Origin: Naegleria gruberi | Lineage: Eukaryota | Reading direction: 5' to 3' (one strand) | NCBI GenBank assembly: GCA_000004985.1 | Contig: GG738865.1 | Length of the DNA stretch: 64,000 bases | In this document: one piece after another, positions 1-64,000 of the stretch | Layout: every line of letters begins with the position of its first letter | Numbering within the stretch: position 1 is the stretch's first letter | The notes under the pieces: generated by a model | Told to the model about the DNA's origin: nothing | What the model saw: the letters and a program-made list of their open reading frames with translations, nothing else | Databases searched by the model: none | Position numbers and translations under genes: made by a program

Positions 1-1472
1 CTTTCTTGTTGAGTCTTGAAATTTGAAATGAAGCCTTGGAAAATTGGCCATGGAATACTCTTTAATGCTCCAGACAGAATAAATGGTTCTAACAATTCCA
101 AGAAAATCTGTGTCTTTCCACATTCTTCAAATGTAGTATGGACTGCACTAAAAACTACATCTTCTCTTCCAACTTTCATACAATTGTCAATACATGTTGA
201 TCCAACAAGCTTATAAATATAGTCATCCTTATATTCTGAACCTGTAAGGCTCAATCGTAAATACTCAGTTACAAGTCCAACTGTTTTTGCGGCTAAAATA
301 TCCAATGCTGCATCGGCAGGAAGTCCAAACACACATTTTCCTTTTCCAGTATAAAATTCGTGAGTGAGTTCCAGAGCTTCTTTCCACAGTCCAGCATCTG
401 ATAATTGATAAATTCTCTCCTCCCAAGGTTTGATAGAAATCTTTACCAAACCATGTTCTCCGAGAACAACAAATCCTCTTGAATTGATATCATAACTGGA
501 GTGTTTGGATCCTTGCATAGCATAATGGTCCAATGGGTTTGTAAATGTGATATCTTCCGTTTCAATTACTGATGTATCATCAACCCTTACATCAAATAAT
601 AAAACTTCTTGGTCAGCAGTCATGACAACAAGACTTTTTTCATCAAACCATCCCAAACCACAAACATCAGATGTTAATTCAGAATTGAAAATAATATCCT
701 TTTTTCCATCTTTAGATATATCTATTATGTGCACATCTTTCCCATATGCAAATGCCACAATACCAGTCTTTGAGTTTGAACTGGAATTTGCCAAAGCAAG
801 ATAAGGCAATAACCCTTTTCCATAGAGAGGATATCCAAACGAGACAGGATCTCCATCAGGTACAAGAGTTTTTCCCATCGAATAGAGTAACAACTTTCCA
901 CTTCTTGTACCTACTGCAAGATAAGATTTGGAAGAATCCTTTGGAATGACTGCAAACGTAATGATTGGGTCATCACCAACAGACATTTGAAACATTAAAC
1001 TGTAACTATATCTGAAAAGAACCTTAGAAAGAGCAAAACATTTAAGAGTACTCTATTAACAATGTAAGAAATAATCATTAACACTAATACATACAGAAAA
1101 CAACTCGGAGGCAATAATTGAATACATATCAGTAAGGAAAGCAACATTTACAACAGGTGAAGTAAAAGCATCGTCTATTCTCTTGATAACGCTTGCCTTA
1201 AGAACATCCCAAACAATAATAACACCCTTTTCGTAACCGGCTACTAACCAATCCTCTTGGAATGAAAAGCTTAGTGATGAAACCTTTCCTGTCGATACAT
1301 TTTCCACTCCTGTTGTGTTTCCGAGAATACATTTCAACTCTTGGTCGTCAGAGCTGAATATTAAAATTAAGCCACGATCTGTTCCAAAGGCTGTGTACTT
1401 CTTTGAAACTCTTATCGATACCACTTTTCCTACCTTAGCGTTAACCGAAGGTTTGTATATTTCTGTGCTCAT
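1..1472 (-). CDS. WD40/beta-propeller vesicle-tethering subunit (Vps8/Vps41-like, CORVET/HOPS family), 3' part runs off the window edge
   Basis: ATG at 1472. Exon 1 1472..1095 reads MSTEIYKP...IVWDV...IIASELFS. A GTATGT...CTAAG intron (1094..1024, 71 nt) joins in frame to a long open frame (VLFRYSYSLMFQMSVGDDPIITFAVIPKDS...) that continues to position 1 with no stop. This frame is absent from the ORF track because it has no Met. WD-repeat-like IVWDV and a propeller-plus-helical architecture. The family assignment is tentative. Confidence 0.5.
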
Positions 1473-1527
1473 CGCCTTTAATTTCTCGTTTTTAAGAATA
1501 CTCTTTGTTATGTCCTTCTTACTTTTA

Positions 1528-2001
1528 TCATCCTATTTCAAGTATATTTTGATGGAATTCGGAGAGTTGAAAACTTACTATTGATTTGGAAACGGTACTC
1601 GTTTCATTTGCTGATGAATGGATATCTAATTCCTCAAGAAAATCATCCAACTCTTTTCCTAAACTTAATTCATCTGTAAAAATTGGTTCGGTAAGGATTC
1701 TTTGTAGAGTTTGATTACTTTTATCTTCATCCTTTTGATCCATTTTCATCATGGCTATTTGCTTTTCCAACTCTTCGATTTGATCCAATTGTTCAACTTC
1801 ACCATGTTCCTTATTATTCTGCAAGTTGAAGGTAATTTTAGTACCTGTTCCAAGATGATACTCAGAATCGTTATCAGACAAATCATCGAGGGTGTCATCT
1901 TGCCCTCCCAATTCATCAGAGTCCAAGTCGAGACTCAATTCTTCTTCATCAGAGTCGTTATATTTTGCCCCCTTGAGTTGTTGTTGTCGCTCCTTAGACA
2001 T
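1528..2001 (-). CDS. hypothetical acidic protein (157 aa, D/E-rich)
   Basis: Real ATG at 2001. Open frame to a TGA, with a DSDEEELSLDLDSDE acidic tract and a coiled-coil-like middle. No recognisable domain. The stop lies only 56 bp upstream of the start of the next gene. Confidence 0.35.
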   Translation of the reverse strand: MSKERQQQLKGAKYNDSDEEELSLDLDSDELGGQDDTLDDLSDNDSEYHLGTGTKITFNLQNNKEHGEVEQLDQIEELEKQIAMMKMDQKDEDKSNQTLQRILTEPIFTDELSLGKELDDFLEELDIHSSANETSTVSKSIVSFQLSEFHQNILEIG

Positions 2002-2045
2002 TTTTTATAAATGGAAGCACAGTATTAATAATTGCCAGCTGCTGT

Positions 2046-3492
2046 TTATTCACCTTCAGGATCGACCACTTCCTCACTTGCAGCAGATTCTTCACCATCC
2101 TGTTCAGTGCCGTTAGAGAGACTTTGTTTTCTCTCTTCCAAATTCTGCTCTTCAATTTGTTTTCTTTTGGCTTCTTCTCTTTTCCTTAATTCACGTCTTC
2201 TCCTCTCCATTTCTTTTGATTCGGCATCGACAATGTCTGTAAACTTTTCTCGATACTCTGTAATTTGCTTAATCTTTAAATTATAAAATGAGAAACATTG
2301 CTTGAATAGTATGGAGTGATCGTACAGTCTTCTAGTACTGTGATTCAAATAGTGCAATACTTCTCCCATGTGTAATCTTTGTTCAAGTGCAGTGTCATGC
2401 AATTTGAGATATGACATTGCTACTCTGAAAAGTATTTTTGTTCCTTCACTGAAAACTAAATCTAAAACTCTCATCGATGTCTCAATAGGGAAAACCTCAA
2501 TAAATAATCTCATGAACCATCCACTGGCAAATGCCGTTGTCTCTACTCCAAATTTATGTAAATGAGCATGAAGTTTTGGTAATCTTTCCTTGATTAGTTC
2601 GTCCAAAACATAAGAATCCACTCTCATACCAGTAAGTTCTGGATTATAATAATTTGCTGGTAAAATGTCTTCGAGTAAGGTTACTAAGAGCCAAAAAGCT
2701 TCTTCCTCTCCACAGTGCAATAATAAACTTCCGACAATATAGTTCAAACTCTGGCAATAGCTTACGTAAGGGTTTCTCCAACTGAATGCTGTCAATACAT
2801 TCTTCATTTGTGATCTTCCTATTGAGTGACTATTACAGAAAAATGGATGTGAAGGGAAAGTTCTACACAAATCCAAGTCTATCTGAGCTTCATTCGGACA
2901 TGTTTGACCCTTGTGAACTGTTTGATTTAAATTAAAAAGAACTTTAAATATTTACCTTCGAGAATCTTCTTGTAATATCCTCTGTTTTCCTTCATTTTCT
3001 TATCCACTCCCGTTATTTGAATCCAAACATGTCTTCTATACCAAGATGGAATTGAATGTTTTCTTACCAGTGCCTTGACTGTTTTCCTTGCAGAGTCCGA
3101 TTTTAACAATTTTCCTTGAATTCCACCACATTCATCAATATAATGTTTCCACGCTTTTGAACTTTCTTCATAGACTTTTTCTCTTTTTGATTTAATCCAT
3201 TGTGTATAGGCTTGATAAACTTCAGGATCATCATTTGATTGAGGTTCAGGAAATCCATAATTTACAATTGAACACCACTGATAATTAATTTGTAATTCAT
3301 CGGTGTCGTTCAACAATTTTAATCCATCCTCATGAATAGTATCATCTAAAAAGTTTCATCAAAAAAAGTAGATTTATCACCCCCGTCATCATTTTAATAT
3401 TTCATCAAACAAATATATAAAAACATACGATCTTCCTCTTCGGTTAGGTTATGATTGATAGGCCCTTTTGATTTGAATGGATTGAGAGGCAT
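2046..3492 (-). CDS. TBC-domain Rab GTPase-activating protein (3 exons)
   Basis: Exon 1 3492..3429 (MPLNPFKSKGPINHNLTEEED). GTATGT intron 3428..3346. Exon 2 3345..2956 (…GIQGKLL…IPSWYRRHVW…YYKKILEG). GTAAAT..AAACAG intron 2955..2918 (38 nt). Exon 3 2917..2046. The Arg-finger motif IDLDLCRTFP and the Gln-finger YCQSLNYIV (YxQ) are both present. Splice phases were checked by hand. Confidence 0.85.
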
Positions 3493-3832
3493 TTTTTTAA
3501 AATGTTTATTTTCGTTGTATCAAGAAGAATCAGACGGGTGAATGGTTTTGTTGAAAGGTAATGAAAAATATCTCCATGAACTCAAACAAGGCCATTGGTT
3601 GTTTGTGAATAAGAGAACAAATCATTAGAACATGTTATCCGAGTGTTGAAGTGGTGGTGTTATTGTGAAAATTGAGTCGTTGTTATTGTTTAGTATCGGA
3701 CAGTCTTGGGCAAGTCAGTATGAGAAACGTTGTAATTCATGGTGGATCCTTAAAAATTATAATCTTCTTATTAGCGAAAGAAATCTCAAAGATTCACTGT
3801 TAATTAATGAGAATCAAGGTTTCCCAAGCATT

Positions 3833-4924
3833 CTAAAAATCCTTAATTCCCTTCTCATTGCTGCCGTCACCATTCCTCAGATACATCATGACTGCAACAA
3901 ACAAAAGAATATTATGAGCATGTTTAACATCCACACAATTAATTTCCAAATACAAACTTCCATTACTTTTAAAAGCAATTAATTGAGCTCTCTTTCTTTG
4001 AATAATTCGTTCATAATCTGGAACTAGATCCGTTTTGTTTCCAATTAGTATACTTTCCACCTTTTCAGTTCCTTTGATATCATTAATATCATTCTCGGCT
4101 CTATCCAATGATTCTAAACGATTCAAATCAAACATTATCAAAGCAGTATTTGCATTCCTCTTGTATAAAGATGTATAAAAATAAGCAGGTTGATCCCATA
4201 ATTGCAAATCTCTAAGGATACCATCCCAAAGTTTGTAAATTTTGAATGTGTGTGCTGATGACACTACTCCAGGAGTGTAATCTCCAATTGATAAACTGTC
4301 AAGAGAGCTTTTCACAAAGCTCGTTTTTCCTACATGATGGTCACCCGTCATGATACATTTGAAAATTTTCTTATTGAACTCTAGGTTGTTTGAGGTGGAT
4401 ACAGAACTAGTGCTGGATGATAATAATCTCGACGAAAAATAAGAAAATAAATTGAATAAACTATTGGGAGATTCCTTTTTTGGTTCATCTTTTGGTTGTT
4501 CAATTTTTTTTGAAAGTATGTCAAAATAATATTCCACCAATTTCATTTCATCAAGAAACCAATTGGTTCTCTTTGGTTCGAATTTTTCCCATTCAAATCT
4601 TTGTCTTTCCCTTTTTTTAAATTCACTTCCTTCAAGAAATTCCACACATAATCCATAAATATGTTCCCTTAGCTTTAATTTTAGAAAATGGGTGAATAAT
4701 TTGTGTTCATTACAACTTTGAATATCTAACGAAGAATAGTTAATATTAGATAAAAATTCTGTAAATTGTTTGTAAATCTCCCGAAACGATAATTCTCTCC
4801 AGGATTCACAAACTCTTCCAATAGTGAAATATTGTTCTGGAATTGAAAAGAAATGATAAATCTCCAACAATAATTCTTCGGGAAGATTATTGATCGTGGC
4901 AACAATTTGTTGATTTTCTTTCAT
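3833..4924 (-). CDS. F-box domain fused to an atypical Rab-like small GTPase domain
   Basis: Real ATG at 4924 (MKENQQ…); the earlier M in the ORF track is a TTG. The N-terminus LPEELLLEIYHFFSIPEQYFTIGRVCESWRELS matches the F-box consensus. C-terminal GTPase motifs: P-loop GDHHVGKTS, switch-I Thr (DYTPGV) and an NKxD box (GNKTDL). DxxGQ is replaced by WDQPAYF, with no Gly or Gln, and the SAK box is degenerate (EINCVD). Confidence 0.7.
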   Translation of the reverse strand: MKENQQIVATINNLPEELLLEIYHFFSIPEQYFTIGRVCESWRELSFREIYKQFTEFLSNINYSSLDIQSCNEHKLFTHFLKLKLREHIYGLCVEFLEGSEFKKRERQRFEWEKFEPKRTNWFLDEMKLVEYYFDILSKKIEQPKDEPKKESPNSLFNLFSYFSSRLLSSSTSSVSTSNNLEFNKKIFKCIMTGDHHVGKTSFVKSSLDSLSIGDYTPGVVSSAHTFKIYKLWDGILRDLQLWDQPAYFYTSLYKRNANTALIMFDLNRLESLDRAENDINDIKGTEKVESILIGNKTDLVPDYERIIQRKRAQLIAFKSNGSLYLEINCVDVKHAHNILLFVAVMMYLRNGDGSNEKGIKDF

Positions 4925-4994
4925 TTTTCTTTCTTCAAAAAAAGCCAATTTCAAATTACAAAATTTGAGAATAATTTTATTGAAATAACAGAGT

Positions 4995-6061
4995 TTAGAA
5001 AATGAATGGAACGAGGACCTTTCTGTTCTTTGGATAGAGTTCTCTACCGTCCTTACCGTCGAACAACTTCTTCAAAGCAACGTGCTTCTTAATAGCCCAT
5101 GGAAGCATTTGACCAGCACCACTGAGAGTGTACAAGAAACATGGGAGAGATTGAATCATGATTGAGAAGAAAATCCATTCCAAAATTTCAAAAGTATAAT
5201 TTGGACAAGTGACGTATTCAAAGAGGAATCCTCTTGGGATCTTTCTACCCTTTTCACCTGGCTTTCTCAAATTCTTCAAGATAATGTGACAAACAAAGTT
5301 ACCAAGCATGGACAAAACAACACCAGCAGCACCAATGTAAACTTGGAGATCAGATGGTGATTGATACTTTGGATGGATAGTAAAGTGAGCAACAAGATAA
5401 GCATAACCCCAATAATAAATACTATTCTTGAAAATGTTGAAAATTGGCATGGTATCAGTACCGAAAACGTGAACAAAGAGAGTTTCAAATTCTCTCTTGA
5501 TAAAGTGAGCCATGAAGAGAACAGTGGCGATCCTATTATTATTGTGTGATGGTGATGATGATCAGTTATTATCAATAAATTTCACATAATTATTAACAAA
5601 ATCAAAATTATTTAACACAATCATGATGTCATCATTAAAAATCACCATTAATTCAATATCATCATCGGATCAAATATAAAAACATACATTTGAGTATTGT
5701 TCAATTGAACAGGTTCTCCGTGAATGTAAGGAGCCAAAAAGTAGGCAAGTGGGAAAGTCAAGATTGGACCAAAATATTCAGTCAAAAAGACGGTTCTCCA
5801 AGCAATTTGAGGACCCAAATCCTTGAACATGACAACAGATCCGTCCTTCAAATCAGCAACAGGTCCATTATTTTCAGCAGCAACGATCATCTTTCCTCTT
5901 TGACCAGTAGTAGCATCCACATAGTAAAAAGCTTGTCTACTTGGATCAACTCTCTTTTGTTGATGATAGGCCTTCTTCAAATCAGTCAAGCTTGGTGCTT
6001 GCAAATCCAACTCGGCCAATTGCTTCTTGCCGGTTCTTGCATCAACGACGGAAATTTTCAT
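4995..6061 (-). CDS. TECR: very-long-chain enoyl-CoA reductase (TECR/Tsc13-like; N-terminal ubiquitin-like domain plus 3-oxo-5-alpha-steroid 4-dehydrogenase domain)
   Basis: Exon 1 6061..5688 has a UBL-like N-terminus (MKISVVDARTGKK…). A GTATGT…AATAATAG intron (5687..5533, 155 nt) joins with phase 2 to exon 2 5532..4995 (IATVLFMAHFIKREFETLFVH…FEYVTCPNYTFEILEWI…), the conserved steroid-5-alpha-reductase C-terminal region. Confidence 0.85.
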
Positions 6062-6271
6062 TTTTTTATTCGTTCGTTGTTTTTTTCTTCCCGCTTTTTT
6101 TGAATTTTCAATAAGTGAAACTTTTATTATGATGAATCATATTTAAATATTGTGTCAAAAGCTACCAATTTAATAATATATTATAATAATCCCATTGTTC
6201 TCAGTAAACTTTATTGAAATGTTGATTGGGTTATATAATAATTTAATTATTTTAAAACATTCAACAAAAAA

Positions 6272-7579
6272 ATGTCAAATACACCAACAAGCACATCATC
6301 AACAGATATCGGAAGAAGAAAACGATTGGGAGAGAGTAATATTGATGAGGAAGGATCGGAGTTGTTAGCTCCTACCATTGAAGAATTTCAAAGGTGGTGC
6401 TCCAAATTAAAAACTGTTGAAGATTTGTCAATCTTTCAAACATTTTGCAATGATTACTTGGATAAATTGATTCAAGAAAAGGAAGGAGAAGCCAAACAAC
6501 TTGATACAGAATTTGAACAAATTGAAGATGAGAAAGTTTCGGAGGAAGGTGCCTCTAATGATAGTGAATCAACTAGTAGTGAAGAGGATGAGAATGGAAA
6601 ACCAAAACAAACTACTCAAGAAATTATCAAATCAAATTTGAAAGTATTGCAAAAGATTAAACAATCCCTTCGTGATAGAATACCGAATAATGATGGTTAT
6701 GCTCCAAATGAAAGATTTTACTTCCCAGGTGAAGTTGCAGAGGAAACCAATCCAAATAGACAATTTGAAGGATATAGCAAGTACAACACAATTAATGTTG
6801 ATGGTTTCTTGTATGACAATGAAGAAATGAATGAAATGTTTAGAGGTGGATTGATTCCTGAATTTTATTGTGAAAAGTGTTGCTCAAGTAATCATGTCAA
6901 ACCTATGAATATCATTTCACATAGTTTTTCACTTGATGAATTGTCATTTATTTTCTCTCGTCAGTGTGTAAATAGAAACGCTTGGATTAGATCAAGATTA
7001 TTGGAAAAGATTAAGGTTTCATTAGGAATGAATCCAGCTATCAAAGACAAACAAGATCACAAATTATTATCAAAGAAGAACATGAGAGAAAATGGTATCG
7101 TTATGATGGATATCGGAAGTAGATTGGGATCTATTCTCTACTATTGTTACTTGTTTGTTGAACCTCTTTCAGTCAAACAATTAATTGGTGTGGAAATTAA
7201 TGAGTTCTTTGCCAATTTGCAAAAGGAAATGGTCAAACAGTACAAAATGGATGATAGAATTAGTATTGTAAATTCAGATATTATGAAAGAAATGGACTTG
7301 ATTCAAACATGTGATCTTTTAATTATGCACAATGTGTTTGAGTGGTTCTTTTCACATAAGGAAAATCAAGCAATTTGGAAAATTTTGAAATCTCAATTTC
7401 TCATTCGTAAGGGTCTTCGTATTGTTACTTGTCCTTCCATTCAACAATCCTTATTAGATGCTGGATTATCCGATATTCTTTCCATTGATGGATGGCTCAA
7501 GGAAATTCCACTTGCTTATCCACTCGATGACAATGACGAGGAAATGCACACTGAAATTCACCTCTATGAAGTTTTATAA
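6272..7579 (+). CDS. hypothetical protein with a possible class-I SAM-dependent methyltransferase-like C-terminal region
   Basis: Real ATG at 6272; 435 aa. The N-terminal half is acidic and S-rich. The C-terminus has VMMDIGSRLGS (motif I-like), an acidic GVEINE (post-I-like) and DLLIMHNVFEW (motif II-like). This is a weak similarity judged by eye. Confidence 0.4.
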   Translation: MSNTPTSTSSTDIGRRKRLGESNIDEEGSELLAPTIEEFQRWCSKLKTVEDLSIFQTFCNDYLDKLIQEKEGEAKQLDTEFEQIEDEKVSEEGASNDSESTSSEEDENGKPKQTTQEIIKSNLKVLQKIKQSLRDRIPNNDGYAPNERFYFPGEVAEETNPNRQFEGYSKYNTINVDGFLYDNEEMNEMFRGGLIPEFYCEKCCSSNHVKPMNIISHSFSLDELSFIFSRQCVNRNAWIRSRLLEKIKVSLGMNPAIKDKQDHKLLSKKNMRENGIVMMDIGSRLGSILYYCYLFVEPLSVKQLIGVEINEFFANLQKEMVKQYKMDDRISIVNSDIMKEMDLIQTCDLLIMHNVFEWFFSHKENQAIWKILKSQFLIRKGLRIVTCPSIQQSLLDAGLSDILSIDGWLKEIPLAYPLDDNDEEMHTEIHLYEVL

Positions 7580-7631
7580 ATTATTATTTACAATTATTTG
7601 ATGGTTTAATCATTCCTAAAGATTCCGAAAA

Positions 7632-7949
7632 TTAATTTTCTGATTTTTCTTCCGATTTCAAAGTTTCAAGATGAATTGGCTTGACATCATTTTCCTCAAA
7701 GTACTTTTTAATATTTGTCTCGTGTACGTAGTGTCTACATAATTCCTTTCCATTCTCTTTGGCAACCATAACAGGAATGTCAAATTGATACATTTCATAG
7801 AAGGATTCATTTCCCTTTGCCACAATATCAACCTTTTCAATTTCGAATGGGTATTGTTTTTGCAAGGTTTTTAATCTGACCATTGCACGTTCACAAAGGG
7901 AACACCTCGAGTCGGAACGAGTGAAGAATTGAATTATCAATCTTTTCAT
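7632..7949 (-). CDS. glutaredoxin-like thioredoxin-fold protein (DUF836/Grx2 family)
   Basis: Real ATG at 7949; 105 aa. A CSLC (CxxC) motif lies near the N-terminus, and the size and pattern are typical of glutaredoxin-like YDR286C/DUF836 proteins. Confidence 0.55.
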   Translation of the reverse strand: MKRLIIQFFTRSDSRCSLCERAMVRLKTLQKQYPFEIEKVDIVAKGNESFYEMYQFDIPVMVAKENGKELCRHYVHETNIKKYFEENDVKPIHLETLKSEEKSEN

Positions 7950-8030
7950 TTTTTTAATTATTGAATTTTAAATATCTTACAAAAATACAATTAATTATTA
8001 TTTTACATTATTTAATTTACATGATAAAAA

Positions 8031-10205
8031 TTACAAGTTCTTGTTACTCAATTCTAATGTGATTAAACCTCTAGCATAGGATACCCAGTAGATTCTATTC
8101 TTACTTTCAATGTAGAGGAATTCCTTCTTTGATTTGGCTAAGAAATTGTTGGCTATCACTCTCATACGAGTTTCCTTGGTTTGTTCAATGGCTTTAGTTC
8201 CAAGAATTGAGGCAGGTTTAGATTTAACAGTATTTGGATTCAAACTCTTTCTCTTTGATGAAATTGGTTGTGGAACAGAGAATTCATCATCGTCACTACT
8301 AACAACTTCAACATAGAAATCATCCAAAAGACCCTTATTTTCAGTAGTGAGGGTTGAGGTACTATCTCCAACATTGGTTCCATTATTTCTTACAGGAACT
8401 TCGCTAGTAACTCTTCTGTGAGCATTGGATAATCCTCCACCTGGTGAATTGGCAGGAATGTTTGGATTATTTTCAATATTGTTTGGACCAAACTTTTCTG
8501 GAACTTGAGTGAAATGTTCAACAATGGTAACATGTTCTGGATCCTTTTCATCTCTCATAATCTTAATAGAGTGATTGTAATCTGACAAGTTGAAATACTT
8601 CTTGTTGAATTGAATTCTGGTTACAGCTGGTTCTGCAGTTTCAATAAGTCTGAATTCCTTCTTGAAAGAGCTGATATCCTTTACAACGAGGACATTTTCA
8701 ACCAATTGAGGGAATTCCATTGATAATCTTCTAGAAGCACCCAACATTCCATATGTTGAGAACAATGAAGAGACATCATTTGGATTTAATTTTGGTTTCT
8801 CCTCAGCATTTGAAATATCTAAAAGTGATGGATCAACTCCAATGAAATTCATCATGTTTGCTTTTTCATTATTTTTGACATCAACTTGTGGATGAATGAC
8901 AAATTGGAGACGAAGTGGGCCAGTTTTTTGTTGTGGTCTATTGCTTTGAGTATTCATATTAGAAACCATATTCGAAAGTGAACTAAAGAAAGTATTGGAA
9001 TCATAACTCTTTCTCTTGGTCAATGGTTCACTATCAGCATCATCAGCAGAACTTGATCCTTGTCCAGAAACTCCACTAGATTGTTGAGAGGGAACATATT
9101 GATATGGTTTCTTCTTCTTTCCAATATATTCATTATTTGTGGTATTGTTATCATCCATATAAATTTCAATAACACCATTTCTGACAAAGCATTCCTTATC
9201 AACAATGTGACGATCAAACCAAACACCACTCATATACAATGAGCATGGTCTTCTGAGTGGATCCTTATCAAAGAATATCAAACAACGTTGATTAGAACGA
9301 TTGGTACGATCTTGGAAGCAATCTGAAACATATAATTGATCTCCAACAATATTATACAATTGATCAGAAACATCAAGCATAAAGTAATCAGATTCCTTGA
9401 TTATCTTTTGTGCAAACAATTGCAAGTCATGGAATCCATATTCAGGAGCATCTAATTCAGAACTTCTGTACTCTGCAGAGTCAAATAAATTCAACTCTCC
9501 ACTCTTCAAATATTCCAAGATGAGAGCAAAGTACTTTGGATTTCTATCAATAAAGTAGCATCCATTTTCATCCTTGATAAAACCCAAATGCTGATTTTCG
9601 TCCAACAATCTGGTAAAATAGTTTTCAAAGACTGTTGTTGAAGTGGACGAAACATTACTTAGTCTATTATTGTTTTGATTTGATGAAGAAGTAGTTCCTT
9701 CAGAAAAGCTCATTCTACTCTTACGATTGTGCAAATCAACAAAAGTTGAAAGTGAATTATAAGCCAAATTATTAGAATTGGTCAAATCACCACTACTTCC
9801 AGTACCACTATTACCTGCTGTTGTTGTTGTTGTTGGTGTAGAACCTTGAGGAGAGTTATTATTTGTTGTGGTTGTATTAGAAAGTGGTTGTTTTTGATGA
9901 GTTGTCTCCTGATGATTCAAGTAATTCTTCATGGCCAATTGGTAGGCTGTTGGAGAACGAATCTTTTGAGAGAAGGGCAAGCAATTGCCTGGAAAAACCA
10001 ACTCATTAATATTCGACTGATTAGCATTATTCTTATAAATTGCACTATGATGATATGAATTGAGAATAGTCTCACGAGTTGTATAGAGAATTTTACCTCC
10101 CACATTAAATTTGATCAATTGATGATAATGTGGAACTGGTGATGAAGAAGAACCACTACTACCACCACCTGACATTTGTTGTTGCTGTGCTTGCAGAGGA
10201 ATCAT
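8031..10205 (-). CDS. BTB/POZ (KCTD-type, BTB_2) domain protein with long low-complexity inserts
   Basis: The likely ATG is at 10205 (MIPLQAQQQQMSGGG…); the track start at 10232 is a TTG. The tetramerisation-type BTB motifs IKFNVGGKILYTTRETILNS and …CYFIDRNPKYFALILEYLKSGELNL are split by an N/T/S-rich insert. The C-terminal ~400 aa have no recognisable domain. Confidence 0.55.
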   Translation of the reverse strand: MIPLQAQQQQMSGGGSSGSSSSPVPHYHQLIKFNVGGKILYTTRETILNSYHHSAIYKNNANQSNINELVFPGNCLPFSQKIRSPTAYQLAMKNYLNHQETTHQKQPLSNTTTTNNNSPQGSTPTTTTTAGNSGTGSSGDLTNSNNLAYNSLSTFVDLHNRKSRMSFSEGTTSSSNQNNNRLSNVSSTSTTVFENYFTRLLDENQHLGFIKDENGCYFIDRNPKYFALILEYLKSGELNLFDSAEYRSSELDAPEYGFHDLQLFAQKIIKESDYFMLDVSDQLYNIVGDQLYVSDCFQDRTNRSNQRCLIFFDKDPLRRPCSLYMSGVWFDRHIVDKECFVRNGVIEIYMDDNNTTNNEYIGKKKKPYQYVPSQQSSGVSGQGSSSADDADSEPLTKRKSYDSNTFFSSLSNMVSNMNTQSNRPQQKTGPLRLQFVIHPQVDVKNNEKANMMNFIGVDPSLLDISNAEEKPKLNPNDVSSLFSTYGMLGASRRLSMEFPQLVENVLVVKDISSFKKEFRLIETAEPAVTRIQFNKKYFNLSDYNHSIKIMRDEKDPEHVTIVEHFTQVPEKFGPNNIENNPNIPANSPGGGLSNAHRRVTSEVPVRNNGTNVGDSTSTLTTENKGLLDDFYVEVVSSDDDEFSVPQPISSKRKSLNPNTVKSKPASILGTKAIEQTKETRMRVIANNFLAKSKKEFLYIESKNRIYWVSYARGLITLELSNKNL

Positions 10206-10676
10206 AATTTCCCAAAAGTTTAAATGTATCAAAACAACTGTAAATCAAAGAAGGCTTTCAACTTTTTTTAAATTTTTAAGAAAATAAAATTTGGATTGTT
10301 GCTGCTTGGAAAGGAGATGATGGATCACAACTAAAATTGACGAGAGAACCCATCACTGCCTATTGTTCTTTATTGTCACTTGAATGATATCTGGAGAAGG
10401 ATTGCATCCAAGTAAATTTACTGGGAGATGGGAACGCAGATAACAAATTGGTTCACTTAATCTTGGAGAGGAAAGTTGACCTCAATAATTGATATTTTGA
10501 ATCTGGTTTTTTTTTTCAAATGTGTCAACTGAGATGCATTCAAAGTTCATTGACCTGGCTTGAATGAGGAGAATATTCTGATATTCATTTCAATATTACA
10601 ATATTACAAAAATAGTTAATAAAGAATATTCACTTTTCCAAATTCAATCAATTTGATGAAAAATTAATTTAAAAAA

Positions 10677-12109
10677 ATGTTCAAACGTGTTGATAAGCTT
10701 TTATTTGACTTGGGTTATTGTTCCAAAGTCGGAATCAGGGTAAGTATTATTATTGCAAACTATTTAAATATCATATATTTAATAATATTTAGCATTTTCT
10801 TCGTAATAATGAATTAACCATTATGAAACAACAACCAGGAAGTAAAAAAGTAACCTATGAAAAGTTTACAGGAAGTAAGAAACAACTCCGACAAGTCATT
10901 GGTACAAATAATTTATTAATTAATGGACAACCTGTTCATACATCGGATCCTTTAATTATTGCTTTTGATAAACCTGTTGATTGGTTGTCTGATGGATTAG
11001 GTTCTTTATATGATTATCAACATTTTCAATATCATCAGAAATTGAAGAAGGGAATACAATTGGGAAGTGAAACACCTATTGAAATTTTGAATGAGGAAAA
11101 TGAAAATATGGAAGAAGAGGAATATGATGAGGAATATGATTCAGAACAATTGGAAGAAGTTTCACAAAGTTATTCTGTTCTTGATTTATTACCAAAGGAA
11201 TATCCATTGAGAAAACCAGGTTTTGATTCGATATTACCACTTCCAGATTCCATTGGTGGATTGACTGTTGTTACACAATTGTACACTCTTGTGAAAGCTT
11301 TTAGATCAGTAAGAGCTCCATGTAAGAGAGTATATAGAATTCAAACAAGAGATAAATTTACTGGTTTAGAGGACGAGGCCTTGTTGCATTTCAGATCTGA
11401 TATTAAGGATTCTTTGAAGAGGATTATTAATCCACCTGAATTTAATGTAATTGATGAGAGAAATAATATTGCTGAAATTACAATTTATGATTACAAACCT
11501 GATAAAATTCAAGAAATGATGTCCTCAATTAGACATCAACTTGTGGATGTTAAGAGAATTGGGTTGGGAGGTTTGACTTTGGATGATTTAAATCTTGAAC
11601 AACCAATAGTTAACGAGGAAGGACAAGTTGAAAATAAGGAAAAAACCTGGGTAAAACTCGACAATGACTTGTTAGAAAAATTAATGAGCTCAAAGAATGA
11701 AGTTGTTGGAAGATTGAGAGTTGAAAAGGATAAGGCTCAATTGAGAAGAGATGAGGAATTGAAGCAGTTTGCAACCTCTTCCAATATTTCATCACTTGAA
11801 TTTGCCAAACAAGATGACGAAGAGTTTGAAAAAGAAACTGTCATTACAGAAGAAATTTTGGGTGTAGATGAAGAATATGACCTTCCAAAGAGAAAGCCAG
11901 AAAAAATCGAAGGAAAATCAGTTAATATTAACCAAATGTCTAAAAACTTGGAATCTGTGGATATTGAGCTTGACGAAGCAGACTTGGAAGAAATGCAAAA
12001 ATGGGGTGAAGAAGAAGAGGCAGCATTTGAAGCAGAAAAGAGGAGAAAAGAAACAGCCTTCTCAAACAAGAAGGGAAAGGCAACAAAGAAGAATAAACGT
12101 AGAAACTAG
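10677..12109 (+). CDS. RsuA/RluB-family pseudouridine synthase-like protein with an S4 domain and an acidic/lysine-rich C-terminal tail
   Basis: Exon 1 10677..10740 (MFKRVDKLLFDLGYCSKVGIR). A GTAAGT intron 10741..10793 (53 nt, phase 1, verified) joins to exon 2 10794..12109. The N-terminus is S4-like (RVDKLL…GY.S…; …LINGQPV..DP). The core resembles RsuA (KRVYRIQTR; EITIYDYKPDKIQEMMSSIRHQLVDVKRIGLGGLTLD versus RsuA …RERIGGITLD). Where RsuA has the catalytic GRLDxDTTGL motif, this protein reads LPLPDSIGGLTVV. The tail is E/K-rich. Confidence 0.6.
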
Positions 12110-12122
12110 GTTGTATCAAAAT

Positions 12123-13192
12123 TTAGTGGAATGTTTCAATAATACCAGAAAATGTTTGGAAGGCATCATAGATGAAATAATTATTGAGTGGCTTTCTATC
12201 TCTAGTGATAATTGAGATGATTTCTTGACCAATTTCACCTCCAGCAATAGCACATACTGAATTAATTTCAGTATTAGCAAACTTACACAAGAATGTAGCA
12301 AATTCACTATCTATGAGGTCCAATTGCTTTAATGTAACATGAGGAATAACTTTTTGAACTGCTCCACTATTCTTGAATTCTATTAACTTTTCACCATCAT
12401 TTATCGAAGGAAGGCACTTATTGACTGATTGATAAATAAGTAAAAGCATGACACTCAACCATACTTTTGATAAATGTCTTTGCTTTGATAAATCATGTTG
12501 AAGGGATTTTTCCAATGAAACAAATGATTCAGTCTTTTCCACAATTTGTGGGGTTTTTCTAACACAATTAATAAATCATCTCATTAATAAACACTTACAT
12601 CTTGTAATTGAAATTGTCAAGATAGTCTTGGAATGAAAGAACAAATAATCCAAAACTAGTTGTTGAAATAAATAAAATGTTCTTTTGTCTACAAATATTA
12701 TTAACATTAATCTAAAGATGACAAGTGTTAAATAATTAAATTAAATTTCCACACACATACTTGAAGATCCAATGGTACATTATTAAGAATAACAAAATCA
12801 AATGCATCATAAAATTCACTTGGCTTTTCCGAAAGAGAACCTTCTTCAAAGGTGACTTTCATCAAAGGATTCAATTCTTGTAAATTAGGGAAACAAGCCT
12901 TGGCTCTATTTTCACCAACATCCGATTCTCTCACCAGGAAATTACATCCAAGATCCAAGTGATTTACTTTTTGATCGTCCATAATATGTACATGTCCAAC
13001 ACCAGACAAGACAATATTCTTGCAAATTTCCGTACACAATCCAGTCATTCCGTAAACCAAAACTCTAGTTCTCAACAATCTTCCTTGTGATTCCACTCCC
13101 CACAAACGAATTTGACGATCATAGATTTTAGCTTGCTCATCAGACAAGACTTGTTCCGTTCCACCATTAGCAGTATGTTCCACTCCCTCCAT
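12123..13192 (-). CDS. SUMO-activating enzyme subunit 1 (Aos1/SAE1, ThiF family), 3 exons
   Basis: Real ATG at 13192. Exon 1 contains YDRQIRLWGVESQGRLLRTRVLVYGMTGLCTEICKNIVLSGVG (ThiF/E1 nucleotide-binding fold). A GTATGT intron ~12760..12710 leads to exon 2 (INVNNICRQKNILFISTTSFGLFVLSF…), which matches the SAE1 …EICRK…FF.GDVFG segment. A GTAAGT intron ~12598..12559 (40 nt) leads to exon 3, ending at 12123. Junction phases were checked. Confidence 0.8.
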
Positions 13193-13426
13193 TTTCGTTG
13201 TTGTATTTTTTTTAATTAAATTTTAAATATAATTTAAAATAAATTTATAAATGATTTTTCTATCATTATTTATTCTTCTTGTTTTTCATTGGAATGACCA
13301 ATATCCAATCCTTGTAATTCTTTCTTGTTGTTGTTTTAACATTTTGTAATTTCCCGCCAATTTCATCTGTTTTAAATTTTAAAAAAATTCAAACAATTTC
13401 CTTTCATTTTCTCATAAGAAATAACA

Positions 13427-14533
13427 ATGGAGACTGTTTGTGTTACAGGAGCTAATGGATTTGTAGGATCACACATTGTCAGGGAATTATTGGCAATGGG
13501 ACAATACAAAGTTTGTGGAACCATCCGATACGATCCGCACAGCTCCGATCCACTGATACAATGTAAATTCATTCATCTGATGAATTTTCCAAATGCAAAG
13601 GAAAATCTGGAATTATTTAGAGCTGATGTGATGGAGGAAGGATCATTCGATAGTATCATTTCGAAATGTAATTATGTGATTCATACAGCATGTCCTTTCT
13701 ATTTGACTCCCACTGTGAATGATACGCACAATGCTGAAATTAAGTTATTGGATCCTGCAGTGAAGGGAACGAGAAATGTGTTAAACTCTGTGGAGAAATA
13801 TAGAGATAGAGTGAAGAGGGTGATTGTTACGAGTAGTACTGGGGCTTTAATTGGATTTGCTGATAGAGTATTTGGAAAGGTTTATTATGAGACGGATTGG
13901 AATGAGAAATCATCTCTGATTAGTAATCCATTTGCATATAGCAAAACTATGGCTGAGAAGGAAGCATGGAAATGGTATCAGGAAATGATTGATAAATATT
14001 CGAATGAAAGAAATGGAAATATACCTGTGGAGGTAGTGAGCTTGAATCCTGTTCTAATTATTGGACCTATTCTTCAAGTGGATAGAGTGAAAATTGGTGG
14101 AATTGGAGAGCTCAATTTCAGTAACAAGTTAATTTTCAATCACATGATGAAATCAAAGATAATTCCAGGAGATGATGGTAAAACAACAAAGGCAGACGGT
14201 TTCAGTATTGTCGATGTTAGAGATGTGGCAAAAGCTCATGTACTGGCTCTCACTTGCCCCAATGTTAGTGGTGAACGATTCGTCCTAGTGAGTGAAAAAT
14301 ATCAATGGATTTCTATGAGCAGAGCCATCTCTAAACAATTTCCTCAAATCACAACCATTCCCCACATTATCAAGGATGAAATGGGAGAAGAGGAGGGCCT
14401 GTACAAAATGTTGAACTTTTCCAACTCGAAATTCCAACAATATTTTGGATATGGAGATTTCATTCCAATTGAAAAGTGCATTCTCGACACTACAGAATGC
14501 TTTATAAGCAATCAATTCGACCAACTGTTGTAA
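13427..14533 (+). CDS. NAD(P)-dependent epimerase/dehydratase family protein (cinnamoyl-CoA/dihydroflavonol reductase-like)
   Basis: Real ATG at 13427. An N-terminal Rossmann motif VCVTGANGFVGSHIVRELL is followed by a YxxxK-type extended-SDR architecture. 368 aa in a single exon. Confidence 0.8.
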   Translation: METVCVTGANGFVGSHIVRELLAMGQYKVCGTIRYDPHSSDPLIQCKFIHLMNFPNAKENLELFRADVMEEGSFDSIISKCNYVIHTACPFYLTPTVNDTHNAEIKLLDPAVKGTRNVLNSVEKYRDRVKRVIVTSSTGALIGFADRVFGKVYYETDWNEKSSLISNPFAYSKTMAEKEAWKWYQEMIDKYSNERNGNIPVEVVSLNPVLIIGPILQVDRVKIGGIGELNFSNKLIFNHMMKSKIIPGDDGKTTKADGFSIVDVRDVAKAHVLALTCPNVSGERFVLVSEKYQWISMSRAISKQFPQITTIPHIIKDEMGEEEGLYKMLNFSNSKFQQYFGYGDFIPIEKCILDTTECFISNQFDQLL

Positions 14534-14834
14534 TTGGAAATTACATTTAACAGAATAGATGAAACTTAGTAATAGCTGAAAAAGAATGAATTCTTCTTCA
14601 CATTGCACAACATAGCGCGAATTAGTTCAAAAATACTTTTAACATATTGAATTCAGAAAAAGGCAATCCAATCATCTCCAAGATTCAAAGATTCTCCTTC
14701 GTACAAATTCGAATCATCTCACACACGTGTTTTTCATATTATTACTCCTACAACTCCTCTCCAGGTTGAGTAAAATACTTGATTGTAAACAACTGAGGTT
14801 GAAGAATATCTTTCAAAAAAAAGTTGTAACTTGA

Positions 14835-16751
14835 ATGCCCTCATTACCTTCGACTCCATCACTAAATAATGAAGCCTCGGAAGAGGAGGAGGATGTGTTT
14901 CAGCATCACACAAATAATACATCATCAACATTTTCACCTACGACACGAATAATAGCAACAACACCAGTTGGTATCAATGATGCATTTGTGGATCATCCGA
15001 TTGCCACAGAAATTCGGACGCCACTTAAATCACAATATAGCAATAATCCTTTATCATCGACGGCTTCGTTTAGAAGAGCATTATCTACATCATTTTCTAG
15101 TATTGATTTGAAGGAAATGAAGAATAGAAAGAAGGCACAAGTAGTAAATTACTTTGGAAAGGAAGCTTGGAAATTGAGATGGCGAGGATTTGTTAATTTA
15201 TTGAAATCTAGAAAATTATATGAAACTTTATTAATTTGTTATCTTTTCATTCCACTTGGAGTTGGATTAGCAATGCTAGGACCAACAATGCCAATACTCT
15301 CTAAGAAACTTGGAGTGGCAGAGGGAGAGATGGGTATATTATTCACAATGAGTATGTTATATTCTAATGAAATTTCACATGTTTCTAATGATTGATTAGG
15401 AGGTATTGGATACATTCTTTCATCAATGATTGGTGGATGGGTTTTGGATTTATTGAAAGGAAAGGTTAAATCGATAGTTGTACAGACAATTTTGAATCAG
15501 GTATTATTACTTTTAGGACTTGTTCTTTTGAGTGGAGCTTTTATAACTATTCCTTTCTTGAATAGGTTTTTATTCGTGGCCATGACATATTTCTTTTGTG
15601 GACTTGGTTTGGGATTTATCGATTTGACATCTAATGTTTTAGTAATTTGGGTTTGGGGAAATAATAAGCTTGTTTCTGCTTTCTTGCAATTTTTACATGC
15701 ATGCTTTGGTATTGGTTCATTTATGTGTCCAATTATTGTGAGAATTATCAATGATGCATATCCAACAATTGAGGGACAAGAGGAACATCCAATTAAGAAT
15801 GCATTGGCTTTATCATATTTCATTGGTGCTGGTATTGCTATTAGTGGTGTCATTCCAATTGCTATATTTTGTTTCCTTGCTTATAAACGTCCAGCTGATA
15901 AGAAGGCTACAGAACCAACAAAACAAATTGAACAAATTTCAAAGAGTTTTGAGGATGTTGAGGAGAAGGATTTCAGAAATATTGGTGATATTATGCATGA
16001 TATGGAATTAGAAGAAAAGTCTCAGGACTCTATCGAAGTGAAAAATGAAGAGCCAGAAGAGGAACAAGAGGAACAAGATGAAGAAGAAGAAGAGGGTGAT
16101 AAATTGATACAAGCACCTCTTTGGAAGAAACTTGTAGTGTCTGGTTTGACAGCTTTTGCATTATTGAACTATGTTGGAGCTGAAATTGGTTTTGGTTCAC
16201 TCATTGTTACATATATTGACAAGACTAAGGTCACAACTGAGGATGAAGGATTTTTAATTAATTCTGCCTTTTGGTTGAGTTTTACAATTGCAAGATTTGG
16301 ATGTATTATCTTAACCTCAATATTTTCTGATGCTACCTTACTGGTTTTGGATGCTATTGGATGTTTTGCTGGTATGATTCCATTATTGATTTTCCCATCT
16401 AGTCCAACAGTTTTGTGGATTTCTTCAATTATATTAGGAGCAGCCTTTGCTTCTCAGTATCCTTTGACTATCAGTCTCCCAGCAAGTTATATGAGATTTG
16501 AAGTTTCTGGTTGGATGACCTCAATTATGATTTTAGGAGGTTGTATTGGAGAGCTTTTGATTCCTTTAGGAATGACATTGGCTTTTGAACACATTAGTCC
16601 AGTTTCCATCTTTTACTTGATTTTCATTGCTTGTTGCATTGCTTCAGTTTGTTATGCCATACTCTTGATTGCCTTTAGATTTAAAAAACAAAAGAAAGTA
16701 GAGGAAATAGTGGATGAGGTTGATGACAAATCTACAGAACAAATCGAATAA
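14835..16751 (+). CDS. major facilitator superfamily transporter (MFSD4-like) with an acidic central loop, 2 exons
   Basis: Real ATG at 14835. Exon 1 ends at 15351 (…GILFTM, phase 1). A GTATGT..TTAG intron 15352..15399 (48 nt). Exon 2 15400..16751. There are about 12 hydrophobic segments and a long E/D-rich loop (EEPEEEQEEQDEEEEEGD) between the two halves. Confidence 0.7.
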
Positions 16752-16913
16752 ACTATTGTGTTTCGTTGAAGCGTGACCCTATTTTTTCCTCTCACTTAAA
16801 AGCCTAATTGCACCCTCAACTATTTCAATCTTAAATCAAAGAAATGAATCATTCTATTGGAATGGTTTTTTATTTTAACATTTGAAATAATTCAAATAAT
16901 ATCTACATTTTTT

Positions 16914-19388
16914 TTAATTAAGAGAGGTAGTTGAAGTAGCGACGGATTCTGTTCTTCTCTTCATAGATTTAGATCCTTTTTTCGTATGATCTCCCAATAC
17001 AAACAACTTGTTCAATAAGTGGATTAACATTGGAACGCTTAATGTTACACTATCAAAATCAAGATTATTTTCTTCGTTAGCTTGTTTTTCCAAGAGTTCA
17101 TTCAAATCCAATTCTGATTTGATTGCAACAATTCCTGTTGCATTCACTACAACTACAAATATACCAGGTTTAGTTGATGAAATCTGAATTTTTACCATCT
17201 TTTTAAGGGTACTTGATAGTGTGGTGTTAGCAATAACACCCTTCTTTTCCAAGTCACTGAATTTGAAAGTAAAAGGTCCAACTGATCCTTTATCGGATGA
17301 ATCGGTTGGTTTGAATGTCTTGGAAAGTGTATTAGTAAAATAGGTATTATACATGTCTAGTTGGGTTTTGAGATACTCCCTCTTTTCGTTGATATCACTT
17401 AATACTGATGTAAGGACTTCAATCTTCTTTTTAAGTGTTTTTCTCATGAGCTTTTTTGTTTCCAATTCTTCAAATATTTCCTTGACTAACATGGTATCAA
17501 ATTCTTTCTGTTCTTCTTCAGTTATTTGGTCTTGTAAAAGTTTGAGTTGATCGATAGCTACTCCAATTCTCTTAGCAAATTCTGAGTTTTGTCTTTCATT
17601 ACATAATGTTTCACCTGCTAATAAAACATCTGAAATACTATAGGTAATGTCATCCTTTGGAAGAGAAGGCAAGTCTCTTAAAACAGTACTAATAAGATCT
17701 TTGACATTCTTTTTCAGAGTTGAATTATTTGCTAGACTGTCATTTAACTCTATAATTTGAGTTGGATTTTTCAACTTTAAATTGAAATAATAGTTATTCT
17801 TGGGCGAGAGAGCTTCTGGGGGAGGCCCAAACTTGTTCAATTGTTGAATAAACTTGTACAACAATTCATCAAATTCTGTTTTAGATGGTTGAGCTGATTC
17901 AGATGAAGATTCAATAGTCAATCGAGCACCACCAGTGTTTGCTGGTGTAGTTATTTCTTTCTTTTCACTATTATACATTGGCGAAGTTATAGTATCAATA
18001 TTTTCAAAGCAAAGTCTGTGAATGAGGGCAACTTCGTTATATGAAATGTTAACTGCTCCCACATCTCCAGAAAGTTCGAAAATTTCTGCCAACTCTAACT
18101 TTTCAGCAATTTCATCAATATCGCACATTCTCTTCATGTATTCGTGCATTTGTTTTGTGTACTTTTCTATAATTACATTGAGAGGAATCATATATTTTTC
18201 TTTAGCACCAAATGGAATACCATTACTCAAATTTTGAATTACTTTACAAATCATGGTAAGACTCTTTCTTTGATTGGTAGTTAATTTCTCTTGAATGATA
18301 TTCGATTGATCACTATCACAAGTGGTAATGGCTGGATTCACCCATCTCAAAAATATTAAGCCACCACAAAGTGAATAAATTTCCGTTTCTGTAGCATTAT
18401 TATAGGTTTCTTTACCGTATTGAAGAATTCTCTTACACATAAATCTAACACCGTATGGTGTTTCATCTACTGATTGGAAAATTCTTACCAAAAATTGTTC
18501 AACAGATTCAATGATTTTTTGTACGCGAGGTTTGATAATTTCAATAACCCTTTCATCATTTTCTGCTTCCTCTTCTGTTGCATTCATTGGGCCATCCCAA
18601 CTCTTTCCCTCTTGTAAGGCCTTTTGAACTAGTTGTTGATAAATTTTGTGAGAATTAATTTCCATATTTAAGGTCTTGTCGTTAATTACTTGTTCTATTG
18701 GCTCCTTAAGAACTTTCAATAGGAATTTATGATACATTGTACGACGAAGCATAGTTCCCAACATCTTAGTAAATGCTGTATTAGATCTCATGAATTCACC
18801 AATATATGAACATGTTTGATACTCCTTAGCTAAAACTCTTTCAAAAAGCATTAAGAGTAAATGTTCTTCTCTCTCATCAAATTGATCTCCAAATAATGTA
18901 AATACTACAGTTTGTAAAAACGTATCAACTTCTTTACCACGAATTAATCTTGTCAATATGGCAAGGTATTTAGGATCCTTTCTAAAGATGTAGAATATCT
19001 TTTGATAAATTGCTATAGCTTCATCTCTGAAACCCTGAGCATCATCTCTAGTTTTCATTTTGACTTTCTCAAATGATGAATCCAAAAGCTTTTTCATATC
19101 TTCTGCTTGAACATGGTTCTTGATGAGTAATCTAATCTTGTTTCCGAGAATTTCTACTTGTTGTTCAATAACCCAATTTTGTTTGGCCTCCAAAACTAAA
19201 TTCTTCTTCAATTCCGTTAATTTATCAACATCCTTGCTAGTTTCATCTTCAATTGCTTTACCTTCCTTCTTTAAAAAGGATTGAAGAGATTTTACAGAAA
19301 AGGTTCGAGAAAGAACAGCAACAGATGAAGTTGGTGGAGGAGGAATATAATTAGTGTGTTTTTCTTGTTGTATCGAATCGACGGACAT
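16914..19388 (-). CDS. IQGAP-related RasGAP-domain protein (824 aa)
   Basis: Real ATG at 19388. The RasGAP core reads YGVRFMCKRILQY…LCGGLIFLRWVNPAITTCDSDQS (the FLR..NPA signature), followed by a RasGAP_C-like coiled-coil region. The size and architecture resemble DGAP1/GAPA-type IQGAP-related proteins of amoebae. Confidence 0.75.
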   Translation of the reverse strand: MSVDSIQQEKHTNYIPPPPTSSVAVLSRTFSVKSLQSFLKKEGKAIEDETSKDVDKLTELKKNLVLEAKQNWVIEQQVEILGNKIRLLIKNHVQAEDMKKLLDSSFEKVKMKTRDDAQGFRDEAIAIYQKIFYIFRKDPKYLAILTRLIRGKEVDTFLQTVVFTLFGDQFDEREEHLLLMLFERVLAKEYQTCSYIGEFMRSNTAFTKMLGTMLRRTMYHKFLLKVLKEPIEQVINDKTLNMEINSHKIYQQLVQKALQEGKSWDGPMNATEEEAENDERVIEIIKPRVQKIIESVEQFLVRIFQSVDETPYGVRFMCKRILQYGKETYNNATETEIYSLCGGLIFLRWVNPAITTCDSDQSNIIQEKLTTNQRKSLTMICKVIQNLSNGIPFGAKEKYMIPLNVIIEKYTKQMHEYMKRMCDIDEIAEKLELAEIFELSGDVGAVNISYNEVALIHRLCFENIDTITSPMYNSEKKEITTPANTGGARLTIESSSESAQPSKTEFDELLYKFIQQLNKFGPPPEALSPKNNYYFNLKLKNPTQIIELNDSLANNSTLKKNVKDLISTVLRDLPSLPKDDITYSISDVLLAGETLCNERQNSEFAKRIGVAIDQLKLLQDQITEEEQKEFDTMLVKEIFEELETKKLMRKTLKKKIEVLTSVLSDINEKREYLKTQLDMYNTYFTNTLSKTFKPTDSSDKGSVGPFTFKFSDLEKKGVIANTTLSSTLKKMVKIQISSTKPGIFVVVVNATGIVAIKSELDLNELLEKQANEENNLDFDSVTLSVPMLIHLLNKLFVLGDHTKKGSKSMKRRTESVATSTTSLN

Positions 19389-19993
19389 GATGATGATAAT
19401 TCTATAATTTCTACTACTCTCTTTAATTAGCTACAATTAATAAATATAATTATTATAATAATAATATTAGCAATATTTCATCCACACTTTCTCTCTCAAT
19501 TAATAACAATTAATGTTCTAATTATTATTATTATAATAAAAATTGGTGGTGTTGGCTACTACTACGAACACCACACTCTCCCAGTGCTATATTCAATCTA
19601 TTGGACTAACACTCCACGGTATTGCTGCTCAAACTCTGTGTTAGGCTATGAAATCCCCGAAAGTTAAAAAAAACTTTTTTTTCGTGATGAAGAGAATTTC
19701 ATTCATTTCTGTAACAGAGCATAAACTTGTCTTGACAACGGCGTAACGGTTGATAAGAGGAGGAACAAACTCGTCAAGTATGAAGTGAAAGAATCAAAAA
19801 GGTAAAAAAGCTCCACTTAAGATAATTATGTGAGGAGCTGTTCTGTGAGGGAGTGATCCTTGCAACGTTGCCAATTCATCAAAATATCTAAGAATTGTAA
19901 GAATCAACTACATTTAACTACTACTGTTGTTGTTACTGCTGATTTACAGCAGTTAATAGTTCAGAGATAAGGAGAATATATTCATCCAAGACT

Positions 19994-22900
19994 TTATTGC
20001 ATATCATATTCAATGATGAATTGTTGGGTATGAATTGCTTGTTTTTCAGTGTCCATAATTTTCATGGTGCAGACAGTTTTCTTTGCTTTCAATGCAAAGT
20101 AATCACCAACATTTCTCAGATCAGTGATTAACACTACCTTATCTTCATTCTTTTCGAATTGACCTAATAATAATTGGAACACTGTTTCGTTATCACTCTT
20201 GATAAATTCATCCAAGAAACAGTTCAAACCAGTGTTGGCATAAAAGACAAATTTCACACGATAGGATGCACTAAGTGGAAGTTTGATGGTTGTTATATCG
20301 TATGGATCCAATAGGATTTCTTTCTGCTCTGTTGATTTGGCATAGGTCACTAAGGCACAAACTGATTCAATATTGATTGGATCAGCTTCTGGAGGTCTGA
20401 CAGTCACAATGTATTCCTTCTTACTGAGCTTTACATTGGATTTTTGTGCTTTCATATCTTCCACAAACACTACATGTCTGTTATCACCCTTTGATGGGTT
20501 GAATGGGAATCTATTCGAAACATGAATTGGAATATTCTTAACTTTTTGAATGGCAGCAACAATCTCAGTTCTTCTCCAAGAAGAGTACAAAAAGTCGTAC
20601 GAGTTTGGAACCTTGAGGACAAAGTATCCATCAGTGTATGTACTAACATAGATACTTTCAATATCTGAAATATCAACTCGTCTCTTCACCTTAAAATTGG
20701 AAGGATCAATATTGTAAACAGCCAAATCACTAACAAGGAATATTCTTCTCTGAATCTTACACTTATCATTAATCTTATCTAGTTTGTCAGCAAACAAAAC
20801 TTCCCTATCACCATTCTTTGAAAATGTCATTTGAAGTTGAAGATTTCCTTCAGCATTGATATAATCACGAAGATAGGAGAAGTTCAATGAACAACGACTT
20901 CTCTTCTTCTTATTCAGGTAAATATCATCAAAACCAAACATTTTGCCTTCCATTTTACCTTCATTTCCAACAATGACCCAACGATGTTCCTTTTGGAAAC
21001 AATTACTAACAATATATCTCACTAGTGAGAGGACAATATTTCCTTTCACTGGTGGATCTGCTTTGGTGAGGCCGTTAATGAGCTTAGTTGCCAATGGTGC
21101 AGTATATCTATCGATAAAGTATCTCACTTCATTTTCCTTCTTTGTGAGACGAGTTGCAATTCTGAATTGAGAGCTTTCAATTTCATTTTTGGAAATGAGT
21201 GATTTGATTTCTCCTTCAATCTTTTGAATTTGACCAAAAAGTTGAACCTTACTGGAATATTCTAAAGGACATGTTGAATAGTATTCAAAATCTGATTCCA
21301 ATAAGAATTCTATACTCTCTAACAGAACAATGATAACAATCAGTTCTTGAACGAGAGGAAGTGATTGACCCATGAATGATTTCACATGTTTGAATGATAC
21401 GTTGGTTTTCTTCTTATTTTGGAATGAAAGAATGTTCAATACTGTGGTTTTCAACATTTTGTAATCTGTTGGAAGATTGACCTCCTTTCTAAAATCAAAC
21501 AAGATGTTCAATCGTAAACTTCTTATCAGGGAAAGCACAAATGATTTCAAAGAAGAACTGCAAGCCAACTCAGTAATCGGAAGGATACTCTCCTGACCAA
21601 TTCTCTCCTGTCTGAAAAAGTTGGCATCCCACCTATCATCAATTCCTTTTTCCTTGTGGTAGGCCAAGAAGAACTGAAGAGAAAGGTAATCCTTTTGGGT
21701 AATTTCTGGGAAGAGAGTAGTATTTTGAGAGTTTTGCTTTTGTTCATCGACAATTAATAAATCATTTTCAATTTGTTGAGTATATTCCTTTCCTTTGGTT
21801 TCAATATCTTCGTTAATCATTTTAGCATATTTGAGAACAGATTCATTTTGTAAAATATCACATGGATTTGGTCTATCAAAATCAGAACTTGACAATAGAG
21901 ATAATGTAATGTCTACCAATGCTTTGGCATCCTGTAAGAGTTCTTCCTCCAATTGCTTCTTTCTCTTTTTTGTCACTTGGGAAACACCTAAATTGCTTGG
22001 CTCGTGTTCAACTGCAAAATCGCCCTGAGAGAGGTAAGTTTCCAACTGTTGTTTCACAACATGCAAATCCAATGAACGACGTTCCTTGAGTTTCATCATT
22101 TCCTTCTGATCATCCTCTTCAAAACAAACAGGTTTGCATGTCAATAATTGATAGAGTAAAATACCCAGACCCCATCGATCATCAAACTCTGTTGTTCCAT
22201 AAAACTCTTCAGGATAATTGATATTTTCTGGTGGGACAGGTGTTAAAATGTAATCGAAATGAGAATGTTGCAATAGCTTCTCATTTTCCTTATTGTCATC
22301 TGAAATGACAACATTCTTCTTGATTAGATTCTTTTGCATACATGGGAAATTTGTTAAAAAGTACTTGTAATGACCTGTTTGCTCAAATTCAACAAGAATA
22401 TTGTGAAGTGTCAAATGTCCATGTCTAGATAATACTTCCTGAACATAATCATCAATTTCACTACTCGAAGCAATTGAAATTCTTTCTGAAATAGTTGAAT
22501 CTGATTTGGAAAGGGCAGATAAACTCTGTTTCACTTTCATTCCACTCAAAGTAGAAGCAACTTGAATGAGCAAGTTGTAAATTGAAAGTAAGGAAAATTT
22601 CTTATTGAGTTTCTGATATTTGGAAACCAATTGAAATAAATCTCCATCTCCACAATATTCCATCGAAACAAATGTTAAATTATTCGATTTTTTCTTTCTA
22701 GCTAAGAATGAACTGGCAGAAACAAATTCTGATGTCATTGGTTGTGAGAGAATGGTATCTTCATCTGTGGTCATTGAAGAATTGGATTGAAATTTGAATA
22801 ATCTATTCAATCTAACAACATTATATGAAGATAATGAAATTGCCTTTAACTTTTCAAACTGTTTTATCCAATCAAAACATTTCCATGATATCATGCATCA

Positions 22901-23607
22901 CAATATATTCAATCCACAATCATATACATAATAATAATTAAATGGTAATCATTTCGAATACATGTAAATTATTTCACTTTAAAAATGTTTTAAAAATTTA
23001 CCTGTTGAAATTTAGTTTCAAAATCCTCACCCTCATCCTCCTTCAAATAGACAGGTTTAATAACCAACAATTCATTGGAAGTTCTATCCTTCACCAGAAC
23101 TGCACTCGATTCAACAATTGCTCTCTTTCCACCAACACTATTTAGAAGAAATGATGAAGAATTTGAACTATTTCCACCAAATGATGATAGAGGTGAAGAA
23201 TTTGTTCCATAATTTGGAGAATCAAATCCACCAGCACCACCACCAGCACCTCCTCCAAGAGCTTGTTGTTGTGAAGTCTCCGAATTTGAGCCAAAAGTTG
23301 GAAAGAATGAAGTGAGTGAAATTGGTGTCGTGGGAGAGGACATTGAATCATAACTCGTATGATTGGATGATGAAGAAGATGATGGTGAATTATATTGGAG
23401 AGATTGATTTTGTTTGGCCAAGTATTGACAACAATATTGATCACCATAATAGGTGGAAATGTAATCAACTTCATGTTGGAGGGAACGTGTTGAGGAAATT
23501 GATGGAAGTGGTTTGATAATGTCATAGTGAAATGTTTCTGCACCCGTTTCTTCGTCAATGATGGTGAAACCAGAACATGTCGAATTGATGGCAAGATACC
23601 ATGGCAT
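19994..23607 (-). CDS. protein kinase-like protein, predicted catalytically inactive pseudokinase, 2 exons
   Basis: The likely ATG is at 23607 (MPWYLAI…). Exon 1, down to 23002, holds an S/G-rich tract and then a degenerate Gly-loop and beta-3 strand (VGGKRAIV…LLVIKPV). A GTAAAT intron 23001..22859 (143 nt, phase 0) leads to exon 2 22858..19994. Exon 2 has the alpha-C helix (EKLKAISLSSYNVVRL), hinge (FVSMEYCGDGDL), catalytic loop HGHLTLHNILV in place of HRDLKPENIL, no DFG, and an APE-like region (PEEFYG…DRWGLGILLYQLLT). Confidence 0.6.
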
Positions 23608-24366
23608 TTTTTTTAATATCACTTGACAGTTGAAGGATTTTAAATTGTTTTATTTCACCAACATACAACTAACTCATTGAATTTTGATGTATTTTGAAAT
23701 AGTGAAATATTACATTTTTTCTTTTTCAATTTTGCAACTTTTTATGAAGATTTTTCAAGGAATTCAATTTTGAAATTGTAAAGTGGTGAAAATTGTAATG
23801 AATTTAAATGATTTTTTAGTGAAGTGATAACATTTGATAGATAACGAATAATACTTCAAATTTATTATCCTAAACATATACACAATCTTTCAAAATCTTG
23901 CAGCAATTTAATATGGATGCTGCTCTCGCCAATAAGTTCAATAATTATTCTTGGAAGGATTGAACGTAATGCATTCGTTAAAATTGTCTGCCTTTTAGTC
24001 AAGGATGGACAATCGATCCTATCCTCTTTAACTTGGAACCCAGTTACAATTCTCACTGTCACTTGTCAGTAATCGTAAAATTAAAAAAAACTGTTACACC
24101 TTCAACGTGTCGATCATCACACAGTTTTGATCTCAGAACAACAACAAAACATTATCTAGGTGATCCATCGAATCGTTGAAAGGATTTTGTAAATAATTTG
24201 TATGTGTGTGATTTTTAAACAACAAATTTACCTTCCGATCATTTTTAATAACAAAAATTTGACACTTGTATTTCTTTTTATATCTATATTTGATAATATC
24301 TATCGATTAATACTATCTAACATTGTTTATATTGTTTTGCGGATTATTTCAAAATCGTATAGAAAA

Positions 24367-27300
24367 ATGACGAAAGAAGACGAAAAGAAAGAGAAGGAAA
24401 GAATCAAGGAAGAAGAAAGAAAACGAAGGGAAGAAGAGAAAAGACGTAAAGAAGAAGAGAAGGAAGAAGAAAGAAAACGAAAGGAAGAAGAACGTCGTTT
24501 AAAAAAGGAAGAAAAGAAACAAAAAGAAGACCAAAAGAAAAAGGAAAAGGAACTTAAAAAACTCAACAAGAAACTAAATGCTTCATCAAATTCAAGTTTT
24601 GATGGTGCCCCTTCAACACCAACTTCTGAATTAAATGTTTCAATTGGTGATGTAAATGGTGATCCTTTGGGAGGTCTTTCCGAAACTGAACTAAATGAAA
24701 ATATTGAAAAGATGTTAAATTCTATTGGAGCTAAGGAAGATGTGAGAGAAGCAGTTCGTGCCAATCAACCTGCAATGAAATATATTTTATGGAAAACATG
24801 GTATGAACAGTCCAATGATGATAACATTATTCCTTCCATTGAAAAATTGATTGACAGAATGAATACAAGAAAGGATCGTGAGACAATGCAAGATGTTTTG
24901 GTTAAATTACGTAATTCTACAGTTGCCTGGGTTGATTCTTTTATTGATTGTGGTGGTGTGAAGAGTGTAAATGAAATTCTCTCCTCTACAAATTTATTGA
25001 AAAAGACAAAGAATAAGGACGATGATACTCTACAATGGTTATGTTTGAACTGTTTACGTGCTGTTTTAAATACTGAAAAGGGTTTAGCTGCAATTGCACA
25101 TGACAAGACAATCTTTTTCAATATGGCTCTATTGTTGGATTCTGAAAATATTGAAATTAGAATTCAATGTTTATTTATTTTTGCTAATTTTTGCTCTGAG
25201 GACAGTGTTGGAGATGGTTACAAAATTATTCTCTCATCATTGGAGCATTTCAAATTTATTAGACGTGAAAAGCAAATGTTTGAATTTTTAGTGACAAGTT
25301 TAGAAAATCAATTAGATGTCACCTATATGACACACGTTATTTTCTTATTCAATTCACTGTTAACAAATGCTGATCCAACTGATACTATTACACTCGCCAA
25401 TCAATTGAACAGTTTGAAGGTAGTTGAAGTAATCAGAGAACAAATTCAAGGGAAACAAATTGACGATGAAGGTTTCCAAGTTCAATTCCAAATGTTCGTC
25501 GAAGAAATGGAACAAGCTCTCAAAAAGAATGTTGTCCAAATTGATACTAACGATCCACACCAAATTACCGATCATTTGAGAATGAAAATTCAAGGTACTC
25601 AATCTATGGATAGTTTTATGAGAATTTTGAGACATTTGCTCGTATTTACCGATGTTTATGCAGCAAAGTTTACTCTTGAAGAAACTATTGAATTGTGGAA
25701 ACAAGTGGAATTGTCCGTTGAAAGATTAATTCGTGAAAGACAATTTCTTGTTGATAATATTCCTCAAACACCAACATGTGAAACTCCATCCTCTGCTACT
25801 CAACCTCTCCTTCTCAGTCCATTATTGAAGAAGATGAGACATGGTAAATCATTCAAGGACAATACAACTACTGATGGTGAGTCCATAGATGAAACATCGG
25901 TAGAAGCTACATCTGTAGCTGAAGAAGCTCTCCATAAAAGATTACTCGCTCAAGATGAAACCATTCAACAATTACAAGCCGAATTAAAGGAAAAGAAGGA
26001 AGAATTGGAATTACTTAAACAAGCTGGAGAAAGTGTTACTGGTCAAGTTGAAAAGGAAAAGCATGAAAAGGAGATTGAAAGACTTCAAGATAAAATCAAT
26101 ACTATTGAATCAGAGAACCAAACCTATCAAAAGATGATTTCCGTTCTTGAGGATACCAAGGAAAAGCTTAAAGAAAAGGTCAAATCACTTAAATCTAAAC
26201 CTAACGAATCCCCAATTGGAAATAGTCAAGAATTTTTCAAACTGAAAGACAAAGCTCAACAATTAGAACTAACCATCACTAAACTCACTACTGATAATGA
26301 AAATTTGAAGAAGCAACTTGAAGAAAGTAAGAAGAAAATAGAGGAAAGTAAGAAGGAAATTGCAGAAAAAAAGAAAGAAATTGAAGAAAGAAAGAAAGCT
26401 GCTGAATCTGTATCCACTACTGTTGTGACTGCTGTTCCACCACCTCCAGGTTCTACAGGATTCGTCCCACCACCTCCAGGTGATATGACTGGTGTTCCTC
26501 CTCCACCTGGCTCAACAGGATTTGTTCCTCCTCCACCTGGTGGTGTCTCAGATTCTGTACCTCTCCCTCCTGGATCAACTGGGTTTGTTCCACCACCTCC
26601 AGGTGGTTTAACTGGAGGTGTTCCTCCTCCACCAGGCATGACTGGTGTTCCTCCTCCTCCTGGAAGTGGTATACCTCTTCCTCCAGGTGTTGGTGTTCCT
26701 CCTCCTCCTGGAATGACTGGTGTTCCTCCTCCACCAGGTGGTGGTGTTCCTCTTCCTCCAGGTAGTACACCTCCTCCGCCAGGTAGCTTCTTACCTCCTC
26801 CACCAGGATTTATGAAACCTCCAAATGCCATGCCAGCTCTTCCTAAACTTCCAGATTTCAAATCAAATGCCAAACTTCGTGCCTTCCACTTTGGTAATAT
26901 TCAAAATAAGAGTGTTCCAGAAACTATCTTTGCCAAATTCAAAATTATTGATCAAACTCATACAATTTTACGTGATTTGGACACTGCAGAATTTGAGGAA
27001 ACTTTTGGAATTAAGGCAAGTGCAACTCCTGGTACAGGTACAACTGCTGAACCAAAGAAGGAAAAGATTACTCTCATTGATGGAAAGAGATCTCACAATA
27101 TCAGTTTACAATTAGGTTCATTGCGTGGTATTCCTTATCCAAAATTAAAACAAGCCATTCTCGAGTTGGACGAATCTGTAGTGACACCTAATAATATTTC
27201 AACTATCAAGCAAATTGTTCCAACAGAAGAAGAATCACAACTTTGTGTAGATTATGAAGGTGATCGTGATGAACTTCAAGTTGCTGATTTGTTCTTTATT

Positions 27301-28365
27301 GAAATGCACGGAATTCCAAAGATGGTTGATAGATGTGAAGCTTGGGAATTCAAGATGAAATTTGATGAAGTTATTGCTGGTATTGAACCAGTAATTGGCA
27401 ATATTAGAAAGGCATGTGCTGAATTGGAAAGTTGTGATCAATTCCACAAAATTTTGGGTGTTATTTTAACTCTAGGTAACTTTTTAAATAGTAGTAGCAA
27501 GAAGGTAGCTTATGCTTTCAAGATGGCATCACTTGCCAAGTTGAGCGATACCAAGGCAGCTAATGGTAAATCCAGTTTATTGACCTACTTGGTTAAATTT
27601 ATTCAAGAAAAGTATCCAGAATTGGAAACCTTCTATGAAGGGTTGACTTCCGTCAGTGGTGCCACACGTGTTGCTATCGGTTCAATTAAGGATGATATTC
27701 AACAAACTAATACTTCCATCAATAAGCTCAAGACTCTGTATGAACAGTGTGCTAAGGATCCATTGGAAGGGGATAAATTCCCATCTGTTATGGGTTCCTT
27801 CTTGGAGAAGGTTTCAACAAAAATCAAAACAGTTGAAGACAATTATGCCGCTATGATGACAGAATTGAAGAATGTTGCCCTCCTTTACAATGAAGCTGAA
27901 TCTGACATGCAAAAGGAACCTGACAAATTCTTCCAACTCATTGATGGATTTGTCAAGAGTTTCAACGATACTAAGGAAAAGTTGAGAAAGGAAAGAGAAG
28001 CCGAAGAAAAGAAAAAGAAGAAACAATTACCAACTCCAACCAAAGCTGGAGGAATTGGTATCAACACTTCAGGTATCAATAGAGGAACAAGATCTCCATC
28101 CACGAAAACTCCACAATCTCCAGGAGCTGTCTCTCCTAGTGATGAAAGAGGTGGTTTTGATAAGAAGGGTGCACTCTTATTGAAGAATGCTGAACTTTTG
28201 AGAAAGAGAAGAAATACTAAATTGAATAGTGTCGATTTAGATATGGATACAACCTCACCTCCAGCTCATACAAGAACTCCAAGTCAATTGAGTGGTCAAT
28301 TGAGCATGGGAGCTTTTTTAAATAAGCATATTGCTAATAATAATAGTGGTAGCAGCACTCAATAA
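24367..28365 (+). CDS. Diaphanous-related formin (GBD/FH3, coiled coil, FH1, FH2)
   Basis: Real ATG at 24367; the track start at 24202 lies upstream of a better A-rich ATG context. An N-terminal K/E/R charged stretch precedes armadillo-like GBD/FH3 (…LQWLCLNCLRAVLNTEKGLAAIAH…) and a coiled coil. FH1 has about 13 tandem Pro-rich units (GFVPPPPG / GVPPPPG). FH2 carries …ILGVILTLGNFLNSSSKKVAYAFKMASLAKLSDTKAANGKSSLLTYLV…. The C-terminus has a basic DAD-like region. 1333 aa, single exon. Confidence 0.9.
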   Translation: MTKEDEKKEKERIKEEERKRREEEKRRKEEEKEEERKRKEEERRLKKEEKKQKEDQKKKEKELKKLNKKLNASSNSSFDGAPSTPTSELNVSIGDVNGDPLGGLSETELNENIEKMLNSIGAKEDVREAVRANQPAMKYILWKTWYEQSNDDNIIPSIEKLIDRMNTRKDRETMQDVLVKLRNSTVAWVDSFIDCGGVKSVNEILSSTNLLKKTKNKDDDTLQWLCLNCLRAVLNTEKGLAAIAHDKTIFFNMALLLDSENIEIRIQCLFIFANFCSEDSVGDGYKIILSSLEHFKFIRREKQMFEFLVTSLENQLDVTYMTHVIFLFNSLLTNADPTDTITLANQLNSLKVVEVIREQIQGKQIDDEGFQVQFQMFVEEMEQALKKNVVQIDTNDPHQITDHLRMKIQGTQSMDSFMRILRHLLVFTDVYAAKFTLEETIELWKQVELSVERLIRERQFLVDNIPQTPTCETPSSATQPLLLSPLLKKMRHGKSFKDNTTTDGESIDETSVEATSVAEEALHKRLLAQDETIQQLQAELKEKKEELELLKQAGESVTGQVEKEKHEKEIERLQDKINTIESENQTYQKMISVLEDTKEKLKEKVKSLKSKPNESPIGNSQEFFKLKDKAQQLELTITKLTTDNENLKKQLEESKKKIEESKKEIAEKKKEIEERKKAAESVSTTVVTAVPPPPGSTGFVPPPPGDMTGVPPPPGSTGFVPPPPGGVSDSVPLPPGSTGFVPPPPGGLTGGVPPPPGMTGVPPPPGSGIPLPPGVGVPPPPGMTGVPPPPGGGVPLPPGSTPPPPGSFLPPPPGFMKPPNAMPALPKLPDFKSNAKLRAFHFGNIQNKSVPETIFAKFKIIDQTHTILRDLDTAEFEETFGIKASATPGTGTTAEPKKEKITLIDGKRSHNISLQLGSLRGIPYPKLKQAILELDESVVTPNNISTIKQIVPTEEESQLCVDYEGDRDELQVADLFFIEMHGIPKMVDRCEAWEFKMKFDEVIAGIEPVIGNIRKACAELESCDQFHKILGVILTLGNFLNSSSKKVAYAFKMASLAKLSDTKAANGKSSLLTYLVKFIQEKYPELETFYEGLTSVSGATRVAIGSIKDDIQQTNTSINKLKTLYEQCAKDPLEGDKFPSVMGSFLEKVSTKIKTVEDNYAAMMTELKNVALLYNEAESDMQKEPDKFFQLIDGFVKSFNDTKEKLRKEREAEEKKKKKQLPTPTKAGGIGINTSGINRGTRSPSTKTPQSPGAVSPSDERGGFDKKGALLLKNAELLRKRRNTKLNSVDLDMDTTSPPAHTRTPSQLSGQLSMGAFLNKHIANNNSGSSTQ
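26431..26830 (+). repeat. coding tandem repeat: formin FH1 poly-proline units (~13 copies of a 27-33 nt GGTxxxCCTCCTCCACCAGG period)
   Basis: Direct reading shows repeated ccaccacctccagg / cctcctccacctgg units. The overlapping antisense ORFs 26256..26873 and 26453..26803 are the G-rich complement of this repeat and are not genes. Confidence 0.85.
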
Positions 28366-28406
28366 ACTGCTAATATCTTTAAAAATAATAGAAATTATGA
28401 ATATAT

Positions 28407-29524
28407 TTACATGACATTACACTTTTTAGGTTGCTTTTGGACTCTCTTTTTACATTCGTCAATGAATGCTACATCGTATTCCACACAACCTTGCAACAGA
28501 GCTACATTGTCAACTCCGCCAAGTCTCTGTTTTCTAATAAGTTCTTCGAAAATAAGAGTGACATTCTCTCCAAGTTTAGCACTGCTCATCACTATTGAAT
28601 AGTTCAACAATGAATATTCTGAAATAATTGAATTGAATTCAGATTTATACTTCTCAACAGTTTCTGCTCTATTTTCTTTCAATAAATCCATCTTGTTCAT
28701 TACAAACACAATTGGCATGTCATTAACTACATAATCTTTACAACGAATCAACAGGTCAACTTGATAACGAACATCTCTCAAAGAACTTTCATCATTCACT
28801 GCACAAACAATTACAAAACTTTGACCAACTCTCAGGTATTGATCTCTCATTGCAGAGAACTCCTCTGGACCAGCTATTTTCAAAACATTATTCAAATATT
28901 CTATTAAAAACTCAAAAACATACCAGTATCTAGAATATCCAATAATACAGGCTCTCCATCAACCTCAACATGTTTTCTATAAGAATCCTCAATTGTTGGA
29001 TCGTACTCTGATATAAAGACATTTTGAACGTAGTGAATTGTCAATGCAGATTTTCCTAAAATAGCTTAGTTTTAAATTCAAATAATGAAATACTAACCCA
29101 CTCCTCCTTGCCCAAGCACAACCACTTTAACTTCTTCTGATCCCTTACTCGGATCATATTTTGGTCTTTTCCACACTTTAAACTTGATGAAACTTGCCAA
29201 TAGAATTTTCCTCTTCATATCCCCTTTTTTAATCATTTGTGATTTGAGTTGTTCCAACTCCTTTTCAAATGCAGGCATTACAAAATTCTTTTCCAATACT
29301 GTCCACCAAAATGTATTGAAATAGTTCTGCATTTCATTCATACTCGAAATTCTCTTGCTGATTGATTGAAAAATTGCTGCCATTCTAATGTCAGATTTTC
29401 TACTCGCAGGATTATTCAATTCTTTATCAACTCCGAATGATAAAATATGTTGGAAAATTTCATAGGGAAGTGATGAGAATAGCGTTTGATGGTGGTGAGG
29501 CATTTTTTTTCTTTCTTTTTGCAT
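28407..29524 (-). CDS. Ras-subfamily small GTPase with a ~140-aa N-terminal extension bearing an F-box-like motif, 3 exons, CAAX tail
   Basis: Real ATG at 29524. Exon A 29524..29098 carries [18 protein letters not shown] (F-box-like, weak) and ends …[17 protein letters not shown] intron 29097..29056 (42 nt). Exon B 29055..28924 continues the P-loop exactly as GQGGVG|[50 protein letters not shown] intron 28923..28874 (50 nt). Exon C 28873..28407 reads [23 protein letters not shown]…NKMDL…SAK…KKCNVM. The protein is roughly 60% identical to H-Ras across the G domain by eye. The position equivalent to Ras Gln61 is Pro (DTAGPEEF). Confidence 0.85.
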
Positions 29525-29696
29525 GTTCTTGATTTGATGTTTGTTGTTGATTGGTAAATTTGTGTTCGGGAGGAACGATGAACTTTGTTCCTGCTTTGTA
29601 ATACTTTATGAAAACATTATTTTGATCTTATTTGCTTAATTATATCATTGGAAAAGAGTTAAGGATAATAAGGATGTTGTGGTGTGTTGTAAAGTT

Positions 29697-30758
29697 ATGT
29701 TCAAATTCTGTGGATTGCTTGATATTTTGGCGCGTAATTTTTCAAGCCTAAAAAAAATGGAACGCATTGATTTGAATCAAACTTCTTGTGCGGAGGCACA
29801 AAGTAGAAATGATGTGCAACAACAAAATAATCATCAACAGACTGCAGCAATGGATAATAATGAGAATACAACAACAATAGAAGAATCCTTTAAAATAATT
29901 TCTAGTTCCAACACTAATGTTATCATTGATAAGGATTTATTGGTTAGGCTTCATCACTTTTATACTAGTCTGGAATCAAGTACTCACATTCAACAGGAGG
30001 ATTTTAACATTCTTTTATTCGGAACAAGAAAACACACATATCAAAATCAAAATATTTATATTGAATCTTTTAAAATTATTTATGATGAAAATATATTAAT
30101 TGATTACATTTCCAAGCACAAGGATGGAAATTTACAATTGTTGGGATTTTCTATGAATTTTGACAATTTTGATTATGATTTACAGGGAAAGATAAAGAAA
30201 CAGTTTCAAAAATTCCACTATATGGTATTAAAGCACTGTATTTTACAAAGATATTCCGGAGGTAAACATAAGAATATTTTGGAAAAGTATATTGGATTGA
30301 ATATCAAGTCGTTTGTACAGAATCAAGTTTATGGAGGAGATAGTGAAGTTTTTGTTCAATTATTAGCATATTATACCAAAGTATTCTCACCATATTTGAA
30401 AAATGAATATATTGATACAATATGTGCAAATGCCTTGTTGGATCAATCAGAAAACTTTGAATGTAAAATAACATATAGACAAGATATTAATTTAACTGTA
30501 ATTGCTGGTCAATCATCACAATTTGGAAATCATTTTCCATCCATTTCAGAATCTAATAATTCTTCTGGAGTAGATGAGTGTATGAATCATGTATTTATAG
30601 AAAATAATAACATTCCTTACCTGGAAGGTTGGATTAATGATCAATTGACCAATGAAAACTCCTCTGAAATATTAAAACTCTTGAAGGAATATGAGGAATT
30701 GGAAAAATTTAACAGCTCTCTAAGGGAAGAGCTTTATTTGGTTGAACAAGAGGAATAA
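29697..30758 (+). CDS. hypothetical protein (N/Q-rich N-terminus, no recognised domain)
   Basis: The track start at 29679 is GTG. The first in-frame ATG is at 29697 (MFKFCGLLDIL…). The frame is open for ~354 aa and coding-like in composition, but no domain was recognised. Confidence 0.35.
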   Translation: MFKFCGLLDILARNFSSLKKMERIDLNQTSCAEAQSRNDVQQQNNHQQTAAMDNNENTTTIEESFKIISSSNTNVIIDKDLLVRLHHFYTSLESSTHIQQEDFNILLFGTRKHTYQNQNIYIESFKIIYDENILIDYISKHKDGNLQLLGFSMNFDNFDYDLQGKIKKQFQKFHYMVLKHCILQRYSGGKHKNILEKYIGLNIKSFVQNQVYGGDSEVFVQLLAYYTKVFSPYLKNEYIDTICANALLDQSENFECKITYRQDINLTVIAGQSSQFGNHFPSISESNNSSGVDECMNHVFIENNNIPYLEGWINDQLTNENSSEILKLLKEYEELEKFNSSLREELYLVEQEE

Positions 30759-30844
30759 ACAGTGTTAATTCTTAATCTTTCATGATTGTCTGTCTCAGTA
30801 ATGAGTAAAAACATTTTGAGTCAATATTTTGTTTATTTACAATT

Positions 30845-31873
30845 TTAAACTTGTTCGTAATTTCCCTTCTTCTTTCCAAATTCTTGAGGTTCATCTTCTT
30901 CATCAAAGAATTGATTTTCATCAAAAGTATCCTCAATTTCACCAGTGAAACCAGATTCACGAACCATTGGAGCATTGTTGTTGTATCCAAGATCTTGTGA
31001 AGGTGTGACATAAACTGTGTTTGGAACAGTTTGAGCAGCAAATGAAGGTTGAATAGGTTGTTGAATTGGTTGAGTTGGTTGTTGAATAACAGCTTGTTGA
31101 CCTGATTGATTATTTTGTTGAGCTGCTTGATTAGCCTTTTCAGCTTGCTTATTGAATCTGAAAGTCAAAGCCTTCCAAATAGCAAAGTGAGCCAATAAAA
31201 AGACAGTCCAACCTCCTAAAACAATCAAAAACCATGGGAAATCGTGAACAGTGTAACAGTAAGTGACAAAAACAATAAAGTTAATAACACTGTAGAACAA
31301 GGCGTGGATATAAAAGTGATTGAAGAATTGTCTAACCTTGACAACCATACCATGAAGACAGTAGGCAAGTAATAAAACAGCAACTGGATAAACACTCCAA
31401 GGGAAGCTTGATGGTGTATGTTCATTCATGGCAATGAGTTGGAAACTTGTTGATGCGAAGAAGAGGGTGTGGAAGGAGAAGAGTCTATCGGAATAAGTAG
31501 GTGATCCTTGAATCATCAAACCACCAATAACTAACGATGAAACCCACAAAATATGTATAAACCAAGGATATCCAGTTGGTGTTGTTAAAATCCATATGCA
31601 AAAACAAATAATAGAAAGGAAAGCCATTATAAGTGAAAGTCTAACAAAAAGCTTTGGATGTTTGTGTCCTTGTAAAACATCATACTTTTGAATAACACTA
31701 TCTTCGAGTGCTGTTATTCTCTTTGAAGCTCTATCCACAATTAATCTCTTCTTATCTTCTTTAACTTCAGGAACTCCATTCAGTGAGGCCATTATTGGTG
31801 GCTGCTGTTGTGGAGGTACTTGTTGGGCCATCATTGGTGGAGGATTTGAAAAAGTTTGTTCTGATTGCATCAT
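30845..31873 (-). CDS. hypothetical multi-pass membrane protein (about 5 TM segments, Q/P-rich termini)
   Basis: Real ATG at 31873. Hydrophobic segments: LSLIMAFLSIICFCIWILT, WFIHILWVSSLVIGGLMI, VYPVAVLLLAYCLHGMV, FYSVINFIVFVTYCY and WFLIVLGGWTVFLLAHFAIW. No family assignment. Confidence 0.4.
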   Translation of the reverse strand: MMQSEQTFSNPPPMMAQQVPPQQQPPIMASLNGVPEVKEDKKRLIVDRASKRITALEDSVIQKYDVLQGHKHPKLFVRLSLIMAFLSIICFCIWILTTPTGYPWFIHILWVSSLVIGGLMIQGSPTYSDRLFSFHTLFFASTSFQLIAMNEHTPSSFPWSVYPVAVLLLAYCLHGMVVKVRQFFNHFYIHALFYSVINFIVFVTYCYTVHDFPWFLIVLGGWTVFLLAHFAIWKALTFRFNKQAEKANQAAQQNNQSGQQAVIQQPTQPIQQPIQPSFAAQTVPNTVYVTPSQDLGYNNNAPMVRESGFTGEIEDTFDENQFFDEEDEPQEFGKKKGNYEQV

Positions 31874-34638
31874 TTTGAATTGATTATTTTCTCTCCGTTA
31901 TTATAATTTAAATTGTATTGAACAATTTTTGATGAAGGAGATTCTCTAATATTGATCGCCAACGAGTGTCGTCGTTTGTTGTTTGTACTCGTAGTGGGAG
32001 TTTAAAAATATTTTTTCTAATTGAAAAATTATAAAAGATAAAAATCGTGCGAGCATTTTGAGTCTATCCACAAGTTTGAAAGTAATTGGAGTTGATTTGC
32101 TGCAAGAAAAGGAACAAGAGTAAAGTCGGAAGAGAGAGGAATAGTACTGAACCATTTATTTGAATTTGAATGGAAATTTCTGATTCATAGTGTAGTTGAG
32201 AAGGTAATAGGATGAGGAAATTGGAAGCAATTTTCTATTGTTTTCCTTTTGGTTGTTGTTAGAATTGCCGAATTGAAATAATCAAGCATTAACAATCAAG
32301 ATGAAGTATTGAATTATTTTTTCATCAGCAATGAGATTCTGATTGGAGGAATGATGATATTGACATGCCAAACAGATCACTTTGTAACCTGTGATTGAAT
32401 GCATTACAATAGTTATTTATCATTTAAAAAGTATTAACCCTGGCTGAGGACAATTAACAATGTATTATCAAGTATAATACGTGAATGAAGGTTTGTTACC
32501 CTCACAACACAGCGAGCTACAAAAATATCATAATATTAAATACTAAAGAAGTTCTTGCCAAAACCACTCAATTGGTAGTTCACTTAATTGAAATTATAAT
32601 AAACATCTATCTCTTCCTTTCCAAGAGAGCTATGAAAAACCATCAACATCAAGAAATTGTCCATTACCTCTTTGGTAACTGAGTAAATATTGTAAACTGA
32701 CACTAAGGATTTATTCTCTTGATAGAGTACTCTCTCCATCCAGTTTAAACAGTCATTCGTTACAAATATAGTCCTTAATTCCTAGAAATAAAAGTGGCAA
32801 GTATTGCTGTAACTTTGAGAGCTCAACTGGAAATACATCAACAAAGGTTCTTCATGGTTTTAATTTTACAACATCCAAACAGACCCATTTAATCATGGTT
32901 ATCCCCAACAATGTACACATATCAACACAATCCAAAAACTTGTCATTCATGTCAGTAACTGTTTCCTTATCTCATTGTGCCGACCACCCATCATATGAAG
33001 TTTTTTTCTGTCTAAAAATACAACAAGTAGAACGTTGTGACAATTTTAACAAAAGAGCGTCCATCTAAGCAAAATAACATCTTAGAAAAAAAGCCACGAC
33101 ATCATCTACGGGAACACAATCGTTGGTTAGTTACGAAAGCAACAACAACAGGACATTTAAATGGCTCAGAGCATGTAGGTCTCAATAGCAGAATTGAAAG
33201 ACCAACGGTTAATCAAATCAATTGTGGAGAACATTTGAGTAATAGAGGTTCGTGCGAAGAAGGAAATTCTATTTAGATAGGAGGTATTTCTTCTCTTATT
33301 AAATCCCATTTGGGTTATCTATTACAATCATAGTATAATGCTAAAAAGTAACATGGGTTGTGTTCTGGCAAGCAATGGCTGCATGAGGTTTGTCCTCTAT
33401 GGTTTGAACCTTAAACCACACTTGAACAACCAAATAATATTACGTCAAAAAAACAAGATCATCAACACGTTACATTCTCAAGGTGCACAATCATCATCTT
33501 GATTGCCGTCAGATATCATTCCAAAGTGCATGCAGAAGAGGCATCAATTCAACAACTTTCCAACACGTTTTATCTTTGTAATACAAAAACGGAATATCAC
33601 TGATCTAAAACATCAACCTCTGGTTTAATCTGGGAAAGTCAACTTTGGAAACCTCATGCAAAACCGAGTTTTCTAATGCCAAAAGTTAACAAGAGAGCTC
33701 TACAGGAGAGACATGCAAAATGACTCAACAATTCTGTAGTTTTCTACATTTGACTTTACCTGTAGGTGGTGTGCCTTAGCTTTCATCGGATTCTTAAGGT
33801 CATGTAACCAACGCACAAACTTATACAATCAGTCCCAAGAGCCCATCACACAAGCTAGCTTGATTCACCAAATAACTGGAGGAAGCGACAAACAAATTGT
33901 GAAAAAAATCCAAAACCATTCAAGCACCATTGAAACTATTTTTCGTATCATTTGTATTCGTACAAAGACGAAACATAATTTCGAGAAGTGATTGAATATT
34001 TGGATTTAAAGAGGATTAGGATTTGGATTAGAGACAAGGAAAAAGGGGGAAACCACAAAGAATGAATTGCACTGGTTAATGAATACATTGCTAGTAGCTT
34101 GACCTTCTTTGTGGTCTTCCTCTTTTTTTCTTGTCTCATCGGATGGTAGTAACTGGAGGATATCATGTGTGTACATGTAGTGTTAAAATTTTCTAATTTT
34201 TATTCTATTTCACTAACTCAACTATTTACCTGAAATGGTTTGAAACTTTAATCCAAGCTTTTGACAGAGTATTAACAATATTTAATATGAGTATTGAACG
34301 GTTGTAAAAAATATTGAAATGGAAAAATATCACCAAACAAATATGCGTTGTCCATTTTTAAAAGTAATGATGTTTGACGTTTAAAGTGAAATTTTTTTAC
34401 AGCAGAAGACATTTCACACTCAATAGGCAAGCTGCAGAAGTAGACCAGCTACAACATTTTTACAATATGCTTCTTACTACAGATGAGCTGAAGGAATAAT
34501 ATTCAGACCAGCTACAGCAATTAACCTGCTGATGGGCGATCGTTGATTCGACATTTCTTCACCACACATTTTGCCGGAGAGACATCACGAATCTTCTGTT
34601 AGACAGGTGTAAAAACTGTCAAAAAAAATTAATCAATA

Positions 34639-37340
34639 ATGCCACCACTGGATTTCTTGAGAAGACATCTTCAAAAAGGAGGAAGTAATAGTTCTTCTCC
34701 CGAACCATCAGACCAATCATCACCACAACGAATTTCTTCTATTCGAATTAAACATAAATCCACAATCAATGTACAATTAAAAATTGAAATTGAAACCATT
34801 TCACAACACATAACAATTAATGAACAAAACGTTACTTGCTTTCCTGGTGATTTGATAGAAAGTTTTATCAAGGAGAAGTTGTTAAATTTTCTACCAAATA
34901 ATTCAAACTCTACAACAGATTCCTATCGATCATTTTGTGAAAAGTATGCATTGTTTGTTGTGAGAGAGTTTGGTGATAAAGGTGTTGGAGGTGATTGGAT
35001 TTTTAATTATGGAATGTCATTTGCAGATTTAAATGTGAAAGGAGTTGTAAGTGATCATTGAAAACTTTTTATTAAATTTGAAAACATTAGTGTACAATAG
35101 AATGTGTACTTCAAAAGAAGAAGATACAAGTTCAATTCGGAGTTGACCAACAATTTGCAAAACCAACAGAAATTAATGAATTAAAAACAGTGGAGGAAAT
35201 TTCATCTGAAATTGCAAAATCATTCATGATAAAGAAGGAGTTTATGGCTGATTTTTCTTTGAAGGATAATTTGCAACAATGGTTAATTCCACAATTAACA
35301 CTCCGAGAACAAGGACAACAAGTGAATGACAAATCAAAACTTCAATTATCTAAAAAATATAATTTCACATATGACCAACTATTGGAAAATGATATTAAAC
35401 TAAATGCAGTTAGTTTATCATTAACATATAGTGAAACAAAGGAGAGATTCATGAATGGAAAACTCAATTACAATATTCAAGATAGAACTGAAAGAAATAT
35501 CATTGCTAGATTGGTTGCATTGTCTATTTTAGCAGAGGGACTTGACAGAAAGTACTACAAGAGAGTGGATGATGTTTCTAAATTCGAATCACTCGTACCT
35601 CCTCACTTTTATGCTGAAATTCAAGAAACTCAAAAGATGAAAACCAAAATGAGAAAAAAGTTCATCAAGAATTTACAAAGAAACAAGACCCTTAACATTG
35701 TCGATGCTCAATGTGAATATGTGAAATTGTGTTCACAACACCCATTCTTTAAACTCAACTTGTACAAGGTTGAATTTAAGCAAGAATCAAGTGCAGAGAG
35801 TACCAATCTTAGTGATTTTACTGAAATTCTATTTGGTATTGATGATCAAGGTTTATGTACTATACACTCTACGGACAGATGCATTACTTCGAGTACTCCA
35901 TTTACAAGTATTGTGACTTATTCTGCTACCAAAGACATTTTGAGAATTGTCATCAAACAACCAGAACCAATTCTAGAATCTACAATGGTTATCAAATCAC
36001 CTTTAGCTGAGGAAATTGAACTAGTCATTGCTGGTGCTATTGATTATTCAAATAGAAATATTTTCATGACTCCTCAAGTGAAGGATTTACTGGAGGATGT
36101 TCAAGGATCTGATCGAGTTAAAAAGACATCCTTTGCATTGCCAAGAGACGTACCAACAGATGACATTCAACTCTTACTTTCAGATAGAAATATTGTGGAG
36201 AAGGCACTTCAAGGATTGACAGAATATAATAGACAAGTCAAAACCAAATCAGGTCCTATTCAGGCACTTCTTGTTGAGAAACAAGAAGAAACCTCTGCAC
36301 AAAGAAAGAAAGTTATTGGACAGTATATGGAAGAATTGAGCAAAAAGGATCCAAATGATACTCTCAACAATGAAAACATTAATGTATTCAAAAAACCATT
36401 CGAATATTTGGAAATGTATGACCCTATCAAAAATACTTGTGAACTGATAGAAGAGTCCTACCTCAGATTGATTGAGGTTGAAATGGAGAGGAAAGCTAGA
36501 GAGACTGAAGTTAGCATATTGGAAAATATTTCCAAGGGTCTCATGACAGGAATGTCTGTTAATTCTATTGATTTGGAATCAACCAACTTAGATCAACAAA
36601 AGAATAACTTGTATCCAAAACAAGTTCTCGATATGAAGAGAGAATATGATATGGCATTTAAACAAATTCAAGTCGAGTCTGTTAATATGGAATCATTGAA
36701 GCAAATCAAACAAATGTTTGATCAGCAAGCTCAATATTTGTTACAATATGAAAAGTATTTGCACGACAAGTTTTTGAGACTTAAGGAAATGCCCACAACT
36801 GGAAGTGTTGAATCAACAGCTCCAAGTACCTTCACTTCTCTCAAGAAATTCCCTACTCCACCTGTACCATCATCCAATAACAACTCCTCAAGTGCAAACA
36901 CACCAACCATATCTACCACACCAAAACCAAGTGGTGAAACTCTTTCTCCAACAGCAAATCTTCCAAGAAAGATTTCTTCTAGCACTACACCTCCTGAACC
37001 ATCAACATTAAGAACAGCATCACCAACGAGTCGTAAAACTGTTTTTACTCCAACAAGTGCCAAGTCAACCACAACCGATTCCTCACCTCCAAACAATACT
37101 CAACCAACAAATTCTAATTCATCATCACCAATTGATTCATCTGCTCCATCAACAAATTCCACAACAGCTTCTGATCCATCAGGTAACAATTCATTTAGTG
37201 ATTTGAGATCCAGATTCCTCAAACCTGCAACACCCAACACTCCTCCACCCTCCAATGCACTAGCAGAAGAACGAAAGCAAGCCTTAAAGGGAAGAACATC
37301 AACAGTTCTTGAAGCCCTCTCCAGATTCGAGAGGAAATAA
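34639..37340 (+). CDS. FERM-like domain protein with a ubiquitin-like N-terminus and a long S/T/P-rich C-terminal tail, 2 exons
   Basis: Real ATG at 34639. Exon 1 ends at 35046 (…NVKGVV). A GTAAGT intron 35047..35117 (an in-frame TAG at 35088 forces the acceptor at caaaag|AAGAAG). Exon 2 35118..37340. The FERM F2-like motif is DAQCEYVKLCSQHPFFKLNLYKVEF (compare band-4.1 …YLKIAQDLEMYGVNYF). The last ~190 aa are S/T/P/N low complexity. Confidence 0.5.
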
Positions 37341-37595
37341 ATCATCATGATGATAATTAAGCTTAATTATCCTTATCTCAACTTTTCATAAGCCTTCCAT
37401 CTGGTTTACAAGTGTTAGCAGCACTGTATCATCTTCACCCCATACGATCCATCATCTTTATCATCCTTCCATTTAAATTGATTGGGTTTTCCTCTCTTTG
37501 CAAATAAACAAACAATAATGTTATCGGCTTGTTGATAGCCAATTCCGAGACAAGGATGTATTTTTTTATTTTTAAAATAAAAACATCAAACAACG

Positions 37596-40500
37596 ATGAA
37601 GCAACTCTCAACACCTGCATCAAAGGCATTCCGATCCTTGCTTGCAACCTCGAGAACATCATCATCAGGGCTTTTCCGAAAGACTGATGTTGTGTTTGGG
37701 AAGGGAGCCAATAGTTATCAACAAGAACAGTTGAATTCATCAAGGATGATTATCGGAAGTTTGCAAGGTGATTTGAAGAGTAGATTCTTCTCTACATCAA
37801 CAATTCATAGAAACGAGAAGAAGGATGATGAAGATAATAATGATAATGATGAAAAGAAAAAGAAGGAAGAAGAAGAAGAACAGAAGGATGTTTCTGAAAA
37901 GGACAAAACACAAGAAATTAACAAAATGTTCGATGACTTTGAATCATCCAGAAAGAGTGATGAAATTAATGATATTGTAGAGGATAGTGCTGAAAGAATT
38001 GAAGAATTATTATCAGATAAGGTAAATGCTGAAGATGTTTCGGATAAAGCAAGTAAATTGCTTTCTCCTGTTAAGCAAACTGAACAATCAATTACAAGCT
38101 TCTTTGCCACTCCAACTCCACCTTTTGTTGAAATTGTCCCATTGTACAAAAAACCAGCATTCCCTGGAACTATTGTTCCTATTTTCATTACTGATACTAA
38201 ATTCATTCAATCCATGTTGGAGAGTGGTTATCATGATAAATTGGTTGGTCTTTTCCTTGTAAAGGATTTGGAAAAACGTGATCAAATGAAGAATGTTGCA
38301 TCTCTCAATGAAATTGAAACAGTAGGTACTCTTGCAAAGGTTACTAGGGTTGTACCATCTAAAGGTGGTGCTTCAGTAGTATTTGCTGCAATCAGAAGAA
38401 TTAAGGTAACTGGAACTGTAAATAATAGTAAGAGACTTACTGCAAATATTGAAGAAGTGACTGCAAATAAGGTTGACAAGAATGATCTATCAATCAAGGC
38501 TCACGTAATGGAAATTTTCCAACAAATTAAGGAATTTTTATCACACATTGATCCTGTTCAAAGAGAACAATTGAATATGGTATTGGAACAATTGGATCAT
38601 ACTGATCCTGCTGAGTTGTCTGACATTGCTGCCATTCTTTGCTCTCATGATCCTGAAACACTTCAAGAAATTTTACAAACTACAGACATTAGACTCAGAT
38701 TAGTCAAATCTCTTGAGCTCTTAAAGTCTGAAGTTGAAACTAAAAAGATTCAAGAAAAGATTCAAAGAAATCTTGAGGAAAAACTCAATAATCAACAAAG
38801 AAAGATGTACCTCACTGAACAACTTAAAATTATCAAGAAGGAACTTGGTCTTGAAAAGGATGCCAAGGAAGAATTAATGAAAAAATTCTCAGGTGCTGCT
38901 GAACAAATCAAGTCTAGAGATAATGTTCCTGAGCTTGTCAAGACTACATTGCAAGATGAATTGAACAAATTCTCCACTTTGGATCCTCATTCAAGTGAAT
39001 ATACCAATGTAAGAAATTATTTGGATTGGATGACATCTCTTCCTTGGGGATTACGTGGTATTGAAAACTTTGATTTGATCAAAGCTTCCAACATTCTCGA
39101 TCATGATCACTATGGACTCAAGAAGGTAAAGGAGAGAATTTTGGAATTTATTGCAGTTGGTAAATTGAAGAATACCACAAAGGGTAAAATTATTCTATTG
39201 ATGGGCCCTCCTGGTGTTGGTAAGACCTCTATTGGTAAATCTATTGCCTCCTCTTTGGGAAGAGAATTCCACAGATTCAGTGTTGGTGGTTTGACTGATG
39301 TCAGTGAAATTAAGGGACACAGAAGAACTTACATTGGATCTATTCCTGGTAAATTAATTAATATCATGAAACATTGCAAGACTAATAATCCTGTAATTAT
39401 GATTGATGAAATTGATAAATTGGGAAGAAGTCATCAAGGTGATCCAGCCAGTGCTCTCCTTGAAGTATTGGATCCAGAACAAAATAATGCCTTTGTTGAC
39501 CACTATTTGGATGTACCATATGATTTGAGTGATGTCTTGTTTGTTTGTACAGCTAACGTTCTCGACAGTATTCCTGGACCACTTCTTGACAGAATGGAAG
39601 TTTTGAGACTCAGTGGCTATATTCTTGAAGAAAAGGTTCATATCACCAGAAACTACCTCCTTCCAAAAAAGATTGAAGAGACTGGACTTTATGTTCAAAA
39701 GGCTAAGGAGAAGAAACCTTTGCTTACTGTTACAAATGGTCTCATTGAAAAACTAATTAGAGAACATTGTAGAGAAGCTGGTGTAAGAAACTTGGAAAAG
39801 CACATTGAACTGATCTGTCGTAAGGTTGCCTATAAAATTGCCAAATCTAATAAGAAACCAGCTCCAATCCATCTCACTGAAAATGATTTGGAAGAATTGG
39901 TAGGAAAGCCAGTATTCACATCAGATAGATACTACCTCACCACTCCTGTAGGTGTTACTATGGGTCTTGCTTGGACATCAATGGGAGGTTCCACATTGTA
40001 TATTGAAACTATTTCAGAAAAACTAGGTCAAGCCGATATCCCAGTTGCAACTACTGACAATGCCACTACAACTGCATCTGTTCCTATGAATGGCTCACTC
40101 AAGTGTACAGGTTCTATGGGAGATGTAATGAAGGAATCATCATCAATTGCTTACTCCTATGCTAAGAATCATCTGTTCAATGTTGATCCAAAGAATGACT
40201 TTTTCAGAAAGACAAATATTCACATGCACATTCCAGAAGGTGGTGTAAATAAGGATGGACCTTCTGCAGGTGTTACAATGGTGACTTCACTTCTTTCTCT
40301 TGCTCTCAATAAGCCTGTAAGACATAACTTGGCAATGACAGGAGAATTAACCATAACTGGTAAGGTTCTTGCTATTGGTGGTGTTAAGGAAAAGGTTATT
40401 GCTGCCAGAAGATCTGGAATTACAACTGTAATTCTGCCTGCTGGAAACAGAAGAGATTGGGATGAATTGGATGAAAATATCAAGAAGGGATTAGAAGTTC

Positions 40501-40619
40501 ACTTTGCTGATTATTATTCAGATGTTTTCAGAATTTCTTTTGGATATGATGAAGCTGAAAATTTGGAAGCTATTGAAAAGGATCGTCAATCACCAAATCT
40601 TATGGATCTTTCTTCTTAA
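37596..40619 (+). CDS. LON: Lon protease homolog, mitochondrial (AAA+ ATP-dependent serine protease)
   Basis: Real ATG at 37596 with an Arg/Ser-rich presequence-like N-terminus. The Lon N domain is present. Walker A is GPPGVGKTS, Walker B is VIMIDEIDK, and the sensor and Arg-finger region is intact. The protease domain has the catalytic Ser in DGPSAGVTM and the Lys in TGKVLAIGGVKEKV. 1007 aa, single exon. Confidence 0.95.
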   Translation: MKQLSTPASKAFRSLLATSRTSSSGLFRKTDVVFGKGANSYQQEQLNSSRMIIGSLQGDLKSRFFSTSTIHRNEKKDDEDNNDNDEKKKKEEEEEQKDVSEKDKTQEINKMFDDFESSRKSDEINDIVEDSAERIEELLSDKVNAEDVSDKASKLLSPVKQTEQSITSFFATPTPPFVEIVPLYKKPAFPGTIVPIFITDTKFIQSMLESGYHDKLVGLFLVKDLEKRDQMKNVASLNEIETVGTLAKVTRVVPSKGGASVVFAAIRRIKVTGTVNNSKRLTANIEEVTANKVDKNDLSIKAHVMEIFQQIKEFLSHIDPVQREQLNMVLEQLDHTDPAELSDIAAILCSHDPETLQEILQTTDIRLRLVKSLELLKSEVETKKIQEKIQRNLEEKLNNQQRKMYLTEQLKIIKKELGLEKDAKEELMKKFSGAAEQIKSRDNVPELVKTTLQDELNKFSTLDPHSSEYTNVRNYLDWMTSLPWGLRGIENFDLIKASNILDHDHYGLKKVKERILEFIAVGKLKNTTKGKIILLMGPPGVGKTSIGKSIASSLGREFHRFSVGGLTDVSEIKGHRRTYIGSIPGKLINIMKHCKTNNPVIMIDEIDKLGRSHQGDPASALLEVLDPEQNNAFVDHYLDVPYDLSDVLFVCTANVLDSIPGPLLDRMEVLRLSGYILEEKVHITRNYLLPKKIEETGLYVQKAKEKKPLLTVTNGLIEKLIREHCREAGVRNLEKHIELICRKVAYKIAKSNKKPAPIHLTENDLEELVGKPVFTSDRYYLTTPVGVTMGLAWTSMGGSTLYIETISEKLGQADIPVATTDNATTTASVPMNGSLKCTGSMGDVMKESSSIAYSYAKNHLFNVDPKNDFFRKTNIHMHIPEGGVNKDGPSAGVTMVTSLLSLALNKPVRHNLAMTGELTITGKVLAIGGVKEKVIAARRSGITTVILPAGNRRDWDELDENIKKGLEVHFADYYSDVFRISFGYDEAENLEAIEKDRQSPNLMDLSS

Positions 40620-40641
40620 GTGTTTTATTGTAAATAATAAA

Positions 40642-42363
40642 TTATTTTTCTTTCGAGAACCTCAGCTTTAAAGTCAATCTACCTTCAGGTCCAAACAGTT
40701 CATAAACCCAATAGTAGAAGAAACCCATCATCTTCATTTTGAATGGTCTATTTACCCAATCCTCATAAGTTATTTCTTTGGAAACTTCAAGCTCACGTTT
40801 AAAGTCTTTCTCAAGCTCAGATGCCAATTTCAAATCATAGTGTTGAATTCCAATCTCTAAATTAGTTTCTAAACTCATTCTATCCAAATTGTAAGAACCC
40901 ATCGATGTGAAAAATCCATCTATTGTCATGTATTTAGCATGAAGGGTCTTTCCAAAATATTCGTATACTTTGATACCTTGCTTTAAATATTCTCCATAAA
41001 TATATGTACTGATATATCTCATGCCAGGAACGTCACTTCTTCCACAAGTTAACAGTCTCACATCACATCCATTCTTCTTTGCAGCAATAAGAGCTTGCTT
41101 TAACCTTTCAGGTGGGTAGAAATATGGTGTTGAAATGTAGCAGTGACTTCTCGAATTATTAATTACATTACAAATATTCTTGTAGAGAGCTGTTTTGTGT
41201 TTTTTAGGATCTGAAAATAATACTTGTGAATAACGTCTTTCTTCATTATTTGTTGGTACTGCTTCTTCTTCAATATTGTCTGTCATATTCCAAGAGTTAT
41301 TTGGATCTTTATCAATGTCAGTCAATAAATCCTCTCTGTTAAATTCCCTAACTATATTCTCTCCTAGTTTTGATTTGGATTGTTCCAAACTGAAAAGTAG
41401 GGATAATGTCAAATAGGATACACTTGGTCCATCAACCATGCAATGCAAATCACGCATGTGACCTATTCCTGATAGCAGTACATTATAATCAGTAGTATTA
41501 GATCTTCCCTTTTCAATATATTCATCCAACTCATCAAGTAAATTTTCATCCAAAGGAACATCCAATACGCCTTGGTCACCTTCATCAGTGAAAATCTCCT
41601 TTTCCAATTGTTCTTCTGTATACAGTGCTCTATCAAATGGATTTGAATATCTATTTTCAATATTCATTCCTCCAATCAAGCCAATTTTATCATCAACAAC
41701 GCAAACTTTCTTGTGATTTCTCAATGTTGGAGCTCTACTAGGATGTCTAAAAAAGAAATTATATAATTTCAAATCCTTATCATTAAATTTCAATATTTTC
41801 CCACCAGCTTCTTTCAATTCTTGAATTAAATCCTCCTTTTCAAAATCAATATGATAACTTCCGAAAGCATCCACTGAAAGAATAACTTCCACTCCTCTAT
41901 GAGCAGCTTGAATTAATTTCACCAAAGTTTTATCTCCAATTTGATCTGTTGAAATTGTATAACAATCAATAAATACTCTCTTCTTTGCTTTATCAATACC
42001 ATTCCATAAGGCTTTGAAATAATCAGCACCATTGAAATAAATTTCCTTTACTCTATTATTCTCGGAAAATCCTCCCAACGATATTGATTGTGCAATGGAC
42101 ATGTACCACGGAAGGGTTAAATCTCTACCAACCTTTTTAGATAATTCTTGTAAATGTGGATAGAATGATGAAATTACTTCATTTGTTGCATTTGCCACTC
42201 CACCATGTTTCCAAATCCAACTCTTTGATTTAAATGTAAATCGATGATAAATTCTCGAATAAAACAATGATGTATAATAGGAGGAAGGAACCGGTGATTT
42301 GGCTATAATAGAAGCAGCAGCAGTAGTAGTAGATGATGCCGCCGATGATACCAATCGATTCAT
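40642..42363 (-). CDS. phospholipase D-superfamily protein with two HKD motifs, probable bacterial-type (PLD-type) cardiolipin synthase, mitochondrial
   Basis: Real ATG at 42363. The N-terminus is Ser/Ala/Thr-rich, like a mitochondrial presequence (MNRLVSSAASSTTTAAASIIAKS). HKD-1 is NHKKVCVVDD and HKD-2 is LHAKYMTIDG (HxKxxxxD twice), with a GSYNLD-type motif following. 573 aa. Confidence 0.75.
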   Translation of the reverse strand: MNRLVSSAASSTTTAAASIIAKSPVPSSYYTSLFYSRIYHRFTFKSKSWIWKHGGVANATNEVISSFYPHLQELSKKVGRDLTLPWYMSIAQSISLGGFSENNRVKEIYFNGADYFKALWNGIDKAKKRVFIDCYTISTDQIGDKTLVKLIQAAHRGVEVILSVDAFGSYHIDFEKEDLIQELKEAGGKILKFNDKDLKLYNFFFRHPSRAPTLRNHKKVCVVDDKIGLIGGMNIENRYSNPFDRALYTEEQLEKEIFTDEGDQGVLDVPLDENLLDELDEYIEKGRSNTTDYNVLLSGIGHMRDLHCMVDGPSVSYLTLSLLFSLEQSKSKLGENIVREFNREDLLTDIDKDPNNSWNMTDNIEEEAVPTNNEERRYSQVLFSDPKKHKTALYKNICNVINNSRSHCYISTPYFYPPERLKQALIAAKKNGCDVRLLTCGRSDVPGMRYISTYIYGEYLKQGIKVYEYFGKTLHAKYMTIDGFFTSMGSYNLDRMSLETNLEIGIQHYDLKLASELEKDFKRELEVSKEITYEDWVNRPFKMKMMGFFYYWVYELFGPEGRLTLKLRFSKEK

Positions 42364-42684
42364 TTTTATTTTTATTATTATTTAAAGATTTTGATTTATT
42401 ATTATTTATTAATTTAATTATCATTAATCATTAAATTATGAATTGATGGAATTGCAGTTGTTGCTTTTGTCGGAAAAGCACAATTATTATCCCTACATTA
42501 AAATAAGGTCAATAATAAAGTAAAGTGCCATTCATAATTTGCATGAAATTCAATCAATTTTATAAAGTGAAATGGTGACCAAAATTAAGCATCTGTGTAA
42601 TATTTTGCCATTTGAAAGTAATCATGGCTTAATTGACTTTAAAACAGGTAGGTGGAAATGTTAAACTATAAGATTAGAATTTAT

Positions 42685-43017
42685 TTACAACTTTTTTTCC
42701 ATGTATTCCTCTCTTGCAATATTGGTTTGAGTTGGTTGATTTAACATTCCACCACTTGTAGTAGTTGATTGAGGAACATTTACTCCTGTTGTTGTTGCTG
42801 GCTTGTGTGGAATTCCAACATCTTTAACTCCAAATTGACTTGCCAAGTTTGGATCAGTTTCTGCCAACTTCTTTTGTTGTCTGCTTTCGTAAGTGATATT
42901 GCTGTCAGTGTCATGAGTGAATGGATGTAAGACTTTTTCCTTAATATTGTGGATGGTTCCACTGCCGGTTGTGCTTGTTTTTTGAGGTTGCATTTTGATA
43001 TTTGTTTTTTTTTGCAT
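42685..43017 (-). CDS. small hydrophilic hypothetical protein (110 aa, T/G/Q-rich)
   Basis: Real ATG at 43017. No hydrophobic segments. The composition resembles small stress/LEA-like hydrophilins. Only the ORF itself supports this call. Confidence 0.3.
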   Translation of the reverse strand: MQKKTNIKMQPQKTSTTGSGTIHNIKEKVLHPFTHDTDSNITYESRQQKKLAETDPNLASQFGVKDVGIPHKPATTTGVNVPQSTTTSGGMLNQPTQTNIAREEYMEKKL

Positions 43018-43723
43018 GAAATTGTGAATATGATGTTCAGTATTTATGAGATTTTCAAGAATTACTTTATTTGGATAATTTACAAAGAAAGAAAGTTGTT
43101 TTTAGAAAATCTCAACTTGGGCAGTTATGTAAATGTCAATTATCTGAAATCAGTAATTTATTCTCAATCTAATAGGTGAAGATTTTGTCTTTTTGGCGAA
43201 TTGGAATGATTGAATTAGCAAAATTGGCATCTAGACTTTTTAAAACAAATGCACATTTCTAGATTCCTTTACAATTCAATCCATGTGTACAATCACATTA
43301 TGTTACAATAATTTACAGTTTTATTGAGTTCAGAACAACAAGCATGGCATCAGTCTGTTCTCAATCTTAAAAGGTCAGCTTTAGAACCAAAGAGTTAAGG
43401 AAAATAAGGAGGATACTTGCTTTCCTTAGATACCCACCAGACAGTGGAAGAAATACTCAGCTTAACCTTGTTTACAACAAATTGTTAATCGCCTCGTGCG
43501 TACTATTTTTACAATCAAATTATTTCAAAAAAAATAGCAAAGCAATGAAAGCAACCCTGCCAGAGGAAAAAAAGGTCCCTTCGAAAGGTTCATGTTTCAA
43601 AGCAAGTATTGTGATACCTATAAGGTTTGTTTAATTTATTGATCGATTCCGAAATAAATTGATGATTAAAGCGTGCTCGTGTTGAGTTGGATTGTTTGGG
43701 TGAATTATTCCGATCAATCAGCA

Positions 43724-44629
43724 ATGACAACTACAAATTATTACAAGACAAGTAATACCTCTAGAAGTGGATCTACCAAACAATCACTTTGTGTTGGAGC
43801 TACTTCAGGAATTGGAAAAGGAATTGCCTTGAAATTGGCCTCTCAAAATATGGATGTTTCAATCATGGGACGAAATGCACAAGCTGGAAAGGAAATTATT
43901 GAGGAAATGAAGAGAATTTTCCCACAGGGCAAATTTGAAATGATTCCAGTTGATGCATCTTCAATGAAGGACATTAAGAGAGTTTGTGAGGAATATAAGA
44001 AGAATCACAATCGATTGGATTATCTAGTTCTCTCGCAGGGAATTTCCAGCATGGCTGGAAGAACAGAGACAAAAGAAGGAATTGATGTCAAACTAGCTCT
44101 CCATTATTATGGAAGAGTCATGTTTGTTAGAGAATTACAAGATTTATTGAGATCAACTCTAACTATTTCTTCAGATGTGAGAGTGTTAACTGTTTTATCG
44201 GCTGGAATTCATGGAACCTATACCAATTTGAATGATCTGGATTTGAAAGAAGATTTCTCATTGAAGAATGCTGCTGATGCTGCTGGTTTTTACAATGACT
44301 TGGCCATGGATCAATTGTCCAGAGAGGAAGGAAATGAAAATATTTCATTCATTCATCAAGCTCCAGGATTTATAGCCACTCAATGGGGTCGTGAATTGCC
44401 AACAGCTGTCAGATGGATTATTCGTGCAGTTCAGAAATTTGCAAGATCTACAGAACAATGTGCAGAATATTTGTTTAAGGGTTTGACAGATGAGTTAACC
44501 AAGAAGGGCTTCCATGTTTTAAATCAATATGGTGAACCAACCTCAGTTACCAAGGATCATAATGAAATGTACAGACAATATATTTGGAAACACACTTTGG
44601 AATTATTGCATAAGGCACTTGGAAAATAA
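43724..44629 (+). CDS. short-chain dehydrogenase/reductase (SDR) family oxidoreductase
   Basis: The track start at 43673 is GTG; the first ATG is at 43724 (MTTTNYYK…). The cofactor motif is VGATSGIGKGIALKLA (TGxxxGIG). It has the SDR length and a YxxxK-region pattern. Confidence 0.8.
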   Translation: MTTTNYYKTSNTSRSGSTKQSLCVGATSGIGKGIALKLASQNMDVSIMGRNAQAGKEIIEEMKRIFPQGKFEMIPVDASSMKDIKRVCEEYKKNHNRLDYLVLSQGISSMAGRTETKEGIDVKLALHYYGRVMFVRELQDLLRSTLTISSDVRVLTVLSAGIHGTYTNLNDLDLKEDFSLKNAADAAGFYNDLAMDQLSREEGNENISFIHQAPGFIATQWGRELPTAVRWIIRAVQKFARSTEQCAEYLFKGLTDELTKKGFHVLNQYGEPTSVTKDHNEMYRQYIWKHTLELLHKALGK

Positions 44630-44862
44630 ATCCTTCTACATCATTGAAATACTTGGATTTGCCTCCACCAAAAAGTACCATATCCAATCCATAGGCTTAA
44701 ATGAGCAAAAACGCTTGCAGAAACTCTTTTACCAGCTTTCTCGAGTAACAATGTTAATGATTTTTTTTTAAAAATGAATTTCGATCTGTAAAAAATACCC
44801 AAAGCGACAATAAGGGAGAAATAGTAAGGCAGCCCCACACTAGAAAAACAATAAGGACAAGA

Positions 44863-45387
44863 ATGAAGAAGAGTTTGAATCGATCAGATATTGTTAGACA
44901 AAATTCCTCCACAACAAATGGGAGAGGAAACAATAATACGTATTCTATGGATCCGAGGAGAAGAACATCATCTCGGAACAATCAATCTCAAATTCTATCA
45001 GCCAAGGCAATAACAACCCTTGCAGAGAATATGAAAAATCTACAACCTCCTAAAACCAATGTAAATACATTTGATGATGAAATTAATGCAAGGTTAATGC
45101 AATTAGAAAGAATGGCCAAAGAATTAAATAATGAAAAGCCTCTTGTTGAACGGTTTTCAAAAAGATTTTCTGAAATGAAAGAACATATTGATAAGGAGAT
45201 GGGATCTAGAGTATTACGGATTGAATCATTGGATACAAATATTTCCATGTTGAAGAATGAATTAAATTATACAAACAAATTGGTGGAAAGATTTGCCAGA
45301 GGATTGGAAAAGTGTTTGGAAAAACATCCATCAATGATTCCCGAAAATATCGAAACTAAAAACAAGAAGGAAATTACAGATGAGTAG
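44863..45387 (+). CDS. hypothetical coiled-coil protein (174 aa)
   Basis: Real ATG at 44863. The N-terminus is basic and S/N-rich, followed by a heptad-like ~100-aa helical region. No domain recognised. Confidence 0.35.
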   Translation: MKKSLNRSDIVRQNSSTTNGRGNNNTYSMDPRRRTSSRNNQSQILSAKAITTLAENMKNLQPPKTNVNTFDDEINARLMQLERMAKELNNEKPLVERFSKRFSEMKEHIDKEMGSRVLRIESLDTNISMLKNELNYTNKLVERFARGLEKCLEKHPSMIPENIETKNKKEITDE

Positions 45388-45494
45388 TTTGATTTATTGA
45401 GGAATTTACTTAGGAATAATTTAGGTTTTATGTGATGAAGTACAATTTCACCACAAAAAGATTGGAAATTTACACATTGTGGATTCTGTCAGAT

Positions 45495-46217
45495 CTACTT
45501 GTTGAGGTTAGCCCATTGACCAAGAATAGTATCAGCAACACTTAGGTCCTCTAATTGTTTGGAAATGTCAAACTTTTCAATGATTTCTTCTGCTTTTTTG
45601 ATTTCTTCTCTCTTCTTGAATAAGTGTTGAAGTGAAAAACCTCTCTTTTCTGCTGGATTAATAGAGGATCTAGAAGCTGAGGAAAGAACAGAAGGTCTCT
45701 TTGGAGACATCATTCCAAAATCTTGATGATCCAAACCAAAAGCAAAATCCAATTCTTCTTCTGACATTTCTCCCTCTGAACTCTTTTCAGTACCAAAATA
45801 AAAACTGCCATCGTCTGAACATTCCGTGAATGTATATTCAGTATTTTCAAAGTTTTCCTTGTTTTCTTGTACTGCTTTCTTTCTAAAGATTAATCTTTTG
45901 AGACGTTTCAAATTTGATGTTTCACCACCTTCAACTGATTTTTTAGCAATCTTATCTAAAAGCTTCTTAACGGAAGGGCTGTTAAAATTCAATCTCTTCT
46001 TCTTTTGTGTGGAAGCCTTGTTGGCAGACTTTGGTGAAAACTTGGTAATTTTGGCAGGTTGTGGTGTGGAGAAGGTTTTACTAAATCTTGAAGAAGGAGA
46101 GGCAGTGGTAGTACTACCTCTGATTGAACAATTTGGAGAAATTACAATTGGTGAAAGTGGTGATCTGGCAGAAGACTTTCTATTCTCTTGTTGGTCTTTA
46201 GTTGGTGTAAATTTCAT
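45495..46217 (-). CDS. hypothetical S/K-rich protein (240 aa)
   Basis: Real ATG at 46217. Low complexity and basic (KKKRLNF, KRLKRLIFRKK), so possibly nuclear. No domain recognised. Confidence 0.3.
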   Translation of the reverse strand: MKFTPTKDQQENRKSSARSPLSPIVISPNCSIRGSTTTASPSSRFSKTFSTPQPAKITKFSPKSANKASTQKKKRLNFNSPSVKKLLDKIAKKSVEGGETSNLKRLKRLIFRKKAVQENKENFENTEYTFTECSDDGSFYFGTEKSSEGEMSEEELDFAFGLDHQDFGMMSPKRPSVLSSASRSSINPAEKRGFSLQHLFKKREEIKKAEEIIEKFDISKQLEDLSVADTILGQWANLNK

Positions 46218-46404
46218 CTTGTTTTTAATTAGTTATTTTTTTTGATGTGATTATTGACAGTTTCTGTTATTTAATATTTTTGAAATTATTAATTTAACGG
46301 TTTTTGGCGGGTTATCACAAATCACCAACAAATACTGAAAGAATACAATGTAAACAGCCATATCATCAAACAATTAAATATTTAGATTAAAAAGATTTTA
46401 AAAT

Positions 46405-49400
46405 TTAATTAGTTGTTTCTGATGGTTGTGAGGCCAATTTTTCTTCAACAAATTTGTTCCATCTGCTTGATCGTTTTTCTTTGGCAGATTTGGAAATTGG
46501 CTTGCTTTGTCTGAACATTAGGTCCTCGGTGTCTTCTACAAAGTAAAGCTTAAGGGTGGCTATACATATTTTACACTCTAGTTTGTTACGAATGAGTAAA
46601 TCGTGTTGGGACTTCTTGAGTAAAACTTGTTTCTTGTTTCTTGCAAGGTAAACACTTGATTGTTTTAACAAATCAGCAGGAGGTGGTGTTAATAAAAATT
46701 CTTGAACGTAGCGCAGAGCCTTGTTTTCAGCTTCCAACTTTTCCAAGTCCATTTCTGGTGGATCAATTTCATCAATACGAGCTTTTTGTGCTCTCTTGTT
46801 AAATTCAAGAATATAACAAACTTCATCTCCGATGAGCTTCTGAACATTCAGTCTGTAAGAATTGTCCAAAAACTTGTTAACTCTTTGAAGTTCATATTTA
46901 AATGGTTCCAAATAATCGACACACATTTGTTTGTAATCACTAATCATTGTGTAAACATGCTTTTGGAATTCAACAAACACTCTATCAAAAGTGTAAACAA
47001 TATATGAATCATATCCAAGAAGTTTCTTACAGTCCTCTTCATATGATGTTGCTGTTCCCAAACCGTTTAAGAATCTGATCATTAGTATTATAAATTGTGA
47101 ATATAATTCATCTGGTGTCTCTGGATTTGTATCAATTTCCATATTATCTGTTACAGTTGTCATTTCTTCAATTGCCTTTTCTCTTTCCTTCTCTTTTCTT
47201 TCATTGTTGAAAGCACTCTTCTCCAAGAGGGTATCGTGATCTTTCAACACACTAGCAGTATCTTGGTCTCTCTTCTTAGATTTACTTGCTCTCTTACAGG
47301 CTTCTTTAGCCTTGGAGAGTTTTTCATAGAGAGAGCAGTAATAACGGAAGAAAAGGAGAAAGTGTGAGTTCGCATAGAACAGGTTATTTCTTAGTTTGTT
47401 ATCCTTGGTAAGTTGTTGTTCTACAATTGGAGGGAATTCATTAGTGGAAGGTTCAGTTGTTGAAGTTTGAGCAAATAAATCTGTAAAGTAGACAATTGGA
47501 TTAGAATTAGGTGATTCACCTTCTGGTACTTCCTTGATTGATTCATCATAACGTTCAACTTTTTGGTATTCAGAAGCAGATAAATCAAGGAAAGGAATCA
47601 AAAAGTCAGACCAAAGTTGGTTGATACTGGAAATTTCTTCTTCAGTTAATTCATTAGTTAAATTAATTAACATGTAATAAATATCATTGTGAATGCTCTT
47701 ATCTGGGAAATCAAATACCAAAGGTCTTGAATATTCGTGTCTTTGTTTGATATCTTTGAAAATATTCTTAAAGTGGAGACGTTTCTTTTCAATAGTCTTG
47801 AAAGTATTATATTGACTTTCCATTGCTTTTTGGAAATTCTTTTCATAGATATCATGCCAAAATCTGTTCAATTCCTTTCTGGCCTTTCGCCATTCTTCAT
47901 CTTTTTGTTTAAGTCTCTTATAGACAACAGGAATTGCAACAGTTGGATTCTTTCTTAACCCTTCAAGAATATCATTACCCTTATCGGCATAAATTCTATT
48001 AATTGTAGCCTTGTGGATATCTTTAAGCATATCAATTCCAAATGTAATTGGTTCATCATTATTAATCTTTTCCATGAATGAAGTAAAGAATTTAATTGTT
48101 GAGACATTTTGTTCAACAACAATATCTAATTCTGTTCTATCATCCTCACATTGATAAATAATTTCATCATATTGGCTCTTCTTTTGAATATCTCTACTTT
48201 CTTCACTACCAGCTGGAACGGAAACAAATTCATCATTCAAGACTTGATGGCACAATTCTGTTCTCTCCGAACAAATTGGTTCAGAGTACTTTTAACAAGA
48301 GATTAATACAACATGTAAAACATTATGTTACATACATTCTTACTTTGAAGTCTATAGCTAGGACCGTAGGTATATGATTTAGATGATTCACTAGGTGGTT
48401 GTGGTCTTTCTCCTCTCTTTTGCAAATTCTCATCTGTTTATATTAAATGTCATATATAAAAACAAAATTAGTTAGTAATTATGTAAAAATTAAAAAAGTG
48501 TGAATTTACGTTGAGAAATATTCACAAGGATGGTGTCAATTGTGTTATGATGTGATTGGATGATCTGACCTATTGTATTTGTAGAAATTAATCTTTTCAA
48601 CTTCTTAAATAAATCTGAATTCTTTCTAAGAGCTTCATTTTCACTAATCATATCTATTAATTCACTTCTATCAATGATATCCGTAGTATACAAATTGATG
48701 GCCTTAAGTATTTGATTATATTCATGAATACCCAATCTTTCTTTTAGATCGTTAAAGAATTGTGGAGATTCTATATTATCATATAAAAAAGAATTAGTGT
48801 TATGTGTGTGTGTGTAAAATGTGTGAGAATAATGTTGATGTTTACCTTCATAGTAATCAAAGTCTTCCAATTGTTTTGATTTTGCTGTAATTCTTGATGT
48901 TCTTCTCTTCTTGTCATCTCCTGATGGTGTTGATTGACTTTGCTATTATTGTTATTATTGATCAATTCAATGTTATGAATTAAAAATACAAACCTTCTTG
49001 ACCTTTCTTGTTGGTTTCTTTTCAACCGGCATTGGTAAGAATTGAGCAAATTCATGTAAAAGATCATTGTGGTCTCTGAATAACTCGGATACTTGTTCGT
49101 AAACTTTCTTAATTGTTGTTTGCTGTTTTTGGTAATTATGAAGTATATCTAAAAATGATTTGTATGTTGCAGGACTATCAGCAAACCTCTTCTTAATTTT
49201 AGTTACGTATGAGATAGCTTGTTCGAAATCAATACTTCTTTCACTTCTTGTTGTGGCAGGTGGAGTAGAATCAGTTTTAGGAGTTGGAATCGTAGGTATA
49301 GGAACGCGAGGTGGAGGTGTTGGAGTGCTTGCCTTCTTCTTAACTTCAACTTCATTGTTTGTATCCAACTCAATCTTGTAACCAGGTGGAAGGAATGAGT

Positions 49401-49848
49401 TAAAACCTAGAATAAGATGAGTATGAGTTTTGAACAATTCAGAGACCTTTTGAATGACGCCAGGTGTATCAATTCTGTTAATAATAATATTATTAAATTT
49501 AAAATTAATTTTCATTGTATTGATGGAACAGCAAAATTAATCACAACTCAAAACTTGATTACTTACATATGGTTTTTGAACTCCTTCATAATCTCTAAGA
49601 ATCTAGCATATACGTGTGGTTCATTTAAATATGTTCTCTTTACGAGATCTAGATATGCGAGGGCATCTGATACTCGAAGACTGTTGACATTTAAGCTTCC
49701 AAATCCATTCCAATACTTACGCTTGTTGATTATTATTAGGAGGAGGAGGTGTTGTTGCAGAAGAACTTGTTGGTGTTTGCACCTTTGGTACTTTAGTTTT
49801 TGGGTTGGCATCATCTGCTCCAGGACCTTGTGATGATGTTCTCTTCAT
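46405..49848 (-). CDS. SIN3: Sin3 transcriptional corepressor (paired amphipathic helix protein), about 6 exons
   Basis: ATG at 49848. Exon 1 ~49848..49709 (MKRTSSQGPGADD…PPPPNNNQQA). GTAAGT intron. Exon 2 ~49667..49563 carries PAH1 (ALAYLDLVKRTYLNEPHVYARFLEIMKEFKNH). GTAAGT intron ~49562..49484. Exon 3 ~49483..49002 holds the end of PAH1 (IDTPGVIQKVSELFKTHTHLILGFNSFLPPGYKIE) and PAH2 (FEQAISYVTKIKKRF…YKSFLDILHNYQ…VYEQVSELFRDHNDLLHEFAQFLP). GTTTGT intron. Exon 4 ~48945..48512 carries PAH3 (…FFNDLKERLGIHEYNQILKAINLYTTDIIDRSELIDMI…). Intron. Exon 5 ~48433..48346 (…YTYGPSYRLQ, the Sin3 GPSYRL motif). GTAAGA intron. Exon 6 ~48292..46405 is the HDAC-interaction domain (SERTELCHQVLNDEFVSVPAGSEESR…) and Sin3 C-terminal region. 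Coordinates are approximate to a few nt. Confidence 0.85.
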
Positions 49849-50303
49849 TTTTTTAAATTTGTTTTTTAGGGGATTTTGTTTTTCTTACGCGCCACAAAGA
49901 TTATTCTTCTGTATGTCGCTTTCTTCTTGGGTTAAAGCTTTTTGAAATCAATATTGAATTTCAATAATCTTTAAATAATATTATTGAGGAATGAGTTTCA
50001 GTAAAGGTGTTGGTGTTGTATTGGAATCAATTCAACCGTTTTTTTTTCCACTGTTGATGTGAAGAAAATATTCGGATGATTGGAAACAATTGATCGACAC
50101 ACAAAGAGGAATCAAGCCAACTAAATGCACACAGTGGAAATTATTTTGGAATGATTTGATAAATAGTTATTGGAAAGAGGCTACAATCTTCTTTTGGCTT
50201 TTCTGTTGAGAGAGAAGATTTCTGAGAGTTGAGCGTGTTATTTTATTCGGGCGTGTTTCATTTCATTGGTTGTATGGGCAATTACAAAAATTTTCAACAT
50301 TAA

Positions 50304-50321
50304 TGATTGGTCAGCCAATCA
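50304..50321. promoter_or_regulatory. perfect 18-bp palindrome TGATTGGTCAGCCAATCA containing inverted CCAAT boxes, in a bidirectional intergenic region
   Basis: Read directly at 50304..50321 (tgattgg tcag ccaatca). It lies ~460 bp from the Sin3 ATG (minus strand, 49848) and ~690 bp upstream of the ArfGAP-C2 ATG (plus strand, 51013). CCAAT/ATTGG is the NF-Y type core. Functionality is inferred only. Confidence 0.3.
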
Positions 50322-51012
50322 GCATAGTGAGTTGTAAAAATTTTAGTGTTTGTGTACTTGCTGTTTCACTGTGGATGGGATAGGAACTTGTTGTTTCATC
50401 GCTTAGGTCTGTTCCTTCCTTGATTGAGTTGATGAAAGATTCCTTTTGGGTACAGTCGTTGAATTAATTCTTCCTACTGATGATGGAATGAAGTTTATTC
50501 TAAAAACTGCATTTGCTATAGAAATTAATATAATTAAATATCTATTAAATGATCTTATTCTCATCTAGATTGAAGAGAATATTCAGACTTTCATAAAGGA
50601 GGCATCAGAAATTATTAATTATCAAATAATCCATCGCTTGCTCTTCTCCTCACTGCCAGCTCTTTCACCTAGCACAATATTCATTATATTAGTTGTTTTC
50701 TACTGTTGCTTCTTTTATTGACAAATGAATTATTAGTAAGGCATGTTAATGTGATCATATTAATCTAACTGTACAACTGAATCATCATGCAACAACGATA
50801 ATATTAATTCCTTTTCCTTTCAATGAACTTGTCCTTCACTCTTAAAGCTTGTCACTCCTTCAGCTATATTTCAGTGTTTGGGCACAACAATTTAAAACAG
50901 AAGAATTGTCTTGGACGTCGAACATCAAATCGGACCCTACTCATCAAAAAAATTAGCAATTCAACACTTTAGGGATTCTCTGTGTTATCGCATACTTGAA
51001 TAAACAATAGAA

Positions 51013-52148
<1,136 letters not shown>

Positions 52149-52267
52149 AAAAAAATCAATCCTCAATCCATCCTGTCTATTCTCATCTGAGGTGAGCTTC
52201 TGAATGTTTTTATTAAATATCAAAATCTAGTGCTGATATTTTCAAAAATTCCAAAGACTGAAAAAAA

Positions 52268-54810
52268 ATGCGTCTCTTTCCACAAGCCAAAAAAACCCCG
52301 CTATGGTATGTGTTGAAATACGGCACAATCTTTATGATCCTGATGGTGATGATTGGGTGGTTTGGTCGTTTTGGACCCCTCGTTTCGGATGATCATCACT
52401 TTCGAACATCATCAAAATTATCTTCATCATCATCAAAATCGAGGTCAACGAGTAGACATTTATTGACCACCACATCATCAACAATAACAACACCAAAAAC
52501 ATCAATTAATTTATTTGCAAAGAATGATGATGATCAACAGGATAATAATAATATTTCTGCTGGAGGTTCTGGAGGAGATTCTGATGGTAATTCGAAAATT
52601 TGTCACAAAGTATCCGATTATAAATTAGACCAATGTAAATTTGTTACAGAAAATTGTCCAAATCCAATGGGAGGTGGTATGATTAATTATTTATGGTTTA
52701 GATATTGTGGATTGCAACAAGCTCCTTGGCTTTTCTTTGTGCTGTCAGTTGTTTGGGTGTTAATATTATTTTACATGTTGTCAAATACAGCTGAAGAAAA
52801 CTTTTGTCCTGCTCTTACTGAAATTTCAAGAATTTTGAGATTGTCACCGGATGTTGCTGGTGTGACATTTTTGGCTTTGGGAAATGGAGCTCGTAAGTTT
52901 CTCTTAAATTTTAGTTATTAATTTATTCGAATGTTTCTAATGTAGCTGATATTAGTAGTATTGTTGCTGGTGTTTTCTCTGGTTCGACGGGTTTTGGTAT
53001 TGGTGAACCAATTGGTGCAGGTACATTTGTAAGTTGTTTGTCAGATATTTTCAATAACATTTGAAGGTCACTAGCATGGTCATGTCAGCTGTGAGTTTAT
53101 TTTCTGATGCCAAAGTCATTCCATTCCCATTCTTGAGAGATGTTATTGCTTATTTGATAAGTGTAATTTATGTTATGGTTATTGTTATGGGAAATGGTTC
53201 AATTAATTTATGGCAAAGTATTATGTGTCTTGTTATTTATGCTTTATATGTGTTGTTTGTCATTCTCTCAAGAACTGTGATTACTCAGTATGAAAAATTC
53301 AAGAAGAGAAGAAGAGATAGAAATCATGCTATGAGTATCAATGAGGAAGATGAAGTATCAGATGAAGAAGATGTTGGAGGTGGATGGAGAAGTGGAAAAG
53401 CACCACTCTTTGAAACTCAAATTAATAAGATTTCTGATTTGACAGATGAATTAAAGAAGGAGATTATTGAGGAACAAAAACATAATGTTTTTGGAACAGT
53501 CTTCTTCCCAAAGGTTGGTATTTACCATCGTCACAAAACTACAGAGCAACCAACATCAGTTAGAGAGCAACCTCCTATTTTTGGTCGAGATGAATTACCT
53601 TCTAATAGTGCTCTTATTGTAAAGAGTATTAAACATGATGAAACCCTCCCTATTATTAATAGAGATCAAGGAGAACTTCCATCGAATAGTGCTTTGATTT
53701 CACATGCTTCAGGAGTAGAAAAGAAATCCACTTTTGCTAGTTCGGGTTCTTTAATTATTTCTGAACATTTCTCATTACCAACCGAGGATACATCATTAAT
53801 GCACACAGAAGATGAAAAGAACTTTATTGAAAAAGCTAAAACCACTCTCAGTGAAGGTTTTGAAGGATTTAAGGAATGGATTGAATGGGACGAGAAGTCA
53901 ATATTTTCCAAGATTTTCTATATTGTATTTGAAGGATTTACAGTATTTATTAGAAACTTGACTATTCCAAAAGCTGATCCAAACGACTGGAGCAAGTTTC
54001 TTGCCTGTGTTTCAATGGTTTTCATTCCACCATTTGTTTTATTCAGTGTTGGAAGTAAGTTGTGAAATATTTGCCTGATTCTTAACACTATTCTTCTTTA
54101 ATAGGCATTACATTGATGATACCTAATTCTAATTTCCCAGTTGCTATCTTGTTATTAATTGTTGGTATTATTTTGGCTACGATTGTCTTTTTCACCACAA
54201 AGAGATCCAAGCCACCAGTTTACCATTTGGTATGTTTTTATTTAACAATATGATATTTAAGAAATCAGTTCTTTGTAGTTTTGGCATTTATTATGTCAAT
54301 TTTGTGGATTTATATTATTGCAAATGAAATGGTTGACTTGTTGACATCTCTAGGTGTTATTGCTCAAGTTTCTGATGCTATTCTTTCAATTACCGTACTT
54401 TCATGGGGTAATTCACTGAGTGATATTGTTGCTGATGTGATAATTGCAAGACAAGGATTTGTGGAAATGGCTCTTGGCGGTGTTTGTAAGTATTAACCTT
54501 ATTTAAATATTTTAATTTCAATGTTTTTATTTAAGATGGTGGACCACTTTTGAATTTATTGATTGGTTTGGGTATTGCAACAACTGCATCAAACATTATG
54601 AATCCAAAACCATTCGAATTTGAACAAAACGTTACTGTTTATGTTTCATTCTTCTTTTTGCTTGCATCCTTACTGTCTTCCTTAATTGTTGTTCCTCTTT
54701 GCAAGTGGAAATCACCTAAGATTTTTGGTATCTTTTTGGGTGGTCTCTATTTGAGCTATATGATTGTCAGTGCTCTTGTGGAAACAAAGGTTCTCTTCAG
54801 TGCTAACTAA
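52268..54810 (+). CDS. cation/calcium exchanger, CCX / NCLX (Na_Ca_ex superfamily), 6 exons
   Basis: Real ATG at 52268. Exon 1 52268..52892 ends …AGVTFLALGNGA (alpha-1 repeat). Intron 52893..52945. Exon 2 52946..53028 (PDISSIVAGVFSGSTGFGIGEPIGAGTF). Intron 53029..53066 (38 nt). Exon 3 53067..54054 has TM helices and a long acidic cytoplasmic loop. Intron 54055..54104. Exon 4 54105..54229. Intron 54230..54268; the acceptor at atcag was chosen because ttgtag gives an in-frame stop. Exon 5 54269..54485 carries the alpha-2 repeat (ILSITVLSWGNSLSDIVADVIIARQGFVEMALGGV). Intron 54486..54535. Exon 6 54536..54810 (YGGPLLNLLIGLG…). Both alpha-repeat signatures match NCLX/NCKX6. Confidence 0.8.
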
Positions 54811-54928
54811 TAAAAAATAATTTATTACTTTTTGAGATTCAGGATCGCAAAGCATTCAACTTTACAATCTTATTTCGTGACAATTTAATACCAATCCACC
54901 AAATTAATTTCAACCATTGAAAAATGAA

Positions 54929-55903
54929 TTACCTGAACAACATATCTGATACAAACAAGGCAACTGTAGTACCAATGGTTGTGGCAAGATTATTTTGAAG
55001 ACCACGGAAGAAGCCTGCAACTCCTTCCTCCTTGTAAGTTTTCTTGAAACAATCAATAGCATCTTTGTAGCAGCGTTCACTTTCCTCTTTGTCTGCTTGA
55101 GCTTGCATCTTTCTTTCAACAACTTCAAATGGGAAACACAAAGTCAAACTAGCCAATGCAACAAATTGACCGGTAAACAATCTAGTAAACAATCCAAGTG
55201 CATCACGATCATATGAATATGGATTAATAACTCTCAATAAATCATATAGAGCAAAGTATGAAATTCTGTAAACCAGAGTTTTTACAAGAGCCACAGAAAA
55301 TCCAGAATAAATACCAGCAATTCCATTAGGTCCCTTAACAGTTTTCTTAATAACATCCAAAGCTCCAGTATATTCTCTTTTTCCAATAGTATCCAAAGCT
55401 AATTTAACTCTACAATATTCCAAAGGTCTAAGACATGTTTGTATAAACGCACTCGTTAAATATCCTCCTCCAATACTACTCAAATAGAATTTTACAAAAT
55501 CCTGATTCGGATTAAATCTCGGAACAATCCTTCTTTGAATAGCAAAAGCAAATGGATTTAAAAAGAATTGAATAATACTCTTCATCACATCCAATGGATA
55601 ACCTCTCCAAACAGATAATATTCCCTGATCTTCAACAATTTTACTCCAAATATCTGCAGACTTATGTAAGCTATACCCATGTAACTTTGGGAGTGCTGCT
55701 GAGGTTTGTAGAATACACCTAGCATTAAACATGGCTGTTGATGGTAATTTTACAAGTGCACTTTCCATGCCAATGCCTGCTAATCTCTTCACTAATCGAA
55801 TGAGAGGATGTTGTTCAATTAAATCACTCTGTGGGTATGATCCGATTATGGACATTTTTTTTAAAGTTTTCTTGGCGCCAAAAAGATTTAATAGTAAGTT
55901 CAT
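54929..55903 (-). CDS. mitochondrial carrier family (SLC25) protein
   Basis: Real ATG at 55903; 324 aa in a single exon. It has the three-fold repeat architecture with carrier signatures (…GILSVWRGYPLDV…; PLEYCRVKLAL; PFEVVERKMQAQ). It lacks the RRRMMM motif of ADP/ATP translocases, so substrate specificity is unknown. Confidence 0.85.
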   Translation of the reverse strand: MNLLLNLFGAKKTLKKMSIIGSYPQSDLIEQHPLIRLVKRLAGIGMESALVKLPSTAMFNARCILQTSAALPKLHGYSLHKSADIWSKIVEDQGILSVWRGYPLDVMKSIIQFFLNPFAFAIQRRIVPRFNPNQDFVKFYLSSIGGGYLTSAFIQTCLRPLEYCRVKLALDTIGKREYTGALDVIKKTVKGPNGIAGIYSGFSVALVKTLVYRISYFALYDLLRVINPYSYDRDALGLFTRLFTGQFVALASLTLCFPFEVVERKMQAQADKEESERCYKDAIDCFKKTYKEEGVAGFFRGLQNNLATTIGTTVALFVSDMLFR

Positions 55904-56140
55904 GATGATTACAATAACAATAAATTACTAGAAAAAAATGGAACAACATCGGACAGCAATCCCTGCCACTGCTGCATCCTCTTCGATTTCCGAAGCACCT
56001 TCTGTTCCCCTGATGACAATGAAATTCTTCCCTTTCTCCCAACTTTAATTTGTTCTTTTTGTTCTACAGTTTTTGCTAGCCCGGTTTATAGTATTTCAAG
56101 GAAACAGGCACAAGATTTGATCACAAATTATACCAAACAC

Positions 56141-56614
56141 ATGTTGAATTGTGGTTTAAAGAAGGTCGAGGAGAGGAATTGGGATATTTCTCATATTTTG
56201 CTCAGGGACTTGACGATTAGTGAAATTGTATTTGCTTCGGATGATGAAGAATCAGATGAAGATTATATTGAGAGTGATTCGGATGATGAAATGGAAGACT
56301 CGGACGCTGAATGTCTTGAGGAAAGATTGGAAAATGATCATGCTCCAGAAATAATAATAGAACAAACGACGAATGATCATGACTATATTATGTTAAAGTT
56401 TAAATTTATGAGTGGATTGAGTTTGGAAGGGAAATTCAAAAGTTCAGATTCTATTCATTTAGTTACCAGTTGGATATCAATCAAAGCTGGAATGCCCAAA
56501 GAATCAATTAGTTTGCGAGTGAATAATCAGATGTTGGACAATAGTTTGACGACAACGTTGGATGAATTGAAAATCAAATCTGGTTCTTTAATTAATTGCT
56601 ACTGTAGAATATGA
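56141..56614 (+). CDS. hypothetical acidic protein with a C-terminal ubiquitin-like domain
   Basis: The track start at 56117 is TTG; the first ATG is at 56141 (MLNCGLKK…). An acidic DDEESDEDYIESDSDDEMEDSD tract is followed by a ~75-aa beta-grasp-like segment (IMLKFKFMSGLSLEGKF…LKIKSGSLINCY). The stop at 56612..56614 lies 1 bp from the stop of the convergent F-box gene. Confidence 0.4.
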   Translation: MLNCGLKKVEERNWDISHILLRDLTISEIVFASDDEESDEDYIESDSDDEMEDSDAECLEERLENDHAPEIIIEQTTNDHDYIMLKFKFMSGLSLEGKFKSSDSIHLVTSWISIKAGMPKESISLRVNNQMLDNSLTTTLDELKIKSGSLINCYCRI

Positions 56615-56615
56615 T

Positions 56616-57499
56616 TTACTCAATTTCAGCATTTTGTTGGAACTTGTTAAAGGTTTTACTGTCGAAAAACCATGGTTGTAGTTGGAGCAATATTTCTACA
56701 AGCTTAATAGGAGTTAGTTTGAGTGTCTTATTCTGCTTAATAAATTCAGTTGCTTCTTCCCCATAAATAAAAGATTCATCTACACCAAAGGAGGCCAAGC
56801 ATCCATGATTCAAACTCATTGACCATTGAGTGCTATCTGAATCCCCTTCGTCATATCCTTCAAAATTAAATTTTGTTTTTCCAATCTTTCCTTCCAAATA
56901 AAAATTCTTTCTAAAATCTCCTACCACAACCACTTCACTACTGTGAAGAGTAAACTTGGAAAATATCTCATCTTGAATTGCTGGTTTAGTCTTTGTATCA
57001 TTGTATTTATCCAAAAACATATCCCACTTTTTGAATAGTTGATTTTTGACAGTCTGTTGAGCATCCAAAAATTCCTTCTTCCCCTTCACATAATTGGCAA
57101 CATCTTCAAATTGAATACGTGTTTTTTCTTCAGGTGTTTGCTTCTTTTCTTCTTCATCCTCATCGATGTGAATTTTCTTTTTCTTTAATGACTTGTTTTT
57201 ATGATCTTTTGCATGATCATTATCCGATCGAACTGATTTTCATTAATTATAATATTGTTAGAACGATATATTACAATCTATTTACCTCTCTTGTATTTTG
57301 ATCCTGAGAGTAAATCTTTCTTTTGTAATTCATGAAAGATCATTCTCTTGATTCTTGTGGCGAACAAATCGTTATGTTTCATGTAAATTTCCTTGTAACA
57401 ATATTGTGATGTGAGGGAGAAATTCAAGAGGGTATCTTCCAAAGAGCAAAAGTCTGCTATCGTCAGGAAAAGCTCGTTGGGCAAGGTTGTGAGAGACAT
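56616..57499 (-). CDS. F-box domain protein, 2 exons
   Basis: The likely ATG is at 57499 (MSLTTLPNELFLTIADFCSLEDTLLNFSLTSQYCYKEI, an F-box-like LPxEL…I…L…L pattern); the track start at 57523 is GTG. Exon 1 ends at 57286 (…KYKR, phase 1). A GTAAAT intron 57285..57233 (53 nt). Exon 2 57232..56616 has a K/D/E-rich linker and an uncharacterised C-terminal domain. Junction phase verified. Confidence 0.55.
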
Positions 57500-57568
57500 T
57501 TTTTTATTTTGAAAATCCACCACTTTGTAGAAGTTGATTTTTACAATGGCACGTTTTCATGTTCATCA

Positions 57569-59977
57569 TTATTTCCTCTCATGTTCGTGGAGAATAGATT
57601 GGATGAATAATTCCTTCTTAGTTTTTCCCGGTGTTGGCAATAACCAGGAGACATCACAGAATTTGTCAGAGTTTAGTGACCTACTCTCGTTCATGGATAG
57701 CATTGCAATTTCATATGCTGTGAGACCGAATGAATTTACCAAATCCTTATTGGCTCCATATTTTTCAAAGAGTAGTTTTCCAACACTGAATAATAATGGG
57801 AATGGAAACTCAGCAAGTATATGCAATACACTATTGAGATCATGATTCAAAATATTGATAATGTTTGGTTGTTTTTGAACAATTTTCTCAAAAACTTCTA
57901 TTTTTGAATCTATTGGCTCTTCAGTTGATTTTTCAGCGAGAATGTGTAAACAAGTATTTCCCCAACTATCTTGATGTAAAAGTTGAGAAGGTGTCATTAC
58001 TTCAATGGCATACAACATGAAAATGGAAGGAAGTGCATGTAAATGGTGTAGAATAGTTGCTGTTTGAGGTACTAATCTAGATTTTGTTATTGCTTCATCA
58101 AGAATTGTTGGGTTAACTTTTGTTTCTAGATCTGTGATACCTTCACGATACATCATTCTCATCAATTCTTTTCTTCTTTCGAATTTGGTCTCATATTCAA
58201 ACATTTTACCAGGAGATTCTTCGACTAACTCAGTAGCAGTATTCATAAGTGTGATTGAATATGTTTTGAATGATTGTGTGGGATAGGACATTACGAATAC
58301 CTCATTGAAATTTGGGAAAACATGTTGTCCTAGTGTTAGTAAGGCCTCCACATATTCAGAATGTTTAGTCTTGATGAATAATACTAAATATGAGAAAAGC
58401 TTGTCCAATGTGAATGCCAGTTTTCGTTGTTTGTGTTGTGGATGCCCTTTTGGCTTGCATAAATAATAGAAAAATAGTTGAATGGTTTTGTAATTTCTAT
58501 TGGTGGATAGTTCAAAACTGTCCTCATTCGATAGTGGTATACTTCTTTCTACTGACTCAATTGTTTCCTTATCAGTGAATAAATTCAAATGGTGTTCCAA
58601 AAATCCAATGAACAAATCGAGCTCCGCATTTTCATAATACAGTTTGGCAAGAAACAACTTGATAAAAAGCAAGATATGCTTTGAAACAATAGTAAGTCCT
58701 GTTTCGTTCCTTTCCAATAATTGGAAAAGGGCTGTCTTTTCAAAGTCGTTAGGATTTGATATTAAATCAAGCCCGCAATAAAGGTCAAGGATGAATCCTT
58801 CGTTATAATTTAAGCTGTTTGATGGTTTTACAATTGGTGTGTTTGACAATTTTCTTCTATAGCTAAAGTATTCCTTTTGTACTCTTACATCTTCTGAATA
58901 GTTTTGGAAAGAATAAATAAAGTATGATTCCAAGAATCCCCTTTCCAAAAAGTAATCTGCCATTTCTTTCGATTTATCCAAACTCAAGTTTTTAACAATA
59001 TCTGTAACCAGTTCAGGATACCTCACCAAGTCAATATCTATCTCTCTTTCTAATTTTTCAATTTCATGTTGATCGAGCTCGTTAATGGAAGCAATAACTA
59101 TGTTTAAGCAGTTATCTTCAGGTTTAGTATTTTCAAATAAAGGGCTGCTGTTCAAAGGTTCTCCTTCAACAGTATCTTCACTTGTTATTATTTTGGTATT
59201 CCCATTAAGTGCCTTAACTTGAATTTTTTTCAATTCATATGAAAGGGTCTTGCTGACATCATGATAATTAATTGATGTATTTTGTAGGATAGCTGTTGCA
59301 ACAGTTTGATGTTGATTACGTGCCATCCTAATAGCTATTCTAAGATCTTTCATATTGGGGAAATGTGAACAAAGTAATTCTGTCTCATCTTTTACAGTGT
59401 AAACATATCTTCCATAAAACAATAAGTTGACCTTTTCAACACTATTTCCAAATGAAGGACTAGCTGCACTCTTTACGCTCTCATCAAAATTAGCATTCTC
59501 CTTTGAAAAAAGTGATAGGTAGCCAAAATTGTTATCTCTTCTTCGTCTGCTAACGTTAACATTCCTCAATATAGAATGGAAGAGGTTCAAATTAAAGTCT
59601 ACAAATGTAATTTCTGTAAGTTCATTCTTTGTGAATTTCTTTGAGAGTAACAATTCTTTGTTTAAATCTTGGGGGATTTCTTTTCCATTCTCAAGTACTA
59701 AATGTAAAATAAGATGATTGTATGGATTTCCATTGGAAGACAATATTAACGATTTGAATATTGTAATGTTGTCATCATAAATTGAGCTAAATAATTCTGG
59801 TAATTCTCTTCTTAATTTTCGTCGCATTAAAATGTTAAAATAATTCTCTTTAAAGTAATTGGTACTTGGCAATGGAACTATGAAAGGTAGTTTTGCATTG
59901 GGGAATAAAGTTTCTAACTCCTTAAACTTGGTTTTTTCAAATGAATTGTTATCAAGCTCCAAAGTGATGTCATCCAT
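57569..59977 (-). CDS. large hypothetical protein with C-terminal ankyrin repeats (802 aa)
   Basis: Real ATG at 59977; single exon. The C-terminal ~130 aa show ankyrin-repeat signatures (GNTCLHILAEK…; LNSVLHILAEF…; GLTAYEIAMLS). The N-terminal 650 aa are uncharacterised. Confidence 0.5.
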   Translation of the reverse strand: MDDITLELDNNSFEKTKFKELETLFPNAKLPFIVPLPSTNYFKENYFNILMRRKLRRELPELFSSIYDDNITIFKSLILSSNGNPYNHLILHLVLENGKEIPQDLNKELLLSKKFTKNELTEITFVDFNLNLFHSILRNVNVSRRRRDNNFGYLSLFSKENANFDESVKSAASPSFGNSVEKVNLLFYGRYVYTVKDETELLCSHFPNMKDLRIAIRMARNQHQTVATAILQNTSINYHDVSKTLSYELKKIQVKALNGNTKIITSEDTVEGEPLNSSPLFENTKPEDNCLNIVIASINELDQHEIEKLEREIDIDLVRYPELVTDIVKNLSLDKSKEMADYFLERGFLESYFIYSFQNYSEDVRVQKEYFSYRRKLSNTPIVKPSNSLNYNEGFILDLYCGLDLISNPNDFEKTALFQLLERNETGLTIVSKHILLFIKLFLAKLYYENAELDLFIGFLEHHLNLFTDKETIESVERSIPLSNEDSFELSTNRNYKTIQLFFYYLCKPKGHPQHKQRKLAFTLDKLFSYLVLFIKTKHSEYVEALLTLGQHVFPNFNEVFVMSYPTQSFKTYSITLMNTATELVEESPGKMFEYETKFERRKELMRMMYREGITDLETKVNPTILDEAITKSRLVPQTATILHHLHALPSIFMLYAIEVMTPSQLLHQDSWGNTCLHILAEKSTEEPIDSKIEVFEKIVQKQPNIINILNHDLNSVLHILAEFPFPLLFSVGKLLFEKYGANKDLVNSFGLTAYEIAMLSMNESRSLNSDKFCDVSWLLPTPGKTKKELFIQSILHEHERK

Positions 59978-60007
59978 TGGAATTTCTTTAAATAATTTTA
60001 CAATATA

Positions 60008-61289
60008 TCACACGTTAAAGTACCCCTTACCTTTGAATTCAAAAGATTTGTTTTGATATGCTCTTATTTTGTATTCTTTCATCTTTTCTTCTAAATCCTC
60101 TCTCAGAACTAAACTTTCAATACTGAACCTAATTGTGCCAACAACATCAGCGTCTATATCTTGAATATAATCTTCCTCGCTTTCAGCAATAGCTGGTTTT
60201 GGAATATATTCTGGTTCCACAAAAAGATTGCCAAACTCCTCAGTATCGTGATTTTGATAAATTGGTTCTTTTTTCTCTTCTTCAAAACCTTCCAACTCTT
60301 CTTGAACAGAGAGATTTCTAAAACTGGAATAGAAAGCAATGCTTGAATTAAAATACAATAAACCAGCCCTTGTAGAATAAGTTGTAATATTATTCACCTC
60401 AACATAACATGATTGTAAACATGAATAAATCTTTGGAAAATACTGATAGATATCAATATTCTCAATATTATTAATCTTTCCAGAAACAAACTTTCGTTTG
60501 GTATTGATAAATGAAAGTAAGTAAGCCACTTTTACCAAGTTCTGTAATACGTTTGGAGTTGGGCTAATTCCAAATATTTTTGCCAAGTTGAGTGAATCTA
60601 ATTCCATCAACTTTTTTTGCATTCTATTGTTAAATTCTTTGGAAATAATTCTGTATTTGTGATATGTAACAAATGCTGAATCTTTTACCTGGCAATCTAT
60701 TGCTAAATCATCAGGAAATAATTCAGACCACAATTTGAGATCATACTCTTTAACAATTCTTGATGTTGAAGGTATCATTGAAATGATCCTAAACTTGATA
60801 TCAAATGGTAACTTTGTGACTAATTCGAATATGCATGAAAATGCATCTTCTGTTTCATCCACTCTTTTCTTTTCAACTGTTTCTCGTCTTTTTCTTTGAT
60901 CTTGATTAATCCAAATTCTAGCCAAAGGTGTCAATTTTCCACCCTCCTCAGCATGAAAATCATACGTTGATCGATACGAATCAGCAGACTGATAATGATC
61001 ATCATGAATTAAATTATTTTGAATATTTACCTTCTCGGAAACTTTAGGAAACTTTGCAAAGCCTAAATTGTAACTATCATCCACATAACTATCATATTCT
61101 TGTCGATTAGCTACACTTTTAGGTACTATTTAATTTTCAAATGATCATCAATTACAATAATAATAAAGATCAAAAATTACCTCTTGATGAGGGTTGATAG
61201 AGTTTTTCATCACCCACACGATCATGAATAAAATCCATCCACTTGTGTATGGAATCAAGATCAAGCGAGAAGGGAGAATTGCTGTCCAT
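60008..61289 (-). CDS. hypothetical protein, 2 exons (no recognised domain)
   Basis: ATG at 61289. Exon 1 61289..61181 (MDSNSPFSLDLDSIHKWMDFIHDRVGDEKLYQPSSR, phase 1). A GTAATT..AAATAG intron 61180..61126 (55 nt). Exon 2 61125..60008 joins in frame to the 358-aa ORF, whose listed M is a GTG. Acidic C-terminus. Confidence 0.4.
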
Positions 61290-61384
61290 TTTTTGATGTT
61301 GATTTCTGCATATACATTACACAAAAGGTACCTCAAGAGGATAGAGAAATAACATTTGATAAAGATTTAATAATCTTAATGTAA

Positions 61385-61455
61385 GCATTAGTAGTGTAAC
61401 GGTATCATACCAGCCTTCCAAGCTGGTGACCCGGGTTCGACTCCCGGCTAATGCA
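61385..61455 (+). tRNA. tRNA-Gly(UCC): tRNA-Gly (anticodon UCC)
   Basis: GCATTAGTAGTGTAACGGTATCATACCAGCCTTCCAAGCTGGTGACCCGGGTTCGACTCCCGGCTAATGCA. The 7-bp acceptor stem GCATTAG/CTAATGC pairs perfectly. The D-arm carries an A-box (TAGTGTAACGG). The anticodon loop is CTTCCAA, so TCC. The T-arm carries the B-box GGTTCGACTCC. Discriminator A; no encoded CCA; no intron. Near-identical to canonical eukaryotic tRNA-Gly-TCC. Confidence 0.9.
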
Positions 61456-61457
61456 GT

Positions 61458-61470
61458 TACTTTTTATTTT
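61458..61470 (+). terminator. Pol III terminator T-run immediately 3' of tRNA-Gly
   Basis: ACTTTTTATTTT (T5 then T4) begins 3 nt after the discriminator base. Confidence 0.6.
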
Positions 61471-61829
61471 GCTTCACATTTAAATAATAAAGTTTATGAC
61501 GGTGCTTCGTATCTCTTTTTAAGAAACAATAGAAAGCTTCATTTTGTGCAGGAAAGAAATTCACAATTTCATAGTTTTCTACATGATATAGCACTCATTG
61601 TAATCTGTGTTAAAGTAGTATGCAAATTATCTTTCCAACGAGTGTAACATTCTTAAGAATCAATGCTCTGCCAAGGTCACCAAATTTGCTTTTCAAAACC
61701 CTGTAAGATCCCCACAAGATGTCTGGTTTATTGTCAACTTGAGGGCAGTCAATGTATTTTGCAAGTTTTTTATTCCTTTCTCAATAAATTTTAAATATTC
61801 CTTTTTTACATATTGATATTGTACAAGAT

Positions 61830-63878
61830 TTATTTTAATACGACATCTCCATCAAAGTAAATGTTTGTCATGAATGTAGAGTGTTTTCTATTGATAAGAC
61901 TCTTTTCTTCTTCAAGTTGTTTCTTTGAGGCATAAAGTTCAACAAGTACATCATCAGTCTTAGAGAGTTCTGTAACATACTTGGCTTGTTGTTGCACATT
62001 ACTCTTCAATACATCAATGTTACTTCTCAATCTGGATTGGTTTTCTTGGCATTCTCTAATTTCTGTATCAATTTTATAAATACGTTTCATAATTTCTGAA
62101 GATTCACTTGCCATTCTAATAGACTCTCCTAAAGCAACGATAGTTTCTGAACTGTTGATATATTTTTGATTTGCCTCCAAGGTATCTTGACTAAGCCCAT
62201 TGATTTCAATAGTTTGAATCTGGATAGCCTTCTCAGTAACTTTGAACTTTTTCTTTTCCTTTGGACCAAGACTTCCCCTAAGTCTGTAATATCTATCTGT
62301 AATATCGACAGGCTCGTTACAGTCAAATCCTGAAACTGATTCCAAATCCCAACCATCAATAAACATGTGATCAACAAACACCTCAGGGAATGATTCGTTG
62401 GACTTGTTGTCAAATGAGTATTCAATAGTTTGCTTCTTGTATCTATAAAGAGATATTGTTCCATTCTTAACTAATACATGATGGAATTCTGTTTGACTAG
62501 TGTTGAAATCTTTCAAAACTTCGATGCCCAGTTGAACAGAAATTGGGATAAGATTTTCATCTTGATTCCACATTTGGTTAATGGTTGCTTCACCAACAGC
62601 TAAATCCCTTTCATCTCTGAAAACAATTGAGCCTTCTTCTAAAACATATCCTGTACTATTTTGGAAAACAATGGCACTAAGAGGATTTCCCTTCTTGATG
62701 TTTTCGTTAAAGAGAAGCACTGGCTTGACATCCAATTCCTTTTTCAAAAAGGTGATCATAGCCCTTTGGTTTCTTTTAACATTGATAGGACACTCTATTG
62801 GGAAGAATGACAAGTTATGAGCTGTAGCAATTCTAAAAGCCTTATTTGTTGATGAAGAATCTGACCCAGATGCTCTATCATTATTAGCAACATTAACACT
62901 ACTTCCATTTTCAATATTGTAATCAGCTAAGGTTCTTCCTTCATCCAAAACTTTACCAGAAAATACCAATTTAATGCTTGAGTAAGAAGTACCTTGATAT
63001 TGAGAAACTTTTCTTTTAACTTGATCAATCAATGTAACTGGACTAAATCTAAGACTGAAAGATCCTCCACCAACAGATCTGAAATTAATTGTGATAGATC
63101 CTTCAGATTCAACATTATCAACAATAGATGGAGAACCAGTGACAAGTGTCAAGAGGACATTTTCATAATCTTCTTCTTGATCATTCTCAATCAAAGCAAG
63201 GCATTCAATAGTACCTTTAGTGTGCTCAGTATTCAAGAATTTGAATCGGTATGATGGTTTCCAAGATTTGCTCATTAAGTTATAGTTTGCCTTGACCAAA
63301 TATGGAGAATTACCTTGAGTAAAAACTGAAAGCTTGAATAAATCCTTATTTCTTTGACTGATGTAAGATTCCAAACTGTGTTGAATGAAACCTTGAATAT
63401 TTTGATCATTAAATTTGATTCCGGAAATATTAGACATGACAAATGTTTGAAGACTTGACTTGTTTGTGTAGACAGTCAAGGAAGGAACACTAACTTTGTT
63501 AGCACTGTCCATTATTTCCTCGATACCAAGAAGAATACCAGAAATTACTTCACTACTGCCATGGAATGACAAACTGATTGATGTACCCTTTAAATTCTCA
63601 AGCAAACCAGTCAATGGAGTTGATTGAGGAATATCAATAGTGAGTTTATCAGTTTCTCCCTTTGTATTTTGGTAAGAAATGCTCTTGACATCACAAGATC
63701 CATTCTCAGAACAAGGTACAGTACCAAAAGAAATTGATTTTGTCACATCATCATATGTTGAATTCTTAAAGAAGAGAACTAATTCCGTATCTCCTTGCAC
63801 TTCCTTGCTAACACGTTCAAAGGATGCAAGTCCATTGTTATAGAGAGTAATCTTCTTAAGAGGGATTTGTTGAGACAT
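61830..63878 (-). CDS. hypothetical protein with an internal ubiquitin-like domain and a C-terminal coiled coil (DUF-type)
   Basis: The frame is open from 63920. The ATG at 63878 (aaaaaaaATGTCTCAACAA, an A-rich context) is preferred over the ATG at 63920. The internal UBL reads ITINFRSVGGGSFSLRFSPVTLIDQVKRKVSQYQGTSYSSIKLVFSGKVLDEGRTLADYNIENGSSVNV. The C-terminal ~90 aa are heptad-rich. Single exon. Confidence 0.45.
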   Translation of the reverse strand: MSQQIPLKKITLYNNGLASFERVSKEVQGDTELVLFFKNSTYDDVTKSISFGTVPCSENGSCDVKSISYQNTKGETDKLTIDIPQSTPLTGLLENLKGTSISLSFHGSSEVISGILLGIEEIMDSANKVSVPSLTVYTNKSSLQTFVMSNISGIKFNDQNIQGFIQHSLESYISQRNKDLFKLSVFTQGNSPYLVKANYNLMSKSWKPSYRFKFLNTEHTKGTIECLALIENDQEEDYENVLLTLVTGSPSIVDNVESEGSITINFRSVGGGSFSLRFSPVTLIDQVKRKVSQYQGTSYSSIKLVFSGKVLDEGRTLADYNIENGSSVNVANNDRASGSDSSSTNKAFRIATAHNLSFFPIECPINVKRNQRAMITFLKKELDVKPVLLFNENIKKGNPLSAIVFQNSTGYVLEEGSIVFRDERDLAVGEATINQMWNQDENLIPISVQLGIEVLKDFNTSQTEFHHVLVKNGTISLYRYKKQTIEYSFDNKSNESFPEVFVDHMFIDGWDLESVSGFDCNEPVDITDRYYRLRGSLGPKEKKKFKVTEKAIQIQTIEINGLSQDTLEANQKYINSSETIVALGESIRMASESSEIMKRIYKIDTEIRECQENQSRLRSNIDVLKSNVQQQAKYVTELSKTDDVLVELYASKKQLEEEKSLINRKHSTFMTNIYFDGDVVLK

Positions 63879-64000
63879 TTTTTTTGTTGTTATGATCAAC
63901 ATCTTCGCAAGTAAGTTCATTCTCCTTTTGTAGGCCCAAATGTTAGTGCTTGTGTATGCGATGAACTACAAATGTTGCGCTTGGTGTTGGGGTTGGAACT

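What the first reader, a model, noticed from the sequence alone, without database searches (positions are those of the whole stretch)
3833..4924. F-box fused to a degenerate Rab-like GTPase domain
One polypeptide starts with a textbook F-box (LPEELLLEIYHFFSIPEQYFTIGRVCESWRELS). F-boxes are SCF ubiquitin-ligase substrate adaptors. It ends with a small GTPase domain that keeps the nucleotide-binding elements: the P-loop GDHHVGKTS and the NKxD box GNKTDL. The catalytic switch-II DxxGQ is replaced by WDQPAYF, and the SAK box is degenerate. This reads as a GTP- or GDP-binding but hydrolysis-dead sensor module wired to SCF. I do not recognise this as a standard architecture. A second GTPase with an F-box-like N-terminus (28407..29524) and a third F-box gene (56616..57499) in the same 64 kb suggest an expanded lineage-specific family.
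Basis: partly seen in the sequence, partly recalled or inferred. Interest (0 to 1): 0.75.

Follow-up and report, generated by a model that had tools for sequence, protein, structure and literature searches.

The report
Published Naegleria F-box–Rab-like GTPase gene
This is a real gene of the amoeba Naegleria gruberi that joins a ubiquitin-ligase docking motif (F-box) to a degenerate Rab-type GTPase domain, but this exact gene and its family were already catalogued in a 2021 Naegleria genome paper, so it is interesting biology and not a new discovery.

Summary
A single uninterrupted ORF on the minus strand (ATG 4924, stop 3833-3835, 363 aa) encodes an N-terminal F-box, which scores above the curated cut-off of both Pfam F-box models. 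It also encodes a C-terminal Ras/Rab-type G domain (Pfam Ras 7.6e-13; the best solved relatives are Rab1 and Rab3). The P-loop and NKxD box are intact. Switch II is reduced to WDQPAYF by a two-residue deletion, so both the DxxG glycine and the catalytic glutamine are missing. The SAK box is degenerate and there is no prenylation cysteine.

The window is Naegleria gruberi. The NCBI model (XP_002677810.1, 237 aa) holds only the GTPase half. The exact 363-aa corrected model is listed as "Rab + F-box" in Table S8 of Herman et al. 2021 (BMC Biol, PMC8296547). That paper describes three Naegleria-specific F-box–Rab-like clades and proposes GTPase-dependent ubiquitination. Full-length relatives occur only in Naegleria.

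One is a true Ras paralog with no detectable F-box. The other has only a sub-threshold F-box.

The mechanism is inferred, not shown: an SCF adaptor whose receptor or regulatory module is a nucleotide-binding, probably hydrolysis-impaired G domain. Novelty: already known.

The parts
3833..4924 (-). Complete single-exon CDS, 363 aa plus TAG stop. It is Naegleria gruberi NAEGRDRAFT_67061, and matches the corrected gene model XP_002677810.1* of Herman et al. 2021.
   Evidence: ORF. It is 100% identical to P0001/XP_002677810.1 over aa 127-363. The full 363-aa sequence is printed in Table S8 of PMC8296547.
4766..4894 (-). F-box (aa 11-53), the presumed Skp1-docking motif.
   Evidence: Pfam PF12937 28.3 bits and PF00646 27.2 bits, both above their cut-offs. 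The family profile hits the F-boxes of FBH1, FBXL17, FBXW7 and Skp2. P15, V38 and R43 are invariant and C39 and W42 nearly invariant across the family.
4511..4747 (-). Family-specific helical linker module (aa 60-138), with no known fold or Pfam match.
   Evidence: It is conserved across paralogs; R86, E126, Y133, F134 and F137 are nearly invariant. Helices are predicted at 75-98 and 117-138. Foldseek against the PDB found nothing significant. The truncated NCBI model starts at Met127, inside this module.
4379..4510 (-). Low-complexity, Ser-rich, predicted disordered spacer (aa 139-182).
   Evidence: pLDDT is below 50 for residues 139-182. The region is variable in length and poorly aligned in paralogs.
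3875..4369 (-). Rab-like G domain (aa 186-350) with no C-terminal prenylation cysteine.
   Evidence: Pfam Ras 7.6e-13 over aa 189-338. The best PDB sequence hits are Rab1A and Rab3B. Foldseek top hits are all Rab structures, with target-normalised TM-scores of 0.7-0.8. The C-terminus reads ...NEKGIKDF and contains no Cys.
4319..4345 (-). G1 / P-loop GDHHVGKTS (aa 194-202), intact.
   Evidence: G194, G199 and S202 are invariant and K200 nearly invariant in the family.
4178..4198 (-). Degenerate G3 / switch II, WDQPAYF (aa 243-249). A two-residue deletion relative to the family consensus WDxxGPERF removes the DxxG glycine, and no catalytic Gln is present.
   Evidence: Motif table, alignment to Rab1A, and my codon check.
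4025..4042 (-). G4 box GNKTDL (aa 295-300), intact, so guanine specificity is probably kept.
   Evidence: [NT]KxD is present in 11 of the 12 aligned family members; P0011 reads TRSD. D299 is invariant and K297 nearly invariant.
3932..3946 (-). Degenerate G5: EINCV in place of ETSAK (aa 327-331).
   Evidence: The family consensus is E[IT][TS]N[TS]. Alignment to Rab1A.

Best explanation
This is a real, intact, single-exon gene of Naegleria gruberi (NAEGRDRAFT_67061). It belongs to one of the Naegleria-specific clades of F-box-Rab-like GTPases that have already been described. The protein has four parts: an F-box, a family-specific helical linker, a disordered spacer, and a Rab-derived G domain without a lipid anchor.

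The most likely mode of action is inferred, not shown. The F-box docks on Skp1 and so recruits a Cul1-based SCF ubiquitin ligase. The G domain takes the place of the usual WD40 or LRR substrate-binding domain. It would either present Rab-effector-like partners for ubiquitination or gate ligase assembly by an intramolecular contact, as the GTPase domain of RhoBTB does for Cul3.

In this paralog the P-loop and NKxD box predict guanine-nucleotide binding. The deleted switch II has neither the DxxG glycine nor the catalytic Gln. That predicts no normal GTP/GDP switch or intrinsic hydrolysis, so the domain would be a pseudoGTPase-like, constitutively loaded module. I put identity and architecture at about 0.95 and the SCF-receptor mechanism at about 0.4.
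For: Identity: 100% match to XP_002677810.1. The full corrected model is listed as 'Rab / F-box' in Table S8 of PMC8296547, and the family is described in Additional file 4 of that paper.

Fusion is real: there is one ORF with no stop between the domains. At least nine full-length collinear relatives (F-box, linker, G domain) exist in N. gruberi and N. fowleri, with independent gene models, for example XP_044563075.1, 407 aa, named 'F-box domain-containing protein'. The NCBI start at Met127 cuts through a conserved helix.

F-box. Rab-like fold. Motif states.

Analogy: RhoBTB proteins assemble Cul3 ligases and are autoinhibited by their GTPase domain (PMC4931677). Herman et al. themselves propose 'GTPase-dependent ubiquitination'.
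Against: There is no experimental evidence of any kind for Skp1 binding, nucleotide binding, substrates or expression. Herman et al. state that no specific functional prediction is possible.

The gene has no close orthologue. The best relative is 34% identical, a metagenome scan found nothing, and the gene appears only once in Table S8. Purifying selection on this copy therefore cannot be measured.

Its G2 and G3 motifs are among the most eroded in the family, which also fits relaxed constraint. The isolated N-terminal model gave no structural match to F-box proteins, although that model was only of moderate confidence.
Confidence: 0.8

Rival explanations
1. The F-box is a self-destruction tag. 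It recruits SCF mainly to ubiquitinate the GTPase itself, giving a short-lived, dynamically controlled Rab-like protein rather than a receptor for other substrates. This does not exclude the main explanation.
For: For the Euglenozoan FYVE-F-box-GTPase TbFRP, the authors link the F-box to rapid turnover and proteolysis of the protein (PMC3593210). RhoBTB proteins are themselves substrates of the Cul3 complexes they form (PMC4931677).
Against: There are no turnover data for any Naegleria member. F-box proteins in general are auto-ubiquitinated as a by-product of being receptors (my own knowledge), so self-turnover would not separate the two models.
Confidence: 0.25
2. It is a decaying or neutrally drifting paralog in a birth-and-death family. 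The ORF is still open, but the GTPase has lost function and the gene has little or no role.
For: [quoted passage not shown] This copy has lost the DxxG glycine and the RabF1/RabF3 motifs that the family consensus retains. It has no 1:1 orthologue.
Against: The 363-codon ORF is intact with no frameshift. Herman et al. do not flag it as a putative pseudogene. It keeps all the invariant and nearly invariant family positions in the F-box (P15, V38, C39, W42, R43), the linker (R86, E126, Y133, F134, F137), the P-loop and NKxD. Three other intact family members have similarly reduced switch II regions, which suggests a tolerated functional state.
Confidence: 0.2
3. It acts in a non-SCF Skp1 complex in membrane traffic. 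The F-box binds Skp1 without cullin, as in yeast Rcy1 and Roy1, and the protein works as a trafficking regulator rather than an E3 adaptor.
For: Yeast non-SCF F-box proteins act with Rab GTPases. Roy1-Skp1 binds and inhibits the Rab5-like Ypt52, and Rcy1 is discussed in the same paper (PMC3084679). The G domain here is Rab-derived.
Against: The protein has no prenylation cysteine, so it has no obvious membrane anchor. Nothing in the sequence distinguishes SCF-type from non-SCF F-boxes.
Confidence: 0.15
4. The F-box part and the GTPase part are separate products. The 237-aa NCBI model would then be the real protein, and the upstream F-box-like reading frame would be untranslated or a separate gene.
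For: The deposited NCBI/JGI model XP_002677810.1 starts at Met127 and lacks the F-box.
Against: The frame is open and conserved across the junction. The upstream part scores as an F-box plus a family-specific linker with a family profile (E 6e-21 and 1e-28). Paralogs and the N. fowleri homologue are annotated full length. Herman et al. manually corrected this model to 363 aa. The neighbouring upstream gene ends at 4995, only 70 bp from the ATG.
Confidence: 0.03

Closest known systems
Naegleria-specific F-box-Rab-like GTPases (Herman et al. 2021, BMC Biol 19:142, Additional files 4 and 10)
   Same: It is the same gene. The 363-aa sequence is printed in Table S8 as Rab with an F-box additional domain. 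The collinear paralogs (XP_002675157.1, XP_002676638.1, XP_002677004.1, XP_002680716.1, XP_002676681.1) are listed beside it.
   Different: Nothing in the architecture differs. The paper does not comment on G-motif states. This analysis adds two points: the clade consensus has Pro in place of the catalytic Gln (WDxxGPERF), and this paralog has further lost the DxxG glycine through a two-residue deletion.
TbFRP (Trypanosoma brucei FYVE-F-box-Ras-like GTPase; PMC3593210)
   Same: An F-box lies N-terminal to a Rab-related G domain in one polypeptide of a discobid protist. [quoted passage not shown]
   Different: TbFRP also has an N-terminal FYVE domain that binds PI3P, and no FYVE hit is found here. 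The TbFRP authors found no orthologue in N. gruberi, so the two fusions are probably independent.
RhoBTB proteins (atypical Rho GTPase + BTB domains, Cul3 adaptors; PMC4931677)
   Same: An atypical Ras-superfamily G domain is fused to a cullin-adaptor domain. RhoBTB supplies the best-studied working model: the G domain autoinhibits adaptor-cullin binding, and the protein is both a receptor and a substrate.
   Different: The adaptor domain differs (BTB/Cul3 versus F-box/Skp1-Cul1). The domain order is reversed, with the GTPase N-terminal in RhoBTB. The G domain is Rho-type, not Rab-type.
Yeast non-SCF F-box proteins Roy1 and Rcy1 acting on Rab GTPases (PMC3084679)
   Same: They link an F-box/Skp1 module functionally to a Rab GTPase.
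   Different: In yeast the F-box protein and the Rab are separate polypeptides acting in trans. Here they are fused.

Membership tests
F-box domain proteins (Pfam PF00646 / PF12937) | Sequence matches the F-box profile above the curated gathering score | tested here: met
   PF12937 28.3 bits against 24.3; PF00646 27.2 bits against 20.5. The family profile hits solved F-boxes: FBH1 7e-7 and FBXL17 3.6e-5.
F-box domain proteins (Pfam PF00646 / PF12937) | Binds Skp1 and assembles into an SCF complex | not testable with these tools
   This needs pull-down or co-expression with Naegleria Skp1/Cul1.
Rab family of small GTPases | Ras-superfamily G-domain fold, with Rabs as the closest relatives | tested here: met
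   Pfam Ras 7.6e-13. The top PDB sequence hits are Rab1A and Rab3B. The top 50 Foldseek hits are all Rab structures.
Rab family of small GTPases | Rab-family (RabF) motifs: IGVDF, KLQIW, RFRSIT, YYRGA, LVYDIT (list recalled from my own knowledge) | tested here: not met
   The family consensus keeps TIGxDF, QLW, ERFRxIT and YYRN. This protein keeps only LQLW and partial F4/F5 (LYKRNA, LIMFDL); F1 and F3 are lost.
Rab family of small GTPases | C-terminal cysteine motif for geranylgeranylation | tested here: not met
   The C-terminus is ...LRNGDGSNEKGIKDF, with no Cys.
Rab family of small GTPases | Canonical G3 DxxGQ with the catalytic glutamine | tested here: not met
   The motif reads WDQPAYF. 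Both Gly and Gln are absent after a two-residue deletion.
Naegleria-specific F-box-Rab-like clade (Herman et al. 2021) | Collinear F-box, conserved N-terminal extension and Rab-like G domain; restricted to Naegleria; listed in the published catalogue | tested here: met
   It aligns full length with 9-11 Naegleria paralogs. None of ten long, multi-domain non-family hits that I scanned has an F-box. The exact sequence is in Table S8.
TbFRP orthologues (FYVE-F-box-GTPase) | N-terminal FYVE zinc-finger domain | tested here: not met
   No FYVE hit at E<=1 in Pfam. The TbFRP authors found no N. gruberi orthologue.
RhoBTB | Rho-type G domain followed by tandem BTB domains | tested here: not met
   No BTB hit, and the G domain is Rab-like. 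RhoBTB serves only as a mechanistic analogue.
PseudoGTPases (G domains lacking catalytic or switch motifs) | Loss of one or more G motifs, with impaired hydrolysis and/or nucleotide binding shown biochemically | tested here: inconclusive
   At sequence level G3 and G5 are degenerate while G1 and G4 are intact. Biochemistry cannot be tested here.

The most novel reading that the evidence does not exclude
The clade, and this paralog in its most extreme form, may be SCF substrate receptors built on a Rab-derived pseudoGTPase. The G domain would stay permanently nucleotide-loaded (P-loop and NKxD kept; catalytic Gln replaced by Pro across the clade; switch II deleted here). It would have been re-purposed as a fast-evolving protein-recognition surface. 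Naegleria would then generate new E3 specificities by birth-and-death of F-box-GTPase genes, as an SCF counterpart of RhoBTB-Cul3. This goes beyond the published description only in the pseudoGTPase/receptor claim.
Probability: 0.3. Interest if true: 0.5.

Novelty: already known. Interest (0 to 1): 0.25.

Why it matters
F-box-GTPase fusions point to a direct link between small-GTPase signalling and cullin-RING ubiquitination, which is rare outside RhoBTB. Naegleria has dozens of them: Table S8 of Herman et al. carries 72 F-box annotations across the two species. That makes it a natural system for asking how a G domain can act as an E3 receptor or gate. For this scan the practical results are these. 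The public NCBI model of this gene is truncated. The architecture is already in the literature. The only increment here is the motif-level observation that the clade lacks the catalytic glutamine and that this copy lacks a functional switch II.

Tried and rejected
1. Word-indexed homology searches with the protein and with the family alignment returned only the query's own NCBI model and one metagenome relative. They were too insensitive, so I used the full HMMER search instead.
2. An exact-sequence look-up of the 363-aa product, hoping for transcript-derived contigs, found nothing on record. I therefore obtained no transcript evidence.
3. A metagenome scan for an orthologue, intended for dN/dS, found none.
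4. An AlphaFold model of the N-terminal 140 aa (pLDDT 70) gave no significant Foldseek hit in the PDB. The F-box assignment therefore rests on sequence profiles, and the linker module remains without a known fold.
5. A Foldseek search of AFDB50 for the same architecture elsewhere could not be run because the library was unavailable.
6. I tested whether ten of the longer, multi-domain hits from the HMMER search were F-box-GTPases from other lineages. None has an F-box; they are tandem-Ras proteins and other fusions.
7. I tested the N-terminus of gene 2 as a cryptic F-box. Pfam gave no hit, the family profile gave no hit, and hhalign gave 25% probability over the LPxEI helix only. This is rejected as unsupported, though not excluded.
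8. I considered TbFRP orthology and rejected it, because there is no FYVE domain and the TbFRP authors found no Naegleria orthologue.
9. A literature search for the gene's identifiers found no main-text mention.

Full report
WHAT IS THERE. The region 3833..4924 holds one uninterrupted open reading frame on the minus strand. The first ATG is at 4924, the TAG stop is at 3835..3833, and the product is 363 aa. I checked WDQPAYF (4178..4198) and GNKTDL (4025..4042) codon by codon. The stop-free frame runs 412 codons (3836..5071). By my own estimate from an assumed AT-rich base composition, not a tool result, the chance of that is about 1e-14. The next gene upstream on the same strand is a steroid-dehydrogenase/TECR-like gene. 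It ends at 4995, only 70 bp from the ATG, so the F-box cannot belong to it.

DOMAIN TESTS. Pfam gives F-box-like PF12937 at 28.3 bits (cut-off 24.3) and F-box PF00646 at 27.2 bits (cut-off 20.5), both over aa 11-53. It gives Ras PF00071 at 48.8 bits (E 7.6e-13) and Roc at 30.7 bits over aa 189-338. A profile of the family's N-terminal 140 residues finds the F-boxes of solved SCF subunits: FBH1 7e-7, FBXL17 3.6e-5, Dia2, FBXO44/6/42, FBXW7 and Skp2. The single sequence alone finds FBXL17, FBH1 and Skp2. The C-terminal domain aligns best to Rab1A and Rab3B. A full-length AlphaFold model (mean pLDDT 68, pTM 0.74) has a G domain that superposes on Rab structures with target-normalised TM-scores of 0.7-0.8.

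WHERE IT COMES FROM AND WHETHER IT IS KNOWN. The protein is 100% identical over aa 127-363 to Naegleria gruberi XP_002677810.1 / EFC45066.1 / NAEGRDRAFT_67061. That deposited model is 237 aa and holds only the GTPase half. Herman et al. 2021 (BMC Biol 19:142, PMC8296547) re-annotated all Ras-superfamily genes of N. gruberi. Their Table S8 prints exactly the 363-aa sequence found here as a manually corrected model, 'Rab', with additional domain 'F-box'. [quoted passage not shown] Each has a conserved N-terminal extension identifiable in many members as an F-box. The text notes that the F-box is the most frequent extra domain on Naegleria GTPases (Rab, Rho, Ran, G-alpha), points to 'GTPase-dependent ubiquitination', and reports birth-and-death evolution. 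The architecture, the family and this very gene model are therefore already published, although only in supplementary material. No experimental work on any member turned up.

IS THE FUSION REAL? I could not obtain transcript data. The comparative evidence is strong, however. A full HMMER scan of 1.84 billion representative proteins gave 1,314 hits, almost all generic Ras/Rab domains. About nine relatives align from the F-box to the end of the G domain. The named ones are all from N. gruberi (XP_002675157.1, XP_002676638.1, XP_002677004.1, XP_002674905.1, XP_002680716.1 and the Ran-annotated XP_002672613.1) or N. fowleri (XP_044563075.1, named 'F-box domain-containing protein'). One more N. gruberi paralog, XP_002676681.1, was represented in the scan by a 206-aa fragment; its full 365-aa form came from the cluster look-up and also aligns full length. 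The rest are a few unnamed environmental contigs. The stretch between the two domains is itself conserved: R86, E126, Y133, F134 and F137 are nearly invariant. The NCBI start at Met127 falls inside this conserved helix, so the 237-aa model is a truncation. I scanned ten of the longer, multi-domain hits from the same search and none has an F-box. The fusion is therefore lineage-specific.

STATE OF THE GTPase MOTIFS.
- G1 (GxxxxGK[ST]) is intact here and in 10 of the 12 aligned family members.
- G4 ([NT]KxD) is intact here and in 11 of the 12.
- G3: the clade consensus is WDxxGPERF. The DxxG glycine is usually kept, but the catalytic glutamine is Pro in every aligned member that keeps the GPERF form. 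This protein also has a two-residue deletion (WDQ--PAYF) that removes the glycine. Three other intact members have comparably reduced switch II regions.
- G5 (SAK) is replaced by [IT]N[TCS] throughout the clade.
- The Rab-family motifs survive in the consensus (TIGxDF, QLW, ERFRxIT, YYRN) but are mostly lost in this copy.
- There is no C-terminal cysteine, so no prenyl anchor.
The phrase 'hydrolysis-dead' remains an inference. TBC RabGAPs supply a glutamine finger in trans (my own knowledge), so loss of the Rab's own Gln is not decisive. Loss of the DxxG glycine, which normally couples the gamma-phosphate to switch II (my own knowledge), is the stronger argument for a non-switching, pseudoGTPase-like domain.

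HOW IT MOST LIKELY WORKS (inferred). The F-box would dock on Skp1 and recruit Cul1-Rbx1. In canonical F-box proteins the C-terminal domain binds the substrate. Here that position is occupied by a Rab-like G domain, preceded by a family-specific helical module. The best-studied analogue is RhoBTB. There an atypical Rho domain is fused to BTB domains that assemble Cul3 ligases. The G domain binds the first BTB domain and autoinhibits cullin binding, and the protein is both receptor and substrate (PMC4931677). By analogy, the G domain here either presents Rab-effector-like partners to SCF or gates Skp1/Cul1 binding. The relatively high pTM of the two-domain model (0.74) hints at a defined inter-domain arrangement, but I could not inspect the PAE.

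Rivals are as follows. (a) The F-box acts mainly as a self-turnover tag, as suggested for the Euglenozoan FYVE-F-box-GTPase TbFRP (PMC3593210). (b) The gene is a drifting paralog of a birth-and-death family. In favour: it has no orthologue and its G2/G3 are eroded. Against: the ORF is intact, all family-invariant positions are retained, and it is not flagged as a pseudogene. (c) It acts in a non-SCF Skp1 complex in trafficking, as yeast Roy1/Rcy1 do with Rabs (PMC3084679). (d) The two halves are separate genes, which is very unlikely.

The gene at 28407..29524 (minus strand; exons 29524..29098, 29055..28924 and 28873..28407, read) is a bona fide Ras-family paralog (Pfam Ras 2.4e-36). It has no F-box hit at E<=1 and no hit to the family F-box profile. 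hhalign gives only 25% probability, confined to the LPxEI helix. Herman et al. list it as 'Ras' without an F-box. The exon at 57278..57499 has a weak F-box signal: 18.8 bits against a cut-off of 20.5, and E 2.5e-4 against the family profile. There is no GTPase downstream of it. A family-profile scan of the six-frame translation of the window finds only the gene at 3833..4924. The three genes are thus not a local cluster of one family. The genome-wide expansion is real, but it is already published.

VERDICT. It is untested on mechanism, wrong on novelty, and wrong that the neighbouring genes belong to the same family. Novelty class: already known. The residual increment is small: the clade-wide Gln-to-Pro replacement in switch II, the deleted switch II in this copy, and the note that the public NCBI model is truncated. 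Interest 0.25.

Noticed in passing
window 2046..3316 (-): The gene immediately downstream on the same strand is a TBC-domain RabGAP (Pfam RabGAP-TBC 1.1e-49). It has both catalytic fingers: LDLCR (Arg) and YCQ (Gln). Adjacency to a Rab-like gene may be coincidence in a eukaryote, but it offers an obvious GAP to test on the neighbouring G domain.
   Followed up: partly
window 28407..29524 (-); exons 29524..29098, 29055..28924, 28873..28407: This is a Ras-family paralog (XP_002677816.1* in Herman et al.). Its switch II reads DTAGPEE, so the residue equivalent to Ras Gln61 is Pro, the same Gln-to-Pro change seen across the F-box-Rab-like clade. The first 42-nt intron splits the P-loop codons. Its roughly 130-aa N-terminal extension ([12 protein letters not shown]...) is shared with XP_002673837.1 but is not detectably an F-box.
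   Followed up: partly
window 3833..4543 versus 3833..4924 (-): The public NCBI/JGI model XP_002677810.1 (237 aa) starts at Met127, inside a conserved helix of the family-specific linker. It omits the F-box, so the database entry is truncated.
   Followed up: yes
window 4511..4747 (-): A conserved helical module of about 80 aa lies between the F-box and the G domain. It is shared by the whole clade (R86, E126, Y133, F134, F137 nearly invariant) and has no Pfam match and no significant structural match in the PDB. Its role is unknown.
   Followed up: partly
window 56616..57499 (-): This is a two-exon gene. Its first exon (57278..57499) has a sub-threshold F-box (Pfam 18.8 bits against a cut-off of 20.5). 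The rest of the protein has no Pfam match.
   Followed up: partly
window 8031..10232 (-): A 733-aa ORF with a BTB_2 (T1/KCTD-type) domain (Pfam 2e-12). It is another potential cullin-adaptor-type protein in the window.
   Followed up: no
window 24202..28365 (+): A 1387-aa ORF that reads as formin-like from its translation alone; I did not scan it against Pfam. It has a long poly-proline FH1-like region (repeated GVPPPPG units) and an N-terminal Lys/Glu-rich low-complexity stretch.
   Followed up: no
window 61385..61455 (+): tRNA-Gly (anticodon TCC), the only tRNA found in the window.
   Followed up: no

What the first reader, a model, noticed from the sequence alone, without database searches (positions are those of the whole stretch)
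10677..12109. RsuA-like pseudouridine synthase homolog with a rewritten catalytic motif and a long acidic tail
The S4 domain and the C-terminal RsuA core are conserved (…IGLGGLTLD versus bacterial …RIGGITLD; KRVYRIQTR versus EKTYLVTLE). The position of the universally conserved GRLDxDTTGL catalytic aspartate loop reads LPLPDSIGGLTVV, with the basic Arg-Leu-Asp lost. The protein also carries an E/K-rich ~120-aa C-terminal extension. The result looks like a pseudo-enzyme that retains S4 RNA binding, as known for some organellar rRNA assembly factors. The 5' exon was found only by hand-splicing across a phase-1 GTAAGT intron, and it lies upstream of the ORF-track start.
Basis: partly seen in the sequence, partly recalled or inferred. 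Interest (0 to 1): 0.5.

Follow-up and report, generated by a model that had tools for sequence, protein, structure and literature searches.

The report
Catalytically dead RsuA-type pseudouridine synthase homolog
This Naegleria-type amoeba gene encodes a protein descended from the bacterial-type rRNA pseudouridine synthase RsuA that keeps the RNA-binding domain and the enzyme fold but has lost every catalytic residue, so it most likely binds RNA without modifying it; the idea has precedents, but this clade has not been described.

Summary
A two-exon gene (10677..10739 + 10793..12109, 459 aa) encodes an N-terminal S4 domain, an RsuA-type pseudouridine synthase core and a 130-aa charged tail.

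Single-sequence Pfam and TIGR00093 scans fail. Homology is still secure:
- Profile-profile comparison against E. coli RsuA plus 21 canonical relatives gives probability 99.85%, E 7.7e-31.

An ungapped alignment puts LPLP over the catalytic GRLD, so catalytic Asp102 corresponds to Pro172 and Arg100 to Pro170. Motif III, EGRYHQ[IV]RRM, reads DYKPDKIQEM. Asp173 is not a displaced catalytic Asp: it aligns with the residue after GRLD and is Asp in only 6 of 18 relatives.

The rewritten motifs define a monophyletic clade (NJ bootstrap 100/100). Named members are Naegleria, Willaertia and Acrasis; the rest are unnamed environmental sequences. The clade has its own fixed residues, so it is under selection and is not decaying.

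- The intron is phase 0, and it is conserved in two other Naegleria genomes.
- There is no N-terminal presequence.
- There is also a 40-aa acidic internal insert.
- The extreme C-terminus is basic.

Most likely it is a non-catalytic rRNA-binding or ribosome-biogenesis factor. That function is inferred. It is a new variant of a known kind, of moderate interest.

The parts
10677..10739 (+). Exon 1 (21 codons, MFKRVDKLLFDLGYCSKVGIR). It encodes the first strand and helix of the S4 domain. The start codon lies in an AAAAAAATG context, with an in-frame TAA four codons upstream.
   Evidence: The N-termini of N. lovaniensis P0001 and Willaertia P0004 align with it. The same exon is present in L001 and L002.
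10740..10792 (+). 53-nt phase-0 intron, GTAAGT...TTTAG.
   Evidence: An intron sits at the identical codon boundary (after G[IL]R) in N. lovaniensis L001 and in Logan contig L002.
10793..12109 (+). Exon 2 (438 codons plus the TAG stop at 12107-12109).
   Evidence: It is collinear with four orthologs along its whole length.
10677..10945 (+). S4-like RNA-binding domain, aa 1-72 (spans the intron).
   Evidence: hhalign aligns aa 2-79 with RsuA residues 1-65. AlphaFold pLDDT is 93-97 with an S4-like pattern of helices and strands. Pfam S4 passes the gathering score in clade member P0005 (23.7 vs 22.8) but is subthreshold in the Naegleria/Willaertia set (best E 0.062).
10991..11170 (+). Lineage-specific insertion, aa 88-147. 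It consists of a conserved GLGSLYDYQHFQYHQKLKK helix followed by a 40-aa acidic disordered loop.
   Evidence: It is absent from canonical RsuA in the hhalign alignment. pLDDT is below 50 for aa 106-129. Residues 108-147 are 40% D+E with no K or R.
10955..11689 (+). Pseudouridine-synthase core fold, RsuA type: aa 76-87 and 148-320, interrupted by the insertion.
11234..11275 (+). Degenerate motif II, LPLPDSIGGLTVVT (aa 169-182). L169-P170-L171-P172 occupy the positions of G99-R100-L101-D102 of E. coli RsuA. The Pro172 codon CCA is at 11243-11245.
   Evidence: Ungapped alignment. G, R and D are 45/45 in canonical relatives. In the clade the Arg column is Pro in 16/18, and the Asp column is Pro, Ser, Gln, Thr, Ala or Leu, with Asp only in P0010.
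11324..11350 (+). Motif IIa, KRVYRIQTR (aa 199-207). The active-site Tyr (Y202, equivalent to RsuA Y132) is retained.
   Evidence: Tyr is 16/16 in the clade and 45/45 in canonical relatives.
11477..11518 (+). Rewritten motif III, ITIYDYKPDKIQEM (aa 250-263), in place of LTISEGRYHQVKRM.
   Evidence: G181 becomes Y255, H184 becomes D258, Q185 becomes K259, K187 becomes Q261 and R188 becomes E262. In the clade D, P and D of DY[KR]PD are 13/13 and Y is 12/13.
11552..11584 (+). Conserved C-terminal core strand, KRIGLGGLTLD (aa 275-285). R276 and G280 correspond to RsuA R202 and G206.
   Evidence: R is 13/13 in the clade and 45/45 in canonical relatives.
11717..12106 (+). Mixed-charge E/K-rich tail, aa 330-459. 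It ends in a basic patch (KRRKETAFSNKKGKATKKNKRRN) and contains a conserved Trp motif (EEMQKWGEEEE).
   Evidence: Composition. It was modelled as helices at low confidence in the first AlphaFold run. W425 is invariant among the five orthologs. Comparable tails of 50-300 aa occur in the amoebozoan canonical relatives and of about 130-200 aa in Acrasis, P0005 and N. lovaniensis.

Best explanation
The gene encodes a catalytically inactive descendant of an RsuA-type (16S rRNA pseudouridine-516 synthase-like) enzyme.

Shown:
- It keeps the N-terminal S4 RNA-binding domain, the complete pseudouridine synthase fold, the stacking Tyr and the structural Gly, Leu and Arg residues.
- The nucleophile Asp is replaced by Pro172.
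- The Arg two residues upstream, thought to aid base flipping and substrate stabilisation, is replaced by Pro170.
- The Gly/Gln/basic residues of motif III are all replaced.
- The replacement residues (xPLx, DY[KR]PD, P197, R200, P236, R268) are themselves fixed across a monophyletic protist clade.

Inferred:
- It can no longer isomerise uridine.
- It has been retained for the non-catalytic job that pseudouridine synthases are known to have: binding and holding an rRNA helix during ribosome assembly as an RNA chaperone or placeholder. The target may be the helix-18-like element that RsuA recognises. The acidic loop and the charged tail would be added interaction or regulatory modules.
- The S4 fold starts at residue 2-4 and the C-terminus is a lysine/arginine patch. 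I therefore favour a nucleolar, nuclear or cytosolic site of action over import into an organelle through a cleavable presequence.
For: Homology:
- hhalign of the Naegleria/Willaertia profile against E. coli RsuA plus 21 canonical relatives gives probability 99.85%, E 7.7e-31, covering S4 and core.
- An exhaustive HMMER profile search gave 67 hits. These comprise a degenerate-motif clade (E 1e-46 to about 3e-4) and canonical proteins (E 1e-15 to 1e-3); the canonical hits scanned pass PF00849, and two of four also match S4.

Fold:
- The AlphaFold2 model has pLDDT 89.1 and pTM 0.84.

Loss of the active site:
- Ungapped motif II alignment.
- Column statistics.
- The Asp is universally required. 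The Arg two residues upstream is absolutely conserved in the RsuA, RluA and TruA families. A basic motif III residue salt-bridges the Asp (PMC12710931, PMC8910892).

Selection rather than decay:
- Clade bootstrap is 100/100.
- The clade has its own invariant residues.
- The ORF is intact, the intron is conserved, and the ThiF neighbour is syntenic in N. lovaniensis.

Precedents for a non-catalytic role:
- Arabidopsis SVR1 (RsuA type) complements its mutant even when the catalytic Asp is mutated (PMC8910892).
- T. brucei mt-LAF3 D211A complements (bioRxiv 10.1101/2023.02.23.529727).
- Human RPUSD3 lacks the Asp and is regarded as a pseudoenzyme (PMC12710931).
- E. coli RsuA binds a 30S assembly intermediate (PMC7356742, title and abstract).

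Localisation:
- Only 2-5 residues precede the S4 core in the window protein, N. lovaniensis, Acrasis and P0005.
- A different eukaryotic sub-clade carries 26-112-aa Ala/Arg/Ser-rich extensions.
Against: - No activity, RNA-binding, localisation or expression data exist for any clade member.
- The good AlphaFold model depended on an alignment containing canonical enzymes. With 5 orthologs alone pLDDT was 46. The fold evidence is therefore not independent of the sequence homology.
- The retained Tyr, the hydrophobic pocket residues and the new invariant Asp258 leave room for some ligand- or base-binding chemistry.
- One divergent clade member (P0010) has a presequence-like 68-aa N-extension. A mitochondrial role in at least some lineages is possible, and presequence-less import cannot be excluded here.
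- I could not establish whether Naegleria also has a canonical active paralog (one search was inconclusive).
Confidence: 0.7

Rival explanations
1. It is a mitochondrial rRNA or mitoribosome assembly factor. This follows the first reader's analogy: a dead pseudouridine synthase imported into the organelle, like trypanosome mt-LAF3 or human RPUSD3.
For: - All well-studied dead or dispensable-activity pseudouridine synthase assembly factors are organellar (PMC12710931; bioRxiv 10.1101/2023.02.23.529727; SVR1 in PMC8910892).
- The ancestor is bacterial-type RsuA. The amoebozoan canonical relatives are 42-46% identical to bacterial 16S pseudouridine-516 synthases, which would fit an organellar rRNA substrate.
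- Clade member P0010 carries a basic 68-aa N-extension, MLSKSFKFKLQFGIQKRLFST.
Against: - In the window protein the S4 fold begins at residue 2, with an in-frame stop four codons upstream of the ATG.
- The same holds for N. lovaniensis, Acrasis and P0005.
- The C-terminus is a K/R patch and the tail is E/K-rich, as in many nucleolar factors. That last point is inference from general knowledge.
Confidence: 0.2
2. It is still an enzyme. The active site has been rewired so that another carboxylate does the chemistry, giving a pseudouridine synthase or related isomerase of altered specificity. The candidates are Asp173 next to the old position, and the clade-invariant Asp254 and Asp258 of DYKPD.
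For: - D254 and D258 are 13/13 in the clade.
- The stacking Tyr202 and the pocket residues L171, G177 and L178 are retained.
- The rewritten motifs are as conserved as an active site would be.
Against: - D173 is Asp in only 6/18 clade members.
- D254 is merely the conservative counterpart of E180, which is 42/45 in canonical enzymes.
- The Arg thought to aid base flipping and both basic residues of motif III are lost together with the Asp.
- No pseudouridine synthase family is known to work without the motif II Asp (PMC12710931, PMC8910892).
- Two prolines in the catalytic loop are unlikely to preserve its geometry (inference).
Confidence: 0.06
3. It is a decaying relic or mis-predicted gene, with no function.
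For: Single-sequence Pfam and PDB searches find nothing significant. The gene is annotated only as 'hypothetical protein' in N. lovaniensis and Willaertia.
Against: - The 459-codon reading frame is intact, with a canonical intron conserved in three genomes.
- It is 46-57% identical to Willaertia and N. lovaniensis across the whole length.
- More than 100 positions are invariant among the five orthologs.
- Clade-specific fixed residues extend to Acrasis and beyond.
- The ThiF neighbour is syntenic.
Confidence: 0.02

Closest known systems
E. coli / H. influenzae RsuA (16S rRNA pseudouridine-516 synthase; PDB 1KSK, 1VIO) and the RsuA family (RluB, RluE, RluF; TIGR00093, PF00849 + PF01479)
   Same: - Collinear profile alignment at E 7.7e-31.
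- Shared K67-P68, L101, G107-L108, T112, Y132, M189, R202 and G206.
- Among NCBIfam models, RsuA is the best equivalog match for the nearest canonical relatives. In four clade members scanned it is the best or only equivalog match wherever one is found, and it is the only NCBIfam hit (E 0.065) for the window protein.
   Different: - GRLD is replaced by LPLP, so there is no catalytic Asp and no Arg two residues upstream.
- EGRYHQ[IV]RRM is replaced by DYKPDKIQEM.
- There is a 60-aa insertion with an acidic loop and a 130-aa charged tail.
- It fails the PF00849 and TIGR00093 thresholds.
- It is eukaryotic and contains an intron.
Amoebozoan canonical RsuA-like proteins (for example Cavenderia fasciculata DFA_02145, Dictyostelium spp., Acytostelium, Balamuthia mandrillaris 'pseudouridine synthase')
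   Same: - They are the nearest canonical relatives in the NJ tree.
- Shared eukaryote-type features: the R[VL]D[KR]LLxNLGYC start of S4 within 2-9 residues of Met1, YDLLPxxFxxRxP before motif II, F[TS]G.E after motif IIa, and long charged C-tails.
   Different: Those proteins keep GRLDKW and EGRYHQ[IV]RRM and pass PF00849. They are presumably active. The window protein lies on a long stem branch with all catalytic residues replaced.
Human RPUSD3, plant XXHRLG-type RluA proteins and T. brucei mt-LAF3 (RluA-family pseudo- or activity-dispensable pseudouridine synthases)
   Same: The concept is the same: a pseudouridine synthase fold is retained while the catalytic motif is degenerate or dispensable, and the function lies in rRNA or ribosome biogenesis (PMC12710931, PMC8910892, bioRxiv 10.1101/2023.02.23.529727).
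   Different: - They belong to a different family (RluA, HRLD motif) and are organellar.
- They usually change only one or two motif residues. Here motif II and motif III were rewritten together and then fixed.
Arabidopsis SVR1 / AtRSUA1 (chloroplast RsuA-type enzyme)
   Same: It is a eukaryotic RsuA-family member whose biological role does not need the catalytic Asp (PMC8910892).
   Different: SVR1 keeps XXGRLD, has a transit peptide and is chloroplast-localised. I did not place SVR1 in the tree.

Membership tests
RsuA family of pseudouridine synthases (homology / fold membership) | N-terminal S4-like RNA-binding domain joined by a linker to the catalytic core | tested here: met
   hhalign aligns aa 2-79 to RsuA 1-65. 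pLDDT is 93-97. Pfam S4 passes in clade member P0005 but is subthreshold for the Naegleria/Willaertia set (best E 0.062).
RsuA family of pseudouridine synthases (homology / fold membership) | Pseudouridine synthase core fold closest to RsuA, RluB, RluE and RluF | tested here: met
   [not shown]
RsuA family of pseudouridine synthases (homology / fold membership) | Significant match to the curated family models (PF00849 gathering 26.8 bits; TIGR00093 cutoff 109.3 bits) | tested here: not met
   The window protein has no PF00849 or TIGR00093 hit and reaches only 12.9 bits (E 0.065) on NF008097 RsuA. Clade relatives reach PF00849 at 19.4 bits at best and TIGR00093 at 27-35 bits. Homology is established only by profile-profile and transitive searches.
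Active pseudouridine synthase (EC 5.4.99.x), RsuA type | Universally conserved catalytic Asp in the GRLD motif (E. coli RsuA D102) | tested here: not met
   Pro172 occupies the column in an ungapped alignment. The column is Asp in 45/45 canonical relatives and in 1/18 clade members.
Active pseudouridine synthase (EC 5.4.99.x), RsuA type | Arg two residues N-terminal to the Asp (base flipping / substrate stabilisation) | tested here: not met
   Pro170. The column is Arg in 45/45 canonical relatives and Pro in 16/18 clade members. The role of the Arg is taken from PMC8910892.
Active pseudouridine synthase (EC 5.4.99.x), RsuA type | Motif III, EG[RK]xHQ[IV][RK]RM, with the basic residue that salt-bridges the Asp | tested here: not met
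   It reads DYKPDKIQEM. G181 becomes Y, Q185 becomes K, K/R187 becomes Q and R188 becomes E. The role of the salt bridge is taken from PMC12710931.
Active pseudouridine synthase (EC 5.4.99.x), RsuA type | Active-site Tyr that stacks on the flipped base (RsuA Y132) | tested here: met
   Y202 is 16/16 in the clade and 45/45 in canonical relatives.
Active pseudouridine synthase (EC 5.4.99.x), RsuA type | Uridine-to-pseudouridine isomerase activity on rRNA | not testable with these tools
   This needs an in vitro assay or pseudouridine mapping in a mutant.
Pseudo-pseudouridine-synthase ribosome assembly factors (RPUSD3 / mt-LAF3-like, functional class) | Pseudouridine synthase fold with a degenerate or dispensable catalytic motif | tested here: met
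Pseudo-pseudouridine-synthase ribosome assembly factors (RPUSD3 / mt-LAF3-like, functional class) | Physical association with rRNA or pre-ribosomal particles | not testable with these tools
   This needs CLIP/RIP, sedimentation or cryo-EM of Naegleria pre-ribosomes.
Pseudo-pseudouridine-synthase ribosome assembly factors (RPUSD3 / mt-LAF3-like, functional class) | Organellar targeting | tested here: inconclusive
   Four clade members have no N-terminal extension. One divergent member (P0010) has a presequence-like extension. No targeting predictor was available.

The most novel reading that the evidence does not exclude
The coordinated and then frozen rewriting of motif II (xPLx) and motif III (DY[KR]PD) may not be loss of function. 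It may be re-tooling of the uridine pocket. In one version the clade-invariant Asp258 takes over as a relocated catalytic carboxylate, giving an enzyme of new chemistry or specificity. In the other the pocket still captures a flipped-out base using the retained Tyr202, so the protein acts as a non-catalytic reader or clamp of a specific U or pseudouridine in rRNA.
Probability: 0.07. Interest if true: 0.7.

Novelty: new variant of a known kind. Interest (0 to 1): 0.35.

Why it matters
Pseudouridine synthases are increasingly suspected of having a second, non-catalytic job as RNA chaperones in ribosome assembly. That job is hard to separate from catalysis in active enzymes. A natural, deeply conserved clade in which all catalytic residues are gone while the S4 domain and fold are kept isolates the non-catalytic function. 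It could show which surface features that function needs.

The finding also documents that RsuA-type proteins, both active-looking and dead, exist in Amoebozoa and Heterolobosea. [quoted passage not shown]

Practically, these genes are currently labelled 'hypothetical protein' or, misleadingly, 'RNA pseudouridine synthase'.

Tried and rejected
- Single-sequence searches gave nothing usable: Pfam, NCBIfam (only RsuA at E 0.065) and PDB sequences with phmmer and with a 5-sequence profile (only chance hits to MAF1 and ATG16).
- AlphaFold with the five orthologs alone gave pLDDT 46, which is unusable. It worked only with the 66-sequence alignment.
- The word-indexed search with the clade profile added no named clade members. 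It confirmed hits to bacterial PF00849 + PF01479 proteins at E down to 1e-12.
- The search for a canonical Naegleria paralog using an amoebozoan canonical profile was swamped by bacterial RsuA after the amoebozoan hits. No heterolobosean hit appeared in the top 120, which is inconclusive.
- The afdb50 fold library was unavailable.
- I considered Asp173 as a catalytic Asp shifted by one position and rejected it: it aligns ungapped with the residue after GRLD and is not conserved in the clade.
- I considered a pseudogene and rejected it.
Full report
**1. What is in the sequence**

The window is AT-rich eukaryotic DNA (33.5% GC). At 10677 an ATG in an AAAAAAATG context opens a 63-nt exon. An in-frame TAA lies four codons upstream. 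The exon ends at a GTAAGT donor. A 53-nt intron (10740..10792) ends in TTTAG, and the frame continues from 10793 to the TAG at 12107-12109. The product is 459 aa.

The hand-spliced exon is real:
- The N-termini of the N. lovaniensis protein P0001 (MTLSRRIDKLLFELGYCSKIGLR|RFLSNHELT) and of the Willaertia magna protein P0004 align across the junction.
- The genomic loci of N. lovaniensis (L001) and of a third Naegleria-like contig (L002) carry an intron at exactly the same codon boundary.
- The downstream tail-to-tail neighbour is a ThiF-family gene in the window (12123..13192, minus strand) and in both other loci. The genes are therefore positional orthologs.

The window's own protein is not in the protein database. 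The best hit is N. lovaniensis at 57% identity. The source is a Naegleria-like heterolobosean that I cannot name.

**2. Is it an RsuA homolog?**

Single-sequence tests fail:
- There is no PF00849 or S4 hit for the window protein.
- NCBIfam gives only RsuA NF008097, at E 0.065.
- The PDB sequence searches find nothing.
- Among the five orthologs, one touches TIGR00093 at E 9.6e-4 and one touches S4 at E 0.062.

Deeper methods settle the matter the other way.

An exhaustive HMMER search with the core profile (A2) found 67 proteins at E <= 1e-3. They fall into two sets:
- A set with the same degenerate motifs, at E 1e-46 to about 3e-4.
- A set of canonical proteins, at E 1e-15 to 1e-3. The four canonical hits scanned pass PF00849, and two of them also match S4. 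Three of four exceed the TIGR00093 subfamily cutoff, and RsuA is their best equivalog.

The recalled E. coli RsuA sequence was verified as identical to the RsuA residues of PDB 1KSK chain A (residues 4-234). hhalign of the Naegleria/Willaertia profile against E. coli RsuA plus 21 canonical relatives gives probability 99.85%, E 7.7e-31, with 227 aligned columns spanning S4 and the catalytic domain.

AlphaFold2 with the 66-sequence alignment gives pLDDT 89.1 and pTM 0.84. Only residues 106-129 are disordered. The best structural matches are exactly the four solved RsuA-family enzymes:
- Foldseek: 1ksk at E 7e-10.

Caveat: with the five orthologs alone the model was poor (pLDDT 46). The fold result therefore leans on the same homology signal.

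**3. The catalytic motifs**

Around motif II the alignment is ungapped for about 45 residues (YSVLDLLPKEYPLRKPGFDSILPLPDSIGGLTVVTQ against xIYDLLPxxFxxRxPxLSxxGRLDKxxSGLxxLTQ). L169-P170-L171-P172 sit on G99-R100-L101-D102 of E. coli RsuA.

In 45 canonical relatives, G99, R100, D102 and G181 are 45/45, Q185 is 44/45 and R188 is 42/45. All are replaced in the window protein and in almost all clade members.

Motif III reads DYKPDKIQEM instead of EGRYHQVKRM.

Asp173, the only candidate for a 'shifted' catalytic Asp, aligns with the residue after GRLD.

The literature supports the importance of the lost residues:
- The Asp is universally required.
- The Arg two residues upstream is absolutely conserved in the RsuA, RluA and TruA families and is thought to aid base flipping.
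- A basic motif III residue salt-bridges the Asp (PMC12710931, PMC8910892).

Structural and pocket residues are retained: K81-P82, L171, G177-L178, T182, Y202 (the stacking Tyr), M263, R276 and G280.

**4. A selected clade, not decay**

The degenerate proteins form one clade with 100/100 NJ bootstrap support on a long stem. Its nearest canonical neighbours are eukaryotic proteins from Amoebozoa: Balamuthia, Dictyostelium, Cavenderia, Acytostelium, Tieghemostelium, Dermamoeba and Pyxidicula. Those proteins are themselves 42-46% identical to bacterial 16S pseudouridine-516 synthases.

Named clade members are Naegleria lovaniensis, Willaertia magna and Acrasis kona, all Heterolobosea. The others are unnamed metagenomic or SRA-assembled sequences.

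The clade has its own fixed residues: P170, P197, R200, L213, P236, E243, D254, Y255, P257, D258 and R268. This means purifying selection is acting on a new function.

**5. Accessory parts and localisation**

- A 60-aa insertion (aa 88-147) follows the KP strand. It consists of a conserved helix (GLGSLYDYQHFQYHQKLKK) and a 40-aa loop that is 40% D+E with no K or R.
- The canonical C-terminal element (KTWVKLDNDLLEKLMSS, matching GEYRPLTEEEIASVV) is present and confidently modelled.
- The tail proper (aa 330-459) is 27% D+E and 21% K+R. It has a conserved Trp motif, and its last 25 residues are 48% K+R.
- Only 2-5 residues precede the S4 core in the window protein, N. lovaniensis, Acrasis and P0005, and 4-9 residues in the amoebozoan canonical proteins. 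All of these have long charged tails.
- A separate eukaryotic sub-clade has 26-112-aa Ala/Arg/Ser-rich N-extensions typical of organellar presequences.

I therefore favour a nuclear, nucleolar or cytosolic location. This is inference. One divergent clade member (P0010) has a presequence-like extension, so a mitochondrial role is not excluded.

**6. Mechanism**

Shown: RsuA descent, an intact S4 domain and fold, loss of every catalytic residue, and conservation of the replacements.

Inferred: the protein cannot isomerise uridine and is retained as an RNA-binding factor. The most plausible role is as an rRNA chaperone or placeholder in ribosome biogenesis, the non-catalytic role documented for relatives:
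- SVR1 with its catalytic Asp mutated still complements (PMC8910892).
- mt-LAF3 D211A complements (bioRxiv 10.1101/2023.02.23.529727).
- RPUSD3 lacks the Asp (PMC12710931).
- E. coli RsuA binds an assembly intermediate (PMC7356742).

The rivals are mitochondrial assembly factor (0.2), rewired active enzyme (0.06) and relic (0.02).

**7. Novelty**

The concept of a dead pseudouridine synthase is known. A dead RsuA-type clade with coordinated rewriting of motifs II and III, in free-living heteroloboseans, is to my knowledge undescribed. The library searches found no paper on it. [quoted passage not shown]

I rate it a new variant of a known kind, with interest 0.35. It is useful as a natural separation-of-function allele but not very surprising.

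Noticed in passing
window 12123..13192 (-): A ThiF-family (SAE1/Aos1-like, IYDRQIRLWG) gene in at least two exons lies tail-to-tail with the finding. The same arrangement occurs in N. lovaniensis (L001 6774-8154) and in Logan contig L002, giving micro-synteny.
   Followed up: partly
window 8031..10232 (-): A 733-aa ORF has a BTB_2 (potassium-channel tetramerisation type) domain (E 2e-12) embedded in long Thr/Asn/Ser/Gln low-complexity runs. The upstream neighbour differs from the one in N. lovaniensis.
   Followed up: no
window 13427..14533 (+): A 368-aa NAD-dependent epimerase/dehydratase family protein (PF01370, E 4.6e-18).
   Followed up: no
window 61385..61455 (+): tRNA-Gly(TCC), the only tRNA that ARAGORN finds in the window.
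   Followed up: no
L002 about 4783..4851 and 5001..6443; P0003, P0004: Public gene models of the orthologs are imperfect. The Logan call P0003 starts inside the intron and misses exon 1, which is present upstream. The Willaertia model P0004 carries a 225-aa acidic and Pro-rich N-terminal extension that may be a fused or mis-predicted exon.
   Followed up: partly
proteins P0045, P0047 (related sequences, not in the window): Two otherwise canonical-looking eukaryotic relatives have independently damaged catalytic loops: ARLHEN with EEKYDQVRKM, and GGALERE with an insertion. Loss of the Asp may therefore have happened more than once in eukaryotic RsuA-like proteins.
   Followed up: no
protein P0010 (Logan, 44-kb contig): This divergent clade member still has Asp in the catalytic column (FPLDPDQSGL), but it lacks the Arg and has DSKPDN in motif III. 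It also carries a basic 68-aa N-extension that resembles a mitochondrial presequence.
   Followed up: no
proteins P0016, P0025, P0027, P0038, P0049, P0109 (Amoebozoa): Canonical, apparently active RsuA-type proteins occur in Dictyostelia, Balamuthia and other Amoebozoa. They are 42-46% identical to bacterial 16S pseudouridine-516 synthases, have no N-terminal extension and carry 50-300-aa charged tails. This is at odds with the review statement that eukaryotes lack RsuA homologs (PMC12710931).
   Followed up: partly
window about 11990..12025 (aa 421-431): A short Trp-centred acidic motif in the tail is conserved from Naegleria to Willaertia (EEMQKWGEEEE, ELQRWNEE, ELENWANEE, EIETWDENE). It may be a docking motif.
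   Followed up: no

Follow-up and report, generated by a model that had tools for sequence, protein, structure and literature searches.

Introduction

Fusions of an F-box with a GTPase domain have already been published for Naegleria, where the partners are Rab-like, Rho, Ran and Gα domains and the combination is the most frequent architecture among multidomain GTPases (Herman et al. 2021, BMC Biol 19:142; PMC8296547, Supplementary Material 4). The fusions were interpreted there as possible GTPase-dependent ubiquitination, and the Ras family proper is absent from the list of F-box partners (PMC8296547). In Euglenozoa, which like Naegleria belong to Discoba, the protein TbFRP carries an F-box upstream of a Ras-like GTPase domain; it also has a FYVE domain, its GTPase is nearest to Rab18 and it has no CAAX (PMC3593210). 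Its authors found no orthologue in N. gruberi (PMC3593210). A literature search on F-boxes with the Ras superfamily in Heterolobosea returned nothing further. Docking of a GTPase to a cullin ligase is also achieved through other adaptors. RhoBTB has a BTB domain for Cul3 and Rab40 a SOCS box for Cul5, with the adaptor domain C-terminal in both. The G domain of RhoBTB is atypical and hydrolysis-deficient, and RhoBTB is auto-ubiquitinated.

In Ras, Gln61 is required for intrinsic and for RasGAP-stimulated hydrolysis. Rap has Thr61, and the asparagine thumb of RapGAP supplies the catalytic residue in its place. BI-2865, used in one of the studies below, is an inactive-state inhibitor. For human RAS carrying Q61P the literature is inconsistent on hydrolysis, GAP sensitivity and effector binding. 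As summarised in one paper, HRAS Q61P has a GTPase activity reduced about 8-fold, the same as other codon-61 mutants, and in focus assays does not transform cells, like the wild type (PMC6813200). In a 2025 study, 3T3 cells expressing KRAS Q61P tended to remain sensitive to BI-2865. The RAF affinity of HRAS Q61P has been given by computational prediction only, as an intermediate decrease.

Here we analyze a Ras gene in a window of 64,000 nucleotides of N. gruberi DNA (contig GG738865.1). An earlier note on this DNA had described the gene as a Ras paralogue with proline at the Gln61 position and an N-terminal extension bearing an F-box-like motif.

Results

Gene structure and published identity

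The Ras gene lies on the minus strand in three exons, from 29524 (or from 29503, the second ATG) to 28407, and its product has 341 aa, or 334 aa from the second ATG. Joining 29524..29098, 29055..28924 and 28873..28407 gives a CDS of 1026 nt that is in frame for 341 aa; the coding part of exon 3 is 28873..28410 and the TAA stop is 28409..28407. The features are as follows.

29098..29524, minus strand: exon 1; residues 1-142 and the first base of codon 143, covering the N-terminal extension, strand beta-1 and the P-loop's first half
29291..29479, minus strand: probable divergent F-box (residues 16-78), with a variable insert of 15-20 residues inside and FWW at the end
29132..29290, minus strand: helical linker specific to the family (residues 79-131), joining the F-box-like motif to the G domain and conserved across the family
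29056..29097, minus strand: intron 1, 42 nt, GTTAGT...TTTTAG, splitting the P-loop codon Gly143
28924..29055, minus strand: exon 2; the remaining P-loop, switch I with the effector loop YDPTIEDSY, and the DT of the DTAG motif
28874..28923, minus strand: intron 2, 50 nt, GTATGT...AAATAG, splitting codon Ala187
28407..28873, minus strand: exon 3; switch II, NKMD, SAK, family-specific C-terminal helix, polybasic stretch, CAAX and stop
28866..28868, minus strand: CCA codon of Pro189, the position of Ras Gln61; the codon is identical in the environmental contig described below
28410..28451, minus strand: polybasic stretch and CAAX box CNVM; C-x-x-M/Q is conserved in the family

The splice model is supported by family alignments, which are continuous across both junctions, and by the published curated model of XP_002677816.1, whose junctions are identical. 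All 341 residues of the spliced product are identical in XP_002677816.1 (Table S8 of Herman et al., PMC8296547), which identifies the window as DNA of N. gruberi strain NEG-M. In that table XP_002677816.1* is a manually corrected N. gruberi "Ras", and the "additional domain(s)" column of its row is empty. The gene is thus already catalogued, and independent manual curation reached the same three-exon structure. On these alignments the gene is intact and spliced as the earlier note proposed: its three hand-spliced exons give the published curated sequence, and their junctions are conserved in an independent contig. The note had also regarded the GTTAGT donor of intron 1 as non-consensus. GTTAGT is an ordinary GT donor, unchanged in the independent contig and used by the published curated model. 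Nor does the description of the architecture as unusual hold, since F-box-GTPase fusions are common and published in Naegleria and the protein itself is a curated Ras (PMC8296547).

Neither the 341-aa nor the 334-aa product was found by exact look-up in a collection of 15 billion proteins. The nearest database proteins are each named "ras family small GTPase" and come from Naegleria gruberi, N. lovaniensis, N. fowleri and Willaertia magna; several of the nearest relatives match over the full length, extension included. A close copy of the gene is present in an ENA metagenome contig (ERZ929261, 4145 nt; here L001), which is 98.07% identical to window positions 28300..29700. Both introns have the same length in L001 and keep their GT..AG ends, with one substitution in intron 1 and two in intron 2; the frame of 334 codons that begins at the second ATG is intact, and the proline codon is CCA. 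The coding differences between the two copies are 8 synonymous and 3 non-synonymous (N67D, H171Q and Y278C), which corresponds to a dN/dS of about 0.09 (P=2e-4 in a binomial test against neutrality). Substitutions per site are about 3 times as frequent in the introns as in the exons. Because a 98%-identical copy keeps the introns and the CCA codon at such a dN/dS, the gene is, as judged from this pair, functional and under purifying selection, and the proline is not a sequencing error.

The two copies also bear on the start codon. In L001 the A-run that separates ATG 29524 from ATG 29503 differs by a 1-nt indel, which puts the first ATG out of frame. The second ATG gives a protein of 334 aa that begins MPHHH..., and the paralogues begin MAPH...; the exon-1 ORF of the environmental copy (P0126), which the N-terminal profile had retrieved, likewise begins at the second ATG. 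The conserved start codon is therefore probably ATG 29503, in view of the out-of-frame first ATG of the second copy and the agreement with the paralogue starts. The extension described in the earlier note is present, but its length is about 124-131 aa, not 140.

The Ras G domain and its proline

Pfam Ras (PF00071) matches residues 133-301 with 125.2 bits against a cut-off of 21.6 (E=2.4e-36), and the best matches among solved structures are H/K/N-Ras at about 1e-40, in agreement with the claim of a Ras-family paralogue with a near-canonical G domain. The P-loop GQGGVGKS (residues 138-145) is split by intron 1 and has the equivalents of Gly12 and Gly13. The effector loop YDPTIEDSY is identical to H-Ras residues 32-40 at 9/9 positions, Thr35 included. 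The DTAG, NKMD (246-249) and SAK (284-286) motifs are present, and 14/17 residues of switch II are identical to H-Ras. In the tail, six K/R in the ten residues preceding the Cys are followed by CNVM (338-341), the C-terminal CAAX prenylation motif of the Ras family. A CAAX with methionine as X directs farnesylation, and the CNVM end read in the earlier note is of this type.

Compared with canonical Ras, that is H/K/N-Ras and Naegleria true Ras such as FDP41_001513, the protein shares about 47% identity over the G domain, the G1-G5 motifs with Gly12/Gly13 and Thr35, the close match of switch II, and a polybasic stretch with CAAX as in K-Ras4B. It differs in having proline for the catalytic Gln61 and an N-terminal extension of about 125 aa. 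In addition, about 10 residues are inserted between NKxD and SAK, and the tail is preceded by a conserved C-terminal helix of about 30 residues.

The substitution of Gln61 by proline (Pro189, codon CCA, in a switch II that reads DTAGPEEF) is the sole change at a catalytic residue of the protein. The CCA codon lies wholly inside exon 3, so that the proline is independent of splice choice and no alternative splice can restore Gln. The DTAGPEEF reading of the earlier note was thus correct, and L001 has the same codon. Proline at this position is found in six family members from two genera, Naegleria and Willaertia. The carriers are the window gene; XP_002673033, with its near-identical copy XP_002668509; an entry from N. 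gruberi unassembled reads; N. lovaniensis C9374_001793; and two Willaertia proteins. In the N. fowleri counterpart this column is occupied by Leu. Other paralogues have Gln, His or Ser, and some are without DxxG or P-loop altogether. Among the best 120 homologues the column holds 82 Gln, 32 Thr (the Rap type) and 4 Pro; all 4 with Pro are family members, and Pro is absent from the remaining 116. Pro61 is, on this alignment, a trait shared in the clade and not a private mutation. Herman et al. (PMC8296547) make no mention of a conserved Pro61.

In a neighbour-joining tree, Naegleria and Willaertia branches alike contain Pro-bearing proteins. The tree is weak and CAA to CCA is a single step, so one ancient origin and recurrence of the proline are not separable. 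The earlier note had held that its reading would fail if an orthologue alignment placed the proline as ancestral in a known non-Ras subfamily with a different mechanism. The alignment bears this out in one part: a lineage-specific Naegleria/Willaertia subfamily does share the proline, but this subfamily was not previously characterised and has no known mechanism. Rap and other natural GTPases without Gln61 are similar in that the catalytic Gln has been lost naturally from an otherwise Ras-like switch II. They differ in that Rap has Thr and a dedicated GAP supplying Asn in trans, whereas Pro was seen only in the Naegleria/Willaertia family among the retrieved homologues.

The N-terminal extension

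Alignment of the full-length relatives reveals a shared plan, which begins with LPxEIxxxILSF, a variable loop, FQSI[NS]K with FWW, and the helical linker. It continues with a Ras G domain, into which about 10 residues are inserted between NKxD and SAK, then a conserved C-terminal helix LL..IE.D, a KKK stretch and C-x-x-M/Q. At least 17 proteins share this architecture; they come from N. gruberi, N. fowleri, N. lovaniensis and Willaertia magna. When the N-terminal profile was run exhaustively as an HMM against 1.84 billion representative proteins, 42 hits were obtained. None of the source-named hits among these 42 that belong to the family lies outside Naegleria and Willaertia, and the remaining family-like hits are environmental contigs. 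With the N-terminal alignment as query, a word-indexed search for homologues recovered two proteins only. By this profile search the extension defines a Ras clade that is found only in Naegleria and Willaertia.

The F-box-like motif claimed for the extension fared differently in the two kinds of HMM comparison. Against single proteins, Pfam F-box-like gave 11.9 bits for the window protein (E=0.19, residues 16-30 only), below the cut-off of 24.3, and the helical linker (residues 79-131) had no Pfam match. Paralogues scored E=0.007-0.08, also below threshold, yet F-box-like is the best or near-best Pfam match in most members. XP_002674532 just reaches the cut-off of F-box-like_2 (21.7 vs 21.6), and Willaertia 013756 scores E=0.0011 over 42/47 profile positions. 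When profiles were compared with HHalign, the whole-family profile aligned with an F-box reference alignment at 94% probability over 23 columns, and the insert-free members did so at 93.5% over 46 columns (template positions 4-49), spanning the whole F-box; the reference is in part not independent, since some of it was chosen from hits of our own profile, and in part hand-written. The HHalign match includes the LPxE motif, the hydrophobic pattern of helix 1 and the conserved Trp. Reversed alignments reached 0.1%, and 30 column-shuffled alignments at most 1.5%. For the Naegleria members the alignment is confined to helix 1 of the F-box (the 23 columns).

The non-family hits of the N-terminal profile in the same 1.84 billion sequences are genuine multi-copy F-box/LRR/FBD proteins. 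Their matches fall exactly on the start of the Pfam F-box, but cover helix 1 only. Another hit of this profile, the saposin repeat protein P0155, was a false positive arising from several weak stretches combined. Searched against PDB sequences, the extension profile had no significant match; FBXL5 and Legionella AnkB appeared at E of about 0.4 among SHP2 noise. In the AF2 prediction, which has modest confidence, helices span residues 63-81, 84-97 and 104-116. From the profile comparisons it is likely that the extension contains a genuine but divergent F-box, a putative Skp1 binder.

Discussion

The explanation that suits the data best as a whole, and that we hold to be slightly on the probable side, is a slow-hydrolysing membrane Ras that docks Skp1-Cul1, built of a cryptic F-box with linker, a Ras G domain, a C-terminal helix and a polybasic-CAAX end. 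The protein would be farnesylated and attached to the membrane. It would bind GTP, hydrolyse it slowly and be insensitive to conventional RasGAPs, whose arginine-finger mechanism depends on Gln61. The F-box would dock the protein onto Skp1-Cul1. There, depending on its nucleotide state, it could act as a substrate receptor and offer Ras-effector-like partners for ubiquitination. Alternatively, the protein may itself be the target of SCF-dependent turnover. Either way the signal would be ended by proteolysis and not by GTP hydrolysis.

A bolder version of this proposal concerns its origin. An ancestor of Naegleria and Willaertia may have fused a true Ras to an F-box and adopted Gln to Pro as a selected state. 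In the resulting membrane-anchored Ras, GTP hydrolysis would have given way to SCF-dependent proteolysis as the off-switch, or to a GTP-bound face that recruits Ras effectors to the E3 ligase. We offer this as speculation, more likely wrong than right in its entirety. If it is true, the clade would provide a natural module in which Ras serves as a ubiquitin-ligase receptor, together with a natural experiment on Pro61 in Ras.

Among the competing explanations, the one that survives best assumes no GTP lock: the Pro61 proteins would cycle normally, either with a GAP that supplies the catalytic residue in trans or with slow intrinsic hydrolysis that suffices. The Rap type, with Thr in 32 of the best 120 homologues, consists of normal switches, and three Rap1 paralogues are present in Naegleria (PMC8296547). 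The lack of transformation by HRAS Q61P (PMC6813200) and the tendency of KRAS Q61P cells to stay sensitive to BI-2865 point in the same direction. Nevertheless, a cognate GAP for Pro61 proteins is not known, and the complete loss of DxxG or the P-loop in many sister paralogues suggests that fast cycling was given up throughout the clade. We give normal cycling an appreciable chance, though one well short of even. This matter and that of the F-box are independent of each other.

A second competing explanation denies a working F-box. The extension would be a lineage-specific helical domain, serving for example regulation, dimerisation or localisation, the LPxEIxxHILSF start would be a relic or a chance resemblance, and the protein would be an atypical membrane-bound Ras. 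For it speak the Pfam score of the window protein below the cut-off, the 23 columns to which the alignment of the Naegleria members is confined, the insert of 15-20 residues at the place where helices 1 and 2 of an F-box would be packed together, and the fold searches with no F-box match; Herman et al. also give no extra domain for XP_002677816.1 (PMC8296547). On the other hand, the insert-free members align over the whole F-box with clean controls, F-box-like leads or nearly leads the Pfam matches of most members, and among the multidomain GTPases of the same genomes, fusion with an F-box is the prevailing theme (PMC8296547). We therefore consider the absence of a working F-box rather unlikely, and continue with the divergent F-box as the preferred reading.

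Still less favoured is the reading of the earlier note, in which the genome itself encodes the counterpart of an oncogenic Ras that is constitutively GTP-locked. The requirement of Ras for Gln61 in both forms of hydrolysis is established. All HRAS codon-61 mutants tested, Pro included, have a GTPase reduced about 8-fold (PMC6813200), which agrees with a lock. The description of Q61P as a constitutively GTP-locked oncogenic allele is nevertheless overstated. HRAS Q61P was non-transforming despite its lower GTPase (PMC6813200), and the decrease in RAF affinity, a computational prediction, is intermediate; the analogy with an oncogene is weak for these two reasons. The tendency of KRAS Q61P cells to stay sensitive to an inactive-state inhibitor argues against a full GTP lock. 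A locked oncogene-like Ras appears improbable. The least probable reading, a decaying paralogue or annotation artefact in a birth-and-death family with the proline as a neutral lesion, can draw on the pseudogenes and dynamic birth-and-death evolution reported for divergent Rab-like GTPase clades (PMC8296547), on several clearly degenerate sister genes (e.g. XP_002673059 with GSERVGKS and DTIESD) and on an original automatic gene model that required manual correction, but it is already largely refuted and has a negligible chance, being ruled out by the dN/dS and by conservation: two independent sequences keep an intact ORF, their introns diverge about 3 times faster than the exons, the nucleotide-binding motifs are all canonical except Gln61, and Pro is conserved across genera.

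The published F-box-GTPase fusions of Naegleria (PMC8296547) are the closest relatives in architecture. In both, a conserved N-terminal extension, with an F-box identifiable in some members, precedes a Ras-superfamily G domain; both are lineage-restricted, expanded and fast-evolving, and one Rab-like subgroup also ends in CaaX. The window protein differs in that its G domain is Ras proper, with an effector loop identical to that of H-Ras, its F-box is too divergent for Pfam, and the change of Gln61 to Pro is conserved. RhoBTB and Rab40 likewise join a Ras-superfamily G domain and a cullin-ligase docking module in one polypeptide, here presumably an F-box for Skp1-Cul1. The adaptor domain, its position and the GTPase family are different, and there is no homology outside the G domain. 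With TbFRP the order of F-box and GTPase domain is shared; the differing parts, together with the lack of a TbFRP orthologue in N. gruberi, indicate that the two fusions are independent.

The basic picture is unchanged by this analysis, since the gene is already catalogued and its architecture class published. What appears to be new, in a modest way, is that the whole Naegleria/Willaertia Ras clade would carry a cryptic F-box and that part of the clade shares Pro at the position of the catalytic Gln. If the F-box is functional, Ras proper would join the Rab-like, Rho, Ran and Gα domains as an F-box fusion partner in Naegleria, giving an SCF parallel to RhoBTB (Cul3) and Rab40 (Cul5), and the published idea of GTPase signalling wired directly to cullin ligases in this lineage would be strengthened. 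Domain tables based on Pfam appear to under-call F-boxes in these genomes. Pro61, placed in an otherwise Ras-identical effector loop and a near-identical switch II, is a natural variant for the study of hydrolysis, GAP sensitivity and effector binding.

A fusion of the published kind also occurs in the same window, 24 kb from the Ras gene. The gene at 3833..4924 on the minus strand, which the earlier note had named an F-box-GTPase, matches Pfam F-box with 3.2e-6, F-box-like with 1.5e-6 and Ras with 7.6e-13; as it passes the Pfam cut-offs for both F-box and Ras, that name is confirmed and it is an F-box-GTPase fusion such as those already described in Naegleria.

A second F-box-GTPase and degenerate members of the Ras clade

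The window holds another gene of this architecture, which the earlier note had named as an F-box-GTPase from the sequence alone:

3833..4924, minus strand: F-box-GTPase, 363 aa, with Pfam F-box and Ras matches

Both of its domains are Pfam-positive. The F-box, which matches F-box at 3.2e-6 and F-box-like at 1.5e-6, occupies residues 11-53, and the GTPase domain is of the Ras superfamily (Ras, 7.6e-13). Switch II of the product reads LWDQPAY. Since it has neither the catalytic Gln nor the glycine of DxxG, this protein, too, is likely to be hydrolysis-dead.

In the Naegleria/Willaertia Ras clade there seems to be a drift towards pseudo-GTPases. The P-loop or switch II is degenerate in N. gruberi XP_002673059.1 and XP_002675968.1, N. 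lovaniensis C9374_008220, and Willaertia 013949 and 006886, with P-loop variants that include GSERVGKS and GCGGAGVS and switch II variants that include DTIESD, ETSEHD, NVLGTD and DVNYSE. NKxD and the CAAX tail are retained in all of these except XP_002675968.1.

Two further N. gruberi paralogues, XP_002668509.1 (P0001) and XP_002673033.1 (P0121), co-cluster at at least 90% identity and sit on separate scaffolds of 9.6 kb and 337 kb, respectively. In P0001, 4 residues of switch II are missing (EEFSNQYM versus EEFSTWRDQYM in P0121). This has the look of a wrongly modelled splice, or else of a duplicate or haplotype scaffold in the reference assembly.

In the database protein P0150/P0164 (ENA and NCBI; contigs up to 931 kb), the N-terminal module of the family type (LPxxxLIxIxSYC..., with a Pfam F-box-like score of 8e-6) occurs twice in tandem, ahead of ankyrin repeats. 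This protein has no Pfam match to the Ras domain, and therefore the module also exists apart from the Ras-family G domain.

Start codon and surroundings of the target gene

In the A-run between two in-frame ATGs (29503..29524, minus strand), the window and L001, a 98%-identical environmental copy of the locus, differ by a 1-nt indel, owing to which the upstream ATG is out of frame in L001. Judged from this comparison, the true start of the published 341-aa model is probably 7 codons further downstream.

Other genes of the window are:

8031..10232, minus strand: BTB_2-domain ORF, 733 aa (BTB_2, 2e-12)
16914..19388, minus strand: RasGAP and RasGAP_C ORF, 824 aa (Pfam RasGAP, 8.3e-45)
24202..28365, plus strand: formin (FH2, 6e-83, plus Drf_GBD)

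The RasGAP ORF, whose Pfam pair looks IQGAP-like, lies about 10 kb from the target gene. The formin and the target gene are arranged tail to tail with their stop codons about 40 nt apart, and the genome is very compact around this pair.

What the first reader, a model, noticed from the sequence alone, without database searches (positions are those of the whole stretch)
31874..34638. 2.7 kb ORF-free, compositionally atypical segment in an otherwise tightly packed region
Across the window, intergenic spacers are mostly 50 to 600 bp and strongly A/T-biased. This 2.7 kb block lies between two divergently transcribed genes, with starts at 31873 on the minus strand and 34639 on the plus strand. It has stop codons in all six frames and no ORF above ~80 codons. 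It is visibly more balanced in base composition and more sequence-complex than the other spacers, with abundant C and mixed tetranucleotides and few long A/T runs. It contains a 13-nt direct repeat AGACCAGCTACA(A/G)CAAT at ~34442 and ~34506 and an ATTGG motif at ~32345. Candidate explanations are a long non-coding RNA locus, a decayed mobile-element or pseudogene remnant, or an unusually large regulatory region.
Basis: seen in the sequence. Interest (0 to 1): 0.55.

Follow-up and report, generated by a model that had tools for sequence, protein, structure and literature searches.

The report
Conserved microRNA-like hairpin in Naegleria spacer
The 2.7 kb gene-free stretch of this Naegleria gruberi sequence is truly non-coding. 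It hides one strongly conserved element, a 107-base RNA hairpin matching a small RNA (nfo-mir-9) already sequenced in the brain-eating amoeba N. fowleri, which suggests a microRNA-type gene kept throughout the genus.

Summary
The window is Naegleria gruberi. The left flank protein is 100% identical to NAEGRDRAFT_79578.

**The segment is non-coding.** 31874-34638 is the largest ORF-free gap in the 64 kb. It has no coding potential, no Pfam domain in any frame and no protein homologue.

**Its composition is only mildly unusual.** GC is 0.339, against 0.303 in other gaps and 0.340 in coding sequence. The difference comes from a central core, 32451-34137. The two ends look like ordinary spacers.

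- It lies on the + strand at 34031-34137, with a 32-bp stem, -55.3 kcal/mol and z = -9.5. No other 110-nt window in the 64 kb folds as stably.
- Its 3' arm, UGGUCUUCCUCUUUUUUUCUUG, is identical in N. lovaniensis, N. fowleri and an uncultured relative.
- The 5' arm varies only in ways that keep pairing. The loop varies freely, from 10 to about 75 nt.
- The arm matches nfo-mir-9, a 23-nt small RNA predicted from N. fowleri small-RNA sequencing.
- In all four species the hairpin lies 0.7-2.3 kb from the same 2TM gene, despite heavy rearrangement.

**Verdict.** This is a non-coding spacer carrying the N. gruberi orthologue of a genus-conserved microRNA-type gene. The other ~2 kb may be its primary transcript or regulatory DNA, but that is not shown. 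The pseudogene and transposon readings have no support.

The parts
31874..34638 (.). ORF-free intergenic segment between the divergent 2TM and FERM genes
   Evidence: It is the largest ORF-free gap in the window. It has no coding potential, no protein homologue and no Pfam domain.
30845..31873 (-). Left flank gene: 2TM-domain membrane protein (NAEGRDRAFT_79578). Its orthologue is the hairpin's neighbour in every species examined.
   Evidence: Pfam 2TM domain. 100% identity to the N. gruberi protein. Orthologues lie next to the hairpin in L005, L006/L012 and L007/L013.
31874..32450 (.). Ordinary A/T-rich spacer next to the 2TM gene start, presumed to be its promoter and 5' UTR (inference)
   Evidence: GC 0.308, A/T-only runs 0.17, and G exceeds C on the + strand with GC skew +0.31.
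32451..34030 (+). Central non-coding core with coding-like GC. It is a candidate upstream part of the hairpin's primary transcript, or regulatory DNA. The strand assignment is inferred, not shown.
   Evidence: GC 0.33-0.37 with few A/T-only runs. C exceeds G and A exceeds T on the + strand. A similar C>G block lies upstream of the hairpin in N. lovaniensis and N. fowleri. No homology to anything was found.
34031..34137 (+). MicroRNA-type hairpin precursor, orthologous to N. fowleri nfo-mir-9: 32-bp stem, one bulged C, 3 G-U pairs, 42-nt loop
   Evidence: -55.3 kcal/mol with z -9.48 on the + strand, against -39.3 on the - strand. It is more stable than all 6,400 scanned 110-nt windows. Hairpins are conserved in four species.
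34112..34134 (+). Predicted mature 3p small RNA, UGGUCUUCCUCUUUUUUUCUUG(U). The first 22 nt are invariant across four species.
   Evidence: Exact 22-mer in the window, L003, L005, L006/L012 and L007/L013. It matches the 23-nt nfo-mir-9 in Table S1 of PMC11761746. The 3p arm varies at 1 of 26 sites and the 5p partner at 9 of 26.
34036..34057 (+). Predicted star (5p) strand, placed by assuming 2-nt 3' overhangs (inference only)
   Evidence: Derived from the pairing table. No read data are available.
34138..34638 (+). Ordinary A/T-rich spacer upstream of the FERM gene. It contains the direct repeat at 34442-34459 and 34505-34522.
   Evidence: GC 0.325 and A/T-only runs 0.19. Repeat confirmed and not conserved in orthologous promoters.
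34639..37340 (+). Right flank gene: FERM-domain protein. Exon 1 is 34639-35061, followed by a short intron and a second exon ending at 37340.
   Evidence: Weak Pfam FERM_M and IRS hits. Orthologues in N. lovaniensis, N. fowleri and Willaertia. The start aligns with orthologues.

Best explanation
The segment is non-coding intergenic DNA of Naegleria gruberi. Its one demonstrably selected element is a microRNA-type gene.

**Proposed mechanism.**
- A + strand transcript folds into the 107-nt hairpin at 34031-34137.
- An RNase III enzyme (a Dicer-like protein) would cut out a ~22-23-nt duplex.
- The 3' arm product, UGGUCUUCCUCUUUUUUUCUUG(U) at 34112-34134, would be loaded into the single Argonaute. 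It would guide silencing of purine-rich (GAA/AAG-rich) target RNAs.

**What is shown here.**
- The hairpin exists and is exceptionally stable on the + strand.
- It is conserved in four species, with an invariant 3' arm, a pairing-preserving variable 5' arm and a free loop.
- It keeps conserved linkage to the 2TM gene.
- It corresponds to the N. fowleri locus whose 3' arm was reported as a sequenced 23-nt small RNA (nfo-mir-9).

**What is inferred.**
- Expression and processing in N. gruberi.
- Dicer and Argonaute dependence.
- The identity of the targets.
- That the central ~1.6 kb core (32451-34030) is the upstream part of the primary transcript or its control region.

The two ~500-bp ends are ordinary promoter-type spacers of the flanking genes.
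For: **Species identity.** The left flank protein is 100% identical to NAEGRDRAFT_79578.

**The segment is non-coding**.

**Hairpin stability.** -55.3 kcal/mol with z = -9.48 on the + strand, against -39.3 on the - strand. It is more stable than every 110-nt window of the 64 kb.

**Conservation.**
- The exact 22-mer is present, always as the 3' arm of a hairpin of 30 bp or more, in N. lovaniensis (L005 13030-13127), N. fowleri (L006 and L012 9426-9500) and an uncultured relative (L007/L013).
- The surrounding non-coding DNA is otherwise unalignable between N. gruberi and the others.
- The 3' arm varies at 1 of 26 sites and its 5' partner at 9 of 26 (Fisher p = 0.011).
- Every 5' arm substitution keeps pairing: A/G opposite U, C/U opposite G, and G always opposite C.
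- Loops range from 10 to about 75 nt and are not conserved.

**Experimental support from the literature.** Table S1 of PMC11761746 lists nfo-mir-9 as a 23-nt microRNA with a 70-nt precursor. It was called by miRDeep2 from N. fowleri whole-cell small-RNA sequencing. Its two machine-read spellings are consistent with UGGUCUUCCUCUUUUUUUCUUGC.

**Processing machinery.** N. fowleri encodes Dicer-like, RNase III and Argonaute candidates (PMC13315211).

**Linkage.** The hairpin lies 0.7-2.3 kb from the 2TM orthologue in all four species, although all other neighbours differ. In N. fowleri and N. lovaniensis the interval between 2TM and the next gene is also long (3.0 and 2.6 kb) and has no conserved coding signal.
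Against: - No expression data for N. gruberi were available to me.
- The published N. fowleri call is a miRDeep2 prediction. It was not confirmed by qPCR and was seen in extracellular vesicles in only one of two samples.
- Because the 3' arm is invariant, only one stem pair shows a two-sided compensatory change. Structural covariation in the strict sense is therefore weak.
- The arm is a low-complexity pyrimidine tract. The bare 22-mer also occurs by chance in four unrelated metagenome contigs that have no hairpin.
- The basal stem below the predicted duplex is only about 5 bp.
- Nothing directly shows that the central ~1.6 kb is transcribed. Its C>G skew is not the skew of typical sense strands in this window, where the mean GC skew is +0.10.
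- No counterpart was found within 10 kb of the Willaertia 2TM gene.
Confidence: 0.7

Rival explanations
1. The segment is an ordinary, merely enlarged intergenic or regulatory region at an evolutionary rearrangement breakpoint. On this reading the hairpin is conserved for a reason other than small-RNA production, for example as a cis-acting RNA or DNA element or a protein-binding stem. The rest is neutral filler.
For: - Synteny with N. fowleri and N. lovaniensis breaks exactly here. In those species and in Willaertia a carboxyltransferase gene lies 150-280 bp upstream of FERM. In N. gruberi the 2TM gene and the hairpin lie there instead.
- Outside the hairpin nothing is conserved between N. 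gruberi and the other species.
- The two ends have ordinary spacer composition.
Against: - An invariant 22-nt arm, a variable but pairing partner arm and a free loop form the pattern expected of a guide small RNA. A generic structural element would not show it.
- A 23-nt RNA from this arm was reported from N. fowleri small-RNA sequencing.
- The G-U pairs make this an RNA-level, + strand structure.
- The long ORF-free interval persists in N. fowleri and N. lovaniensis with nine collinear conserved islands.
Confidence: 0.2
2. The segment is a decayed pseudogene or mobile-element remnant. This would explain its coding-like GC content combined with stop codons in all frames.
For: - The GC content of the core equals that of coding sequence.
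- N. lovaniensis carries a DDE transposase-type gene 1 kb upstream of its 2TM orthologue, so mobile DNA has been near this locus.
Against: - The 53 ORF pieces of 30 aa or more (2375 aa) gave no hit at E <= 1 among 5.8 billion proteins.
- Six-frame translations gave no Pfam domain.
- tblastx against 10-kb flanks of N. lovaniensis, N. fowleri and Willaertia found nothing in the segment.
- No second copy and no terminal repeats occur in the window.
- Codon-usage score is low throughout.
Confidence: 0.05
3. The segment holds an unannotated protein-coding gene built from many short exons that an ORF scan misses.
For: - Naegleria genes do contain introns. The FERM gene and the Ras-like gene in this window are split.
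- Two 50-codon windows reach a codon score of about 8.
Against: - Those scores are below the coding mean (15.9) and similar to those in other spacers.
- No ORF piece has any homologue, not even in other Naegleria proteomes that are in the database.
- Conserved islands between N. lovaniensis and N. fowleri score equally in all six frames, which indicates DNA-level rather than coding conservation.
Confidence: 0.03

Closest known systems
nfo-mir-9 of Naegleria fowleri (Russell et al. 2025, bioRxiv; PMC11761746, Supplementary Table S1)
   Same: - The 22 nt of the 3' arm are identical to the N. fowleri genomic hairpin (L012 9475-9496).
- The stated 23-nt length and both machine-read spellings fit that arm.
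- Both are hairpin precursors.
- Both lie next to the 2TM-protein orthologue (FDP41_010669 in N. fowleri).
   Different: - The N. gruberi 5' arm differs at several purine positions, and position 23 is U rather than C.
- The loop is 42 nt rather than 10 nt.
- The 2TM gene is inverted relative to the hairpin, and the downstream gene is FERM rather than ENT.
- There are no expression data for N. gruberi.
- I found no mention of conservation of this RNA in the supplement of that paper.
Plant- and animal-type microRNA precursors (e.g. Rfam MIR408, RF00690)
   Same: - A long, nearly perfect stem with few bulges.
- The conserved arm starts with U.
- One arm is conserved much more strongly than the other, and the loop is free to vary.
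- The long stem and variable loop length resemble plant-type precursors processed by Dicer alone.
   Different: - There is no sequence relationship. The Rfam match to MIR408 is 27.9 bits against a gathering score of 64, which reflects hairpin shape only.
- No DGCR8/Pasha homologue is reported for N. fowleri (PMC13315211), so the animal two-step pathway is unlikely.
Hairpin-derived endogenous siRNA loci (hpRNA)
   Same: An inverted repeat is transcribed into a long double-stranded stem and cut by Dicer.
   Different: Such loci usually have much longer stems, give many phased or heterogeneous small RNAs, and are poorly conserved. Here the stem is about 32 bp, which holds one duplex, and one 22-nt arm is invariant across species.
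Intergenic microRNA host transcripts (pri-miRNA or long non-coding RNA hosts)
   Same: A kilobase-scale ORF-free unit carries a single hairpin near one end. The length of the ORF-free interval is roughly kept in three species (2.6-3.0 kb).
   Different: Transcription of the interval is not shown. Sequence outside the hairpin is not conserved between N. gruberi and the others.

Membership tests
microRNA gene (generic criteria: Ambros 2003; Axtell and Meyers 2018; MirGeneDB) | The precursor folds into a single hairpin, and the candidate small RNA lies in a stem with few mismatches (no more than 5 unpaired positions in the duplex) | tested here: met
   The stem is 32 bp with one bulged C and 3 G-U pairs, and 25 of 26 arm positions are paired.
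microRNA gene (generic criteria) | A discrete ~20-24-nt RNA from one arm is detected by sequencing | not testable with these tools
   This is reported only for the N. fowleri orthologue: a 23-nt miRDeep2 call from whole-cell small-RNA sequencing, not qPCR-confirmed (PMC11761746 Table S1). No N. gruberi reads were available.
microRNA gene (generic criteria) | A star strand is detected, with 2-nt 3' overhangs and homogeneous 5' ends | not testable with these tools
   This needs read-level small-RNA data. The star position 34036-34057 is my inference.
microRNA gene (generic criteria) | The mature sequence and the hairpin are phylogenetically conserved, with the arm conserved more than the loop | tested here: met
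   The 22-nt arm is identical in four species. The 5' arm varies at 9 of 26 sites with pairing kept. Loops of 10 to about 75 nt are unrelated.
microRNA gene (generic criteria) | Biogenesis depends on Dicer-type RNase III and the product is loaded into Argonaute | not testable with these tools
   Only the presence of candidate genes in N. fowleri is known (PMC13315211).
Orthologue of nfo-mir-9 | Same mature sequence at a syntenic position | tested here: met
   The N. fowleri reference hairpin L012 9426-9500 carries the identical 22-mer and lies 2.3 kb from FDP41_010669, the orthologue of the window's 2TM gene. The published sequence matches after allowing for letters lost in machine reading of the PDF. 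The paper's own scaffold coordinates could not be mapped.
Rfam MIR408 (RF00690) | Score at or above the family's gathering threshold (64 bits) | tested here: not met
   27.9 bits. There was no match at gathering level anywhere in the segment.
Pseudogene or transposable-element remnant | Detectable protein or domain homology in some frame, or multiple copies, or terminal repeats | tested here: not met
   No homology or domain was found. No copy or terminal repeat occurs in the window. Genome-wide copy number could not be tested.
Long non-coding RNA or pri-miRNA host transcript | A transcript longer than 200 nt without coding capacity spans the region | not testable with these tools
   Lack of coding capacity is shown. 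Transcription is not.

The most novel reading that the evidence does not exclude
This would be a bona fide microRNA gene conserved across the whole genus Naegleria and an even more distant uncultured relative. That would make it one of the first deeply conserved microRNAs documented in Discoba (the 'excavate' eukaryotes). It would be carried on a ~2-kb non-coding host unit that has stayed linked to the same 2TM membrane-protein gene through extensive genome rearrangement, including an inversion in N. gruberi. Such linkage would imply a functional coupling between the two.
Probability: 0.4. Interest if true: 0.7.

Novelty: new member of a known kind. Interest (0 to 1): 0.55.

Why it matters
Conserved microRNAs are well established in animals and plants. 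From my general knowledge, they are rare or disputed in most protist lineages.

- **Evolutionary support.** A hairpin with a 22-nt arm unchanged between N. gruberi, N. lovaniensis, N. fowleri and a more distant relative is strong evidence that at least one predicted Naegleria microRNA is under selection. It is unlikely to be a sequencing or prediction artefact.
- **A concrete test case.** It provides a locus for studying small-RNA biogenesis and function in Heterolobosea, in the non-pathogenic model N. gruberi.
- **Diagnostics.** Small RNAs are being developed as diagnostic markers for the pathogen N. fowleri (PMC11761746). A sequence shared across the genus is not species-specific, which bears on marker choice.
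- **Annotation.** This long ORF-free spacer in a compact protist genome turned out to hold an unannotated RNA gene, so similar spacers may be worth checking for others.

Tried and rejected
- **Pseudogene of the ancestral upstream neighbour.** tblastx of 10-kb flanks from N. lovaniensis, N. fowleri and Willaertia found no trace of the carboxyltransferase gene in the segment.
- **Transposon remnant.** The DDE transposase-type gene next to the N. lovaniensis 2TM gene has no match in the window.
- **Protein homology.** The concatenated ORF set gave no hit. Six-frame Pfam gave only a noise hit at E = 0.5.
- **Known RNA families.** Nothing reached gathering level. Only sub-threshold plant miRNA models hit the hairpin.
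- **Second inverted repeat, 33632-33760.** It is not more stable than shuffles, with z = -0.2.
- **Strand skew as evidence of transcription direction.** I abandoned this. Typical sense strands here have G > C, whereas the core has C > G on the hairpin strand.
- **More homologues from JGI metagenomes.** The exact 22-mer gave four contigs, none with a hairpin, so these are chance pyrimidine-tract matches.
- **Other published nfo-mir sequences.** None occurs in the window.
- **Direct look-up of the N. gruberi assembly.** It failed because the assembly is not indexed in the contig collection. Genome-wide copy number and the official gene models over the segment could not be checked.
- **Bacterial promoter and terminator scan.** It is irrelevant for a eukaryote.
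- **Literature search for N. gruberi long non-coding RNAs.** It returned nothing useful.
Full report
**Source and setting.**
- The window has 33% GC and encodes eukaryotic proteins: a formin, a mitochondrial Lon protease, a phospholipase D and a FERM protein.
- The left flank protein (30845-31873, - strand, Pfam 2TM domain) is 100% identical to NAEGRDRAFT_79578 of Naegleria gruberi.
- The right flank FERM protein is 44-48% identical to proteins of N. fowleri and N. lovaniensis. It is 99% identical to a protein on an ENA metagenome contig, L003. That contig is a close strain covering window 33609-41584 at 99.5% identity.

**Checking the observation.**
- The segment 31874-34638 is bounded by the two gene starts, and both align with the starts of orthologues.
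- It is the largest ORF-free gap in the window at 2735 bp. The next is 1412 bp and most are 100-860 bp.
- Its longest stop-to-stop ORF is 98 codons, which is what shuffled sequence gives.
- A codon-usage log-likelihood scan trained on the window's long ORFs stays far below coding values.
- The compositional claim holds only in a weak form. GC is 0.339, against 0.303 for the other gaps pooled (p = 0.02), and equals that of coding sequence.
- A/T-only runs are fewer than in other gaps (p = 0.012), but A/T homopolymer content is no different.
- The segment is a mosaic. About 500-580 bp at each end look like ordinary spacers. The core 32451-34137 has GC 0.33-0.39.
- The direct repeat at 34442 and 34505 is real and mildly non-random, appearing in 2.75% of shuffles. 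It is not conserved upstream of FERM orthologues.
- The ATTGG motif carries no information.

**What the segment is not.**
- All 53 ORF pieces of 30 aa or more, joined into one 2375-aa query, found nothing at E <= 1 among 5.8 billion proteins. That collection does contain the N. gruberi proteome.
- Six-frame translations have no Pfam domain.
- In N. lovaniensis, N. fowleri and Willaertia the gene just upstream of FERM is a carboxyltransferase. tblastx finds no remnant of it or of any other neighbour in the segment.
- No part of the segment is repeated elsewhere in the window.
- Rfam has nothing at gathering level.

**The hairpin.**
- A permissive Rfam search and the repeat finder both pointed to 34031-34137.
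- On the + strand the sequence folds into a 32-bp stem with one bulged C, three G-U pairs and a 42-nt loop. Its energy is -55.3 kcal/mol, with z = -9.48 against dinucleotide shuffles.
- The - strand reaches only -39.3 kcal/mol, because the G-U pairs become A-C mismatches.
- None of 6,400 windows of 110 nt across both strands of the 64 kb reaches this energy. The runner-up, at -44.7, is the GC-rich proline repeat of the formin gene.

**Conservation.**
- A sensitive blastn of the segment against the fetched loci hit N. lovaniensis with the 3' arm only.
- The 22-mer TGGTCTTCCTCTTTTTTTCTTG is present without any mismatch in four places besides the window:
  - the close strain L003;
  - N. lovaniensis (L005 13102);
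  - N. fowleri (L006, which is 99.94% identical to the reference assembly, L012 9475);
  - an uncultured relative (L007 and L013) whose 2TM protein is only 54-56% identical to those of the three named species.
- In each species it forms the 3' arm of a hairpin with a stem of 30 bp or more, and the hairpin is more stable on that strand.
- Apart from the hairpin, the non-coding DNA of N. gruberi cannot be aligned with the others.
- Across the 26 basal stem positions, the 3' arm varies at one site and its 5' partner at nine (Fisher p = 0.011).
- Every 5' arm substitution keeps pairing. A and G alternate opposite U at five sites, C and U alternate opposite G at one, and G is always kept opposite C at seven sites.
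- The distal stem has different sequences that still pair. Loops of 10, 30, 42 and about 75 nt are unrelated.
- This pattern of one invariant arm, a compensating partner arm and a free loop is what a guide small RNA predicts. A generic structural RNA would not be expected to show it.
- A scan of JGI metagenomes for the bare 22-mer gave four contigs without any hairpin. The pyrimidine tract alone can therefore occur by chance, and the hairpin plus synteny are the meaningful signal.
- No counterpart lies within 10 kb of the Willaertia 2TM gene.

**Link to published data.**
- Supplementary Table S1 of Russell et al. 2025 (PMC11761746) lists nfo-mir-9 as a 23-nt microRNA with a 70-nt precursor. 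It was predicted by miRDeep2 from N. fowleri whole-cell small-RNA sequencing.
- The machine-read text gives UGGUCUCCUCUUUUUUUCUUGC in one table and UGGUCUUCUCUUUUUUUCUUC in another.
- Other entries differ between the two tables in the same letter-dropping way. Both spellings and the stated length fit the genomic UGGUCUUCCUCUUUUUUUCUUGC of N. fowleri.
- The call was not confirmed by qPCR, and the RNA was seen in vesicles in one of two samples.
- The word 'conserved' does not occur in the supplement.
- No paper in the library contains the sequence as text.
- A 2026 review lists Dicer-like, RNase III and single Argonaute candidates in N. fowleri, and no DGCR8 (PMC13315211).

**Genomic context.**
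- In N. lovaniensis, N. fowleri and the uncultured relative, the hairpin is on the same strand as the 2TM gene. It lies 1.9, 2.3 and 0.7 kb downstream of it.
- In N. fowleri and N. lovaniensis the interval from 2TM to the next gene (ENT) is 3.0 and 2.6 kb. It has no conserved coding signal but contains nine collinear conserved islands, the hairpin among them.
- In N. gruberi the 2TM gene is inverted, so gene and hairpin are divergent and 2.2 kb apart. The downstream gene is FERM instead of ENT.
- All other neighbours differ between the species. The window shares several genes with the Willaertia locus in scrambled order.
- The 2TM-hairpin pair has thus stayed together through many rearrangements. 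The segment sits at a synteny breakpoint relative to N. fowleri and N. lovaniensis.

**Interpretation.**
- The best-supported reading is that the segment is non-coding and carries the N. gruberi orthologue of a genus-conserved microRNA-type gene.
- I give about 0.9 to the statement that the hairpin is a conserved, selected RNA element orthologous to the nfo-mir-9 locus.
- I give about 0.6 to it being a true Dicer- and Argonaute-dependent microRNA.
- I give about 0.3-0.4 to the central core being part of its primary transcript.
- Targets are unknown. The guide would pair with purine-rich GAA/AAG tracts. The only seed-plus-extended site in the window lies in the lysine/glutamate-rich coding region of the formin gene, which I regard as speculative.

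**Novelty and score.**
- The kind of element is known, and the N. fowleri member is in a preprint supplement.
- New here are the N. gruberi member, the evidence of deep conservation with microRNA-type asymmetry, and the conserved linkage to the 2TM gene.
- I rate it as a new member of a known kind, with moderate interest (0.55).

Noticed in passing
window 34639 rightwards vs L001/L002; L004: Synteny with N. lovaniensis and N. fowleri is kept from the FERM gene start rightwards (Lon, PLD and further genes to about 48300) and breaks exactly at the segment. In those species and in Willaertia a carboxyltransferase gene (ACCA/Carboxyl_trans) lies 150-280 bp upstream of FERM. It is absent from the whole 64-kb window.
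   Followed up: yes
L005 7740-8996: N. lovaniensis has a DDE_Tnp_1/DDE_Tnp_4 transposase-type gene 1 kb upstream of its 2TM gene. It is absent at the N. fowleri locus (L012) and has no match in the window.
   Followed up: partly
L005 13332-13411 and L012 9706-9785: An 81-nt block about 200 nt downstream of the hairpin is 85% identical between N. lovaniensis and N. fowleri, better than any other non-coding island there. It has no counterpart in N. gruberi. It may be the ENT promoter or another RNA element.
   Followed up: no
window 33729-33743; L012 7311: The exact 15-mer CAATTCTGTAGTTTT is shared between the N. gruberi segment and the N. fowleri ORF-free interval, with two mismatches in N. lovaniensis. 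My rough estimate of the chance expectation is about 0.05. Its position relative to the hairpin differs (0.3 kb vs 2.1 kb). Its significance is unclear.
   Followed up: partly
window 33772-33958: All differences between the window and the close strain L003 upstream of the FERM gene cluster here: six substitutions and three indels of 1, 4 and 7 nt. There are none in 33959-34638, which includes the hairpin. The metagenome contig also ends at 33609.
   Followed up: partly
window 54702-54753 (+): A second strand-asymmetric hairpin, 19 bp with G-U pairs. It gives -20.8 kcal/mol and z -4.2 on the + strand, against -8.8 on the - strand. It lies inside another ORF-free gap (54066-54928). No related locus was available to test conservation.
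   Followed up: partly
window 54308-54475 (+): Within the same ORF-free gap, a 50-codon window reaches a coding-level codon-usage score (19.0). This may be an unannotated short exon or small gene.
   Followed up: no
window 49834-51245: This is the second-largest ORF-free gap at 1412 bp, with GC 0.319. One window has moderate coding potential (50428-50577, score 12.6). It was not examined further.
   Followed up: no
window 24508-24533 (+): A seed match (GAAGACC) with extended pairing to the predicted small RNA (-18.3 kcal/mol) lies in the lysine/glutamate-rich N-terminal coding region of the formin gene. It is low-complexity sequence, so this may be chance.
   Followed up: partly
window 42685-44629: Two ORFs (138 and 319 codons) lie between the PLD gene and the next syntenic gene. 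They have no tblastx match above 60 bits in the corresponding interval of N. lovaniensis or N. fowleri, which suggests another local insertion or rearrangement.
   Followed up: no
window 28407-29524 (-): A Ras-family GTPase appears split into two ORFs (29093-29524 and 28407-28895), presumably by an intron. The FERM gene likewise has a short intron near 35062-35189.
   Followed up: no
PMC11761746 supplement: The machine-read supplementary tables drop letters from RNA sequences. The same microRNAs are spelt differently in two tables, so text searches for these sequences fail. The nfo-mir-9 match was found only by reading the table.
   Followed up: yes

What the first reader, a model, noticed from the sequence alone, without database searches (positions are those of the whole stretch)
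40642..42363. Bacterial-type (PLD, two-HKD) cardiolipin synthase with a mitochondrial presequence, tail-to-tail with mitochondrial Lon
Opisthokont and plant mitochondria make cardiolipin with a CDP-alcohol phosphatidyltransferase-type synthase. This protein has two HxKxxxxD motifs (NHKKVCVVDD and LHAKYMTIDG) and a Ser/Ala/Thr-rich N-terminus that looks like a targeting peptide. Its stop lies 22 bp from the stop of the Lon protease gene (40619), so two nuclear genes for mitochondrial proteins are convergent with overlapping 3' ends. PLD-type CLS is known in a restricted set of protist lineages, so this constrains the taxonomic origin of the contig.
Basis: partly seen in the sequence, partly recalled or inferred. 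Interest (0 to 1): 0.5.

Follow-up and report, generated by a model that had tools for sequence, protein, structure and literature searches.

The report
Naegleria PLD-type mitochondrial cardiolipin synthase gene
This is the Naegleria gruberi gene for the bacterial-style (phospholipase-D-type) cardiolipin synthase that many protists use in their mitochondria; the reading is right, but the gene family and its presence in Naegleria are already in the literature, so it is ordinary.

Summary
An intron-less 573-aa ORF lies at 40642-42363 (-). It has two extended HKD motifs, at H217/K219/D224 and H475/K477/D482. Its stop is 22 bp from the stop of a 1007-aa Lon protease gene.

The window is Naegleria gruberi nuclear DNA: Lon is identical to XP_002677722.1.

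The protein belongs to the cardiolipin-synthase branch of the PLD superfamily. It scores 184 bits against TIGR04265, 163 bits against the ClsB model and 106 bits against E. coli ClsB. It scores only 31-37 bits against PssA. It has no transmembrane helix, so it is ClsB-like rather than ClsA-like.

Orthologues occur in N. lovaniensis, Willaertia and Acrasis. The nearest named relatives beyond these are other protist proteins.

The N-terminus has no acidic residue for 61 positions, which fits mitochondrial import. No trained predictor was available. Only residues 27-55 are conserved, and they are modelled as part of the fold.

The Lon pairing is kept in Naegleria and lost in Willaertia.

Tian et al. 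2012 already list a Naegleria gruberi CLS_pld (XP_002677818.1). Homologues in Trypanosoma, Plasmodium and Acanthamoeba have been characterised. Verdict: correct, already known, low interest.

The parts
40642..42363 (-). Complete intron-less CDS (573 aa plus TAA) of the PLD-type cardiolipin synthase homologue (CLS_pld, ClsB-like architecture)
   Evidence: ORF listing and translation. Pfam PLDc_2 x2 at E=4.6e-44. NCBIfam best hits are cardiolipin synthase models. The AF2 model gives a bilobed PLD fold with pTM 0.76.
42286..42363 (-). Residues 1-26: Ser/Ala/Thr-rich, acid-free, lineage-variable N-terminal extension, the candidate cleavable part of a mitochondrial presequence
   Evidence: Composition. 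pLDDT below 50 for residues 1-31. The segment is similar in N. lovaniensis, much shorter in the Naegleria-like contig (7 residues), and absent in Willaertia, which has no upstream in-frame ATG.
42199..42285 (-). Residues 27-55: conserved basic/aromatic segment SSYYTSLFYSRIYHRFTFKSKSWIWKHGG, a candidate targeting and/or membrane-interface helix
   Evidence: Conserved in all four heterolobosean orthologues. It has no acidic residues and 5 K/R, with a maximum helical hydrophobic moment of 0.41. It is modelled as helix 37-52 with pLDDT 67-93.
41662..41715 (-). HKD motif 1, extended form H217-x-K219-x4-D224-x6-G231-G232-x-N234
   Evidence: These columns are invariant in alignment A1 and in the 43-sequence alignment.
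41461..41646 (-). Residues 240-301: acidic insertion after HKD motif 1, about 54 residues longer than in bacterial Cls, probably a disordered loop
   Evidence: The segment between N234 and R304 is 69 residues (18 D/E), against 14-16 in bacterial Cls. pLDDT is below 50. The insertion is also present in Willaertia, Acrasis and P0123.
40888..40941 (-). HKD motif 2, extended form H475-x-K477-x4-D482-x6-G489-S490-x-N492
   Evidence: Invariant columns. This is the best Pfam PLDc_2 stretch, residues 397-523.
40620..40641 (.). 22-bp spacer between the two convergent stop codons, with an AATAAA hexamer on each strand
   Evidence: Read directly from the sequence.
37596..40619 (+). Lon protease gene (1007 aa), the convergent neighbour. 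It has a basic, acid-free N-terminus of 30 residues and ends in ...MDLSS, not the peroxisomal SKL tripeptide
   Evidence: Pfam domains. The sequence is identical to N. gruberi XP_002677722.1/EFC44978.1. N-terminal composition.

Best explanation
The ORF is the nuclear gene of Naegleria gruberi for a phospholipase-D-superfamily cardiolipin synthase (CLS_pld).

Proposed mechanism:

- The protein is translated in the cytosol and imported into the mitochondrion through its acid-free, basic N-terminal region.
- It has no transmembrane helix, so, like E. coli ClsB, it probably sits peripherally on the inner membrane. The conserved basic/aromatic N-terminal helix may help hold it there.
- The two HKD half-sites come together in one bilobed active site.
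- One histidine attacks the phosphodiester of a phosphatidyl donor, most likely phosphatidylglycerol, to form a phosphatidyl-enzyme intermediate.
- The phosphatidyl group is then passed to the free glycerol hydroxyl of a second phosphatidylglycerol, giving cardiolipin plus glycerol. No CDP-diacylglycerol is used.

What is shown and what is inferred:

- Shown here: the gene structure, the catalytic motifs, family membership, the fold, the absence of a transmembrane segment, and orthology across Heterolobosea.
- Inferred: the substrates, the mitochondrial location, and any processing of the N-terminus.

The tail-to-tail pairing with Lon is a Naegleria-specific piece of gene order in a compact genome. 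It is not a functional unit.
For: - Family: NCBIfam ranks cardiolipin synthase models first. TIGR04265 scores 183.6 bits (E=6.6e-54), ClsB PRK11263 163.1 bits and PRK12452 153.5 bits. DrmC scores 47.5 bits, NucT 42 bits and PssA 36.7 bits.
- Pairwise BLASTP: E. coli ClsB 106 bits (5e-29), ClsA 80 bits, ClsC 42 bits, PssA 31 bits.
- Catalytic residues: all residues of both extended HKD motifs are invariant against bacterial and eukaryotic homologues. They match the residue set described for P. falciparum Cls.
- Fold: AF2 gives a confident two-lobed PLD fold with pTM 0.76. 239 residues have pLDDT of 90 or more. Foldseek probability is 1.00 against PLD1/2, Streptomyces PLD and PssA.
- Membrane anchoring: no hydrophobic segment reaches transmembrane level. 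The maximum 19-residue Kyte-Doolittle mean is 1.26, against 2.4-2.8 in ClsA-type controls. Pfam finds no PLDc_N domain.
- Conservation: orthologues are 68-81% identical in N. lovaniensis, a Naegleria-like metagenomic contig and Willaertia magna.
- Wider relatives: in an exhaustive search the next best named hits are eukaryotic. They are Acrasis kona 'cardiolipin synthase YwiE', two dictyostelids, Percolomonas and a foraminifer, interleaved with bacterial ClsB.
- Tree: a heterolobosean clade has 76% NJ bootstrap support.
- N-terminus: there is no acidic residue before E62, the most extreme value of 33 ORFs in the window. The same acid-free, basic character holds in all four orthologues.
- Literature: N. 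gruberi is scored CLS_pld+ / CLS_cap- with accession XP_002677818.1 (PMC3378450). PLD-type CLS is mitochondrial and makes cardiolipin in Plasmodium (PMC13175493 and PMC13330675). It has been localised to mitochondria in Acanthamoeba (PMC13632651).
Against: - The scores fall below NCBI's equivalog cut-offs (183.6 against 290 for TIGR04265; 163.1 against 281 for ClsB), so it is not a strict bacterial ClsA or ClsB equivalog.
- No enzymatic, localisation or expression data for the Naegleria protein were found.
- No trained presequence predictor was available.
- The first 30 residues carry only two positive charges.
- The conserved basic segment is modelled as part of the folded protein, so a classical cleaved presequence is not established.
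- PfCls, a verified mitochondrial homologue, has no recognisable MTS, so import signals in this family can be atypical.
- The exact 573-aa sequence is not in the protein collection. I could not retrieve XP_002677818.1 to prove that it is this locus.
Confidence: 0.85

Rival explanations
1. It is a Cls-family enzyme whose main reaction is not PG + PG -> cardiolipin. It could be a ClsC-like PE + PG transfer, a ClsB-like headgroup exchange that makes phosphatidylglycerol, or a bifunctional CL/PE synthase. Its cellular role would then differ from, or be broader than, simple cardiolipin synthesis.
For: The closest E. coli paralogue is ClsB rather than ClsA. It fails the equivalog cut-offs of every bacterial Cls model. 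It carries a lineage-specific acidic insertion next to HKD motif 1. From established knowledge, not tested here, substrate choice in this family cannot be read from sequence.
Against: N. gruberli is reported to lack a CAP-type CLS, which leaves this as the only candidate cardiolipin synthase (PMC3378450; PMC5573378 Table 2). The characterised eukaryotic homologues in Plasmodium are needed for cardiolipin. The same is reported for T. brucei, as cited in the reviews read.
Confidence: 0.09
2. It is the PLD-type phosphatidylglycerophosphate synthase (Pgs_pld, PGS1-like) of Naegleria, the step before cardiolipin synthesis, and not the cardiolipin synthase.
For: N. gruberi is reported to have both a Pgs_pld and a Cls_pld (PMC5573378 Table 2). 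Both would be two-HKD proteins expected in mitochondria. Pfam PLDc_2 alone does not separate them.
Against: The PGS1 type belongs with the PssA branch of the superfamily (established knowledge). This protein scores 184 and 163 bits against Cls models but only 36.7 bits against the PssA model, over a 49-residue stretch. It scores 106 bits against ClsB and 31 bits against E. coli PssA. In the tree, PssA sits on a very long branch outside all Cls-like sequences. The named nearest homologues are called cardiolipin synthase or ClsB. No authentic eukaryotic PGS1 sequence was available for a direct comparison.
Confidence: 0.03
3. It is a hydrolytic, secreted or vacuolar phospholipase D, or a PLD-fold nuclease, or a bacterial contaminant or recent transfer that is not part of mitochondrial biology.
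For: Dictyostelid homologues are annotated merely as 'phospholipase D'. The structure search hits PLD1/2, PLD3/4 and Streptomyces PLD with similar scores. Weak matches to NucT and DrmC exist.
Against: There is no signal-peptide-like or transmembrane hydrophobic segment and no PX/PH or other accessory domain. The Cls models outscore the nuclease models by more than 130 bits. The gene has the same ~34% G+C as its flanks. It sits between eukaryotic genes on a contig whose Lon is identical to N. gruberi. It has orthologues, in part syntenic, in three heterolobosean genera.
Confidence: 0.02

Closest known systems
Naegleria gruberi CLS_pld as listed by Tian, Feng & Wen 2012 (XP_002677818.1; PMC3378450)
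   Same: Same species, same family call (CLS_pld present, CLS_cap absent). Its accession lies 96 numbers from that of the adjacent Lon (XP_002677722.1), which is consistent with the same 820-kb scaffold.
   Different: Identity of the locus is not proven. The exact 573-aa translation is absent from the protein collection, and no ~100% N. gruberi hit appeared. The deposited gene model may therefore differ, or may not be in the collection.
E. coli ClsB (YbhO, NP_415310.1)
   Same: It is the best-scoring E. coli paralogue (106 bits, 24% identity across both lobes). It has both HKD motifs and no N-terminal transmembrane helices.
   Different: The Naegleria protein has a ~95-residue longer N-terminus and a ~54-residue acidic insertion after HKD motif 1. 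It also has a longer inter-lobe linker (100 against 74 residues). It scores 163 bits, below the ClsB equivalog cut-off of 281.
E. coli ClsA and bacterial ClsA-type synthases (TIGR04265, with PF13396 PLDc_N)
   Same: TIGR04265 is the highest-scoring NCBIfam model (183.6 bits). The catalytic signature is the same.
   Different: The two N-terminal transmembrane helices (PLDc_N) are lacking. The score is below the cut-off of 290.
Plasmodium Cls (PfCls/PbCls; PMC13175493, PMC13330675) and T. brucei CLS (Serricchio & Butikofer 2012, not readable here)
   Same: They are eukaryotic PLD-type cardiolipin synthases acting in mitochondria. PfCls has the same set of extended HKD residues, no clear transmembrane helix, and an unstructured loop just after HKD motif 1, at residues 222-279.
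   Different: No sequence of these proteins could be fetched for a direct comparison. TbCLS is described as having transmembrane domains, and the Naegleria protein has none. PfCls has no recognisable MTS, whereas the Naegleria protein has a long acid-free basic N-terminus.
Heterolobosean and amoebozoan homologues: Acrasis kona KAL0484117.1 'cardiolipin synthase YwiE', Willaertia magna, N. lovaniensis, Heterostelium XP_020427758.1, Tieghemostelium KYQ94296.1
   Same: They are the closest named relatives in the exhaustive search. Naegleria, Willaertia and Acrasis share the insertion after HKD motif 1.
   Different: Dictyostelids, Percolomonas and the foraminifer lack that insertion. They have very long inter-lobe linkers instead, 158-276 residues.

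Membership tests
PLD superfamily, two-HKD enzymes | Two copies of H-x-K-x4-D with the extended G-(G/S)-x-N tail, in two homologous lobes forming one fold | tested here: met
   H217/K219/D224/G231/G232/N234 and H475/K477/D482/G489/S490/N492. Pfam PLDc_2 x2 at E=4.6e-44. AF2 bilobed model with Foldseek probability 1.00 to PLDs.
Cardiolipin synthase branch (Cls_pld: ClsA/ClsB/ClsC-like) | Cls profiles and proteins score better than other PLD subfamilies (PssA/PGS1, nucleases, DrmC, hydrolytic PLD) | tested here: met
   TIGR04265 183.6, ClsB 163.1 and PRK12452 153.5 bits, against DrmC 47.5, NucT 42.2 and PssA 36.7 bits. BLASTP gives ClsB 106 and ClsA 80 bits, against PssA 31 bits.
Bacterial ClsA / ClsB equivalogs (NCBIfam) | Whole-protein score at or above the curated equivalog cut-off | tested here: not met
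   183.6 is below 290 (TIGR04265), 163.1 is below 281 (ClsB) and 153.5 is below 787 (PRK12452). The matches are split in two by the eukaryote-specific insertions. It is a family member, not an equivalog of a bacterial paralogue.
ClsA-type cardiolipin synthase | Two N-terminal transmembrane helices (PF13396 PLDc_N) | tested here: not met
   No PF13396 hit. The maximum 19-residue hydropathy is 1.26, against 2.4-2.8 in ClsA-type controls.
Eukaryotic CLS_pld (Tian et al. 2012 'clade E') | Nuclear-encoded in a mitochondriate protist lineage that lacks CLS_cap, and grouping with other eukaryotic CLS_pld | tested here: inconclusive
   The nuclear N. gruberi context is shown. The heterolobosean clade has 76% bootstrap support, and the nearest named relatives are eukaryotic. 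In my rough NJ tree, however, bacterial ClsB-like sequences fall between the heterolobosean group and the other eukaryotes. Absence of CLS_cap is taken from the literature.
Eukaryotic CLS_pld | Mitochondrial location / import signal | tested here: inconclusive
   A 61-residue acid-free N-terminus with 7 K/R is the extreme of 33 ORFs in the window, and its character is kept in the orthologues. No TargetP or MitoFates was available. Residues 1-26 are not conserved, and residues 37-93 are modelled as folded.
Cardiolipin synthase (function) | Catalyses formation of cardiolipin from phosphatidylglycerol | not testable with these tools
   Needs a biochemical assay or complementation. Homologues have been tested in Plasmodium.
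PLD-type PGP synthase (PGS1 / Pgs_pld) and PssA branch | Closer to the PssA/PGS1 subfamily than to Cls | tested here: not met
   The PssA model scores 36.7 bits over a 49-residue stretch. E. coli PssA scores 31 bits. PssA is a distant outgroup in the tree. No eukaryotic PGS1 sequence was available.

The most novel reading that the evidence does not exclude
The heterolobosean enzyme may be a distinct structural variant of eukaryotic CLS_pld. It would be a ClsB-like peripheral protein without a transmembrane helix. Its conserved basic/aromatic N-terminal helix (residues 27-55) would serve both as an uncleaved import signal and as the membrane anchor. Its lineage-specific ~54-residue acidic loop beside HKD motif 1 would regulate access to the active site or bind partners. 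In addition, the 22-bp convergent spacer, with an AATAAA on each strand, would force the CLS and Lon mRNAs to overlap antisense. That would couple the expression of two inner-membrane homeostasis genes in Naegleria.
Probability: 0.12. Interest if true: 0.3.

Novelty: already known. Interest (0 to 1): 0.15.

Why it matters
It matters little beyond annotation. The locus confirms that Naegleria, like kinetoplastids, alveolates and amoebozoans, relies on the bacterial PLD-type route to cardiolipin rather than the CDP-alcohol route of animals, fungi and plants. That distribution has been discussed since 2012 in the debate on the origin of mitochondrial lipid synthesis. Humans lack this enzyme type, so the orthologue in the pathogen N. 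fowleri could in principle be a selective drug target, as is argued for Plasmodium. The small new points are descriptive. They are the absence of a transmembrane helix, the heterolobosean acidic insertion, the conserved N-terminal helix, and the Lon pairing restricted to Naegleria.

Tried and rejected
- Exact look-up of the 573-aa protein found nothing in the collection, so the deposited N. gruberi model could not be matched.
- A look-up of the Lon gene position found nothing on record.
- A literature search for XP_002677818 and two guessed accessions (EFC45074, D2VE72) gave 0 papers.
- Serricchio & Butikofer 2012 (PMC3341011) is not held, so TbCLS features are cited second-hand.
- The afdb50 fold library was unavailable.
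- The PDB sequence search gave only a weak generic PLD match (7e0m, E=0.002). The Foldseek PDB search gave only generic PLD-superfamily matches with no solved Cls, so structure does not discriminate the subfamily.
- The first tree script timed out. The replacement is a rough NJ tree on 385 columns with a Kimura correction. Its deep nodes are unresolved and should not be over-read.
- The word-index homology search made bacteria look like the nearest relatives after Heterolobosea (contigs checked). The exhaustive search corrected this.
- The supplement of PMC5573378 gave no accession for the N. gruberi Pgs_pld or Cls_pld.
- Operon-like or functional coupling with Lon was rejected, because Willaertia has a different downstream neighbour.
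- tRNA and Rfam scans found nothing related to the locus.
Full report
**Observation.** The minus-strand ORF at 40642-42363 is real and complete. It encodes 573 codons, starts with ATG, has an in-frame stop six codons upstream, and ends in TAA. Each continues into the longer H-x-K-x4-D-x6-G-(G/S)-x-N signature. Pfam finds two PLDc_2 domains (E=4.6e-44) and the PLDc active-site motif (1e-07), so chance is excluded.

The plus-strand neighbour at 37596-40619 is a 1007-aa Lon protease with all four Lon domains. Its TAA ends at 40619, and the CLS TAA is at 40642-40644. That leaves a 22-bp spacer.

**Source.** The Lon protein is identical over its full length to Naegleria gruberi XP_002677722.1/EFC44978.1, on an 820-kb scaffold. 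G+C is a flat 31-39% across the window, and the CLS gene does not stand out.

**Family.** NCBIfam ranks three cardiolipin synthase models first: TIGR04265 at 183.6 bits, ClsB at 163.1 and PRK12452 at 153.5. DISARM DrmC (47.5), NucT (42.2) and PssA (36.7) are far behind. All three top scores are below the curated equivalog cut-offs, and the matches are split into two stretches. This is a diverged member of the family, not an equivalog of one bacterial paralogue.

I fetched the E. coli K-12 genes. Against them, BLASTP gives ClsB 106 bits (5e-29), ClsA 80 bits, ClsC 42 bits and PssA 31 bits.

This ranking matters because N. gruberi is reported to possess both a PLD-type PGP synthase and a PLD-type CLS (PMC5573378, Table 2). 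The PGS1 type belongs with PssA, which is an established relationship that I did not test here with an authentic PGS1. The 130-bit gap therefore argues that this gene is the CLS and not the PGP synthase.

**Architecture.** No 19-residue window reaches transmembrane hydropathy. The maximum is 1.26, in a helix of the core. ClsA-type controls in the same run reach 2.4-2.8 and carry PF13396. The protein is thus ClsB-like.

The AlphaFold2 model was built from a 13-sequence alignment and has pTM 0.76 and mean pLDDT 75. It shows the two alpha/beta lobes with high confidence. Low confidence is confined to residues 1-31, 240-301, 348-373 and 559-573. Foldseek against the PDB returns only generic PLD-superfamily structures at similar scores: human PLD1/2, Streptomyces PLD, E. 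coli PssA and PLD3/4. No cardiolipin synthase structure appears, so the fold confirms the superfamily but not the subfamily.

Relative to bacterial Cls, the protein has four differences:
- a longer N-terminus;
- a ~54-residue acidic insertion after HKD motif 1 (69 residues between N234 and R304 against 14-16, with 18 D/E);
- a somewhat longer inter-lobe linker;
- a short C-terminal tail.

The insertion is shared with N. lovaniensis, the Naegleria-like contig, Willaertia, Acrasis and metagenomic P0123. It is absent from dictyostelid, Percolomonas and foraminiferal homologues, which have 158-276-residue linkers instead. PfCls is described as having an unstructured loop at the equivalent place.

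**Relatives.** The word-index search found orthologues in a Naegleria-like ENA contig (81%), N. lovaniensis (79%) and Willaertia magna (68%). After these came ~30%-identical proteins without a PLDc_N domain. Two of those that I checked lie on bacterial contigs.

The exhaustive HMMER search changed that picture. Between the orthologues and the bacterial ClsB-like proteins lie many 500-700-aa proteins. Those with names are as follows:
- Acrasis kona 'cardiolipin synthase YwiE';
- Tieghemostelium and Heterostelium 'phospholipase D';
- Percolomonas;
- the foraminifer Nonionella;
- a Planctomycetota ClsB.

My NJ tree uses 43 sequences, 385 columns and 200 bootstraps. It groups Naegleria, Willaertia, Acrasis and P0123-P0125 at 76%, and puts PssA on a long outgroup branch. 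It does not resolve the deep order of eukaryotic and bacterial ClsB-like groups. I therefore cannot confirm or deny the eukaryotic monophyly reported by Tian et al.

**Targeting.** The first acidic residue is E62. Among the 33 non-overlapping ORFs of at least 150 aa in the window, this is the largest value. The median is about 10, and Lon has 31. The region holds 7 K/R, 2 H and 26 S/T/A. All four orthologues have acid-free N-termini of 35-61 residues with 7-9 K/R.

Only the segment SSYYTSLFYSRIYHRFTFKSKSWIWKHGG (residues 27-55) is conserved, however. Willaertia begins at its equivalent and has no upstream in-frame ATG. The model places residues 37-93 in confident helices on the core.

My reading is that residues 1-26 are a variable, possibly cleaved leader, and that the conserved basic/aromatic helix carries much of the import and/or membrane-binding information. 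This is inference, because no trained predictor was available.

Support from homologues comes from three sources:
- PLD-type CLS is mitochondrial in Plasmodium.
- It is mitochondrial in Acanthamoeba.
- It is mitochondrial in T. brucei, as cited.

**Gene order.** The CLS-Lon tail-to-tail pair is kept in N. lovaniensis (98-bp spacer) and in the Naegleria-like contig (7 bp). In Willaertia the downstream gene is an unrelated 688-aa protein. In the window, 22 bp is the shortest of the eight convergent spacers; the others are 86-954 bp. Each strand of the spacer carries an AATAAA. If such signals are used, both mRNAs must end inside the other gene. That is plausible but unmeasured. Because the arrangement is lost in the next genus, I treat it as local synteny in a compact genome and not as a functional module.

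**Known or new.** Tian, Feng & Wen (2012) score N. gruberi as CLS_pld-positive and give XP_002677818.1. Ye et al. (2017) repeat the call. The wider distribution and its evolutionary meaning are discussed. I could not fetch that accession, and the exact translation is not in the protein collection. Identity of the locus is therefore very likely but not proven.

The finding is correct and already known. The only additions are descriptive details: the ClsB-like architecture, the heterolobosean insertion, the conserved N-terminal helix, and synteny limited to Naegleria.

**Scores.** Interest is 0.15. Novelty is 'already known'. Confidence in the main explanation is 0.85. This breaks down as family membership about 0.97, cardiolipin synthesis about 0.85 and mitochondrial location about 0.85.

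Noticed in passing
window 41461-41646 (-), residues 240-301; also L001, L002, L003 orthologues: There is a ~54-residue acidic insertion immediately after HKD motif 1, with 18 D/E in the 69 residues between N234 and R304. It is shared by Naegleria, Willaertia, Acrasis and metagenomic P0123. It is absent from bacterial Cls and from dictyostelid, Percolomonas and foraminifer homologues, which have very long inter-lobe linkers instead. It is modelled as disordered. PfCls is reported to have a loop at the same site.
   Followed up: partly
window 42199-42285 (-), residues 27-55: A basic/aromatic segment (SYYxSLFYSRIxHRFxFKSKSWIWKHGG) is conserved in all four heterolobosean orthologues and is modelled as a helix packed on the core. 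The Ser/Ala/Thr-rich residues 1-26 are lineage-specific: Willaertia starts directly at this segment.
   Followed up: partly
window 40620-40641: The 22-bp spacer between the convergent stop codons has an AATAAA hexamer on each strand. It is the shortest of the eight convergent spacers among large ORFs in the window. The equivalent spacer is 7 bp in the Naegleria-like metagenomic contig L003 and 98 bp in N. lovaniensis L001.
   Followed up: partly
protein collection (no coordinates): The adjacent Lon protein is in the protein collection as N. gruberi XP_002677722.1. The 573-aa CLS translation is not, and no ~100%-identical N. gruberi entry appeared in the homology search. The deposited gene model (XP_002677818.1 according to Tian et al.) may differ from the simple ORF, or may be missing from the collection.
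   Followed up: partly
window 61385-61455 (+): A tRNA-Gly (anticodon UCC) is the only RNA gene detected in the window by ARAGORN and Rfam.
   Followed up: no
window 31874-35225 and 28366-29696: These are stretches of 3.3 kb and 1.3 kb without any ATG-started ORF of at least 150 aa, in an otherwise gene-dense window. They may hold intron-split or short genes. G+C is slightly raised (0.39) at 26001-28000, inside the 1387-aa ORF at 24202-28365.
   Followed up: no
NJ tree of homologues: The Percolomonas (Heterolobosea) homologue P0135 grouped with P0132 among the non-heterolobosean eukaryotic sequences, not with Naegleria and Acrasis. This could reflect paralogy, contamination of the transcriptome, or simply the weak resolution of the tree.
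   Followed up: no
window 43724-44629 (+) and 42685-43017 (-): Upstream of the CLS gene lie a short-chain dehydrogenase (adh_short, E=1.2e-16) and a 110-aa ORF with no Pfam match. In N. lovaniensis and Willaertia the upstream neighbourhood instead contains a Sin3-like gene, so the upstream synteny differs in N. gruberi.
   Followed up: no
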